A stretch of DNA of 64,000 nt from Leptogorgia sarmentosa. Its lineage: Eukaryota. This document shows, piece after piece, positions 1 through 64,000 of the stretch. Every line of letters starts with the position of its first letter. Positions within the stretch are counted from its first letter, which is position 1. The notes below the pieces were generated by a model that made no database searches, was not told where the DNA came from, and saw only the letters and a list, made by a program, of their open reading frames with translations. The DNA lies in the NCBI GenBank assembly GCA_964658305.1, contig OZ210885.1, positions 992,001 through 1,056,000 on the forward strand. Reading direction: 5' to 3'. A program made the translations under genes and the position numbers.

Positions 1-162
1 AGTGGACCAAGTTCCAGAGAGACCTATGACCAATATGGAGAAAGTGGTGACTGTATTCGCAAGGAGTTCGAAGCTTGCAAAAACGACACTTTGTGTGCTG
101 GTGATGAAAATAGCATCAATGTATACGAAGTACTGGGAAGGAATATTTTAATTGGAAAATAA
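1..162 (+). CDS. 3' end of a gene entering from the left edge; Cys-containing WSC-like extracellular domain C-terminus
   Basis: Frame 1 reads SGPSSRETYDQYGESGDCIRKEFEACKNDTLCAGDENSINVYEVLGRNILIGK* (TAA 160-162). The SG..TY..YG.S..C...C.G...N.VY pattern resembles the tail of WSC-like domains common in cnidarian proteins (recalled, not searched). Confidence 0.6.
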   Translation, partial: SGPSSRETYDQYGESGDCIRKEFEACKNDTLCAGDENSINVYEVLGRNILIGK

Positions 163-241
163 ATGATGAATTACTCGACGTCAACTCAGCAAGGAACGGT
201 CAGTTATTCACCTATTCATTTATTAATTTATTAACTTAATA

Positions 242-458
242 TGTTTATTATATGAGTATAGAGATTTACGTGCAATAGAGCGGCGAAATAAAATTCGTAT
301 CTCATTGCATACGATATTTTTCACACGTGAAATTTGCCGTACGAGCGTTCTGATTGGTCAGACGATTTTTTTCACTAGTAAAAATTTATCCTATGAGCGT
401 TTTGATTGGCTGACGTTCTCCTGCCTCCACCTGCCTCTTCATACTCATGTAATAAACA
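242..458. mobile_element. MITE-like element with imperfect 19-bp terminal inverted repeats
   Basis: TGTTTATTATATGAGTATA (242-260) vs CATACTCATGTAATAAACA (440-458), 2 mismatches. No coding capacity. Confidence 0.55.
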
Positions 459-913
459 AATTACTTCACAGTTGGCTCGTTTGTACAATTTTTATTATAT
501 ACTCTTTATGATTATTAACTTAATAATATGTTTATCCAATTTATTTACAAAAAATCTGAATTATTGTGTTAGAGGTACAGACCTAAAACAGAATGTATTT
601 ATTATCAATCTATTTTATTTGGGATTGACCGCTAATTTAGCAATTTTTTTCTCTAGATAATGGCGCGGATTTTATGGACACTCCACGTATTTATTTGATA
701 TCTAAAGTAGCGTAAATTAAATTAGTTTGAAAAAGATGTAACCCGTAGTAGAGTAGAATTAAATTATTTATTGCATTCAAAAAATGGATGTAGCAGTATT
801 CCCTCTTTTATTTATACCTTTTGCGTGCATCTTTGAACAACTTATATCTCCTAGTCATGGGTTGCGCAACTCTGTTCTGAGCGTGTTGAGAGAAAAACGC
901 CTTCTTTTTATGT

Positions 914-1416
914 TAAAGGTTATTGACTCATTTGACTGAGCGTGAGGTCTGTAGCTACTGTGAAATATCAGACCGAGGTTTTCCGTATGGACTGAGCGAC
1001 GAAGGAGCGAGGTCAATGCAAAAAACTGAGGTCTGATATTTAACAGTACAGACCGAACAAGCGATGTCAATAAACTGTTTATTATATGGCTGAATTGAGT
1101 ATTTGAGCATATGCTTTTCGCGCGAATTAAATCGGCTATCTTCAGTTTCACTGGGGTAACAGTACGGCAGACATATACATGCTCAATAAAAAACAATTTG
1201 GTTGTTTGAAACTTTATCTTTAAATTTTAAATTGGAAAATTAAAAAGCAGAAATCTTTTCCGTTTGCACTTTGTAAGGCGAAATTTCCGACAGATAAACG
1301 ACATCCGGGACACCGGTCAAGATACGGAAAATACGGACCACGGTCCGGATATGGGTTTTTACGGACCGCTTGTCAACCAATCAGAATTATAGAATTTTGA
1401 AAAGCCATATAATAAA
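914..1416 (+). mobile_element. Non-autonomous interspersed repeat; a second copy lies inverted at 54328-56105
   Basis: Inverted repeat TTATTATATGGCT...AGCCATATAATAA (~1079-1415). Long reverse-complement match to 54328-54728 plus 56005-56105. Confidence 0.75.
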
Positions 1417-2222
1417 ACTGCTTATTTGTAAAGCGGAAAATATTTATTTTTATAAACCATATTCCATATTTACACAGATCGCTTCACTCTCTTTCTTGCA
1501 AAGTAACATGTAGCCAGCATGTGCATAATTCAGCAGGACAAACAACTGAACAAGCTATCTTTTGAAGGTCATTGTGTGCGTGGCTATTATTGTGTTATCA
1601 TATAGGCTACAAAACGACTTTGGCAATTGACCTTTTGTCCTGAAATTCATGCAAATATCTGAGCGTGGCAACGAATATGACACATATATATTTTTTTGAA
1701 GGCAAGCTAGGATATAGAAAACGAGTTTGAAATAAGGCAACAGCGGAAACTAACTTTAATTAATCCATGAAAATTACCTCGTCCTTCACTCCTTATGAAG
1801 TCATGGAATAAAGTAAACAGGCCCTGCGGGACAAAACACTTAAATGAACCCGCTGAAAATTCAAAATAAGATGATTGTCATTCAAATATGTCCTCCAGTG
1901 TTTAATTAGCAATGCACTGCTATTGGAAACGTATAAAATAAATTCAATCGAGCATTCCTAACTAAGCCAATTATCACCCTTTGCAGTCTTCCGCTTGTCT
2001 GTCATTACCATTTCACATCCTTTTCTTGACAGCCTACGTTTGTCGAGAGATCTCATTGGCGAACAATCATTCTTGTAATTAGTCTTGTCATATTCCTTCA
2101 TCAAACAGCTTCTTCGTTACGCCTGAACCGCTTTATAAGAAGATATTATTTACCGGTCTCCCAGTCAAGATTTGGCGTGCAGAAAAGAACATCATCTCTA
2201 TTAACATCGACCTTCATCAATA

Positions 2223-5200
2223 ATGAAGAAAAATATGAAGCACATGGTCTCTATCATTTGTATTATTTTACAAGGTAAATGCAACTGATATTTCCTTTAT
2301 ACAACGAGTACTTTGTATACAATTGGCTCACTAATTTGAGCCTATTGATTCGTCATTTGCCATCATTAAAAGTCAATTTTGTCAAATGGGATACAAGTCT
2401 GCTGATACACATTACTTTGGATTTAGTTAAATTATCCTACCTGCAATTAATCATTTATGGTATTTACTATGATCGATAATTACTTGCATGCACTTTCAAA
2501 TATGATGTTGTAGCTTTCTAGTTGATTGGACAACATTTCTAGTTGCGAAAATATGCGCATACTGAGTGCACGGAAAGTGTGGGAGCTACGTGAACACATG
2601 AATGATAGGCTAGTGTGTTGATGTTAATTGATCCTTTCTTCTGGATACTTTTATTTTTTACATATTTGCCTGTATTGGTCGCTCGAATTATGATTCGACT
2701 TGGCTCTCTCTTAAGATTCACAGTACAAGGTTTATTTTCAACGCCAGTCGTGATCAATTATCATCATCATCATGATAATATACTAAATGTGAAACATATT
2801 GCCTTGTTTACTATAATAATGCGTATAAACAGTGCTACCATATGACCCTTTCCCTCCAGGCATGGACCTCGTTTACTTTCATTATGAAATTCTCTCATTT
2901 GCTTTAAAATCCTTCAAAAGAAAGAACTGCCTGCTTTTGCTTGAAAACTTTCTAGTGCAGTGACCTGGCTTTTGGCCAGTTCATTATGAAGTTAATCATT
3001 TGTTGTTGTTCACCTGCTTCTCGCGTGTTCAAAATGATGTACTTAGAATTCTATTGCTCTTATTATTAAGCCCCTAAATACGCCTGGAAAGTTGGAGCTG
3101 CGTTCATCATTGTATAAGTTGTTGCAGAATGCAGAGTAATAACTGATTTGTTTTTGAATCTTAACAATTTTTGGTTGACAAGCGACAATACTATGACCTG
3201 ACCTATAGCTGATTATTTTCTTCTACTTGATTATTTATCAACTCGTGTCTATTATATCGATATCTTTCGCGGGTACGCGAAGTTTTATGGACCGTGATAT
3301 CATAGCTACTCTACTCTATGTGTGGAATGTTTAAAGTTTATCCACAATCGTCAGTTCATTTCCTGTTAATGCCATACGAGCAACTGTTGTCGAGATGTAA
3401 TCAACGGTACGAGTGATACTGTGATATTTTATCTAATAGCTCATATCTGAAATCAGACCATCTTGGAACCATGATATTTAACATGTGAGTATGTCGCTTT
3501 AGTCTGCGCTTTCCTTCCTACACAGTTGATGAGCAGATCAGCTGTATTATAACAATGTACGTGGAGCTTTTGGTATTCATTAATATGCAGCAGAAAATCG
3601 GCTTTCCTTTGCAGTCTGAACTTGGCAACTAGTGGGCACGACAGTTTTAACCTTTCTTGAATTTTGCCTAATATGTTTATCTAATGCGCTAAATATAGTA
3701 AGATAAGATGATTGGCGTTTTTTATCAAGTAGCAGACACTCGAAAGCTGTTTAACATGTTTGTTTAACCTCATAATATCCGCGTGTGAATTCATTTAACA
3801 AGACAAACTGAATACCTGCATGTTCCAAATCTTGAAGATAAATATTTGCCGACCATTTTTTTACGTCTGAACACTAAAATATAAATATCATAGAAATAAC
3901 TACACCCTTATTGTCCAAGTATCTGTATACAGCCGGGTTTTGAACAGTCTGACATTAATGAATTGAATTCTCAGCTCGAGCTCCTTATATGTACACTTGA
4001 AAATCTGTGAAAATGTATACCTAGCTTGTCTCAAATTTCTTCTTTTCGCCAGATACACGACAGATAATAACGTTTTTGTTTCAAATTTCCACAGAAGATA
4101 TTAAATCTCATTAAAAGAAACTACGCAATTTCTCCATATCATGCATTAGTCTGAATCATCGATGGTTTTACTGCCTTGCTATATAATGCAAATGATAGCC
4201 GCAATAAATGCGCAATTTAAAAGCGATTAAATCTACGACAATGATTAGGGTTTTATTCATTAATAATCGTTTGCCACGCCACTGGTGAATATTCTTTCAA
4301 ATTTGTCTGCTCATCAATTCAAACCTTGACAGTACGACAGACGTAAGACGAATATATTCTTGTGATGAAAGATCAACTGTGTGCAGTCTTGTATCAGTTT
4401 AATACTACAGCAACAATAGCAGGAAGTGCACGCGTATATATATAGAACATAGCTATGAACATAGCTATATGTTCATATTTCCTCCAGCAAGATAAGGTCG
4501 CTTGACCTCGTATTCCACTTGGCAAATGTTCACGCAAACAGAAAATTCGCTGCAAAAGTTTGGAAGGCGCTTTATGCTTTTTTGCGCCGATCAAGTTGCT
4601 GTATTCTTAGCATATATTCGCATCATCGCATCACACGAATTACAAATTCGTTTATTTGGAAAACGGCTTATACCATGTTATCGTTTTACAATCAAATGAT
4701 GAATATGAATAAAAACATTATGACGACACTGAATTTTTTGTTATAATAATTATCTGCCGCATGTATGGCTCTTAGTTGTAATTGATCACCGAAAGCGGAA
4801 AGCTAAATGGTGTGATACTTGCGTTGCCCGAGTTCATAGTTCATACAGTATAGGTGCATGCGGAAATCTTGGTTGTGATCTGACGAACACAAAGCTATAG
4901 TGGCGATGCTTTTTCTCCAAATATATTACATTGAAACTAGCTAGCTAGGAACTTTACCGATGCTAGGAAACAACGAATTGTTCTAGTCGGGATTTAGTGT
5001 GAGCAAGGTGAGCACCTAAAATATACAGAATTCCTCTCAGAATTCCTCCTATATGTGTTGCAGTGTAATGTGTAAATGTGATGGCATGCATGTTTTATAT
5101 ATTTTTGAATTCCTCATCGTATGTAGCTATCTATTTGAATACCATAAATAGTAGAGTTATCCAGTTTGTCAACGTTTAATGTTTAATATATGCTTGGTAT

Positions 5201-8200
5201 TCACATTTTATTATTTTAAAGACGGCGCTGAGGTATTCTGGCATTCTGTGTTAAATAAACTGATTTACACATGAATCGCATGAGCTTAAATAAACATGTT
5301 AAACACATTTCGAGTGTTGTCCATAAATGTCATATAAACGCAGCCATCTTGCTATATTTAGCAGCAAAACAAACATTCAAGGCGCCAAATATATTTTACA
5401 TTCTCAAGAACGATTTTTTTTTCCGTTGCATTCAGGTTCTGAAAGATTAGGTTTAAAATTTCCACCTGACAGTTGAATTCGACAATGGGATCTTCATCAT
5501 TTAGTTGTGTCGAGGGAGATGCAAAAATCCTGAAATTTGTCCGGCTTAAATCGTCGTAAAACACAGGCATCGCATAATTTCATAACTTGCTTGATGCCTG
5601 GTCGATAATTTTACTTAGGGGCAGCTGTTCCATTGGTCCAAAGTTATATCAAATAGGGGGGGGGGATCCGATCAATTTGCAACTAAATATTTCATTACGA
5701 AAAGCGGCAAGAATTTGTTCTTGTTAGCAGCTGCAACAGGATACACGAGGGACTTTACTAGCCATTACCAGTACCACAAATGAGTAAAATTACGTTTGAT
5801 GTTCGTGCTATATATAGCAAGAAGAAATGAAATGTTTTTCATATACTTTTCCAAACATGTGATTGGAAATTGAGCATGGGAGAAAACTATTGATGGACAT
5901 GAATGCCAAGCTCCTTAGGGGTGTAGCTTGCGGCTTTGTGGGAGATGTTTTTTACATCATTTAGCACTCCCTGTTGACCAGCATGACCAGGAAGATAGCG
6001 TGCAAGTGTTGTTACTCTGAGCACGACAGTACAGCGAAATAGTTTATCACATGTAGGGTGCAATTACACTCAATATAAAGCATCAACACCCAATATAAGC
6101 AGTTAAGAACAAAATTATATGCACTGGCCATGGGCTTATACATAGGTCTTGCTGATCAATGTAGACCTTCAAAGATGCTGGAAGCGTGCCAGGATTATGT
6201 CGAAAGCTCGTGAATAAAAATCTATTTTTGACCAGAGAACGCATTATTATTTTTACAATAATTATATGCCTGTTCTCTAAATTCGAACGTTCTTCTTCGG
6301 GCTGAATAATCGTGGCTCATTCAGAGTTTATATTAACATCCATACAATTCAGTGTTAAGTTGATAACTTTTAAATAAGTTCTTAAATGGTCTCCTGAACT
6401 TCTTTACATTTAACCATCTTCCTTCCACTTTAAGTAGTGGACAAACTTGAATGGCTGTGGAAAGCGCCTTAATCTCAAACAGAATGAATGATCGATAAAA
6501 TATTAAAAGCAGAGTTTATGAAGCAGTACAAGCACTTCAATGAAATGAAATTCAGATATTTGTATTCATGCAGATAAATAATGGACAACATTGTTTTTGT
6601 TTTAGTTTTGCAGTGTCGTTGTAACGACGTAATAAATTTGAATCTTCAAACTGGGGTTGTCTCTGGTTCCAGTCCTTATGTAACCCTCCTCTCTGGTCCT
6701 TCCTCTGGGAGAGATAGCACAACGTGCGACAGTCAAGCGTTAGTGCGGATAGACTTTCGTGGCACGGACAATCCAGTGCGTTTCACGTTTCAGTACGGGG
6801 AAGATCCAATTGGCTGGACATTTGTGATCTCAGATTGTCCCAATGATTATGGTTTTGGCGGGAATTTTAATTATTCCAGCAACTGCGCATCCACCCAAAT
6901 GATCAACGGCCAATTACGTGTTTACAGTAGTCAACTTCCTGGTTATATTAAAGAAACTATTGATGGCAACAATCTTATGAAGGTAGTTCACTCGACTATA
7001 TAAAGGTCGGTTTCCACGATAATAAGCATGGATGGGATACGACAGAAACAAAATTGAACCCCGAATAGGCTTTCAGTGCCAATTTTCTGTTTCAGTTTGA
7101 ACCTGTCGGATCCTACGATAAAGAGTTGAAGTAGCTATTTATTCACCAGCGGAGTGGATAATTTGATAGTAGAAAAGAGTCCAGTCCTATCCGATCCGAT
7201 GCTTATTTCCCCGAGCGGAAATTGGCCATGAGGTCCAAATTCAATGAACCCTTTGTCCTATCCGAAACCTGAAATTAAGATTTTAAAAGATCAAATCAAT
7301 CTAAGAAAACATTTTCTTAAAGCTGAAAACGAGGATGAGAGTGCACGAGAGTTGTCAGACACGCACCTTGACGGGCGGTGGCTTAATAATGCTTTACAAA
7401 CACCATCATGTTCATCTATAAACATAGTTCGAATTAATCTATATGAAATGCAAAAGGCATCTTGAAATGTTCCCATTGACAATTCGTGACTGCCAACTCT
7501 CACCATCCTCGTTTGACCCGTGCTCAGTTGATGTAAATGAGAATTCCATTCACTCACTCCGTATTTCATCTGTAGTTTTCATTTTGTTTAGGTGGTGGAC
7601 AGAATGGTGAAGAATGGTGCTAGTCTTGACGTCAAAGTTGGAGATGGTTTCTTATCTTTGAACAACACACACAGGATCCGTAATTCCTATCTCTATGCAT
7701 TAGACGGACAATGGACAACTTATGGTCCTGTGGAAAAATATTTGTACGTCGCGTTCAACCGTGTTCCTTATACCAACTTCAGATCTGGAAGTGGTCTTTG
7801 CAGTGTGCGGATACGGATGGAACGAAGTGCAGGTAAGAAAGTGACGATGTGTACCTATGTATAACCCGAACAGTAGTGCTTTATCAGATATGAAGGTTGG
7901 GGCGACAGTCGAGAGTTTTAGATCTGCCGTGTGTTTTAAATCACTAAAAATGTCCTATCTTGTGTGTTTATTGGTGAAGAAATTTTTTTAAAATTCCCTA
8001 AATTTTTTAAATTAAATAATTTTCGATTTTCGTCTTCAAAAAGACGAACGAAGTCTAAGCCGAGAAAGCCGAAGTCTATAAGCCGTTATTTTCACGAAAT
8101 GTGTGAAGAACATCGATGATAATAAGGACTGTTTATGTTAAATATAATATCCTGGTGACGTGAATGAGGAAACAATGTGAACATTGTTTGTCTTTGGTTC

Positions 8201-11200
8201 TCATTGTCATCATGTCAATTAGAAGTGGATATTATGAGAAACATTTAATAGCATTAGAGCCGGCCTTTTTAAAACTCTTTTCCTGTTTTTAAATGAACGA
8301 TGATAACAGCATTAAATCATTCAGCTAAGAGTATTTTCAACACCTGATTTCGAATATTCAGCAGCTAATGTTTTGAATCGCAAACGCGTGTAAACCGAAT
8401 CAGTTGGCTTTGAGTCCCCTGCTGCAATGATTTGTAGGTTATGCACTCGAGACGTCCGCCAAAACCCAGCCAAATTAGATTAATCCAATTGTGGGATGGT
8501 TCAGTGGCAGCATGAAATTGCTTTGTTCAATATCAATTTAAATGCAATGATTGCTGAAACCACAATTAATAGTTGAATCATGCTCACTAAAACCAGGCTA
8601 AAACCGGCTAAAACCCACGTTGATAAAAATCAAATCACTTCCTAACTCCTGGAATAGTTTTGATGACAGACTTGATTTCTAATCGGGGATTAGTAATGTC
8701 GGTACTTCACATTATTATCATCAAAGGGGTTTATCCCTTCCGCCATTCTAATAAGAACCGAATTTGGAATTACAGGAAAGGCGATTTTAAGCTAGCTTCA
8801 TGCCACACATTGGCCACTCAAACGATGGTCTGCATGTATGAAAAAGGTTTAGGAAACCTGTAAAACCATGAAAAAGGAAATGTTCTTTCGCTTTGTTCGT
8901 CTCCGATACAAACACGCAATGCCACGCACCACTAAAGTGATTCCGTCAGTGATTCCACGCACTGTAGCAACAACAGAAAATGTTTTGGAAATCTCCATGA
9001 GATTATTTCTCAACTGATAATAAAATACTATCATGTTGGGTGTGTAGTCAGTGCATGCTGTTTAAATATTACAGAAACACTTTACTTCATTTTTACGGCA
9101 CTGACAGATAACTCAATGTATAACACGTATCTTCACTACTGTGCATACTGTTTTCATGTTATGCCTTTTAAACATGTCTGTGCAATAATCGAGAACAGCT
9201 GAGAACATCTTAAGCTTGTATACATGTCTTTTTTCTTGCCCTTCAAATGATGAACAATACCACCAAATATGGTAATATTTCGATCTATCACGACATTAAT
9301 CTTGTATGTTGTATAGGCATGCAGTCTTAGTAACATCGCAAGGTCACGACTTATTGAAAAAATGGACATTTGCCACACGGACGTGGTTGTTGTGCTAAAG
9401 AGCATCTTTAATAAATACTACGTGTTGCAAAATCGTTAAAACATTTTCAAATGTACACTACAAGCCAGCACACTATCAATTTTTCTTCCTATTCTTATGT
9501 GTCCTGATTTATCTGCTATTTTACTACAATCATTATCATAAAATCTGGACTATAAACATTTGAACGTGAATATTTTATATCAATGTGCACAGTTTTATTA
9601 ATGAGTTTAACAGGAGAATGAAAATCAGACCATTGTCTTTAAATTTCTTCGTTGTTTTTTTCATGATCATGTAGCAGAGGAACTATTTTTATTTTGCACA
9701 GCAGGAAAAACGTGGGTGTAAAAATGCATTTGAGACACTCCAAGTACTTTTCACAGGAATCTAATAACATAAATGGACTCCAGACTGTTCGAGTGTTAAT
9801 CACAGTTAATGCCACTTTTTTATTCATTCCTTTTTCGTCATCACCGCCCCTCTCCCTTCAATTATGACACCGGAGATACTTTCCTAATCTCAACTCTCAA
9901 CAGCATTCCAAGAGGTTGCAGAACCATTTTATCTTCTAGAAAACCTACTTTTTGTCTGTCTCTTATAGTATGTTGTGTGTCTATTAGTAAAAATGGAAGT
10001 TTAATAATGAGTTATTGGATATTTTCCTTAATTTAATTTTCTGCCAAGCGCTAGAATTAATTATTTCAATAGGCATTGAAAACACACTTACAGCATCTCT
10101 TTTCTGCATTGCATATTCCATCCATAATTGTTTCAAAGTACAGCAAAAGTTCCTCTCACTACCATCGATACAAGAAAAACGCTAATTTCAGAATTATTGC
10201 AAAATGTCGGTACTTACTGTATCATTTACTTACACTCGCCGTCGCCACATTTTAAAGTGTTCATGTGAATTTTTGATAGTTGATGCTTGCACTGAAAGAA
10301 ATAAGCCATGTGGCAGCAATGCTGTATGTGTCAAAGGAAAGAGAGATTTGCACGTTTGTGCATGTCAAGATGGGTATAACAAAATTGGAGGAAATTGCCA
10401 AGGTAAGACGGCACAAACTGTTAATGGGTGTCATGCATAAATTGTAAAACAGCGCAAACGCTATCAAGTTTTATTCTAATTTAACATCCATTCCACCAAG
10501 TGTATCCTGCCAAATAAATTATAAAAAACAACCCCAGGGATTAGGGAGTTTCCTCATGGATTCATTTCACTTAGTATAAATTGTAATTACATTTATTGGC
10601 ATCTTCCTATAAGATTTTATTAAAAATTTTCCTAAATTTGATGCATACAGTGTATTTTTTATGCGTACAAATAATTTTTACGAGCGTAGTAAATACTGTA
10701 GGATGAGTTTGTCTTTGACTTGTCAGCAACAGTCATGATTATTCGTGATGCTTTGTTTCCCCAGATATTGACGAATGTTTGCAAGATAACGGTGGCTGTG
10801 CGCAGCTCTGCACTAACTTGCCAGGAAGTTATGAGTGCAGTTGCAATACTCGTGGCTACAGACTTCATGCGGATAAACATCAGTGCATTGGTACGTAAGA
10901 TACAAATCCTAATTTCCATCGTCCACAGTCAGCTACTTCATGATAAATGTTTTCCCCATTTCAAGTTATACTTTCTATATCCTTCTTAATCTTTTCTGTT
11001 TCATGAACGACTACTGTATCATATGGTTGTTACAGCCTGGTTCAAACTCGCATTTCATCGGCGATCTATTTCCGTTTCTTTGTTACAGATAAAGCATTTT
11101 TAAATGCATCAACGATGAAAATTGCCGATTCTTGCGTCTAGTGAGAACCAGGCTCATCTGCAATTACTATCGCTGTAATCGACCATGATGAAAAAGATAG

Positions 11201-13989
11201 CGGCATGTCGATCGTAAAAACAGTTTGCGAACTTAAATCGGCTTTCGTTTGATAATATTAAGCGTTCATATCCACCTCTGACCACTGTAACTCGAAAAAG
11301 ACGTCGACATATGATCGATTTCGCCATGCTCTTTGACGAACAAAAAGATGTAGCCAAACCTGGAGAAATTCATATAGCGCGTTAAATATCTTTCAACTGT
11401 TATCATGACTCATTAAAATTCGCAAAGAACTTTTTTTGAGGACGACATGTCGCCATTTTAAAAATTGGCGAATTTTTATCAGGCATTCCCAGTAAGAATC
11501 TCGACATCTCTCACTTCCACTCCGACACTATAACGACACATTCAAACTTCCCTTCACCAAAACTATGTGCAAGATTACATTCCTAATCCAATTTCTTCCG
11601 TTAGACGAAAATGACATTGATACAATCACAAGAAAAATTAGACTGAGGATTCAAGTGAAGCAGTGCAAGACCAATGCAAGAATTGTGTCAAACTTCAGAC
11701 GAGATCTTCGTCTACTGATCTCTAAAGATATCTGTAGTGCTCCCTGTGAAATTCACGCAGTCACCCTGAAGTGTCGGACAAGAAGAAAGATAAACATTCT
11801 GCACACAAATCTGGATATAAGAATGAACCCCAATTTGATTTTCTCGCGAGCTCAGTGTAATTCATCGTGCATTAAATGTGAAGCGGAGAGCAAATTACAG
11901 AAGACAGTCACAAATTTGAGGCGTTTGGTCAATTCAGATAAATTCGTGCTGTCTTTTGATGGTCAGAGATATGTCCTGGATAGAAAAGATGTTAAAGGTG
12001 TGAGAACAAAAAGCCGATGTAAAAAGGCACCAAGGAGAAACGGTAAAACTTTTTTTATTTCATGCACTGAAAGCTGTACTTATTTCTCAAAATACGTTAT
12101 ATTTTGTTTCTCAACCAGCGAAGAATAAAAGCATCGATCATGATTTTATATTTTGACAAGCAAAGTCACGAGTAACCGTTTCACATTTAACTGATAAAAG
12201 CCAAAAATACTAGTTCGAAAACGAGATTTGGAATATTCAGAAATTTTAATCGTGACAGGAATTCAAAAACTAATCATGTTGTATAATTATATGTTTTGCG
12301 CATTGTAATCCTGGCAAAATGAAACTGGAGGTTATATCGTATAATGAGTGATGTACAATCATTTTCGATTGTTGCATGCTTAGACAAACGGTTCCGTTGA
12401 TTTCGAGTTTTTAAACTTTGATCCCTCTGAACTCTTCTGTATTTTAATTTATGTTCAAAAGTGAACATAGCTAAGTCCATAACGCTCACCAGGGATGAAC
12501 GTAGAACTGCAATGTCAGTCTAAATGAGGCTTTTAGTAACCGACAAACTCGGCCATCATTCAAAAAGAAGATCTATATATGAGTAAGCTACATTCCTCAC
12601 TCTATCTTAATTTTTACTGACCTGATTGCAGGCTCATGTCGACGTGGTAGTTACTATGACGTAGTATCGAATCAATGTTTGAAGTGTCCACGTGGTACAT
12701 ATCAAAATCAAGATTCTGAGAAATTCTGCTATCGTTGCCCTGGCAATACGACAACGCTTGAAACAGGCGCAAAGAGTAAGGCAAAATGCATAGGTGAGCT
12801 TTTTACTAATATTGCATGAATTTGGACGGAGATCAAAGCAAACAAAAAATGTCAAAAAAATCATCTCTTTTTTGAATATGATTTCATTTCCATTTGTCAT
12901 GTAGATATTTTAGTTTTTCAAACATTTATTCATTCTTGGTAATACTGTCGCCTAGCTGTTCTTCCTAGTAGCGAGCAGCACAAAATGCATTTGAATTCTC
13001 TTTTTGTCTAGAAACCATTTGTGGTTGGTCAATGAAAAATGCGGAGTCTGGTTTCATCTACACTCCCAACTTTCCTGATCCTTATCCCCCCGGCATAACA
13101 TGTGAGTGGCAGATCGATACTCTTGAAAATCACACCGCTTTCTTCCTTATACCAAGGCTTTCGTTACCGCTGACAACGCCCTGTTCAGACTATTTGGTGA
13201 TACGAGAAAATTCTAGTCCTTATTCCGTTCATTCATATCTAACATGTGAAAGCAATCCTGACCCGATAGTCATCGTGGCGAGAACCAAGAAACTTTATAT
13301 CAAGTTTCACTCAAGCAGTTTACAAAATGCTAACGGATTCAAGATGCGTTTTGCTACGTATAAAGGTAAAATAATCCTTGAACGGAAACATTTATAATTA
13401 GGCTACATGCGAATCTAAAATTGCATTTTTATTCGACACAAACATGTTTTTTCTTCAAAGATGAAAATTGTACAACGTCGCTATTTTAAACAAGTTATTG
13501 GCGGGAAATTATGACCTGACCGATAATTTTCACTAGCATGAAGATATGGAAAATTTCTCATTGAGTAATTTTCGGTATCTACTATATAACTTCAAATTTC
13601 CATTGAAGATTTGGTAAAAGACCTGGTCGAAGACATAATCCAAGATGGGAACATGTATAATAAGAAGAGTCATAGGGAACTGTTGCAGGTAACATTTTTT
13701 CCTGATTTGCAAATATTTTTGGGTTCAAAGACCGTGAAAGTAATCCGGAAATTTTTGAATTTTTGCAGTAAAATCAATTAGCCAATTATTTACATTTGTT
13801 TTATCATGATGAGCTCTTTATCATTTTATCTCATAGAATGAAGACACCACTGCAGATCTTTTCGCCGTACTAGGAGATCCGCTCAGCTTTCCATCTTACT
13901 ACACAGATGAATATCTTTCAAAGTTACCGTCATCGTTTATCAAATTTATCAGCAACAAAGTATCCAAGTACTTTTTCAGCCGGAAATAG
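2223..13989 (+). CDS. SCUBE: SCUBE-like secreted protein (signal peptide, unassigned N-terminal domain, EGF, cbEGF, spacer, one Cys-rich GCC2/GCC3 repeat, CUB, SCUBE C-terminal helix), ~701 aa, 10 exons
   Basis: join(2223-2274,6606-6982,7592-7832,10280-10402,10765-10890,11605-12042,12632-12793,13012-13365,13609-13688,13837-13989). All introns are GT-AG, phases are consistent, total 2106 nt. cb[30 protein letters not shown]; ephrin-receptor-like CPRGTYQ...[20 protein letters not shown]...[17 protein letters not shown]. Tail [12 protein letters not shown]...LFAVL...[16 protein letters not shown] matches the vertebrate SCUBE tail (LIEDIVRDGRLY...FPRSFIRLLRSKVSRF). Exon 1 is the least certain. 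Confidence 0.88.
7004..7228. mobile_element. Intronic MITE, PIF/Harbinger-like (degenerate TIRs)
   Basis: GGTCGGTTTCCAC...GCGGAAATTGGCC termini with internal inverted segments (ATAAGCATGGATGGGATA / TATCCGATCCGATGCTTAT). Confidence 0.4.
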
Positions 13990-14702
13990 CTTGTTTAAAA
14001 GCTAACAGTTGTAGTTAATTGCGAACGTTGTGTTTAAAAAATGCTTAAGAATAATCATGACAGTTGTCCGAGGCAATTAAGTAGAAAGTATTTTCAGAGA
14101 AAGTTTTTATGTAAAATATTATTGTAAACTGTAGCAGATCTGAGGTAAAAATTGTAAAGACGTTGTTAGAATAGGGTACGTATACCAAATACGATTTTAG
14201 AAATGGTAACTATAGCTACCAACATTTGTGGTAGCTACCATGTATAAATGAAATGCTCGCCTATATTATGTGGTGACGGAATAATAAATGTATTATGGTT
14301 ATACCGAAAAGGATAGGAAAAAGAAATAATTTTCAACCTAATAATATACAAGGTATTACTCGCGATTGTGATTGGTTCATTTCAGTGCAGGTAGTCCCAA
14401 ATGTTGTAGTAGTGCAATTTTCTGTTATCACTTTGAACCAATCAAATTAGAGCTCAAGCTACAGATTGCTTCAAAACAAAACAAACATGGCGGCCGCGCT
14501 AAACAAAGTAAAAATTGTCTTTGGGTCGAAATATAGCTTTCATCTTTTTCTTATGACGGAAAAAACTTTGTCTCGAATGTTACGTCATGCGTGCGACTTG
14601 TTGGCCAACCTATGCTCGTGCTTGTTAATTCCAAATTGCACTCGAAACCGTAGAATTACCTATACAAATTGCTCCTAGAATCCTCGGGCAAGGCTGCTAT
14701 AA

Positions 14703-14859
14703 CGGTTATCTTTTCATGTTACGCAGTCACGAAAACGGTCAGGGTTAGATAAGGATATATATATATAGGGTTAGGCATTAGCCTTGAAGTTAATGTTATG
14801 CTTGGGGGGATAGGATGTGATAGAAATGAATTAGTGTGCGTAACATGAAAATATAACCG
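14703..14859. mobile_element. MITE with 23-bp TIRs and TAA target-site duplication (Tourist/PIF-Harbinger-like)
   Basis: CGGTTATCTTTTCATGTTACGCA ... TGCGTAACATGAAAATATAACCG, flanked by TAA on both sides (14700-14702, 14860-14862). Confidence 0.7.
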
Positions 14860-16050
14860 TAATAACACTCTAAGATAGATGCAATGTTTTAATAGTTATA
14901 ACAAAATATCACTTTGTGGCTGGTGAGTTGATGTACAACGACCCTGCGGGAGTTATTTGCTGACTCCCCCCTCCCGGTTTTATTTACAGGGACAAGCAGT
15001 TTTCGGAGAGAATTCGCTATTTACAGTCTTCGACTCTTCGTTTTGAATATGGAAGTTCGCCGAGGCGAACGGCAAAAATTGAATTTGGCTTGGTAAAAGA
15101 ATAAGGCCAATTTTTATACTTCTCCAAGCAGCAAAAGTTCTACTCACTATCTCAATGTTTATATTTGACGTATTTATTGTTTTATTACGCTCATCATCAT
15201 TGTGGGACTTGGTGAGTTCGATAATACGCATGCGTATCATAATTTGCCTGCAATTACAACAACAAGGTGCCAAGAAAAGATGTTCAAGGTAGGAATGCAT
15301 CTATTAATGATTTCTGTGGGTGAAATGTCTGTGTTTGGTGGGTAAAAAAGTCGAGATGATTATCGGTGTGAATATAATTTCATTTAGCCTAAAACAAATG
15401 ACCACACGAGCTTCTGTAGTTCTGTTGTGAATACATTTTATTTTGCCATTTTGAAAGCTACTAGTAGATATCACCACTTCAGCCCAGGAAATATTTCACC
15501 AAACACCTCACACTGCAGGTCTATAAATGATAGCTAATATTCTCCATGGCAAAGTCGCGGTGAATATTCGCAAATCATTCATTGAGCATAACTGAATATT
15601 TAGTATAAATACCGGAAAAGATTTATAGTTGATGTTACACCGGAATACATTTAACAACGATTCGCAAAGCAAATGAAGTTACTGGTTATTGGTTTGGCAG
15701 CCCTTTGCGGTGCAATTTGTGGCTAAAGATCGCTCCATATGTAACATTTAAGAAAAATCATAGGATAATATTGTACGTTACTAATGTTATAAGTGTCGTG
15801 ACGAAATTATTTCACCCTTTCCGAAAGCATGCGTTGGTCGCCGCTTCCAGTCGCTAAGCCTTATAATCATAAGTATAGCGAGAATTACTCTTTTGTTGCA
15901 GTTAGTAACGGCACCGTACCCTTTGAAATTTTAAATACGATATTCTCCGCCATATTTGTTTACATTTTTTACATAAATTAAAATTGGCATAAATTAAAAT
16001 TGTTCATACTCAATTTGATAATGGGGATACTACCTCGATTACACTATTAC

Positions 16051-16206
16051 AGTATCACCCGTTTCAGTGCCTTCGACATGGAACCGATGTCCATCCATAA
16101 CAATATCTCCAGTAAACTTGTGTGGGGCTGGGTGTACCACTTTGGTAGGGTGGGGTTTCGGCTTGAAGAATGTTGAATCAGTAGGGGCATGTGCCGGTGG
16201 GGTGAT
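16051..16206 (-). pseudogene. Duplicated fragment of the sulfatase-like gene exon 8 (copy of 17896-18060)
   Basis: Reads [52 protein letters not shown], then VIV*. It has a 9-bp in-frame deletion relative to the gene. An in-frame stop lies about a dozen codons upstream, and no phase-matching acceptor was found. Confidence 0.85.
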
Positions 16207-17113
16207 ATTATATCTTTCGTTATTCCGTATGAAACTAGTTTAAATTTTGTAGTTATGTTCGGTTATGAGAGCTATAGCACTGACAAAAATATGGAATTAT
16301 ATTACGGGAGATATTCTGTTGATCCAATCGGAAAATGGATTTTCTATCTGATAGCTAGTCGCAGTCCTTTTCCGTGTATTGAGATACCTGGAAGCAAATT
16401 CGTGCAATTTGATTGGCTTCTGACGAGGTAGAATTTTTCAAAAATTACTTGAGTAAATCAACACGGGTTCAACACGATTCGTAACACGTGAAAAGTTTTG
16501 CAGTGATTTTGCAGAAGCTTTTCAACTTTTGGATATCAACGCTTCGGGGGATACGAATTCTGGTTCCAGGCTTCGAGGGGTAAATCTCGTATACCCCTCA
16601 GATTTTCGGAATAAGTGTTTGTATTCTAGCACGTATCAATAGCATTAAAACAACACTTTTAAATTAATTTTATGGCCGAACAATTTCTCTTTTATTTGAA
16701 GAAATTTATCAATCGCTATTTTTACAAACAATCAAGGACCAAAATAATTATATTTTCCTTCCTATTTCAGTTAAGTTCATGAGTTTAACATGCCAAACTA
16801 CAAAAATAGAAAGTTTTCCAATTCGTATAAAGATGATGTCATCCTACCATCATATTTTTTTATTTCTCCTTTTTTCTGCTACTTCAAACTTAAACTGTAA
16901 TAAAACTGGTAGTACCCTCCGTTTTTCTGTTTGTACGGAGTATAGCTGCAAATGTGATGAGGTAGGTACACTAGTTGTTCCCATCTTCCAAGATCATTCT
17001 TTGAATAATATATAAGTTTCACCTGAACAGTGGAAGTGGAAATTCCCTATACCTATTCTTTGAACCCTACAAATTTTCTGACTAGTTCTAAGAGTTTCTT
17101 GACGAACCCTGAT

Positions 17114-20100
17114 CTACGATGCTCCTCCGGCATTAAGATTTTTTGCTCGCTGGAAATGTCTTGCGACTACCGCAATCATTGCAACTAGCGCCACCCCAAC
17201 GACCATTGCCGAAGCAATCACGACGATTACGACAGACGAAACGACAACAGCGTTATCTGAAGACTCCAGTTGAACTGGTTTCTCACAGTTTGTGTCATTC
17301 TGTTTCGTGATGTTACCACTGTTTACATTTTGATGTGACGTCACCGGTATATTCTTTGTTGGGCTATCAAATTCAGCAGCATCCTTTAACAATTTTCCGA
17401 CATTTTCTGACTTTTCAAGATTTCTTTCTGATCCCTTCTTTGATTTAGCCGGTTTATTTGCCTTTGGAGACTCGACAATGATATCGGTTACTTCACTATA
17501 ATCCGTCGAATCCACGGAAGCGACATTTTTGTCGACTGGTGTATCTTTCGGTTTTGAGACACTTGATTTTGGTGATGGAGTGGAGACACCTGGGTAGTTG
17601 GATGGATTATTATTCACTTCTAGAGAGTTGAAAAACATGAAGTTAGTATTTAGGGTATCGGCCAAAAGATGAAAAAAATCAGTAAACTGAAAGACTAATT
17701 AAATGTATAGTATACAATTAAAATTTATAATACTAATGCCATATTTTAAACGTTGAGATAGAAAATATGAAAATGAGTTTCATTTTCAAGTGCTACTTTC
17801 AAGTTTATTATTATTTATTAAGGATATAATGTCTTCCCCCTCCGCCAAATCTAAAGCAATTTCCTACCTGGGCCAAAATCTTTCATAAGCCAGTTAGTAT
17901 CACCCGTTTCAGTGCCTTCAACATGGAACCGATGTCCATCCATGACAATATCTCCAGTAAACTTGTGTGGTGCGGGGTGTACCACTTTGGTAGGGTGGGG
18001 TTTTGGCTTGAAGAATGTTGAAAGAGGTGAAGCAGGAGGGGCATGTGCCGGTGGGGTGATCTTCGGAGCTGGCGCTGGTTTCGAAGGGATTTTGGTTTCA
18101 GGTTTTTTCGGCTTCTTCAAAGTTGCCGATCCTGTATCGTGTTGATTGCTAGTTGCTTTTGTCTTCTCTTTATTTACATCGATGACATCGTAAATATTAT
18201 GGATAACGGGAATTTCTTTCGGTGCTTGACTTGCTGGTGGGTTGTCTGTCTCGTCAATGACGTCATACACTTGAGGGAGGTCAATTTTAATTTCATCCGA
18301 ATGTAATTTAGTTCCGAGGTTCGTTTCCCCTGTCGGAGTCTTTTTGTTATTTCTGCCACTGATTACTTCACCGAGAGACACTGGTTTGAATGGTTTGGAA
18401 GGCGGCTTGGTGGGGGACAGGTATTCTGATGTGGGCGAGATGACAGGTTCTTTACCGCTTCCAGCATCCTCCATTAGTACGTTCTGGATATCGATAACTG
18501 GAGGTTCAGTGGGTTTTACGCGCATAAAGCTGCTTTCGGTTGTAGGTTGTGTAAACGGAGCTGCAGTGGTCGGAGCTAACGGATTTATCTGTGGTTCAAT
18601 TAAGTTTCCAATGCCTTCTATTACAACGCTAGGTTCGACTTTCTGTACACTTGGAGAGGAGATGTTGTATGTCTGGTGTTTAGTTGTAGGCGGTGGTGGT
18701 GCCTTGTGGATGGGCGGTGGTACTGCTGTGTGATTTGCAAGAAGGTGCTTGTGGTTTTTGTGATGTTTGGTGATGTTTGCAAATTTCTTCGCTTTCTCTT
18801 TAAAGATTTTTTCATTATCAAGAGGAGTATATGGGGCACTACTACCTCCGTGATCGTTCATTTTAAGGTCAGCCATTGGATCCGGGTACACAAACTGCGA
18901 ATTCGTCGGTGGCATGTGAGGGTCATCACGCCAAAATGTCCAGCTACCGTCATGCATGTCGGGACGGGAAGAATTGTCCGAGTCTGGGTAGATTGGAGCT
19001 TTTGAAGCATTTGCAAAATGATAGAAGCGTTCTAACATAACTTTCATCGTATTTGGCATTATTTCAGCGATGTTATGGTATTCGCACGGATCCCATTTGA
19101 TGTTAAACAGACAAGGTCGTTCACGTGGTTTACATACTGGTGCATGAGTGAATAACAAAGGATGTGGTTCGCGAATGGTACAGTCCACTGTAGTACCTTT
19201 GGGGAATATAAAAAAATGTTTGTTATACACAATAATAACCGTTCACAATTTTAAGGATGGCACAATCAGCTCTGTTGACAAAAAAATTTCACGAAGTTTG
19301 AACGAATCTGGTAACACAACCTCTGCATAAAATATTCACTGAACTGCCAGTTCCTTGCTATTCAAGATTTACACACATTTAAAATTCAATTAAAACGTTG
19401 TACTCTACATATATTAATCTACTTTTTCACGAAGTACTCTTTCTTATTAGTTTTACCTTCAATGAGTTGCCTTCTTTTCCGTTTACTCATGCCTTTGGGT
19501 ATTGGAACTCCGGGTCTGGGATACCAATCCCCATAATAATTATCATCCTGGTTCACAATGAGTTTGTAGTCACCAACACGAAGAGCTCCGGACATTTCCG
19601 AGAAGGTGTCCACACCATGCAAAACTTCAAAACGAGGCGATGGTTCGGAATTTGAAATGGTTTCCCAAATGTTATAGCCGTCAATCTTTCCCAGAGTCTG
19701 AATGTTACCACCACCTGCAGCGTACAACGTTGGCAGCCAGTCTGTGGCATGAACAAGTTCCTCACAAATACGACCTAAAGCGGAGTACACTTGTACATTA
19801 GCACAAATCAGATTAAAAATAGCATTGTTTTATTGCAACTGCAATAGCTAATTCAAAATACACATTCTTTGACTAAATATTTTGATGAACGAGCTTTCGA
19901 CTACCTAACTGTAGCCTTTGACGGGTTAAAGCGGAGCAAGTTATTTACGATCTGACCGTCATATTTGTTTGCATAATAATTGCAGACACAGTTATTACGT
20001 AATTGCCGATGTGCAGTTACATGCTAACAATAAGGTGGCCAAATAAATTCACTTTATTTTTTTCACTGAATGAGACCTCTCGATATAATGTGTTAACACA

Positions 20101-22854
20101 CAGAGGAGTACAAATTTCTCTAAGCTGTTCTGGTTGAGATTGTTAAGTTTAGTTTATTAGTGCCATACTAACCTTTCTTTTTCAGCAGAGGACTGTAAAC
20201 AAAACCCACACCACGTACACCCCCTTCCCAAAAAGTGTTCTTGCCCCCTCTTAGTGGATAATTGGAACCAGCACTGTTGTCATATCCACCGGCAGCTCCG
20301 CCATTATCCGTTGTAAAGATAATGATTGTATTCTTCATCATTCCTTTCGCAGTCAAGGCATCTGTTAGTTCTTTTAGAGATTCATCTAATGTTGCTACCA
20401 TTCCTAAAACCAGAAAAAAATATCGTTCAAGTGACAAGAACTGAACCACAAACAAATTAGCATGGACCTCAGTAATGATTTCACCGTTTGCATACATTTA
20501 TGATAATGATATAGTTTTTAATACAAAAGATTCAGTCAAGAACTAATAATGCTATATGTTATGATACAAATTGCATTAAGAAATAAAAACCTGCAAATTT
20601 CCTTCTTGATAAATCTTTTATTCCAGCAAACTGTTTTACATATTTCTCTGGGACTTGTAAAGGATCATCTCCATTGCCAACATGTACTGCTTGATGAGCC
20701 AGATACAAAAACAATGGCTTTTTGTTGTCGTATTTATTGATGATGGTTGTCGCTTCTTTCGTGAAAAGTTCCGTACTATATTTGCCGCTTTCATTGTACA
20801 CCAACTGAAGCAAGAGAAAAACCCATTGGAATATCTTTGAGCAAAGCTACCGTTGAATGGTAGTAATAGAACTGTATATTCTTTCACCGATAAATGGATG
20901 TTCAAAAAAAACGGAATTGTCCCGTTCATCTGTGTTGCATTACGTCTTAAGCGCTTAATTTTGCTGGGGCAGGCATAAATAAATATAGCTATACTATTTA
21001 AAAAACGAGCAATCTAATCAGGGATGTTTTATGTGGGTTTAAAAAATAACAGAAAGACAGAAATACCAGACATGACCTACATTTTTTTCTTAATTAAAAA
21101 AAACTTTTTGTCCTTTTTGAGGGAAAACGAAATTCATCAAAACAAAATTCTTCTGAACAAAATATACTGCAAGTTTCTGAAAACACCCAAAACTTGCGAT
21201 AATTACGAACACTGAATTAGCAATAATAAATCAATTAGAAGCCAATTGTATTTTGTTATAATTATTTAGATATTTGTTATATTTATCTAGGATACAGAGT
21301 ATAATCGAATCAAAAAGTACCTGTAAATCTCTCCTCAGATCTAATCCATACCCATTATCATAGGAAACATGGGAATAATAATCTTCTGTATCCGTCCAAA
21401 AGCCAAAATATGAATCAAAACCGCGATATGTTGGCGTGTATTCTTTCGCGAAAAATCCCAAATGCCACTAAAGTTCACAAGGATAACGAACTTGTTAATA
21501 ACATAGTTAAGAGTATTGTTTTTTCTTTTGGGCCATGATCTGGCTGATGTGACCGTGAGGAATTAGGCGTGAAACATGCAACGCAATAGAAACCATTTTT
21601 TTTTATGAATTTATTTCCCTTTATGAAATCTGTTAAATGTTTAGTGAAGAAAAATGACAAATCTAGCTACCAGAAATTTGAAAACAAAATAAGTGAATAT
21701 AATTCAGTAGTTTGGATCGGAAAATGGATTTTTATTCGACAAGTAATTTCATAATAATTGTATACCTTTCCAACACCATGGGAGCTGTATCCTAATTCTC
21801 GTAACCGATTTGGTAACAACGATTCAGCCAGTGGTAAACCACTCGGCTGTTGATTATGAAAATCATCGTGTTGTAAACCTGAAAAGAAAAGATTGCAAAT
21901 CAGGAGTAATTAACTATTACGTTGAAATTGTTGAAGTCATGAATCAAAAGTGATTGTTGGAACAACTCTTAATAGATATACAATAACAAAACGTGCTAAA
22001 CATATAATATCGATTATCCATGCATACGAATCGAAAGCTTGAGAAAGTATCACTTGCCATGCAAACGAGTAATGAACTTATTATTAAGATATTTATATAT
22101 ATTATCTTATCGTATCAGCTGGTTACGAAAATATGTAGTTATATAAATGTGATGTGACGATGTCGTTGACTTACCAAGATGGCTGGCATATTTTCCAGTC
22201 ATAAAAGCTGCTCTACTCGGCGTAGACAAAGGTGAAACGTAATAATTATTGAGGACAACTCCATCCTTCGCAAGGCGGTCCAACGTTGGTGTTGGAATCT
22301 GATTTGAGCCATGAAAACTAACATCATCCCATCCCTAGATAAAGAAAAAGAAAATGGAAGATTTCGGAAAAACTAAACATGCATAGCATGGTTTGTCGAA
22401 TTAACACAGGAAATATTAATGAAGCAAGGATTTCTACAAGTCTTGCAAGATTGAGAGACTTCGGTATTGTTTGCTATTCTAAAAACTTGGATTCCGTTAT
22501 AGGCGGCCAGGTCGTGACTATCTCTCAGTTTGCTCCCAAGAGTTTGAGTTCGTTATTTATCTTCTGTTCCAACTTTGACCGGTAATATTAAAAATTTTTC
22601 TCATATGCATTTTGTCCCCACCTCCTTCCCCCGACAAATTAGTTTTTTGCTAGAACAGTCAAGTTGACAGCCAATAAAGGAGTTTAGCCCATTGATCTGC
22701 ATCTTGTTCCTTCCCCTCTATACTTACGAATAAATATTCTTACCAGGTCATCGGCAACGACCATAATAATATGAGGTTTTGTATATGCAGGTAGAACAGG
22801 AGACACTAAAACGAGACTTATAAAGCAGACAACCAAAGCCATCTTGGCTACCAT
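17114..22854 (-). CDS. Arylsulfatase B/I/J-family protein with Ser in place of the catalytic Cys, a long low-complexity stalk and a C-terminal transmembrane helix, ~1042 aa, 9 coding exons
   Basis: complement(join(17114-17619,17868-19196,19457-19774,20173-20403,20591-20804,21321-21467,21766-21878,22175-22334,22744-22854)). GT-AG introns, consistent phases, 3129 nt. Signal peptide [23 protein letters not shown]. Motifs [121 protein letters not shown]. Confidence 0.9.
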
Positions 22855-25561
22855 ATCGCCTGTGAAAGGAAGAAAACAACAGTTATGATAATACCCGTGC
22901 ACACAGGGCGAAATCGACTAATTGAAAGGCTAACAAATTCGGTCGTATATACTCATGCAGAATGAATATGAATTGTTTTAATCTGCCCTCCTTGTTTGCT
23001 TCATTTTGCCATTAACCATTGCCTCCAAATGGACAGTATTTTCATTCTGGAGATTACTTTCAGATAATGATTTGGAAGGACAGGAAGTACGGGAAATAGA
23101 AGATGAAGCGTACAAAATACATCAAACGTTGACCAGTTTAATTTTTGACTATCTTATATGGAGTGGAAAAGAAATGCATGAATTAAGCGGACAGTTTTAA
23201 AGGATTATGGATGCCCAGTACGACGGAGGTACATCAAGACGCGGTATTGTATATTTGCAGGAGTACATTGTGATATACAGGCTTTATAATACATGCAGGA
23301 CAAGTAACACTTAGTTGTAACACTTTTCTAGTTGTTCCCCCTGCATTGCAACGTGTCCGCTAAAACAATGTCTAATTCTTATCGAAAATTAACGTAATTT
23401 TGGCAAGAAGTTTATATGTTTACTTCTTTTACTTAAAATGTACGATTAAAACGATAAAAACAACAATTTTTCCCGCCTTGGAGATTTGTAAGCATCGTTT
23501 TGGCAAAATTCCTTTGTTGCCAGTATTAATAATTAACGACTTCGAGTCTTCGTTATTTACATTAAAATGTACACTATACAGTTACTACAATTGTTGGATG
23601 TAGAAAATTCCAAACAGAAATTCAGATTAATAAAATGTATAGAATCAAGTGAAATAGTTGTTGAAATGTATCCGTGCAAAATTATTTTTAAGTTCTTTTA
23701 CAGGTGCCTTAACTTTGATTTATATATATACGAAACTATTAGAGTCAAAACGTACAAGTTTGGCACGGTTTTTTATTGTCTCGGTATATATTTAAACTGT
23801 AGGATAAAAGCTTTTAAAATCACACTAAAAATTGCAAGCAAAGTTGCGACCACTGTATTATAATAATGATAATCATAGGCTTTTACAGTCAAGACAATGT
23901 AATTCAATAAATATGCAAATTGTAAGCGAAATGATATAATTGCATAGACAGTTACCTCGGAATTTATTTGTCATCATTGCTTAATCGCTGTGGAATTCAA
24001 GTTTTCATATTTTTCTGATGAGTAATGGTTTAGTCATCTGTCACCGAGTCTTCACGCTCCTGTGGTCTCGAGGTTTATGAAGCTATATCGTATGCAAAGA
24101 TCAACGTTGTGCAATGGAGTCAGTGAATTGGCAGGTGACCGGCTTGTGCGCTTGTCACATGAGCAGGTAGCGTTTAACGCTGCTGGATTTTACACAAAAT
24201 ATACCAACTCAACCGTAACTTGCTCAAAGTTTCAAAATAAACACAAAGAATTAAAAAAAATATGACAAATTTTTACTTTTTAACCAAATTCAATGGAATT
24301 TTAAGCCAGTGTTGACTATTAAAGCTACAGAATAATCCTGAGTATTTTTCAAAATTTATGTCAGCAAAATACATGTCCCGTGTGTTACCGGCTATAAACT
24401 AGATTTCGGCGTAAATTAGTTCTTCACTTGAACTTATATACATATTGACTTATTTATAGCGTAAATTTGGAAAGTAGATAGTTTTGTTGTTGAAACTGTA
24501 GGTATGTAAAATTATTCACTTATTTTTCTATATGCATGGGCTTCAAACGAACAAGGAACAGTTTAAGTATATCCGAACACAAATTCTAATGCAATAAGCT
24601 GTTATTTTGTGTGAAACATGCTTCGAAGATCGACGACTTAATACAAACTCAAGCCAAAATTGATTGTAGGAAATTTATCAATGGTAAAGGTATGCATGTA
24701 AAAGGTAATATCAGACGTTCATCCACAGCAGGTCACAATTTTAAGAATATTTTTATTTTCATCTGGGGCAGCCATCAAATTACAGGACAAGTTCAAAACA
24801 TGTACAATTTGGCGGGAAAATATGTCAGTTCCTTTGCGAACTTTTGTGATGACTTTTCTTCAAATCACTCCCGAAATAATTTCATTTCTAAATGAAATAC
24901 GCTGTTAATATTTCTTGCTTGAGTGGTTTGACCAGCACAAAGACAAATGTTTCTTGGTAAAAGGAAGTCATCAAGCGTGGAATTGTGTCAATACTTCTGT
25001 GGCTTGTTACCCGTCGTCGAACCAGCGCTCTCCACTAGAGCGTGGAGTATCTGCGCTAAAACCGAAGCAAACCAAGCATAGCAAAAAATTGAATCAGTGA
25101 ACAAAGAGAATATGGCATCATCTAAAAAACTACTCACTTGGTCCTTATTCAATTCTTTCGACACTTAAACGAATATAAACCTCTTATAACCGCATATGAA
25201 AGTGATAGCCTTACAGCCCTTACTACACGTACACATGTGTGAAACTACTTCGTGCAGGTTGCGGATAATAGCAGCAAAACGCAATAAAGATTATATTCAC
25301 GATAATAACTAAACGATAAAACAGATTCAACGTACCGTTTCGAACGAGCATATTTCGTTAACTGTCGTTAACGTCGCGGGCGACAAAGGCTGGTTCCCTC
25401 GAAACCGTAAAATCTGAGGCGGGGGGTGGGGGTGGGGGGGGGGGGATGTCAAATTATGCAATTCACGTTGAATTTCTTTCCTCAGTAATGCAACCTAATA
25501 GTTTTAGGTTGAACTACATCGGGCAGAAAAATACCAATCATTGATATGGGAACGCGTGTTC

Positions 25562-25999
25562 CAGAGACCGCGAGCGGGTTTAAATGTGTGGGGGAGGGGG
25601 GGGGGCAGAGTGACCTTTCCAGAAATTAATACTAAACTTCTAAATTCTCTCCTCTTGTTCCCCTCCCGTTTGAGCGGGAGGGTGTAGTATAACAGGGGAA
25701 GCAATTACCATGATGCACTTTACTATTGTTGGCGCCGAGTGAAAAAATGTTGAACATTGAAAACATGCATGTAGATCGCTGGAAACGGCCATTTCAGAGT
25801 CTTAGCACTACATTTTTGAGACCGAGTTAATAAGTTTTACAGACGACCATAATGAGGAGCGGGTTTGCAGCTCCACCTCTCTCAAACTTTATGCCTCTGC
25901 GCAATCTTAAACTAATGCAGAGGACTACTCTGTGCGATGATCAGTTCATGTGCCAAAAAGTGGGAGGGCCATGCCCCCCCCCCAGTTCCGCGGTCCCTG
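25562..25999. mobile_element. hAT-like MITE with a 5-bp target-site duplication (hAT5-like)
   Basis: TIRs CAGAGACCGCG (25562-25572) / CGCGGTCCCTG (25989-25999). TGTTC directly flanks both ends (25557-25561, 26000-26004). G- and C-rich subterminal tracts. Confidence 0.65.
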
Positions 26000-26501
26000 T
26001 GTTCAGGTTATTCGCCCTTTAGTAAAAATCCAGTTTAGGATAAGTGAGTGGTTAACTGCTTGGGAATTTATATCCGATCTGGATCCCTGGGATGGATATT
26101 TCCCATTATTTCTTTGCTCCAGTCAGCTACATCTTTGAAGCTTAGTGGCTATAGTAGTTCACCTGGATCGCACAGGCTCAGGTTCAACTCCTTCCCAACC
26201 ATTGCTGGCTGGAACCTCCAGAAAATTTACCCTAGTTCACCACTGCAAGTTAGACCAAACATTGAATCGAAATGAAAACCTTTTCTCAGAGTGTCCATTG
26301 TTTTAGTACTTTATAAAATTATTCATTGGTGACCCTAACTTTCGGGGAGATTCCAGTCTTTACAATTTTGTTTTCATGAGTATTAATTTTTGTAGAACGT
26401 TGCCAGAGATTTGCCAGGCGGCAAACGAATTCGTATGATAAATGTGAGAGCCCAACATATAACTTTTAACTTTGTTAATTTTTGTAGAACGTAGCAGAAT
26501 A

Positions 26502-39469: not shown

Positions 39470-42076
39470 CAGTGCTTCCATTTTGAAGGAAATTTCCTTT
39501 TGAAAGGATTTTTTGGCAAAATGAAGGAAATAAAAAGGAAATAATTTTTGAAGGAAATTTGAAGGAAATTCTAGAAAAATAAAGGAAAGTTGAAGGAAAA
39601 TACAAAAATATCTTAAAATTAGTTAAATTTTGGAAATAAAGTCACAGAATATATATCATACAGAGATGTAACTGTGATAAAGTGTAGAATATGTATCAAT
39701 CCGATTCGCGGAAGCAGAGTAACCAGTAACCACTAACCAGACAGGCAGCCGCATAAGTCATAACCGCATTCTTTCTACAGTATAATATTAATACTCTTAG
39801 CTTCAGGTTGCTTTCATATTCGAATTTCATATATATGCTAAAAGAGATTTGACATTCTAATCTCCGAACTTAAAGCTCTTGTACAGTCAAAAATGTTTTA
39901 AAACTTTCCGTTCCTTCATATTATTTTCTATTAACCATTTTCCAAAATTAACTGATAGACAGTCACAGTTTTGATTGCAAAATAGGTTTTTCTAAATCAT
40001 TCAAATTTCAAAGCAAAATAGACAATTCGTAAATTAAAAAAGGAACGTTCAAAAGACAAACGCGAAGAACTTAGAGCCATTATCCATTCTGCCTACGAAA
40101 TGTGGCATTTCTGAAATTTTTCTTACGATGACATGTCATATGTAGCTACAAAACCTTGATCGATGTATTAGTTCCTAATTTCTTCATATTTGTCACTAAA
40201 CATTGGTTAAAATTGGCTGTAAGTAGTGTATAATTGCTGCCGAGCGTAGCGAGGCAGCACACTATTCTTGACACGCGGTGGTTTCCCCAGAGTCTACTCG
40301 ACCCAGTCTTTCGCGCGAGTTATGTATTGCCGAGATCGAGATCTTGTGTCTGTCTGTCTGTCTGTCCCATTGAACTATATATAACTGGAAGGCTACCTTC
40401 ATATAAACGGGAACGAAAAAAATGAAGCCAAAATTTTGCGTGGAATTACCCCCAGACACGCGTGTCTGGGGGTAATTTCACGCGAGTTCAGCTGCGTGAC
40501 ATTCTCGCGCGGTAGAAAGGAGCGAACAAGTCAACAACATGTTTTCAAAAGAGAACGTAGGAATTTGCGATGCGATAGAGAAGTGATTTTGCTGTTTTTT
40601 TACTGTTTCAAAGCCATTTCTTGTGCTATGAATACAGAAAAATTAAATTTTATGGCGATCAAATGAATTTCTGTAAGGGAAACTCGCCGAAAACAAACGA
40701 TTGTGTCTCGATTAAAACGGATCTGAAATGCTTGACATTGATTCGAAAGCTGGCTACAAATGGAATCACAACAGATTTTAGTCTATGACTATGTCATGGT
40801 CGCCTGTGGGCGAACAATTTTTGAAAAATGTCAAGAATAAACGAAAAATGACAGCCCGGCATAGCAAAAGTGGCAAAACCTCAAAAGGCCACTTATCGCC
40901 GTTCGGGTTTTTATTATGAAAACCAAACATTCACCAAATTTATGTTAATATAAATGATTCACATCCTCCGAAAACTATTTTTTGCGAATTTTGTACAAGT
41001 TTTTTCAACAAAAAACAGAAATGTTTTTGTTTTGGCCGTGTCTACATTACGTGGAAAGACTGGGGCCGATTTGGCTTCAAGTTTTCGGCCGGAAGTAGCC
41101 TTCCAGTTTTATTTAGTTCAATGGTCTGTCCATAAAGATGTTTGTCGTATCCGGGGGCATAATTAAGCTTCAGGGACGTTTGTTAAAAGAGGGGAGCGGT
41201 CAGAATAATTAAGCTTCAAGGACGTAAACAAGATATTGTATTGCGCACGCGGCACGCATCTCCATGTGCGTCAAGAATCGAAAGGTTTTTACAAAAGCGT
41301 TTCATACGGATGCAAGATTGTGCTAATGTTTTATGCGTTGTGGTTGGCCCAGGTTGGGTAATTTGGTATTTATGGCGATCACACATCAATGATGCAAGCA
41401 ATGTTCAGAATGCTAGCCCTAATAGACTGTTAGGGTTAGTGTTTACTATGCTATTACTAATAGTATAGTAAACACTAACCCTAACAGTAAACCTTCACCC
41501 TAACTGGCGTGCTGTTGCTTTTCAAAGAACGGGACATAAACACAATATGCGCACTGAATCGCATTTTTAATTATTATGTTGAGCTTGCGATTAAATAACG
41601 AGATATAAACGTGGTAAACTTAATCGGTAATAATTTTCACTTCGTATGATCGTACACGAAGAACGAAGGCTGTCACACGCTGCTTTCTGAATACTCGGGT
41701 ATATCACATTTCACTTCGTGTCATCGTATTACGAAAAAATGTATCTTGCCCAGGCTTTTTAAAAACTCGGATACATTACATTACGTGATCATTTTGACTT
41801 CGTATCATCGTATCATGATAACAAGTCACTGTTTCAAAAGTGGACAGGTATTCTATAACCCAGCCGGGATTTTAAAGTTTGAGCGCAACGGCAGCACATT
41901 TCCTTGCGATAGTAACTCCTAGTTTATAGTAAATTACACACTTTCTTCGATGAGAGTTTGTTGAGCACTGATTTCGAGAGGGAAATTTGGAGGAATTTTT
42001 GATATTTTTTGAAGGAAATTCCAGTCAAAAAAAGGAAAAAATAAGGAAATTACCAAGTTCGGAAATGGAAGCACTG
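39470..42076. mobile_element. Non-autonomous hAT-superfamily DNA transposon (2607 bp including the nested insert)
   Basis: Perfect 14-bp TIRs CAGTGCTTCCATTT / AAATGGAAGCACTG. 8-bp TSD TTCAGGAC (39462-39469, 42077-42084). The empty site GACATTCAGGACACTC is seen in the sister repeat units. Clustered subterminal GAAGGAAA motifs. No transposase ORF. Confidence 0.93.
40232..41923 (+). mobile_element. Helentron-associated/DINE-1-like non-autonomous rolling-circle element nested in the hAT
   Basis: 5' hairpin TGCTGCC-GAGCGTAGCGA-GGCAGCA (40235-40259), (GTCT)n at 40347-40366, 3' subterminal inverted repeat CGGCAGCA (41889-41896), end CTAGT. Internal palindromes at 40439-40482 and 41429-41484. Confidence 0.72.
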
Positions 42077-43440
42077 TTCAGGACACTCAGAGAGCAGGGA
42101 GATGCAGATCGGCCCCTAGACCATATGTGATAAGCACCTTGTCCTTGAGCGAAAGGCAATGTCGTAGCATTAGAACCAATATACTATATTACGCCTTCGT
42201 ATTTGTATACGTTACACTCTTCAGGCGTGGTTGTTGTGGGACTCGTCTTGTGAAAATTCATTGCGCATGCGCTTACGTCAAAATTTGTTTTCTTCGTTTT
42301 TTCTTCGTTTTTTCAACATCCCAGACATGGTGAAAGTGTTAAAAGCAAGAATAGTCAAGGAAGAAACGAAAAAAAATTTTTTTTAGTGACAAAACCCGAA
42401 AATAATTTCGTCAAGCACATTGCGCATGCGCGTACATCAAAATTTGTTTTCTTCGTTTTTTCAACATTCCAGACATTATGAAAGGGTTAAGAAGCAAGAG
42501 AATAGTCCAGGAAGAAACGAAAAAAATTTTTTGGGTGAAAAAAACCCGAAAAGAATTCGTCAAGGGCCCTACCATCCGCACAGAGTCTGGTAGATCGCCA
42601 GTAGGGACTTACTAAGGCAACCGGAACGCATCGGGGATGCCCGCTATCACTTGACCGGTACAAATGTATGACTTTGACATTCAGGACACTCAGAGAACAG
42701 GGAGATGCAGATCGGCCCCTAGACCATATGTGATAAGCACCTTGTCCTTTAGCGAAGGGCAATGCCGTAGCATTAGAACCAATATACTATATTACGCCTT
42801 CGTATTTGTATACGTTACACTCTTCAGGCGTGGTTGTTGTGGGACTCGTCTTGTGAAAATTCATTGCGCATGCGCTTACCTCAAAATTTGTTTTCTTCGT
42901 TTTTTCTTCGTTTTTTCCATATCGCAGAGATGGTGAAAGTGTTAAAAGCAAGAATAGTCAAGGAAGAAACGAAAAAAAAATTTTTTTAGTGACAAAACCC
43001 GAAAATAATTTCGTTAAGCACATTGCGCATGCGCGTACATCAAAATTTGTTTTCTTCGTTTTTTCAACATTCCAGACATTATGAAAGGGTTAAGAACAAG
43101 GAATAGTCCAGCAAGAAACGAAAAAAAATTTTTTGGGTGAAAAAAACCCGAAAAGAATTCGTCAAGGGCCCTACCATCCGCACAGAGTCTGGTAGATCGC
43201 CAGTAGGGACTTACTAAGGCAACCGGAACGCATCGGGGATGCCCGCTATCTCTTGACGGGTACAAATGTGTGACTTTGACATTCAGGACACTCAGAGAGC
43301 AGGGAGATGCAGATCGGCCCCTAGACCATATGTGATAAGCACCTTGTCCTTTAGCGAAATGCAATGTCGTAGCATTAGAACCAATATACTATGTTCCAGA
43401 TTCGTATCTATATTGCTAACACTCTTGAGGCATTTAAATT

Positions 43441-43668
43441 TAATAATGATGAACAAGTACAGAGAAAAGAAAGTTCATTAACGAAGACCAATGGCGGTGC
43501 CAAATGCATCTGTCCAACGATCACTAGAGGTGTATGTTCCACAACCTCCGAAATGCATCTCGGTAAGAAACAGGAAGTTGTTAGGAAGCTGACGATGACC
43601 ATACGAGGGTACGCCGGTTTTTCGCCAGTTTACTGCTACACCACGTCTCTCATAAACCAGGCTCCAAT
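43441..43668 (-). pseudogene. Third, 5'-truncated copy of the last exon of the fibrinogen-like paralogs
   Basis: Near-identical to 44773-44980 and to the reverse complement of ~59925-60150. It lacks the 5' part of the exon and the splice acceptor, and abuts the end of the 602-bp array. Confidence 0.85.
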
Positions 43669-44807
43669 TTCATATTTTACAACGGTAAACCCTTCAGTGA
43701 ATTACAACTGATTTTCAAGGGGCCGCATCAAATTCAACCCCATATCCTTCAAACTAGTCCGTTTCAGAAATCAATATTCACCAATGCAAACATAGACCAC
43801 TTTTATAATGCAAAATATAGTTTGAATTTTCTTTGATATTTTCGACTTAACTGTTCTGCATGATTATATGAAGAAAGTATTTCTGTTTTTTGTGCAAATT
43901 CGTATTCCTTAGCCCTTAGGACAGTCTTTACTTTGAAGTAATGTATGCATGAAACTTCACATTATATGTATTTAAGTCGTCCGATATATGGAAGTTGTCT
44001 ACACCCACGATATCGTCAAGTTCTTTGTTTGTCACGTGCTTTTCTTTTATCTTTTATTCATATAATATAACATTAGAAAACCTGTCTGCGTCAATGTTGG
44101 ATTATAATATAATAATATAATTATAGATTAATCAAGAGCATACGAGAAATCCTTATGTAGATAAAATGTATGTGTAATTGCTAAATTAATTATTGCTAGA
44201 AATGAAATTTCTAATAAAAAATTGGATTTGCGGTAAGAATCATTAACATTGTAAATGTTTTTGTACAAAACATTTTACCTGAAATGTGCTGTTTATAGAT
44301 TTGTATACTTTACAACTTACCCTGTATTCATCTCAATAAGTTTACTCTTCATGAGTTCTGATTCTTTTGACCCTACCCAACATACTGACAAAATAACCGT
44401 TGTTGGCTAGCCTTTTGTGACAAGACGTCACATTTTCTCGACGTATATTGCATTTTGTCAGTGTTGATATCAGTCCGACAATCCGGTCATGAGATTAAAA
44501 ATCTGAATGATCCATTTCTTTAAAAATTCACGATTTATAAAAATTATTTGTATGGCACGGTAAAAATGATCAGGCGGGCTTCACGCCATTGCCAGCATGT
44601 CGCTGCATTTTTTAAAGAAACAAAATTCATTGGTAACTGTGCTTTTTATTTCTAAACCAAAATTTGAACAGAATTCAGTGTAACAGATTTATTTTTCTCT
44701 GACGGCTCAATTTAACTAAATAAACCAATTATTAAGCAATAATCTAAGTGCAGCAAACAGTAATTTCCCATTATAATGATGAACAAGTACAGAGAAAAGA
44801 AAGTTCA

Positions 44808-46680
44808 TTAACGAAGACCAATGGCGGTGCCAAATGCATCTGTCCAACGATCACTAGAGGTGTATGTTCCACAACCTCCGAAATGCATCTCGGTAAGAAA
44901 CAGGAAGTTGTTAGGAAGCTGACGATGACCATACGAGGGTACGCCAGTTTTTCGCCAGTTTACTGCTACACCACGTCTCTCAAAAACAAGATTTCCACTG
45001 AAGTAGGAACTGATCGTTCCCTCCTGATGATTGGGGAACAGAGCGAAGTAGGAGTTTGGATTAGCATCACAGTTTCTGAAGGTCACATATTTTCCATTTG
45101 ATCTATAAAGGCAAATTTTATACAACCAATCTGCAGTTAATGTTTGCCTAGTTTTATATTTTACCAGTAATTAATTCTATAGACTTTTACAGGGAAAATC
45201 CTGGGAACCAAGGGTTTCCAACAGTCCAAGTATGGAAATTTATCAACCCCTTTTTCGTATGTGTGGATGAGGCAAAAATTGAAAATTTCAGCCTTGTTTT
45301 CATTCCCATATTTTCCGATCATCTCGCACCTCTGGATCATAGATAACACAATTGCCCTCTTTTTCTTTGCTTTTATGAGAAACTTGATTATATTGAATTG
45401 GGGTAAGAAAATATCAGGAGGCTACAACCCCCAGCCCCCTCCACCCACTTCGTGGCTGCGTTCATGAAAACTGCAGCTATAATGCAAATTGCAATTATCA
45501 ACGACCATAAAAGCGTCTTAAAACGTAGAGTGCGATAATACGAATACCGTTGCACTCTTCGAAAATGGAACTTGCTTTTCAATATCACGTGACCAAAATG
45601 GACCAATCAAACGACCTGAATGTAACGAGGTATTATAATTTTGATATGCGATACAGAATTATTTATATAAATAATTCTGTAACGCATATCAAAAAGTCCT
45701 CACAAATTAACATCTCTCAAGTGTAGAACTGCGTTGTAAGTTGCACAAAAAAGAGCATCGTGCGACAGGAGAAGAAATAGATAACGAGTGGCGTGCCATC
45801 ATGCTGTTATAATGCAGGGGGGGGGGGGAGATGTTGGGAGAATACGAGAGAATCGCGCCATTGAGAATGGGGAAGTATGGGGGAGAAATACCTGAATCCT
45901 TGAGTATTTCGGGCTTTCGCCTTGCTTGCAGGTATTATGCCAAGAAAGATGTAATCACCCAGTCCAGCATTCTTAGGACCTGTATATCCTGCATAATTAT
46001 GCATTAATACACCAAGTGGTTGTCTGGAGTAGTATGGAAGTTGAGTGATGAGAGTAAATGGTTGAAGGCCATTCTGCTTTTGAAAACGAAGAAGAACTTG
46101 GGATTTTTGAGTGAAAATTTGATTAATCAGGTTGGGAAGCTTTCCTCGTTTAACAGCCTCGCGTGGAATGAAGGTAAATCCACCACCTGCCTTCGCCATC
46201 TCACAGTACACTGTGATCACAGTATTGCCCACCAAAATGTCATAGAGACCACTCAATGCATGGGGAGCACTCTTTTTGATGTCAAGACATGACTTCTTGT
46301 ACGTTGTTGAATCAATTATTTTCTGAAACAAGTTGAAATCAAGAAAAAATTAGCTGCAACAACCAGTAATGTAGCCAACCTCGTACCCAGGAATGTAGCT
46401 ACACGATGAGATTAAAATAAAGTATGGCTAATCAGCTGGTAACAAATGATCACTGCAACCAATGTGAAATCATAATGCATGTGTGTGCGTTGTTTACTTT
46501 CGAACAAAACTCTTAGGAATTCAGGAAGGCTGATATGGACTCAATTTATTGTTATGCCATAAAACATAAGAATGACGTCAAATCATTCACCACATAGTAA
46601 ATATATATCAGTTGTTTAATTCCTACCATAAACACTCCGGGCACATTGAGTAGAAGACAAAACAAGGCCAGACGCGTCAT
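44808..46680 (-). CDS. Secreted protein with a fibrinogen-C/FReD-like N-terminal motif and an uncharacterised C-terminal domain, paralog A, 259 aa
   Basis: complement(join(44808-45102,45892-46322,46627-46680)), 780 nt, GT-AG. Signal peptide MTRLALFCLLLNVPGVFM. SCLDIKK...SGLYDI...TVYCEM...GGGFT is the typical fibrinogen-C N-terminal motif. C-terminal NCDANPNSYFALFPN...EMHFGGCG. Confidence 0.85.
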
Positions 46681-47207
46681 TCTGCAATAAAAAATACCGA
46701 TGGATATATAGAAGTATAATAATAGTGGGAAAAGTATAAATTGAATCAGAAAGTAAAAATTGTCCAGCATTTAAAAAACATTTCATTTGTAGTTTTGTAC
46801 GAAAAGTGATATAATGATATTTTGTGACACTGGAATTCAATCGCGCAAACGTAACTACGTAGCAATAAAACCAAGAATAAAGAGTTCCCATATTTCCAAA
46901 AACTTACTGTGTCTGCTGAATACTTTGAGCAAGACTGACAACTATTATATCATCGAAAAACCAATGTTAAATTTAAACATTCTTCTATAGTATAGCTAGA
47001 CGATTTCTATACCTGAATAAAGTTTAGATATTCTCCAACAAATCTCCAAATTTTGAGCTTGATTTGTATAAAAAAACCATTCTGCTGTGCAGCAATTTAT
47101 AGAAATATTTAACATCCTCCTCAGCAAAGTTCTTTGTTGTACTTCTGGTTTGATTGACATTGACTGACACTGCAGATTTTTCATTAATACATTCCTACTG
47201 CATGGGA

Positions 47208-50200
47208 CATCCTCTGTGTGTGGGCTGGATAATTCAATCTAAATTTTGAACTTCCTAGCTCCCTTTCGAAACTTGAAAATGTTTTAAAACTGATTAGAAC
47301 GTTTCTCTAAAGATTCTGTTGGTCTGCGCAAAGTACAATTTGACTGCAAAATACAGTGTATTCGTTATATAGGTAATCATAATGGGCGTGCATTGGGAAT
47401 TCTGAATTAACAATTTCGAGCTCAAAATTTCTGTGTGGCAATAGTTTATGAGCGTAAAGTTCGAGTAAATAATTCATAGAAATAGACGGCGAGTTATCTA
47501 AATCAGATATCAAACATAAATATTCTACCGTCATGATTCTATTAACTTTAACTTCTCAGTGCCCGCAATTATGAACATCTTGTCCAAATGTCTAATCCAT
47601 ACAAAATACGACATTCAATTTGATAAGAGAAGTTGAGTGTAGCAAGTAAAGAACAAGCAAGCATGTTGACATCGTGCGTCACCTGGGCATGGTTAATCTT
47701 TTACTTAACTTCAGCAGTTCAGCTTATTAATAAATAACTTCACAAATGTTTTTTCATAAAAATTGAGGAATTTTTACGTAACCACTTCATTACCGTTGAA
47801 CGATCTTAAAGCACACGCATTGATTTTTGTGTTTCTGGGTAAGAGTATGAGGAAAGAGAATTTTTTGAAGTGAAAATAGATGCAGAGAATAAACAATGGT
47901 TTCTTATGCCAATTTTCATTATCGAAGTATCCGGATTCGAATAACATCCTGCCTACCCAACAGGATGTTATTTCATCTTGTACTCCGAAGTGCACTTATG
48001 GAAAAAAGTCCGGTTTCTCCGCCTATTATTTATTGTATATATTGGGATGAGATCCTCAAACAATAGTTCGGCACAATAAAAACCTCTACAAGTTTGTTAG
48101 ATGCAATGTTAGACGCTCCAGTGGAGTTGAAGGCATAATTTTATACGTTTAGTTGTTGTTGCTGGTCATAATAGTTTGTCTTATCAACTTTGTACTATTA
48201 ATATCTATGACATATCTCAAGGTTGTTTTTGATATCTCAGTTGTGAAGCTTTTGAAGCATGATGATAAGAGGGTCCTGAAGGGGTAAAATAGGAACTGGA
48301 ATTTGCTTATTTGTGGCTGGGAAAATGGGATTTCATGCACTGGGAATGGCTGATTCATCAGCAATAAAACAATAGAAAATGGCAATGGGATTAAGATTTG
48401 AGTAGAGCAGCCACTGAGACGATGGGATTTGTGCTCTTGGACACTGGAATTTAATCCAAATTTGGGCTGGGAAATGGAAATAGGAACCCCCTACAGGAGT
48501 CTCTGATAAAAATATGCTACATCATCTGTTATCTCACTTCCACTCAGGGGCGTAGCGAATGGGAGGTGCGGGGGGTGTCGCAACCCCCTCCCCTTCCCCC
48601 CAATTTTGCCTCTGTCGGCAAGAGAAGAACACCTGTCAAATGTCGGCACATTTTGAGGCCTGGATATGTGGGGAAAATATTTTCTAACTAAAACTGCGTT
48701 GTATTTATTATATTACAAAAACGTTTTGGTCTATGGACATGTTATTGTAAATTGTGATGAAAAAATATACATGTCCAAGTACGTCTACCAAAATAACTTC
48801 CGATATATAATATTATATTTGAATGTTGTAATTGGGTTTGGATTTTTCATGTGAGTGCTTTGCTCTATGCTAACCACAACAAGAAAGCTCTAAAGAGAAG
48901 AAAAGACACAATTTCCAATTTAAAAATACAGCTGTGATCTTCTCCAGGACATTCAACGTGTTTGTGTGCGGGAAGCATGGACTTCAAAATTATAATAATT
49001 GGAAAACATCCTGTCATACGATCGTAAAGTTTACTTTGCATTCATTGATCAATTATCAGTCACTGCATATAGACTTTTTCATTGCTTTTCTTTAGTATAC
49101 ATCTATATGAGAGATAACTGGGTTAAAGCCCATAATTCGGGCTTAAAGAACTTCTTTAAACCCACATAAAAGAACCAAAATTTTGAATCGAACAACCAGG
49201 AAAAAGTGCATCCTCTGTGAAATTGAGAGGAAACTATCGAAGTCTGGAACCGCTATATAGCGCTTTGTAAATAACTGCGTCAATAACTCTAGCTCGTACA
49301 TTTCTCCTTCTCCACCGTTTAAGCTAATCGCGCATAGAAAACAATCAATCTCTAAATAGACACTACAAATATTCTTTTTGTTCTAGGCCCAGTTCAGACA
49401 TCGAACTTTTCATGTGCCGAACCTAATTCAAAAAAATGAACTCATCAAACAAAGAACTTATTAGTTGTGTCTGAATTAAGGACTTATTTAGAATGATCGC
49501 ATATAGATATACTATACAATAAATAATGAGGAGTGAAACAATGAAATAGGCCTCAAGCAGTGACTGATAATTGATAATTTAATTCATCCTCTCTAAACTG
49601 TGTGGGCAGGATAATTCAAACTAAATTTTGAACTTCCTATAGCTGCCCTTTCGAAACTTGAAAATGTTTTAAAACTGAATGCTTCTCTAAAGATTCTGTT
49701 GGTCTGCAAAGTACAATTTGACGGCGGAATACAGTGTATTCATTAGGAGATCACACTCGGAATTCTGAATTAACAATTTCGAGCTCAAAATTTCTGTGTG
49801 GCAATAGTTGATGAGCGTAAAGTTCTACTATAAATAATTCATAGAAATAGACGGCGAGTTATATCTAAATCAGATATCAAACGTAAAATATTCTACGATC
49901 ATGATTCTATTAACTTTAACTTCAGTGCCCGCAATAATTATGAACATCTTCTAATTATCAAGTATATAAATGTCTAATCCATACAAAATAGGACAAGTTA
50001 ATATGTTGACATCGTGCGTCACCTGGGCAAGATTAAACTTTTACTTAACTTCAGCTTATTAATTAAATAACTTCACAAATGTCTTTTCATAACCGTTCTT
50101 CATTCATAATCTACTTCATTACCGTTGAACCACCTTAAAACACGAGCATTGATTTTTGTGTTTCTGGGTAAGAGTATTCAACAGTATACTGTAACGAGGA

Positions 50201-51360
50201 AAGATAATTTTTTTGAAGTGAACATAGATGCAGCGAATAAACAATGGTTTCTTATGTCAATTTTCAGTGTTGAAGTACAGATTCAAATAACATCCTGCCT
50301 ACCCGACAGGATGTTATTTCATCTTGTACTCTGAAGTGCACTTATGGAAAAAAGTCCGGTTTCTCCGCCTATTATTTATTGTGTATTGGGATGAGATTCT
50401 CAAAAAATAGTTCGGCACACTAAAAACCTCTACAAGTTAGAGGCAATTGTACAAACTTTCAGACGTGGATCGGAGTTGAAGGCTTAGTACATTTAGTTGT
50501 TGTTGCTGCACTATTAATATCTATAACATCTCAAGTTGTTTTTGATATCTCAGTTGTGAAGCTTTTCAGTGATCTAGACACTGGTAACCTAATAATGATA
50601 TGATGATAAGAGGGTCATGGGTGGGTAAAATGGAGAAAAAAAAATTCCAATTAAAAAAAACAGCTGTGATCTTCTCCAGGACATTCAACGTGTTTGTGTG
50701 TGGGAAGCATGGACTTCAAAATTAAAATAATTGGAAAACATCCTGTCATACGATCGTAAAGTTTACTTTGTCAGTAAAGTTTACTTTGCATTCATTGATC
50801 AATTATCAGCCACTGCATGCATATAGGCTTTTTCATTCTTCTTTTTTAATATACATCTATATATGAGACTGGGAGATAACTGCATGGGTCAAAGCCCATG
50901 CATAATTCGGGTTTAAACCCAAATAAAACGGAACCAAAATTTCGAAAAATTATATCCGCTCATTCCGCTGGGAAATTGAAAGGAAACTATCGAAGTAGAA
51001 CCGCTATATATAGCTCTTTGTAAATAACTGCCTTTTAATTCAGTCACAAAATTTAGGTTCAATAACTCTAGCTCGTACATTTCATCTTCTCCACCGTTTA
51101 AGCTAATCGCGCATGGAAAACAATCAATCTAGATGTAAATAGTGACTATAAATATTCTTTTTGTTCTAGGCCCAGTTCAGATATCGAACTTTTCATGTGC
51201 CGATTGCCGAACCTAATTCAAATGAGCTCAAACAAAGAACTTATGTTGTGTCTGAATTAATGCCTTATCTAGAATGATCTCACATAGATATATACAATAA
51301 ATAATCAGGAATGAAACAATGAAATAGTCCTCAAGCCGTGACTGATAATTGATAATTGAA
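47208..51360 (+). repeat. Direct tandem duplication: 47208-49584 and 49585-~51360 (the second copy lacks ~48290-48895)
   Basis: Both copies start CATCCTCT..TGTGGGC.GGATAATTCAA.CTAAATTTTGAACTTCCTA and run colinear with many small indels. A further direct copy of ~51190-51460 lies at 56702-56975. Confidence 0.88.
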
Positions 51361-51885
51361 TTGCAAATGGGAATATTGCTGAAGGAAGATTATTACCAGT
51401 TAATTTCCGCAATAAAGTAAACGGATAATTATAGAATTCCCCGTCCCCGCCAACTTGGACATTGTATTTTTACATGAAAAGGCATAGTTTATACGTCGCT
51501 CTTATACCAAATCGTCGTGTCAAATGCAATTCAGACAATAGATAATGAAGTAAGACATCTCATGATGTATTGTTTGAGTTGCATTTGACGCGACGAAAGT
51601 TCGACATAAGAGTGACGTGGACGTCTAAACTGGGCCTCAGACTTTTGTTGAAACTTAAAGTGCAATAATGAAACCTTACCCAAACCCTTACTCTAACCCT
51701 AACATGACTGGGAATGAAGCAATTTTACTTGATGATTTTGAAATTCATTTGACATATTTGGCCTAATTAATATGCAGTAGTCCTTAACGGCGGGGTATCC
51801 TATATGTACCAACTTTAAGTCCACTCGCGCACACAAACACCTTGAATGTCTTGGAGAACATCACGCCTACTTTTCTCAAATTGGC

Positions 51886-54295
51886 AGATATCAATAACAA
51901 CTGAGATATCAATAACAACTGAGATATCAATAATAACTGAGATATCAATAACAACTGAGATATCAATAACAACTGAGATATCAATAACAACTGAGATATC
52001 AATAACAACTGAGATATCAATAACAACTGAGATATCAATAACAACTGAGATATCAATAACAACTGAGATATCAATAACAACTGAGATATCAATAACAACT
52101 GAGATATCAATAACAACTGAGATATCAATAACAACTGAGATATCAATAACAACTGAGATATCAATAACAACTGAGATATCAATAACAACTGAGATATCAA
52201 TAACAACTGAGATATCAATAACAACTGAGATATCAATAACAACTGAGATATCAATAACAACTGAGATATCAATAACAACTGAGATATCAATAACAACTGA
52301 GATATCAATAACAACTGAGATATCAATAACAACTGAGATATCAATAACAACTGAGATATCAATAACAACTGAGATATCAATAACAACTGAGATATCAATA
52401 ACAACTGAGATATCAATAACAACTGAGATATCAATAACAACTGAGATATCAATAACAACTGAGATATCAATAACAACTGAGATATCAATAACAACTGAGA
52501 TATCAATAACAACTGAGATATCAATAACAACTGAGATATCAATAACAACTGAGATATCAATAACAACTGAGATATCAATAACAACTGAGATATCAATAAC
52601 AACTGAGATATCAATAACAACTGAGATATCAATAACAACTGAGATATCAATAACAACTGAGATATCAATAACAACTGAGATATCAATAACAACTGAGATA
52701 TCAATAACAACTGAGATATCAATAACAACTGAGATATCAATAACAACTGAGATATCAATAACAACTGAGATATCAATAACAACTGAGATATCAATAACAA
52801 CTGAGATATCAATAACAACTGAGATATCAATAACAACTGAGATATCAATAACAACTGAGATATCAATAACAACTGAGATATCAATAACAACTGAGATATC
52901 AATAACAACTGAGATATCAATAACAACTGAGATATCAATAACAACTGAGATATCAATAACAACTGAGATATCAATAACAACTGAGATATCAATAACAACT
53001 GAGATATCAATAACAACTGAGATATCAATAACAACTGAGATATCAATAACAACTGAGATATCAATAACAACTGAGATATCAATAACAACTGAGATATCAA
53101 TAACAACTGAGATATCAATAACAACTGAGATATCAATAACAACTGAGATATCAATAACAACTGAGATATCAATAACAACTGAGATATCAATAACAACTGA
53201 GATATCAATAACAACTGAGATATCAATAACAACTGAGATATCAATAACAACTGAGATATCAATAACAACTGAGATATCAATAACAACTGAGATATCAATA
53301 ACAACTGAGATATCAATAACAACTGAGATATCAATAACAACTGAGATATCAATAACAACTGAGATATCAATAACAACTGAGATATCAATAACAACTGAGA
53401 TATCAATAACAACTGAGATATCAATAACAACTGAGATATCAATAACAACTGAGATATCAATAACAACTGAGATATCAATAACAACTGAGATATCAATAAC
53501 AACTGAGATATCAATAACAACTGAGATATCAATAACAACTGAGATATCAATAACAACTGAGATATCAATAACAACTGAGATATCAATAACAACTGAGATA
53601 TCAATAACAACTGAGATATCAATAACAACTGAGATATCAATAACAACTGAGATATCAATAACAACTGAGATATCAATAACAACTGAGATATCAATAACAA
53701 CTGAGATATCAATAACAACTGAGATATCAATAACAACTGAGATATCAATAACAACTGAGATATCAATAACAACTGAGATATCAATAACAACTGAGATATC
53801 AATAACAACTGAGATATCAATAACAACTGAGATATCAATAACAACTGAGATATCAATAACAACTGAGATATCAATAACAACTGAGATATCAATAACAACT
53901 GAGAATCAATAACAACTGAGATATCAATAACAACTGAGATATCAATAACAACTGAGATATCAATAACAACTGAGATATCAATAACAACTGAGATATCAAT
54001 AACAACTGAGATATCAATAACAACTGAGATATCAATAACAACTGAGATATCAATAACAACTGAGATATCAATAACAACTGAGATATCAATAACAACTGAG
54101 ATATCAATAACAACTGAGATATCAATAACAACTGAGATATCAATAACAACTGAGATATCAATAACAACTGAGATATCAATAACAACTGAGATATCAATAA
54201 CAACTGAGATATCAATAACAACTGAGATATCAATAACAACTGAGATATCAATAACAACTGAGATATCAATAACAACTGAGATATCAATAACAACT
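51886..54295. repeat. 18-bp minisatellite (GAGATATCAATAACAACT) x134
   Basis: Units start at 51885+18k. Apart from the first unit lacking its leading G, only two variants are seen: C>T at 51934 and a 1-bp deletion in the unit at 53901. Confidence 0.98.
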
Positions 54296-54327
54296 AGAGA
54301 GATATAGTGCAAAGTTGATAAGACGAA

Positions 54328-56105
54328 TTATTATATGGCTTTTCAAAATTCTCTATTCTGATAATCTGATTGGTTGACAAAAGCAGGAAGGATAATCTCA
54401 CTTCCTTAAAGATAAAACTGATTCGACGTTTCGACCGAAGGGCCTTTGTCCGTGGTCCGTATTTTCCGTATCTGGACCGGTGTCCTGGATGTCGCTTATC
54501 TAATTGCGGGAAATTTCGCTTCGCAAACAGAAAAGATTTTTGCTTTTTAATTTTCCACTTTAAGATAAAAATTTCAAACAACGAAATGTTTCAGATTGAG
54601 CATGTATGTCTACCGTATACTTACCCAGTGAAACTGACGATAGCCGATTTACTTCGCGCGAAAAGCATATGCTCACAGACTCAATTCAGCCATATAATAA
54701 ACAGTTTATTGCGTTGACCTCAGTTTTTGTATCTGCGTGACGTAGTGACGCAGATATATTGCTATCGAGTTGTTAGTTGTTAGTTGTTAGTTGTTAGCTG
54801 TTAGCTGTTAACTGTTAGCTTGCAGCCAATCAGCGAATTCTTTAGTTAAATTTAGCCAATAGACGACAACGTAACATTGAGATGACGTAATTCTCACTGA
54901 GCCCACCCGCAAATTTAAGGGAACCAACGTGGAGGTGTGCAAAGCAGTGCTTGCGGGCCAAATATTACAAAATGGCGGCTGATATAGGCGCGAGCTAAAG
55001 AGTGGTGATGTGTTTGATCGTGGATTTTGTTTCGCATGAATATCCAGATAAAAAGAAATATAATGTTCGCAGCGACGAGTGACTTCACTGAAATAGAGGT
55101 TAATTTATGATCGTTTGCGCCGTTTAGAACACTATTTATACTAAGGAAATTTATACGCAAAAATATCATGACGCAAATTGCAGACATTGGCATTGCTTTA
55201 AAGATATTAATTAAAGAGGTTCGCGTTCGCTATGCAATTTAGATCATCAAAGCAAAAATATCATGACGCAATTTATACAATTGAACACAGCGAATATTTA
55301 TAAGGTTATGAAAGTTAATGTCTTGACACAATTGCGCGTATATTTTCCCTATACGATACTTTAGCGTGTCGGCACTGTCGCACTGACACACTGTACATTG
55401 TTGGACTGCCCGCGGTGTCATTGTGATCACGGAATATCTACTATATTTTGACGCTTCGCCATACGGAATCGTTGAAACATTCAATCCCAGGAAAATAGAT
55501 TTCGTAGCTTGTAATAAAACGGGTTTGTGTGTTTATTAAGCGCGAGACAAAACAAACGAAATCATATATAGATTCAAGTATTCTGTTTTGATACGGTATT
55601 GGAAAGGGTAAATTTGGTTTTTAGAGAGCCACATTTTTCACAAACAATCGCAAAGCGCTGTGTCTAAGACGCAATAACATAAAATGCGAATCGCATTATG
55701 CGATATCATATGTCGTCAAGTTTCAATTCCTTATGCAATTTGATATAAATTATGATGGCGGGAATTCCGGAATGCGAGATAGTCATGAAAGCTTATATCA
55801 AGTATTGAATACGTCTCCGCACAACCTCACGTCTTGAAAGGAATTTAATAGTATTTGCGCTATTCGCCTATTCCCTAGCAGTAAACCATTTTATACATGC
55901 AAGATCGTGTATTAGGGATAAGATGCGTGTATCGAAAAGCTGAAAACAAATAAGACTTGATTATCAAGCTACATAGGCGCAGATACATGTACACTTTGTA
56001 CCTATTTTTTGCATTGACCTCGTTCCTTCGTCGCTCGGTCCATACTAAAAAACCTCAGTCTGATATTTCACAGTACAGACCTCACGCTCAGTCAATAACC
56101 CTTTA
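54328..56105 (-). mobile_element. Second copy of the 914-1416 repeat, interrupted by a Helentron-like insert
   Basis: Reverse-complement match to 914-1416 on both sides of the 54729-56004 insertion. Confidence 0.8.
54729..56004 (+). mobile_element. Helentron-associated/DINE-1-like element inserted into a T-run
   Basis: 5' hairpin ATCTGCGTGAC-GTA-GTGACGCAGAT, (TTAGTTG)n at ~54767-54820, 3' subterminal inverted repeat CGCAGATACA (55978-55987), then hairpin GTACA-CTT-TGTAC and a T-run. The uninterrupted host copy has a plain 6-nt run (A1020-1025 on +) at this point. Confidence 0.78.
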
Positions 56106-58320
56106 TTCTATGACCTGCAACATCGATCTATACTACACACTAAGCTTCAAACACCATTATTGCGTCGTCTAACAAACTTGTAGAGGTTTTTAGTGCGCCG
56201 AAATATTTTTGAGGATCTCACTACACAATGAATAATAAGCGGAAAAACCCGATTTTTTTCTATAAGTGGAAGTCTTCAAAACAAATGATGAATGTCGGGT
56301 GAACAGGATGTTATTTGAATCTGTACTTTATTGCAAATCAAAATTGACAAAATTGAAACTATTGTGTGTTCACAGCAACCACACTGTAAAAATTGGTTGG
56401 TAACATATTTTTTATTGGTTGAAACAACCAATTTGATATAAGTAAAAATTAATTGGTAGAAATAACCAATTGGAATAGTTTATTTCTACCAAATGGACTC
56501 TGTAATTTTGACCCAATAATTGGTAGTTTAAACCAAAAAAACATGTTAAATTAACCAAAACTCGTATTGGTTGTTTTAACCAATTTCATATCAGTCGTTT
56601 CTACCAATTTATGATATGTGAAATCTACCAATTACGGTATTGGTAGTTTCTACCAAAACTGTCATTTTAACCAATTATTTATTGTACCACTGATGGATCT
56701 AATTTCATGTGCCGATTGGCGATTGCCGAACCTAATTCAAATGAGCTCAAACAAAGAACTTATGTTGTGTCTGAATTAAGGCCTTATCTATAGATCTCAC
56801 ATAGATATATACAATAAATAATCAGGAATGAAACAATGAAATAGTCCTCAAGCCGTGACTGATAATTGATAATTGAATTGCAAATGGAAATATTGCTGAA
56901 GGAAGATTATTACCAGTTAATCTCCGCAATAAAGTAAACGGATAATTATAGAATACCCCGTCCCCGCCAACTTGGATAACATAAAACAGTTTGTTTGCGG
57001 GCGTTTGCCATGAGCCTGCTGTTGGCGCATTCGTATTTAAAGAATTAAAGACATTTTTTGATTTTCCCTCTCTATTTCTCAAACTGTTTTTAGCGATTAG
57101 AGTTAGAATGCTACGGTTACGGTTAGGTTTATGGTTTAGGATTGTTTATTTTGTGAAAATGACTGACAAAGCACTTGTGGAATTTTAAGCTAAAGTATAG
57201 GATTAGCCATGCATACGAAGATGTCAACACTTGCTTATTACTTTCTAACTGTATCCAAGCAAGTTTATAGGATCTCTTGATATATGCGTATTAACAAAAC
57301 AGATCAAGTTAGCCAACATCCGCGTAATTTTTTATTGATTAGACAGACTATTTAATAAAAGCTATTGATATTGCGAGGCCTAAAGTTAAAGTTAATAAAA
57401 TGATGGCACTATAATATGCTATTTGAAGTATATGATATACGCGGCATTCTCAAAATATCATGATTTATTAAATGTATATACTTTTGCATTCCGTTATTGT
57501 CAAATGCCATGTAATGTCAACCGTTCGAATTCGGTGCCGATGATGGTGCAATGTCAACCATTTAGAGACGCCTGGATACGAGGCAGGTCACATGCTAATT
57601 GCGACAACCAACAAAATCTTTATAAAGAAAATGTTTAATTTTAATCAATTTTAAACAATTATATTTGCAATTTTCCAAAGGCTAGAAAGTGCAAATTTAA
57701 TCACCTCGTTTCATGCAGACTCCTCCGCAGCCATCACCTACCATTACTATATAAAGGAATCTAATATCTCTCGTACACTCTGCCTCAGCTGAACTTTCTT
57801 AATTCTATTAGAGATGAATGCGGAGGAGGCTGTTGTCCACGCTGAGTGCATGCATGTAACAATTATAGTTTGGGTTCCACTGTGTAACATACGTCATTCT
57901 CAGAGGAATTTAATAAAATCAAAGTCATTCAATGTCAGTGAAATTAGCCTAAATTCGAACAATAAAATTGCTGAAAGAGGAAGTCAAATTTTTCTATATA
58001 ATACTGGGCAGCATAGCGATATTCTTCAGTTGTTCACTTCTTCCCTGGCGAGCTCAAACTTGGATATTCAGTTTGGAGAATAATCAGAACTTTATTAAGG
58101 TATCGGTAGTATCTATCTATTGTAGCAGAATGTTTTATCGTTTCAATACTTGTTCGTATTGTCCAAAGTCCTATAATACGGACCTTTCCTTGAATTAAGC
58201 AAAATAATGTCGCAAATAATTCTTTTCGTGGAAACGTTTTTCAAAATGCTGCCAAATGTATTTCACGATTCATAAGTTTATATATTAAATATCTATATAG
58301 TATTCGTTTTTCATTGCAGA

Positions 58321-60116
58321 ATGAATCGTCTTGTCTTGTTTTGTTTTTTAATCAATGTCTCTGGAGTATTTTTGGTAAGGATTAAGACTCACCACTGCGT
58401 TGATATTTACCATAATTACTGCAAGCTGAGATTAATTGTCGCATGTTCCATGCCAGCACAGTAAATGATCGAGTTTTAATACGATAATTCTTTAGTACTT
58501 TAGTTCAAAAAGGAATAAAATAGAGAATTGCGTTATGAAAGTGTATGTAACTTTTCTCTTTTTAATTTGGTCTATGGTATAGGTTTTCGTCGAGTCTCAA
58601 CTCTGTGGTCTAGAATAATTCCCACGCGTCTGATCTATATATAGCGGCGTTCAAAACTATAATTTATTGCAGTAACAGTAGAGAGTCAACTCAGCTTTTT
58701 TTTTCAGTACAAGAGGTTTTGTCTCGAAATCAAATATTCATCTGTCACTACAGTTAATCTAACTTATAGTTACTTCATTGTAGTAACCATGTCGTGCTTT
58801 TGTGAGCCACGCGCATTAGAGACTTTAAGATTGACGTTCTCGGCAAACCGCTATAACCGCAGCCGCAGACTTCAAGTCGACGTATTTTAAAGTTAGTTCT
58901 ACAAGTTTTCGGCAATAAAGTAGATTACTCACGCGAAAATATTGATGAAGCGCGGTCAAGTAAAGGACTTACAAGAGGAGTCGTTTCCAATCTTATAGCG
59001 CCTAAATGCTGTAACTCATCTTTTCTTGATTACAATTTCACACAGAGAATAGTTACCGCAGAAATATATTCAACAACGTACAAGAGGTCATGTCTTGACA
59101 TCAAAAAGAGTGCTCCCCATGCATTGAGTGGTCTCTACGACATTTTGGTGGACAATACTGTGATCACAGTGTACTGTGAGATGGCGAAGGCAGGTGGTGG
59201 ATTCACCTTCATTCCACGCGAGGCTGTTAAACAAGGAAAGCTTCCCAACCTGATTAATCAAATTTTCACGCAAAAATCCCAAGTTCTTCTTCGTTTTCAA
59301 AACCAGAATGGCCTTCAACCATTTACTCTCATCACTCAACTTCCATACTACTCCAAACAACCACTTGGTGTATTAATGCATAATTATGCAGGATATACAT
59401 GTCCTAAGAATGCTGGACTGGGTGATTACATCTTTCTTGGCATAATACCTGCAATCAAGGCGAAAGCCCAATCTCTTCAAGGTTTCAGGTATTTCTCCCC
59501 CATACTTCCCCATTTCAATGCTCGAGAATTGGCAATTTATTCATTTTACATTACGTATAGGCCCTGTCATATAGGCAATTTTTCTTAATTGCAGCTTACA
59601 TACCAGAACAACCATAATTAAAAAATTACTTTTCTATCGGAACATTCGTAGTTTTTTGTAATGTTACCTCTACCATTTTAGTCTTAGACCATTTCTCAAC
59701 TAAACTTTGTAGCACACTCTTACAACATTCTCGTAAACATATTGTAATTCACCTATACGTGCGAAAATATGTAATAGTAAAACCATAATAACAAAAAATA
59801 ATAATAAATTTGCCTTTATAGATCAAACGGGAAAAGTGTAAACTTTACAAACTGTGATGCTAATCCAAACTCCTACTTCGCTCTGTTCCCCAACCATCAT
59901 GAAGAAAATATCAGTTCTTACCACAGTTGGAGCCTGGTTTATGAGAGACGTGGTGTAGCAGTAAACTGGCGAAACACTGGCGTACCCTCGTATGGTCATC
60001 GTCAGCTTCCTAACAACTTCCTGTTTCTTACCGAGATGCATTTCGGAGGTTGTGGAACATACACCTCTAGTGATCGTTGGACAGATGCATTTGGCACCGC
60101 CATTGGTCTTCGTTAA
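58321..60116 (+). CDS. Secreted protein with a fibrinogen-C/FReD-like N-terminal motif, paralog B, 263 aa
   Basis: join(58321-58374,59046-59488,59822-60116), 792 nt, GT-AG, same intron phases (0, 2) as paralog A. Signal peptide MNRLVLFCFLINVSGVFL. Confidence 0.87.
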
Positions 60117-60859
60117 TGAACTTTCTTTTCTCTGTACTTGTTCATCATTATAATGGAAAATTACTGTTTGCTGCACTTAGATTATTGCTTAATAATTGGT
60201 TTATTTAGTTAAATTGAGCCGTCAGAGAAAAATAAATCTGTTACACTGAATTCTGTTCAAATTTTGGTTTAGAAATAAAAAGCACAGTTACCAATGAATA
60301 AATTGAATTTTGTTTCTTTAAAAAATGCAGCGACATGCTGGCAATGGCGTGAAGCCCGCCTGATCATTTTTACCGTGCCATACAAATAATTTTTATAAAT
60401 CGTGAATTTTTAAAGAAATGGATCATTCAGATTTTTAATCTCATGACCGGATTGTCGGACTGATATCAACACTGACAAAATGCAATATACGTCGAGAAAA
60501 TGTGACGTCTTGTCACAAAAGGCTAGTCAACAACGGTTATTTGTCAGTATGTTGGGTAGGGTCAAAAGAATCAGAACTCATGAAGAGTAAACTTATTGAG
60601 ATGAATACAGGGTAAGTTGCAAAGTATACAAATCTAAACAGCACATTTCAGGTAAAATGTTTTGTACAAAAACATTTACAAAACCAAAACGCTGAAAAAC
60701 TGATTCTTACCGCAAATGCAATTTTTTATTAGAAATTTCATTTCTAGCAATAACTAATTAATTTGAAACACATACATTTTATCAACATATGATTTTTCGT
60801 ATGCTCTTAATTAATCTATAATTATATTATTATCCAATAATGACGCAGACAGTTTTTTT

Positions 60860-61153
60860 AATTAACAATTAGATTACGAGCTCGAGACTTCTATGAGGTG
60901 ATAGTTGATGAGGGCGAAGCCCGAATCAACTATCATCTCGTAGAAATCGAGAGCGAGTAATCTAATTGTTTTAGTAGAATCAGAGATCAAACATGAAAAT
61001 ATTGCAAAAAATAATTTAAAACCGCGTCTCAGAAGACATTTTCTTGAACGAAAATTCACATATTTTGCTACTCGCTATCTATCGAGGAATAGATAGCGAG
61101 TAGAGTAACCAATCAAATTGCAGCATTTGCAATAGTATACGAGTATGATTTTA
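60860..61153. mobile_element. ~290-bp interspersed repeat inserted in the right arm only
   Basis: The left arm (~44065-44092) is contiguous across this point (AACATTAGAAAACCTGTCTGCGTCA). The right arm has an extra block between TGACGCAGACAGTTTTTT and TAATGTTAG. Confidence 0.75.
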
Positions 61154-61893
61154 CTAATGTTAGACATAAGAAAAGCACGTGACAAGCAAAGAACTTGACG
61201 ATATCGTGGGTGTATAGACAACTTGCATATATCGGACGAGTTAAATGCATATAACATGAAATTTCATACATTACCACAAAGTAAAAACGGTCCTAAGGGC
61301 AAAGGAATACAAATTTGCGCAAAAAGCAGAAATACTTTCTTTATCTAATCATGCAGAACAGTTAAGTCGAAAACATGAAAGAAAATTCGAACTATATTTT
61401 GCATTATGAACGTGGTCTATGTTTGCATTGGTGAATATTGATTAATGAAACGGACTAGTTCAAAGGATGGGGTTGAATTTATTTGGCACATGTCGGGAGT
61501 CACTAAAAATGGCGCCAATAGCAAATTCCAAGCTGCAGGTTACAATTTCATTTTTCCGGCAGCTTATAATTAAGATAACGGACATTTTAACTGAAACATT
61601 CTACACTTATTGGGTCAAATATCGTTTAGTTCTGCCAGGATTACGTATATACATTGATCTCAGAACTTATAACCCTCCACACGCGCCATTTTTGTTGGAC
61701 CCGCACTATTTTTAATGATTTGCGACACGCGGGAAATAGCTACACTATCTCTTAGAGGATAACTGTCAGTCATGCACATCACTGTATCATGCATGGCGGG
61801 TTTTGTTTTTGTCTCAAATTAAATCAAATCAATCGATCTGGAGACGGTTTTTCTTAGCCCATTTAGCTTAAACGGTGGTTTAGTCAACATTGA

Positions 61894-62124
61894 AAGGACA
61901 CTTCATTCTATCATTATATAGCCCCGGAGGTATTGCATGGAAAGCCAGTAAGCACTTCTAGTGATGTATTTTCTCTTGGTGTCATCATTTCAACAATTGT
62001 TAAATTTCTAGCTAACAAACCCCTGGATTTGGTAGGGAAGCAGTGTAAGAATACCAAGCCATCTGTTCGACCATCACTGCCAGCACTGATTATATTACTG
62101 AAAGAAATCAGTGAAAGAGGTTAA
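61894..62124 (+). pseudogene. Protein kinase C-lobe fragment (subdomains VIII-XI)
   Basis: KDTSFYHYIAPEVLHGKPVSTSSDVFSLGVII...C....PSVRPS contains APE, SDVFSLG and the subdomain XI Arg. In-frame TGA immediately upstream (61891). No N-lobe, HRD or DFG exon was found in the window. Confidence 0.72.
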
Positions 62125-62246
62125 GTTTCCATTGCAAAATGAATAATTCTCTATTTAAACACGTTTATATTTCATGATTCACATTATGATATAACTAGCT
62201 TACATTTGGTATATATGTACTTAGTATCTAAACATCTAAATATTAA

Positions 62247-62662
62247 TTTAAAATAAATTAATGCTGTGAGTAGTTGAAACTTATGTTGTCAAGACTTCGA
62301 GTCTTTAGTCAGCAGGTTGTCAAGACCTAGAGTCTTTCGGCAGCCAGTGGAAACTACTTTGAAGCAGGGTACTAGAATTATGTAAACATTTAAATATCAA
62401 TTTAAAATAAATTAATGCTGTAAGTAGTTGAAACGTATGTTGTCAAGACTTCGAGTCTTTAGTCAGCAGGTTGTCAAGACCTTGAGTCTTTCGGCAGCCA
62501 GTGGAAACTTTTTTACAGTATAAATAGTACATAGTTAACCATTAAAATATCAATTTAAAATAAATTAATGCTGTGAGTAGTTGAAACTTATGTTGTCAAG
62601 ACTTCGAGTCTTTAGTCAGCAGGTTGTCAAGACCTAGAGTCTTTCGACAATCAGTGGAAACT
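62247..62662. repeat. ~154-bp tandem repeat, ~2.7 copies, each with an internal ~30-bp duplication
   Basis: TTTAAAATAAATTAATGCTGT.AGTAGTTGAAAC at 62247, 62401 and 62554. GTTGTCAAGAC...GAGTCTTT occurs twice per unit. Confidence 0.88.
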
Positions 62663-63239
62663 GTTTCACAGTGTAATACATATAAACACTGTAGATATCA
62701 TACAGTAATTAATTGTTCAACACTTTCTTTGAATAATGAGTGAAATAATTCGAAATTAAAAATACAGTAAATGATAAATTAAACTAAAATTCATACTATG
62801 CATATTTGGAAATTATTGCAGAAATTTGTAGGATTCTGATATATTAATACTATGCAGTATGCCATATTTATATATAGGCAGGATATGTATTTCAAATGAT
62901 ACAATCCTGAAATACTCAGCAGCAAAAATATAATAATATCATGGAATATAATTTATATAAGTAGTGTTCCATGTACATACAGTAGTGTATAAATAGTATG
63001 CTGTAGATAATTCATGTCAACAGTTTAAATAGCTTGAAATAAATGTTTTAAAGGGTCGCTGGGGCAAACCAATGTTGAATGGTTTGCTGCCAGTATTTTG
63101 TTTATTTTTTTTTCGCACAGATTTTAACAAAAGTTAATAGAGACGTGGCAGTACTACACCATATGAAAGGCTGTACCAAAATTCAACACCTAGCTACTGT
63201 AGGGAATAAATAACTCGGTCAAGAAAGAATGCACGTCGC

Positions 63240-64000
63240 AACCTCGTACCCAGGGCTTATTGGCTTCTCGGCGAAGCTATAAGCCCTGGCGCAAGCCAAA
63301 CCGGAACACCACAAATCTGGGTGTTTGCCGGAAGTAAATGCTGACTCAGCATATTTTTTCGCAAGGAGTGAAAATATAAATGATCTGCGACTTTACGCAA
63401 AAATTTCACAATATACAACTTTATATTTTAAATTATATTGTTATTGGTGTTAATATTAATGTTTGTTCGTATTACATATTGTCAACATTATCGTGATCGT
63501 ATGAAACATAATTTGGCCTCATGTCATGTCGTCAACTCGTCAAGACGATCTGTTTCAAGCTACGCTTTCCAAATCTCTCCACAAACTTAATAAAGCCGGA
63601 ATGAAAATTAGAGAGAAGCAATACGATACTTATTTATACCTTTAATTACTTTCTTATTACTTCAAAGATAGTATACATTTCATACTGCCGTTACTGCGCG
63701 AGTGTGTATTTTGATATATAAATAATACAATAATACGGATAATATGCTGAATATTTTAATGTTGTATCCAAAGTCTGCCAACTAGCTATACATTACATTA
63801 TTTATAACCAGGATTTATATTGATTATTGGTAATAACCATGGTGTTAACTGACATTTTTCGTATGTTTATATATTTCTATTCACATTGCATTCTGCGACT
63901 CTGGCATAATGTGTTCTAGATCCGCATTCCATTGCATTCAAATTCAAGCGACCAATCAAATCACTTCCGCTTTGGCTTGCGCCAGGGCTTATAGCTTTGC
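63240..64000. mobile_element. Inverted-repeat element (MITE) running off the right edge
   Basis: GCGAAGCTATAAGCCCTGGCGCAAGCCAAACCGGAA (~63270-63306) is inverted at 63965-64000. Left terminus ACCTCGTACCCAGG is also seen at ~46378. Confidence 0.72.

What the first reader, a model, noticed from the sequence alone, without database searches (positions are those of the whole stretch)
17114..19000. Sulfatase domain on a ~500-aa mucin-like stalk with a C-terminal TM helix (type I membrane protein)
Seen: after the normal ARSB-family end (DPCE...W..W), the frame continues through Pro/Thr/Lys/His-rich sequence ([19 protein letters not shown]). It then splices in phase (17868 to 17619) into an exon with a ~30-aa hydrophobic segment and a basic tail, [15 protein letters not shown]. 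Known: ARSB/I/J are soluble ~530-600-aa proteins, and steroid sulfatase is anchored by an internal helical hairpin, not a C-terminal stalk. Inference: a cell-surface-displayed sulfatase fold with a receptor- or adhesin-like layout.
Basis: partly seen in the sequence, partly recalled or inferred. Interest (0 to 1): 0.75.

Follow-up and report, generated by a model that had tools for sequence, protein, structure and literature searches.

The report
Dead sulfatase tether of stinging cells
This soft-coral gene encodes a sulfatase-shaped head on a long stalk with a predicted membrane anchor, but the head lacks the cysteine that animal sulfatases need; it is likely the counterpart of a stinging-cell gene published as an enzyme, and likely works instead as a non-enzymatic sugar-binding tether while the stinging capsule is built.

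Summary
A 9-exon, 1042-aa gene gives signal peptide, ARSB-like head, 475-aa stalk, 30-aa hydrophobic helix and 15-aa tail. Spliced contigs of 3 samples carry the 17868/17619 junction. (1) The formylglycine-precursor Cys is Ser here; 0 of 13 family rows have Cys (9 Asp, 4 Ser) against 53 of 56 other sulfatases, yet the head is under purifying selection. It is very likely a pseudo-enzyme. (2) The stalk exon holds an 18-nt perfect miR-2022 site (18146-18163), and published probes for the cnidocyte target NVE16448/Hys0052.52 read as this family. The family is one clade across octocorals, anemones, corals and hydrozoans, with a near-invariant TM helix. Three studies call it an arylsulfatase enzyme; the passages and searches seen mention neither the dead site nor the anchor. 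Best model: a membrane-anchored glycan-binding scaffold facing the lumen of the growing stinging capsule (0.5). C-terminally anchored and Ser-type sulfatases are each known from insects, so this is a new variant, not a new kind.

The parts
23956..24105 (-). Upstream first exon (5' end approximate); carries an in-frame ATG at 23977 that could add 9 residues
   Evidence: Loose ends of 113-149 letters at 22861 in X4-X6 match this place; donor GTAACT after 23956 and frame check
22744..22859 (-). Coding exon 1: ATG 22854, predicted signal peptide aa 1-22, DD metal ligands D35/D36
   Evidence: (hydropathy only), joint 22333/22743
22175..22334 (-). Exon 2 with sulfatase signature I
   Evidence: Pfam Sulfatase E 1.2e-10; covered by X4, X5, X6
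22224..22226 (-). Ser74 codon TCT at the formylglycine position (Cys in active animal sulfatases)
   Evidence: no other letter listed here in 3 of 3 runs; same Ser in P0011 and P0012
21766..21878 (-). Exon 3 (K128)
21321..21467 (-). Exon 4 (H130)
20591..20804 (-). Exon 5 (H218)
20173..20403 (-). Exon 6 (D281, N282, K303)
19457..19774 (-). Exon 7; includes a polybasic, furin-like loop KRKRR (aa 423-427, 19484-19470) seen in octocoral rows only
17868..19196 (-). Exon 8: end of sulfatase head (to about 18925) and first 350 aa of the stalk
18145..18163 (-). miR-2022 target site inside the coding sequence (pairs with miRNA nt 2-19; encodes K-T-K-A-T-S-N, aa 776-782)
   Evidence: one match, 1 mismatch of 19, chance mean 0.02 even at 3 mismatches; miRNA; frame
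17902..17967 (-). Conserved beta-hairpin island in the stalk (aa 842-863)
   Evidence: 38 of 38 family rows; folds as part of a small beta sheet, pLDDT 77-86, in a hexacoral-type fragment
17620..17867 (-). Last intron (248 nt, GT-AG, phase 1)
   Evidence: skipped in X4, X5, X6, present in DNA-like run X1
17114..17619 (-). Exon 9 coding part: rest of stalk, single Cys986 (17287-17285), TM and tail
17162..17251 (-). 30-residue Val/Ala-rich predicted transmembrane helix (aa 998-1027)
   Evidence: 100% identical to two other octocoral-type rows, 91% to hexacorals, 59-62% to hydrozoan-type rows
16664..17113 (-). 3' UTR; AATAAA at 16864 and 16696
   Evidence: contigs reach 16664-16691; signals

Best explanation
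The gene encodes a spliced 1042-aa protein with a sulfatase-fold head lacking the catalytic cysteine, a long stalk and a predicted C-terminal membrane helix; it is likely the octocoral ortholog of the cnidocyte gene NVE16448, and likely acts not as an enzyme but as a membrane-anchored glycan-binding tether in the developing stinging capsule. Steps: SHOWN - transcript structure, Cys-to-Ser change, one cnidarian clade with Ser or Asp at that site, purifying selection on the head, near-invariant TM, miR-2022-complementary site. PUBLISHED for orthologs - expression in developing cnidocytes and cleavage by miR-2022 in Nematostella. INFERRED - the ER formylglycine-generating enzyme cannot convert Ser or Asp, so the head folds and binds but does not hydrolyse; the protein travels through the Golgi to the post-Golgi capsule vesicle with its head in the lumen; the ARSB-type pocket (ARSB acts on chondroitin 4-sulfate) binds the chondroitin layer that stabilises the growing tube, the stalk spans wall material, and the invariant helix fixes it in the membrane, probably through self-association or a partner; miR-2022 caps its dose. 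In hexacorals the Asp carboxylate would sit where the sulfate binds and could favour non-sulfated chondroitin (speculative).
For: Gene and junction. Nucleophile: 0 of 13 family rows Cys versus 53 of 56 comparison rows; further loss of H130 in 11 of 13 rows and of R78, D281, N282 in both hydrozoan-type rows. FGE acts on Cys; Ser conversion is bacterial (PMC3920027; PMC6823443); a Ser-form S1 sulfatase is inactive but binds substrate (bioRxiv 2020.12.01.406876); Cys-to-Ser substrate complexes are among the fold hits (6psm, 1e3c). Fold intact: 1FSU E 4.6e-52, TM 0.91 on the target. Selection: 12 of 12 SNPs in aa 26-522 synonymous, P about 1e-8 under neutrality. One clade, SH-aLRT 99, with hydrozoan/(octocoral/(anemone, coral)) branching. 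miR-2022 site; A[TA]S[KNS] island in 38 of 38 rows versus 0 of 332 control stalk windows. The Nve16448 probe reads by eye SPMDTPSR and GKWQLG, the Asp/Gln signature of the hexacoral branch; three Hys0052.52 probes read by eye as stalk motifs of the hydrozoan branch. Cnidocyte expression: PMC10548089, PMC12945647. Chondroitin matrix of the tube: PMC10014300, PMC9205923.
Against: No binding, activity or localisation data exist for any member. In the window protein the other 10 of 10 catalytic-site residues are intact, so a Ser-based reaction is not excluded. The capsule chondroitin is reported as non-sulfated, while ARSB recognises the 4-sulfate. A lectin role on the tube chondroitin has already been proposed for NOWA and nematogalectin. 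miR-2022 knock-down did not significantly change NVE16448 mRNA (log2FC -0.22, padj 0.29). Cnidocyte expression and the mature miRNA were not seen in this octocoral. Transcript support is assembled contigs from one study with no library record. The Hydractinia proteome is from sorted whole cells, so it does not separate capsule membrane from cell surface. Orthology to NVE16448 rests on probe fragments read by eye, not on a full sequence in the tree.
Confidence: 0.5

Rival explanations
1. Cell-surface adhesion molecule of developing cnidocytes (neuroligin-like): dead enzyme head on a stalk that binds sulfated glycans or a protein on neighbouring cells.
For: Type I layout; no conserved lysosomal sorting motif visible in the short tail; feature look-alikes of the C-terminal 170 aa are neurexin/syndecan-type stalks, scores 0.82-0.83, a lead only; the Hydractinia protein was found in sorted whole nematocytes.
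Against: Expression is in developing, capsule-building cells, alongside miR-2022 targets that are capsule parts such as nematogalectin-related NR2; tail lacks a conserved PDZ-type end.
Confidence: 0.2
2. Proteoglycan core or shed structural precursor: the stalk itself carries glycosaminoglycan chains on Ser-Gly sites and/or the head is cut off and built into the capsule wall, the pocket being irrelevant.
For: An acidic x-Gly-Ser-Gly motif in 33 of 33 anthozoan-type rows; furin-like KRKRR in octocoral rows; single juxtamembrane Cys in anthozoan rows.
Against: 0 of 5 hydrozoan-type rows match that motif; the window protein has one such site; the polybasic loop is absent from the hexacoral and hydrozoan rows read; pocket residues K128, H218, K303 are kept in 13, 12 and 13 of 13 rows.
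Confidence: 0.15
3. Active membrane-bound enzyme, either the chondroitin sulfatase proposed in the literature or a hydrolase/transferase using Ser or Asp as nucleophile, as in other alkaline-phosphatase-superfamily members (the latter from recalled knowledge).
For: All other catalytic-site residues intact in octocorals; active TM-anchored arylsulfatases exist in beetles; conserved Ser-type clade in beetles of unknown activity.
Against: Asp cannot become formylglycine; the nucleophile differs between lineages; hydrozoan-type rows lose R78, H130, D281 and N282; a His-to-Asn change at the H130-equivalent site abolished activity in a beetle enzyme.
Confidence: 0.12
4. Artefact or decaying gene: the TM exon belongs to another transcript, or the Ser codon is a sequencing error or private null allele.
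For: Only contigs, no long reads; read-through at 17868 would stop at 17851.
Against: Single contigs join TM exon to exon 2 in X4 and X5; Ser unchanged in 3 of 3 runs and in P0011/P0012; 35 of 38 family rows end in the same helix, the other 3 stop at an earlier point.
Confidence: 0.02

Closest known systems
NVE16448 / Hys0052.52 / t19037aep, the conserved miR-2022 target 'arylsulfatase' of cnidocytes (PMC10548089; PMC12945647; bioRxiv 10.64898/2026.05.09.724056)
   Same: miR-2022 site, family-specific motifs in the published probes, pan-cnidarian range; most likely the same orthogroup.
   Different: Published as a putative enzyme; the passages read give no catalytic-site change, stalk or TM ('transmembrane' 0 hits in the main text of PMC10548089, its preprint and PMC12945647). 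'Octocoral' and 'Xenia' 0 hits in PMC10548089.
Human arylsulfatase B (N-acetylgalactosamine-4-sulfatase, PDB 1FSU)
   Same: Best sequence and fold match (E 2.7e-92; E 4.6e-52); metal ligands and Lys/His/Arg pocket kept in the window protein.
   Different: No precursor Cys; 475-aa stalk, TM and tail added.
Insect arylsulfatases with C-terminal TM (beetle Sulf4/GSS) and Ser/Gly-type Sulf2/SulfB clades (PMC6823443)
   Same: C-terminal anchor in one group, loss of Cys in another; P0055 and P0034 are such TM rows.
   Different: Anchored ones are active Cys enzymes of about 620 aa without a long stalk; the Ser-type PcSulf2 has no TM; TM rows sit on a separate branch, so the anchor is a separate gain.
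Pseudo-enzyme ectodomain proteins: neuroligins (dead cholinesterase fold) and PTPRZ1/PTPRG (dead carbonic anhydrase fold on a spacer); recalled, not from a call
   Same: Dead enzyme head, long stalk, single TM.
   Different: Different fold; no signalling or PDZ tail here.
RefSeq/GenBank models of the same family (XP_022790873.1, XP_020620538.1, XP_068675125.1, XP_065646618.1, LOC116286353)
   Same: Same architecture already present as sequence.
   Different: Named only 'uncharacterized protein' or 'serine-rich adhesin for platelets'; six such ids gave 0 papers.

Membership tests
Formylglycine-dependent (S1) sulfatases, ARSB type | Sulfatase fold and sequence family | tested here: met
   Pfam PF00884; 1FSU best by sequence and fold
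Formylglycine-dependent (S1) sulfatases, ARSB type | Cys in C-x-P-x-R, the only precursor converted in eukaryotes | tested here: not met
   Ser74; 0 of 13 family rows Cys
Formylglycine-dependent (S1) sulfatases, ARSB type | Metal ligands and catalytic Lys/His/Arg | tested here: met
   10 of 10 in the window protein; eroded in hexacoral and hydrozoan rows
Formylglycine-dependent (S1) sulfatases, ARSB type | Sulfate ester hydrolysis | not testable with these tools
   needs assay
Type I single-pass membrane protein | N-terminal signal peptide | tested here: inconclusive
   Hydrophobic N-terminus, KD 2.5; no SignalP available
Type I single-pass membrane protein | One C-terminal TM helix on the same transcript, basic residues after it | tested here: met
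miR-2022 target orthogroup (NVE16448) | Highly complementary miR-2022 site | tested here: met
miR-2022 target orthogroup (NVE16448) | Orthology to NVE16448/Hys0052.52 | tested here: met
   Probe fragments read by eye carry family-specific residues; family is one clade; full NVE16448 not in the tree
miR-2022 target orthogroup (NVE16448) | Cnidocyte expression and miRNA-guided cleavage in this species | not testable with these tools
   contigs only
Transmembrane mucins | PTS domain dominated by Ser/Thr, usually repeated | tested here: not met
   S+T 17%, P 14%, K 11%
Transmembrane proteoglycans | Ser-Gly attachment sites next to acidic residues | tested here: inconclusive
   33 of 33 anthozoan-type, 0 of 5 hydrozoan-type rows
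Cholinesterase-like adhesion molecules (neuroligins) | Alpha/beta-hydrolase head | tested here: not met
   head is a sulfatase fold; analogy of design only

The most novel reading that the evidence does not exclude
At the origin of Cnidaria a lysosomal-type chondroitin sulfatase was duplicated, lost its nucleophile, gained a stalk and an almost frozen transmembrane helix, and became the membrane receptor that couples the chondroitin sheath to the vesicle membrane during nematocyst tube formation; a microRNA site written into its coding sequence has fixed a peptide motif in an otherwise fast-evolving stalk ever since. It would be the first sulfatase-fold lectin-like membrane scaffold with a defined organelle role.
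Probability: 0.35. Interest if true: 0.85.

Novelty: new variant of a known kind. Interest (0 to 1): 0.7.

Why it matters
The stinging capsule is the defining organelle of cnidarians, and how its tube membrane is tied to the chondroitin and protein wall is open. One of the few deeply conserved miR-2022 targets has been read as an enzyme that might desulfate capsule chondroitin. Showing that it lacks the catalytic residue in every lineage sampled and carries a near-invariant membrane helix changes the hypothesis from enzyme to anchor, and it can be tested at once in Nematostella and Hydractinia, where probes and transgenic tools exist. It also adds the sulfatase fold to the list of enzymes recycled as dead ectodomains, and gives a case of a coding-sequence microRNA site shaping protein conservation.

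Tried and rejected
No genome is held for this window, so copy number and paralogs in this species were not checked. The look-up of sequencing runs listed no holder on record as RNA; the spliced nature of X4-X6 comes from their joints. No contig covered the last intron in X4-X6, which is no evidence against a soluble read-through form. Complex prediction (head homodimer) was not available, so dimerisation is untested. Pfam finds nothing for stalk or TM beyond a sub-threshold Rifin hit judged compositional. Atlas hits (neurexin/syndecan stalks) are under 0.9 and kept as a lead. Tyrosine-sulfation idea for the two YDVID motifs dropped: hexacorals have Leu/Phe there. GPI-anchor reading dropped: the helix is 30 aa, invariant and followed by a basic tail. 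Range outside Cnidaria: among 146 new rows of the profile search only 3 matched the family's C-terminal model, but only the best 150 were listed and most rows have no taxon, so remote relatives are not excluded. The careful tree did not finish; the quick tree was used, without bootstrap or a non-ARSB outgroup. The TM regex failed; the 35 of 38 count is read from the printed tails. Three look-ups of earlier findings gave nothing. PMC1171293 and PMC2919125 were not held; PMC7279497 and PMC12549020 gave nothing usable.

Full report
Observation. The window is animal DNA of about 36% GC. On the minus strand nine GT-AG exons (22854-22744, 22334-22175, 21878-21766, 21467-21321, 20804-20591, 20403-20173, 19774-19457, 19196-17868, 17619-17114) join to a 1042-aa frame without internal stop. 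Layout: hydrophobic N-terminus (aa 1-22), sulfatase head (about 26-522; Pfam hits on 4 of the 8 exon frames of this gene scanned), 475-aa stalk (P 14, K 11, S 9, T 8%), 30 apolar residues (998-1027) and a 15-aa tail. Six runs hold the stretch, none on record as RNA. Three of them (X4-X6, one study) are spliced: all carry the 17868/17619 joint, X4 and X5 show all 8 introns removed with one contig from exon 9 to at least exon 2, and run X1 is unspliced. These are assembled contigs, not long reads. An upstream exon ending at 23956 is indicated by loose ends.

The head lacks its nucleophile. Signature I reads SPLSTPSR: Ser74 (TCT, 22226-22224) stands where ARSB has the Cys that becomes formylglycine. 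No variant is listed there in 3 of 3 runs, and the nearest named relative, a Paramuricea clavata model 92.6% identical over 323 aa, has the same Ser, which places the window in Octocorallia by inference. In an alignment of 13 family rows and 56 other sulfatases the site is Asp in 9 and Ser in 4 family rows, Cys in 53 and Gly in 3 others. The 13 rows include near-copies; they stand for four lineages. The window protein keeps the other 10 site residues; hexacoral rows change H130 to Gln; the two hydrozoan-type rows also lose P76, R78, H130, D281 and N282. FGE acts on Cys and Ser conversion is a bacterial pathway (PMC3920027, passages; PMC6823443, passages). A Ser-form S1 sulfatase is inactive but binds its substrate (bioRxiv 2020.12.01.406876, passages). 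The fold is intact: an AlphaFold model of the Porites ortholog has 464 residues at pLDDT >= 90, a disordered stalk and a C-terminal helix, and matches 1FSU best (by sequence). The gene is not decaying: 12 of 12 SNPs in aa 26-522 are synonymous (P about 1e-8 if neutral), the stalk has 8 synonymous and 6 replacement SNPs and one 9-nt in-frame deletion; two further SNPs fall in codon 25 and one synonymous SNP in the TM.

A cnidarian family. Searches with exon 8, exon 2 and the TM region returned full-length relatives of 960-1640 aa from Actinia, Oculina, Porites, Hydra and unnamed assemblies, and cluster members from Pocillopora, Stylophora, Montipora and Orbicella, named 'uncharacterized'. The 13 rows form one branch, SH-aLRT 99, ordered hydrozoan-type/(octocoral/(anemone, corals)), sister to other sulfatases without a stalk-TM, most named ones cnidarian; insect TM-bearing rows lie elsewhere (quick tree). 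Against the window protein the TM region is 100% identical in two octocoral-type rows, 91% in three hexacorals and 59-62% in two hydrozoan-type rows, while the stalk is 15-47%. 35 of 38 family rows end in this helix plus 7-15 residues; 3 hydrozoan-type gene calls stop earlier. The stalk has conserved islands: a beta-hairpin (38 of 38 rows) that folds into a small sheet with no significant PDB match, and a single juxtamembrane Cys in anthozoan rows. A profile search of 1.84 billion representatives listed 150 rows; of 146 new ones 3 matched the C-terminal model. This suggests, but does not show, restriction to Cnidaria.

The microRNA link. A paper search led to PMC10548089 (section 11, passages, supplement 2 with long cells cut, rows of supplement 1), which reports a conserved, cnidocyte-specific miR-2022 target annotated as arylsulfatase (NVE16448, Hys0052.52, t19037aep). 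The first 19 nt of miR-2022 (mature form in PMC3962355, passages) match the window once, at 18145-18163, with only nt 1 differing; shuffles give a mean of 0.02 matches even at 3 mismatches. The site lies in exon 8 and encodes K-T-K-A-T-S-N; an A[TA]S[KNS] island sits 26-69 aa before the hairpin in 38 of 38 rows and in 0 of 332 control windows of the same stalks. Conserved cnidarian miRNA sites are mostly in coding regions (PMC7935066, passages). Read by eye, the Nve16448 probe encodes SPMDTPSR and GKWQLG, the Asp and Gln of the hexacoral branch, and three Hys0052.52 probes encode stalk motifs of the hydrozoan branch. So the published target is very likely this family and is itself Cys-less. 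NVE16448 is higher in Ncol3-positive cells in 3 of 4 pairs; its mRNA did not change significantly on miR-2022 knock-down (padj 0.29). HyS0052.52 protein was detected in sorted nematocytes and its gene marks developing clusters (PMC12945647, abstract, passages, one supplement row). An Acropora preprint (10.64898/2026.05.09.724056, passages) also calls it an arylsulfatase.

Mechanism. The capsule forms in a post-Golgi compartment whose tube elongation is stabilised by a chondroitin matrix (PMC10014300 and PMC9205923, passages; the original study was not held). A type I protein there would hold its head in the lumen. I infer a dead ARSB-type pocket that binds this glycan layer, a flexible spacer, and an invariant helix that fixes or clusters the protein in the tube membrane, with miR-2022 limiting dose. 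My odds by step: real type I protein 0.95, ortholog of NVE16448 0.93, no sulfatase activity 0.88, glycan tether in the capsule 0.5 overall. Rivals are surface adhesion (0.2), proteoglycan or shed structural precursor (0.15), an active enzyme (0.12) and artefact (0.02).

Comparison and novelty. It works like dead-enzyme ectodomain proteins such as neuroligin or PTPRZ1 (recalled), but is not a member. It belongs to the S1 sulfatase fold family but fails the Cys test, so it should not be filed as an active arylsulfatase. Each ingredient has precedent in insects: active C-terminally anchored arylsulfatases and Ser/Gly-type clades (PMC6823443). The combination with a long stalk, an invariant helix and a cnidocyte microRNA site was not found in print by ten searches of the held library; four papers name the gene ids, and 'transmembrane' has 0 hits in three of them (the Acropora preprint was not searched for that word). 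Subscription papers, Figure 4C and two large PDFs of PMC10548089 were not seen. Verdict: real, the gene is known but apparently misread; new variant of a known kind; interest 0.7.

Noticed in passing
window 16051-16209: A 168-column, 90% identical copy of the 3' part of exon 8 (17896-18063, the beta-hairpin region) lies 0.9 kb downstream of the stop on the same strand, next to a multi-copy repeat (about 16207-16600); it is present in DNA-like run X1, so not an assembly slip.
   Followed up: partly
P0064 (Xenia), P0074, P0119; P0247, P0256 and others: Other Cys-less sulfatase-fold proteins: Gly at the site in a soluble octocoral pair near this family and in a moth row; Asp, Ser or Gly motifs in several unnamed representatives (9 Gly, 2 Ser, 1 Asp motif hits among 146 rows). 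Pseudo-sulfatases seem to arise repeatedly.
   Followed up: no
window 6578-13700 (+): Exons of a SCUBE/CEGP-like gene: Ephrin_rec_like at 12583-12816 and CUB at 12972-13394, convergent with the sulfatase-like gene.
   Followed up: no
window 26463-28191 (+): Small Macro-domain gene (PF01661), divergent from the sulfatase-like gene.
   Followed up: no
window 30667-30963 (-): Last exon of a flavin-containing monooxygenase (PF00743).
   Followed up: no
window 43400-46350 and 58857-61470: Inverted gene duplication, 91-100% alike in its longest pieces, plus a third partial copy at 43443-43667; no Pfam hit for the one exon tested.
   Followed up: no
window 51850-54310: Near-perfect 18-bp tandem array of about 130 copies with long open frames on both strands, probably satellite DNA.
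   Followed up: no
window 38672-43390: Several dispersed copies of a roughly 300-nt element in both orientations (repeated ORF text).
   Followed up: no
P0012: The Paramuricea clavata model is mis-joined: after aa 354 it runs into reverse-transcriptase-like sequence (PF00078) and lacks stalk and TM.
   Followed up: partly
P0003, P0005: In these rows the stalk contains a long charged, coiled-coil-like repeat instead of Pro/Thr-rich sequence, so stalk length rather than sequence seems to matter.
   Followed up: no

Follow-up and report, generated by a model that had tools for sequence, protein, structure and literature searches.

The window, a stretch of 64,000 nucleotides from the octocoral Leptogorgia sarmentosa, carries on its minus strand a gene for a sulfatase-like protein. 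We modelled nine exons with canonical donors and acceptors, which give an open frame of 1042 aa, and the Sulfatase domain of Pfam (PF00884) was detected on three of them. The product consists of a signal peptide, an ARSB-like domain (about residues 26-522), a stalk rich in Pro, Ser, Thr and Lys, a C-terminal helix (residues 998-1027) and a tail of 15 aa. The positions are collected in Table 1.

The earlier note on this DNA had described a frame intact over nine exons. In the assembled contigs of runs X7 and X8, all eight introns are spliced out at the modelled positions; such joints are absent from X4 and X6, which are of DNA type. We took X7 to X10 to be RNA because their contigs skip introns, so "transcript" denotes an inferred class here. 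The nine exons hold, but they are not the complete set: a further 32-nt exon is spliced on at the 5' side, and the gene thus has at least 10 exons. An alternative exon-8 donor near 17904 was dropped, since the spliced contigs use the donor at 17868. The conserved islands in the exon-8 stalk are YDVID, which occurs twice, and an HKF hairpin (17967-17911, minus strand).

Table 1. Features of the sulfatase-like gene, in positions of the window.
Feature	Position	Strand	Basis
Upstream exon; its in-frame ATG would put MMTNKFRGD ahead of the modelled start	23956..23987	-	X7/X8 loose ends at 22861 match 23958-23987; AG/GT ends and frame
Exon 1: modelled start at 22854, hydrophobic signal peptide (aa 1 to ~23), metal ligands D35 and D36	22744..22859	-	Signal peptide: hydropathy only
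Exon 2: signature S74-T-P-S-R78	22175..22334	-	Pfam Sulfatase, E 9e-10; 7/7 runs
Ser74 codon TCT at the formylglycine position	22224..22226	-	Sequence; aligned to human ARSB 1fsu
Exon 3: clade-specific H98 and N99 in the loop after GLQH; GKWH begins	21766..21878	-	Exon model, alignment
Exon 4: W129 and H130 (Q in hexacorals; A, G or S in hydrozoans)	21321..21467	-	Exon model, alignment
Exon 5: AVH218	20591..20804	-	Exon model
Exon 6: D281, N282 and K303	20173..20403	-	Exon model
Exon 7: sulfatase domain, ending in the basic loop RKRR 424-427 (octocorals only)	19457..19774	-	Exon model, alignment
Exon 8: domain end (clade-specific residues 442-484) and most of the P/S/T/K-rich stalk with conserved islands	17868..19196	-	Donor 17868 from spliced contigs
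miR-2022 target site in exon-8 coding sequence, part of K-T-K-A-T-S-N (aa 776-782)	18146..18163	-	18/18 match
Exon 9: stalk end, membrane helix, 15-aa tail, stop	17114..17619	-	Exon model, contigs
30-residue membrane helix, aa 998-1027 (16 Val/Ile and 1 Leu)	17162..17251	-	Sequence

On re-reading the minus strand, we found the codons GTT TCA CCT TTG TCT ACG CCG AGT AGA, with S-T-P-S-R at 22226-22212 in place of C-x-P-x-R, as first reported. The Cys of C-x-P-x-R, which FGE requires, is therefore missing (Ser74). The other motifs named by the earlier note are all present in the exon model: ADD (34-36), the motif Arg (R78), GKWH (127-130), AVH (216-218), TDN (280-282) and RGGK (300-303). They were aligned to human ARSB (1fsu) by way of P0004 of Paramuricea clavata, a protein of 94% identity. 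Apart from the nucleophile, all 10 active-site residues (metal ligands and basic or His residues) are kept.

TCT is one base away from TGT, and the earlier note had allowed for a single-base error or polymorphism. Exon 2 was covered in all seven runs compared (X4-X10; seven samples from two studies), and the contigs show no listed difference from TCT at 22224-22226, including the middle base 22225; the comparison used assembled contigs, which drop rare alleles. Over exon 2, X6, X8, X9 and X10 show no other letter and X7 shows one, which is synonymous. X4 and X5 show three other letters each, within a longer piece, and among the differences listed none falls on the codon. P0004 also reads S-T-P-S-R, with 98% identity over exon 2 and 94% over 301 aa, which puts the window in an octocoral close to Paramuricea; P0003 has this motif as well. 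Ser at position 74 is real and common to more than one species. Given the identical codon in seven runs, the identical residue in P. clavata, the spliced transcripts and the silence of all nine listed domain variants, we regard a sequence error, a private allele or a decaying pseudogene as having practically no probability.

We also examined the variants within the gene. The listing gave 40 of 114 variant rows; after 11 intronic rows were set aside, the other 29 were tallied, 26 of them in coding exons. Silent and replacing changes number 9 and 0 in the domain, 3 and 0 in the helix and tail, and 8 and 6 in the stalk. The domain is 64% identical between octocoral and hexacoral, 92% among scleractinians and 55% to Hydra; stalk identity to Oculina is 28%. 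The best reading of these sequence comparisons is an old pseudoenzyme that appears to be under purifying selection rather than in decay. The membrane helix differs at only 2 of 30 positions between octocoral and hexacoral, and its composition (15-17 Val/Ile and 0-2 Leu) recurs in all five proteins counted. A dimer prediction for the membrane segment, made with two copies of P0382 250-305 and no alignment, scored 0.02, which counts neither for nor against pairing of the helix.

The 120 relatives of exon 2 mostly carry Cys, and every long protein with the same C-terminal helix lacks it. The C-terminal block was found in 187 of 579 stored proteins, of which 43 include the motif, and none of these has Cys; the 43 are redundant cluster members, many of them near-copies, from about five lineages. 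Their motifs are D-S-P-S-R (25), D-T-P-S-R (5), D-S-P-T-R (1), S-L-A-T-K (7), S-F-A-T-K (4) and S-T-P-S-R (1). This tally agrees with the earlier proposal of a pseudoenzyme with a stalk and a membrane anchor. Loss of Cys co-occurs with the helix in every helix-bearing protein that includes the motif. Ser, in contrast, is not fixed, with Asp in hexacorals and S-[FL]-A-T-K in hydrozoans. The conserved trait of the orthogroup, as far as the alignments speak, is the absence of Cys and not Ser itself. Other non-Cys animal ARSB-like proteins were also met among the relatives.

The remaining site residues vary by lineage. The hexacorals (Oculina, Porites, Pocillopora, Stylophora, Montipora, Acropora, Orbicella and Actinia) have Asp at the nucleophile position and Gln for H130, and Actinia has lost H218 as well. 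Hydra, Hydractinia and one further relative keep Ser, with P76 replaced by Ala, R78 by Lys, H130 by Ala, Gly or Ser, and N282 by Ala or Ser; D281 is variable. D35, D36, K128 and K303 are present throughout the 11 clade rows, and the metal ligands D35, D36, D281 and N282 throughout the eight anthozoan rows. Twenty-one invariant residues are specific to the clade: 12 fall within the C-terminal portion of the domain, at 442-484, and two (H98 and N99) are in the loop that follows GLQH. The concentration at 442-484, away from the signature, would fit protein binding and glycan binding equally.

To place the anchored proteins, we selected 35 domains, removed 13 active-site columns from their alignment and built a tree. 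The 11 anchored proteins form one clade (support 100/99), which nests among cnidarian Cys-type paralogues and in which the hydrozoans branch first, then the octocoral, then Actinia with the scleractinians. When the bryozoan protein P0447 was included, it fell inside the clade and support dropped to 88/99. This protein has Gly, no stalk, 40% identity and a branch of 1.6; we took its position as long-branch attraction and left it out of the tree with 100/99 support. A larger FastTree phylogeny, of 309 domains, agreed with this placement of the anchored proteins. By parsimony on the tree, Ser is probably ancestral in the clade and Asp derived in hexacorals. No myxozoan, scyphozoan or cubozoan orthologue appeared by name in the relatives search, which is weak evidence given the many nameless matches.

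The fold comparison was made on the Porites orthologue P0015 and not on the joined protein of the window. In its AlphaFold model the domain is predicted with confidence, the stalk is disordered apart from one small strand island, and the C-terminus forms a long helix. The best fold match is human ARSB 1fsu (TM 0.92 of target, 40% identity), which is also the best solved relative by sequence (E 3e-92). In the ESM Atlas, P0014 fell in ordinary sulfatase clusters only.

We then compared the window with a probe of pri-miR-2022. An 18-nt stretch of it, which we take to be nt 2-19 of the mature miR-2022, matches exon 8 exactly, and this is the sole match in the window at up to three mismatches. By chance, 0.11 matches would be expected at up to three mismatches (11 of 100 shuffles had one) and 5e-6 for an exact match. 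The Hydractinia probe over that species' own miR-2022 site is identical in its first 13 letters. At the protein level, TKATS was rejected as the shared footprint, being confined to the window protein; the common core is A-T-S-[NK]. This core occurs in 143 of 144 block-bearing proteins of at least 500 aa; the other long proteins have it in 4 of 275 cases, and shuffled stalks in 3-13%. The exception is the octocoral fragment P0375, with A-A-S-K instead.

NVE16448, HyS0052.52 and t19037aep are the published cnidocyte "arylsulfatase", a miR-2022 target according to the available text of PMC10548089, PMC12945647 and bioRxiv 10.64898/2026.05.09.724056. They belong to the same orthogroup as the window gene by probe sequences, an accession link, the tree, a common membrane helix and a miR-2022 footprint that keeps to a single frame. 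The Nve16448 probe, read by eye over 400 of its 781 letters, encodes YYVSPM-D-T-P-S-R-ASFMTGKY and VGKW-Q-LG, the D-type of the clade. All five Hys0052.52 probes encode peptides found in P0264, which is LOC130612262, the gene that PMC12945647 equates with HyS0052.52. The Acropora homologue is named as XP_015767398.1 in bioRxiv 10.64898/2026.05.09.724056; it corresponds to P0551, which has the same helix and footprint, and a mispredicted N-terminus that omits the motif. The window gene thus shares its clade with HyS0052.52 and with the hexacoral proteins of the D-type, and its 18-nt miR-2022 site matches perfectly. The site residues differ among them: Ser with an otherwise full site in the window octocoral, Asp in Nematostella and S-L-A-T-K in Hydractinia.

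The published data on these orthologues, as given in the available parts of the papers, concern stinging cells. Cnidocyte expression is reported for Nematostella, Hydra and Hydractinia (PMC10548089). NVE16448 was enriched in Ncol3-positive cells in three of four sorted pairs, and its change on miR-2022 knockdown was not significant (padj 0.29; PMC10548089). LOC130612262 is described as specific to developing nematocyte clusters. Three HyS0052.52 peptides were recovered from Hydractinia nematocyst preparations, the protein belongs to a cluster shared with the Hydra nematocyst and the Rhopilema and Sanderia tentacle proteomes, and it is called possibly an "important and specific enzyme" (PMC12945647). 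In the accessible text of the three papers, the gene is treated as a putative or important enzyme, and the lost nucleophile, the stalk and the anchor are unmentioned; the words "inactive" and "transmembrane" are absent from the main text of PMC10548089. The parts available of PMC12960093, PMC12549020, PMC5566210, PMC11067881 and PMC3975064 hold nothing further on the gene. The gene and its miR-2022 site are therefore already known, as are Ser-type animal sulfatases (in beetles). An orthogroup-wide loss of the nucleophile together with a membrane anchor was not found in print, in a search that covered few subscription papers and to which supplements might add.

Ser74, the intact spliced gene, the Cys-less cnidarian clade, the identity with the published gene and the miR-2022 site stand together as observations, of which we are nearly certain. 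From these we propose, with confidence somewhat above even, that the gene encodes a pan-cnidarian, non-catalytic, membrane-anchored binder. It would fasten material of the capsule to the vesicle membrane while the nematocyst develops, and the non-sulfated chondroitin sheath is the most plausible candidate for that material. By the known chemistry, in which FGE converts Cys only, the protein would very probably gain no formylglycine and turn over no sulfate ester. Judging from the orthologues, it is also quite probably made in developing cnidocytes in this octocoral, and dosed there by miR-2022 cleavage. A type I topology would likely place the domain in the secretory lumen, that is, inside the capsule vesicle. 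The least secure step, put forward tentatively, is that the old GalNAc-recognising cleft may bind chondroitin without sulfate and that the invariant helix may couple this cleft to the membrane. We suggested a tether for non-sulfated chondroitin because the substrate of ARSB is GalNAc-4-sulfate and the variation across the clade affects the side of the pocket that deals with sulfate and metal. The nematocyst thread wall has been described, in the text available to us, as a non-sulfated chondroitin sheath joined to minicollagens by nematogalectin (bioRxiv 10.1101/2021.09.09.459669). As a separate observation against the proposed tether, the window protein keeps 10 other site residues, of which a purely structural role needs none; in octocorals they would be compatible with binding of sulfate or with some residual chemistry.

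The main rival, which we hold to be clearly less probable, also places a pseudoenzyme in the capsule vesicle, but as a protein scaffold: the partners of its domain would be cargo or proteins of the capsule (minicollagens, nematogalectins), and it would bind no glycan. The 12 of 21 clade-specific invariant residues at 442-484 speak for it, as does the contrast between conserved stalk islands and helix and a catalytic pocket that has decayed in its own way in every lineage. It accounts less well for the clade-wide invariance of H98 and N99 in the loop after GLQH and of D35, D36, K128 and K303, and for a nearest solved relative that acts on GalNAc-4-sulfate. The earlier note had instead envisaged a surface receptor that holds sulfated glycans in its dead site. 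Engineered Cys-to-Ser ARSA and ARSB trap sulfate. Such a receptor would resemble these laboratory traps, and Cys-to-Ser sulfatase mutants have been crystallised with a sulfated sugar (PDB 6psm title), other PDB titles showing mutants of this kind in soaking experiments and substrate complexes; the octocoral protein keeps its whole site except the nucleophile, and a 30-residue helix with a tail free of sorting motifs would permit delivery to the surface. However, the sulfate and metal residues are what decays across the clade: the hexacoral Asp would occupy the sulfate position and His130 is Gln there, and hydrozoans have lost R78, H130 and N282. Further, the gene marks developing nematocytes, the protein occurs in nematocyst preparations and the nematocyst glycan is described as non-sulfated. 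We therefore consider the receptor improbable.

Enzymatic readings fare worse. The Ser or Asp could serve as a direct nucleophile or base on the metal site, as in other members of the alkaline-phosphatase superfamily, and the four metal ligands kept in all anthozoan rows and the strong conservation of the domain would suit this. However, there are three residue sets in three lineages, hydrozoans lack N282 and their D281 is variable; a single conserved chemistry would not tolerate such differences and is unlikely, so this reading is given little weight. Least probable among them, and in our view very unlikely, is an active Ser-type sulfatase served by an animal route from Ser to formylglycine, which the earlier note had already ranked low. 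The intact S-x-P-x-R and site in two octocorals, and the existence of a Ser-type clade in beetles, are in its favour. Yet one maturation route for the whole clade is implausible, because Asp cannot become formylglycine and the hydrozoan motif lacks Pro and Arg, with His lost as well; this variation among orthologues argues against both a new Ser-activation route and a sulfate-reading pocket. The Ser-type beetle protein PcSulf2 was without arylsulfatase activity, though poorly expressed (PMC6823443, available in part). In the available part of PMC3920027, Cys is given as the residue on which FGE acts, and bacterial anSME is the only system described as maturing Ser. No anSME/AtsB maturase was found among the 15 window ORFs scanned.

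A fuller version of the tether hypothesis is speculative and, we think, rather doubtful. A chondroitin sulfatase paralogue would have been disarmed and bolted to the membrane at the origin of cnidarians; its dead domain would read the non-sulfated sheath, its Val/Ile-rich helix would couple this coat to the bilayer, and the resulting matrix-membrane link would shape the tubule, with miR-2022 setting the dose. Apart from this version, recent papers propose the gene as the enzyme to which stinging capsules owe their non-sulfated chondroitin; to judge by its site residues, its product is probably unable to desulfate in any of the cnidarians examined. This gives a published hypothesis a new direction and overturns an annotation that is in active use and likely wrong. 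It also offers a candidate conserved membrane protein for coupling the glycan sheath to the vesicle membrane in nematocyst tubule formation, a natural series of sulfatase pseudoenzymes (Ser, Asp and broken motif), and a microRNA site whose reading frame stays constant within a fast-evolving stalk in anthozoans and medusozoans.

Among known systems, human ARSB is a soluble lysosomal enzyme with a Cys-derived formylglycine. All site residues of this N-acetylgalactosamine-4-sulfatase but the nucleophile align with the window protein; the cnidarian clade differs from it in having Ser or Asp, a stalk of 450-1200 residues and a membrane helix. Insect membrane-anchored arylsulfatases of the Sulf4/GSS type likewise combine a signal peptide, an ARSB-like domain and a C-terminal membrane helix, but they keep Cys, are active, lack the long stalk and branch apart from the cnidarian clade. 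Bacterial Ser-type sulfatases, matured by anSME/AtsB, share the S-x-P-x-R signature. Unlike them, the window gene has eight spliced spliceosomal introns and nests among animal Cys-type paralogues, and Ser is not fixed across its orthologues; the introns and the cnidarian paralogues as nearest relatives rule out bacterial descent. Ser-type sulfatases are not confined to bacteria, as the earlier note had assumed: a beetle Sulf2 clade with Ser was reported in 2019, along with a lepidopteran SulfB clade with Gly (PMC6823443, in the part available). Both are animal ARSB-like proteins that have lost Cys, as in the window gene, and no activity on nitrocatechol sulfate was seen with PcSulf2. In our tree, whose sampling did not extend to Sulf2 itself, the moth protein P0113 (Gly-type) is well separated from the cnidarian clade, so the loss of Cys in moths is independent. 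Beetle Sulf2 has no membrane helix (PMC6823443, Table 1), unlike the window protein.

Loss of the nucleophile Cys from the sulfatase signature extends beyond the anchored clade, the cnidarian orthologues of the window gene with a C-terminal membrane helix. A second cnidarian paralogue (P0058 from Xenia, P0068 and P0293) lacks the nucleophile and reads G-T-P-T-R or G-T-Q-[ST]-R, with the remaining site intact. This paralogue is soluble, and its position in the tree is close to the anchored clade, but outside it. Ser, Asp or Gly occupies the nucleophile position in further ARSB-like proteins (P0130, P0314, P0322, P0340, P0342, P0344, P0358, P0383, P0398, P0414, P0427 and the bryozoan P0447), some of which carry tandem domains within 1100-2700 aa. 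Cys loss seems to be recurrent among ARSB-like proteins. Two public gene models of window-gene orthologues were found to be faulty: that of Acropora digitifera (P0551) is without the motif exons, and that of Paramuricea clavata (P0004) consists of unrelated sequence from about aa 355 on. Because of these faults, the loss of the nucleophile may have been concealed.

The other features located in the window are listed in the table. Among the neighbours, the CUB-domain gene, the Macro-domain gene, the flavin monooxygenase and the tRNA showed no connection to the sulfatase finding. Of the two near-identical open frames, the one scanned gave no Pfam match. Several frames are open in the 18-bp array, and no Rfam family reached its gathering score in the ~603-bp repeat. 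We also observed, 900 bp beyond the stop of the window gene, a copy of about 150 bp from the 3'-terminal part of exon 8, where the conserved HKF hairpin of the stalk is encoded. With few differences and unrelated flanks, it is probably a partial duplicate.

Features in and around the sulfatase gene (window positions)
Feature	Position	Strand	Remark
CUB-domain gene exons	6578-13394	+	
Exon 8 partial copy	16051-16206	-	
Tail after membrane helix	17161-17117	-	window gene
Macro-domain gene	27931-28188	+	
tRNA	29719-29790	+	
Flavin monooxygenase	30670-30963	-	
Repeat, period ~603 bp	38711-43436		two groups separated by 3.2 kb, similarity 94-100%
Open frame	44808-46349	-	near-identical to next
Open frame	58857-60116	+	opposite orientation
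18-bp tandem array	51886-54300		134 copies, 99% matches

Two features set the octocoral proteins apart. An RKRR basic loop encoded in exon 7 (aa 424-427, about 19480-19470), a possible furin site, is present in the window protein and the octocoral fragment P0375, and is absent from the hexacoral and hydrozoan orthologues. After the membrane helix, the tail has R-H-F in octocorals; the counterpart in hexacorals and medusozoans is R-H-C or R-Y-C, which could be a lipidation site.

What the first reader, a model, noticed from the sequence alone, without database searches (positions are those of the whole stretch)
51886..54330. Birth of a satellite: the 134 x 18-bp array still has its unamplified seed in the paralogous arm
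Seen: the reverse-complement monomer exists as a ~1.7-copy proto-repeat at 48212-48244 (ATATCTCAAGGTTGTTTTTGATATCTCAGTTGT) and at 50528-50557. The array's right flank (ATAGTGCAAAGTTGATAAGACGAATTATTAT) is the reverse complement of the seed's flank at ~48168-48198 (ATAATAGTTTGTCTTATCAACTTTGTACTAT), and homology resumes at 56109 after the TE. The array has only two internal variants and covers the symmetry axis (~52500-52600) of the inverted duplication. Inference: a very recent burst amplification (slippage, rolling circle or break repair) of a local 18-mer, placing ~134 GATA-containing (AGATAT) units upstream of both paralogs.
Basis: partly seen in the sequence, partly recalled or inferred. Interest (0 to 1): 0.75.

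Follow-up and report, generated by a model that had tools for sequence, protein, structure and literature searches.

The report
Minisatellite born in one gene duplicate
A 2.4-kb, almost perfect run of 134 copies of an 18-letter unit sits where two sister copies of the same DNA, likely from a soft coral, carry only a short unrepeated precursor, which makes it a tidy example of a known way that tandem repeats likely arise rather than a new mechanism.

Summary
The array is real: 134 units, 131 of them exact. Its exact cycle is present as a contig in 4 of 4 public runs laid, from 3 studies. The seed is also real, and the case is stronger than reported. Homology to the two seed-bearing copies (A and B) continues on both sides of the array, so the array grew in place in a third, inverted copy (C). 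A 5-6 bp direct repeat at period 18 fits the known Haber-Louis/Taylor-Breden route to a minisatellite. About 96 bp next to the inner end are missing from C. Read-derived abundance never exceeds one allele of the assembled size, so it is not an abundant genome-wide satellite.

Not supported: (1) the 'symmetry axis', which is arithmetic only; the fold-back junction lies left of the array. (2) A 'very recent birth': C differs from A and B by 16-24%, there is no outgroup, and at least 2.7 perfect units occur under two organism labels. (3) GATA sites: there is no WGATAR, and the start codons are 4-5 kb away. Length variation between samples is suggested but confounded. Verdict: a new member of a known kind.

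The parts
51886..54296 (.). 18-bp minisatellite, 134 units (131 exact)
   Evidence: exact 48-nt cycle contig in 4 of 4 runs
54290..54305 (-). degenerate first copy (R1) of the ancestral repeat pair, kept at the outer end of the array; shares AGTTGT at period 18 with the units
51810..51884 (-). inner flank of copy C, homologous to A 48915-48991 and B 50647-50723; 96 bp (vs B) or 677 bp (vs A) between seed and flank are absent from C
54306..54334 (-). outer flank of copy C, homologous to A 48168-48198
54335..56108 (.). inserted transposon-like element splitting copy C; its two ends match a copy at 932-1415; the left boundary may lie at 54328
56109..56392 (-). outer block of copy C, homologous to A 47862-48167 and B 50210-50438
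48212..48244 (+). seed in copy A: R1 (15 bp), 5-bp spacer, R2 (13 bp)
50528..50557 (+). seed in copy B, a tandem duplicate of A (4-6% mismatch)
44808..46680 (-). left paralog, predicted three exons, small secreted fibrinogen/intelectin-like protein; start codon 5.2 kb from the array
58321..60116 (+). right paralog, predicted three exons; start codon 4.0 kb from the array

Best explanation
This is a minisatellite, likely confined to this one locus, that likely arose in place in one of three paralogous upstream segments, when an 18-bp stretch bounded by a short direct repeat was duplicated and then expanded, while the two sister copies kept the unexpanded state. Shown: the array, both seeds, homology on both sides, the degenerate first copy at the outer end, the 96-bp loss at the inner end, and the exact cycle in independent runs. 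Inferred, in order: (1) slippage or unequal exchange between the two AGTTGT copies made the first duplicate of spacer+R2; (2) a T>A change in the spacer came before expansion, since all units carry it; (3) R2 was still intact when duplication began, so the inner deletion came at the same time or later; (4) repeated slippage or break-repair events lengthened and homogenised the array, which probably varies in length between individuals. It is most likely neutral.
For: Homology on both sides with E 3e-7 to 2.5e-8 and alignments. Direct repeat at period 18 in both seeds. A-B differ by 4-6% and C by 16-24%, against 2 internal changes in about 2,410 bp of array. Exact 48-nt cycle contig in X1, X4, X6 and X7. 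X1 depth is 41-97 times its local contigs, against 129 expected for one assembled allele. Seed B lies in contigs of local, low depth, so the segment is not a high-copy element. The two initiation models are described in PMC3389668 (passages).
Against: No outgroup: (A,B) versus C cannot formally tell a gain in C from a loss in the A/B ancestor. The length differences between runs are confounded: other repeats are also 3-15 times richer in X1 than in X4 and 3.0-3.6 times richer than in X7. Such short direct repeats are common (254 of 1,856 30-bp bins), so the seed does not explain why this site expanded.
Confidence: 0.8

Rival explanations
1. Old array, lost in A/B: a repeat existed before the inverted duplication, contracted in the A/B ancestor, and has been kept homogeneous in C by turnover.
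For: A and B are one lineage, so one loss is as parsimonious as one gain. The exact cycle occurs under two organism labels.
Against: A, B and C all keep a degenerate, longer first copy next to the unit, as expected of a seed. A contraction would more likely leave clean period-18 copies; A and B have only 5-6 bp at that period.
Confidence: 0.08
2. One-step saltation: a single break-repair or rolling-circle event made most of the 134 units and the 96-bp deletion together.
For: Near-perfect homogeneity and a deletion exactly at the array's inner end. Breaks next to a tandem repeat can change the repeat and its flank together in zebrafish (PMC3873399, abstract only).
Against: Low-depth cycles in X4, X6 and X7 suggest that short multi-unit alleles exist (confounded). 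The unit folds no better than shuffles (z -1.2 and -1.0). A later deletion fits equally well.
Confidence: 0.2
3. Local copy of a dispersed or genome-wide satellite inserted here.
For: No whole genome was available to search directly.
Against: Insertion at the exact paralogous seed position would be a coincidence. Cycle depth is at most one allele's worth in the 3 runs with a local baseline.
Confidence: 0.03
4. Assembly artefact, or an inflated length.
For: Extreme purity; the 1-bp deletion unit could be an error; X1 depth (41-97x) is below the 129x expected.
Against: The exact cycle is in 4 of 4 runs from 3 studies, at tens of copies in X1.
Confidence: 0.05
5. Coding exon for a Thr-rich ISITTE repeat: an ATG at 51846 or an AG acceptor at 51886-51887 opens a long frame.
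For: 688-aa open frame on the + strand; a pyrimidine-rich stretch precedes the array.
Against: Three of six frames of the unit are open anyway. The frame shifts at 53902. The homologous frame in A stops after 10 codons.
Confidence: 0.03

Closest known systems
[quoted passage not shown]
   Same: Seed is an imperfect repeat pair with a 5-6 bp direct repeat at the unit period; an incomplete copy remains at one end.
   Different: Here the ancestral state is kept in two paralogs 1.3 and 3.6 kb away in the same genome; the other end is cut by a deletion; copy number is high and purity near total.
Human CACNA1C intron-3 30-bp VNTR (PMC12452837, passages)
   Same: A single ancestral unit (chimpanzee) against a kilobase-scale array; all units differ from the ancestral unit at one fixed base.
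   Different: CACNA1C has 158 distinct units, an ortholog as reference and an expression link. This array is nearly pure, the reference is a paralog, and no function is shown.
'Pure' human-specific VNTRs such as the 28-bp PDE4D repeat (PMC8327921, passages)
   Same: Uninterrupted units at one locus.
   Different: Allele-length variation is shown there and only suggested here.

Membership tests
minisatellite | head-to-tail units longer than microsatellite size, array 0.5 to several kb | tested here: met
   18 bp x 134, 2.4 kb; size range from the PMC2820488 passage
single-locus minisatellite | one locus, not a dispersed family | tested here: inconclusive
VNTR | copy number varies between individuals | tested here: inconclusive
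   ratios about 54, 3 and 7 in X1, X4 and X7, but control repeats shift the same way
Haber-Louis origin | unit flanked by a 5-10 bp direct repeat in the ancestral state | tested here: met
   5 bp in A and 6 bp in B at period 18; 6 bp at C's outer end
Taylor-Breden origin | incomplete terminal unit | tested here: inconclusive
   partial, degenerate copy at the outer end; inner end removed by a deletion
abundant genome-wide satellite DNA | many loci or very high copy number | tested here: not met
   X1 41-97x, against about 100-1,600x summed depth for dispersed repeats nearby
GATA-factor site cluster | WGATAR consensus (recalled) | tested here: not met
   absent on both strands; 15% of 18-bp windows contain GATA

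The most novel reading that the evidence does not exclude
A single repair event turned a 2-3 unit repeat into a pure array of more than 100 units while deleting its inner flank, and short and long alleles still segregate. Seed (paralogs), short allele and long allele would then all be observable at one locus: a natural time series of satellite birth.
Probability: 0.15. Interest if true: 0.55.

Novelty: new member of a known kind. Interest (0 to 1): 0.3.

Why it matters
Minisatellite origins are hard to see because the ancestral state is usually gone. Here two paralogs keep it a few kb away, so the first steps can be ordered from sequence alone. It is a clean teaching case and a possible population marker. 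The mechanism is already described, and no effect on the neighbouring genes is shown.

Tried and rejected
No whole genome was held, so no genome-wide k-mer search was possible. No RNA holder was listed; this says nothing about expression. The unique left flank 51790-51885 had no contig in 4 of 4 runs; a hole proves nothing, and assemblers often drop short links between two repeats (recalled). X5 showed no depth over the two units, but neither did X1, which has the cycle, so X5 is undetermined. A 23-nt seed/unit motif had 0 matches in metagenome contigs and 0 in viral contigs. A flank motif gave 53 loci, 0 of 53 with an alignment of 40 nt or more, so chance hits and no outgroup. Hairpin-driven slippage: no unusual folding in 4 of 4 sequences. 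The segment as a decayed coding region: no long frame shared by A, B and C on reading six-frame translations (not searched against databases). Taylor & Breden 2000 is not held. Literature searches for octocoral minisatellites (1 unrelated hit) and for paralog-preserved monomers (0 hits at 5 of 6 terms) found nothing; these are narrow searches of an open-access library. Earlier scan findings: none.

Full report
Observation. Tandem Repeats Finder gives an 18-bp array at 51886-54300 with 134.2 copies and 99% matches. Parsing gives 131 exact units, a C>T unit at 51922, a 17-bp unit at 53902 and a terminal unit at 54279. With up to 3 mismatches, the only matches outside the array are 48220-48237 and 50533-50550, both on the minus strand; 0.12 were expected by chance. 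The quoted seeds and flanks are as written.

Context. Two predicted three-exon genes point away from each other, starting at 46680 (minus) and 58321 (plus). A search with exon 2 found 23 relatives among 49 candidates; the named ones are from Dendronephthya and Xenia, so the window is likely from an octocoral. Four of four relatives have a weak Fibrinogen_C hit below the cut-off, and the atlas points to fibrinogen/intelectin-like clusters. The arms are a mosaic: exon 1 has 22% mismatch, exon 2 3.8%, exon 3 8.1% and the 500 bp after the stop 0.4%. This suggests an old inverted duplication with later gene conversion (inference).

Three copies of one upstream segment. Self-BLAST shows A (47217-49584), its tandem duplicate B (49599-51362) and an inverted copy C. 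C reads: outer block 56392-56109, inserted element, outer flank, array, inner flank 51884-51814. A and B differ at 12 of 210 and 3 of 74 columns; C differs from them at 34-39 of 210 and 18 of 74. Its homology to A (E 2.5e-8) and B (E 1e-6) puts the array at exactly the seed's position in C. The orientation switch lies between 51362/51459 and 51814, so the array is inside arm C. Midpoints of the inverted blocks run from 50400 to 53303, so 'covers the axis' reflects insertion lengths only.

Seed anatomy. A and B have R1, a 5-bp spacer and a 13-bp R2. Only the last 5-6 bp match at period 18; the first 6-8 bp match at period 19-20. The array unit is spacer+R2 with one T>A change carried by all units, and C keeps a degenerate R1 at the outer end. 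At the inner end the last unit stops part-way through R2, and 96 bp present in B (677 bp in A) are absent. Because the units hold the intact R2, the deletion cannot precede the first duplication (inference). Direct repeats of 6 bp or more at period 15-25 occur in 254 of 1,856 bins of the unmasked window, so the seed is an ordinary opportunity. The unit folds no better than shuffles.

Independent data. Thirteen runs from 4 studies hold the stretch or part of it. I laid 5 of them in two calls. In one search, 4 of 4 runs (X1, X4, X6, X7; 3 studies, 2 organism labels) contain one 48-nt contig matching the array without differences, which needs at least 2.7 perfect units. Depths are 3828, 19, 16.4 and 54. 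Against the local contigs listed, the ratios are 41-97 (X1), 2-5 (X4) and 6-9 (X7); X6 has no baseline. One assembled allele predicts 129. So the array exists outside this assembly and is no more abundant than one locus would give. The differences between runs suggest length variation, but nearby dispersed repeats are also richer in X1, by 3.3-15.2 times over X4 and 3.0-3.6 times over X7, against 16 and 8 for the array. The tool warns that contig depth is not a copy number, and X1 may be the source sample. I treat polymorphism as likely but not shown.

Mechanism. Best reading: duplication between short direct repeats, then expansion and homogenisation by slippage or break repair, in copy C alone. 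'Very recent' applies at most to the last expansion. The birth lies somewhere after the C versus A/B split and likely before the sampled populations separated. The direction is not polarised by an outgroup (searches found none), although the shared degenerate R1 favours gain. There is no evidence for a regulatory role: no WGATAR on either strand, GATA in 15% of 18-bp windows, and start codons 4.0 and 5.2 kb away.

Comparison with known cases. PMC3389668 (passages) describes both initiation models: 5-10 bp flanking direct repeats, and mispairing at noncontiguous repeats with an incomplete terminal unit. PMC2820488 (passages) gives the same models and the usual array sizes. I did not read the two original papers. 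PMC12452837 (passages) reports the CACNA1C VNTR as a single 30-bp unit in chimpanzee, with one base at which all human units differ. PMC8327921 (passages) describes pure VNTRs. PMC3873399 (abstract) shows breaks altering a repeat and its flank. Two searches for a matching octocoral or paralog-seed report found none, which is weak evidence of absence. No supplements were read.

Verdict. A real and well-preserved example of a known process. Interest 0.3; new member of a known kind.

Noticed in passing
window 51198-51459 and 56717-56976: 97% identical 262-bp direct repeats bracket the whole block holding the array, the inserted element and copy C; recombination between them would delete it.
   Followed up: no
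window 43443-46721 vs 58283-61480: The inverted paralogs are a mosaic from 22% mismatch (exon 1) to 0.4% (3' region), suggesting patchwise gene conversion.
   Followed up: partly
window 43443-43667: A third, partial copy of exon 3 and its 3' end, 99% identical to the right gene.
   Followed up: no
window 44808-46680 and 58321-60116: Small secreted protein family with only a sub-threshold fibrinogen-domain hit; the two named Xenia relatives have close locus numbers.
   Followed up: partly
window 38621-43433: About 600-bp units in tandem and dispersed copies, 90-96% identical, with internal 160-bp subrepeats.
   Followed up: no
window 62225-62676: 154-bp tandem repeat, 2.9 copies, about 90% identical, with an internal 31-bp doublet.
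   Followed up: no
window 51160-51240: Very high-copy short palindromic element (summed depth hundreds to over a thousand times local), also at 27861-27918, 49394-49458 and 56729-56760.
   Followed up: no
window 12972-13397, 20168-20497, 30667-30963: Exons with CUB, sulfatase and flavin monooxygenase Pfam hits.
   Followed up: no
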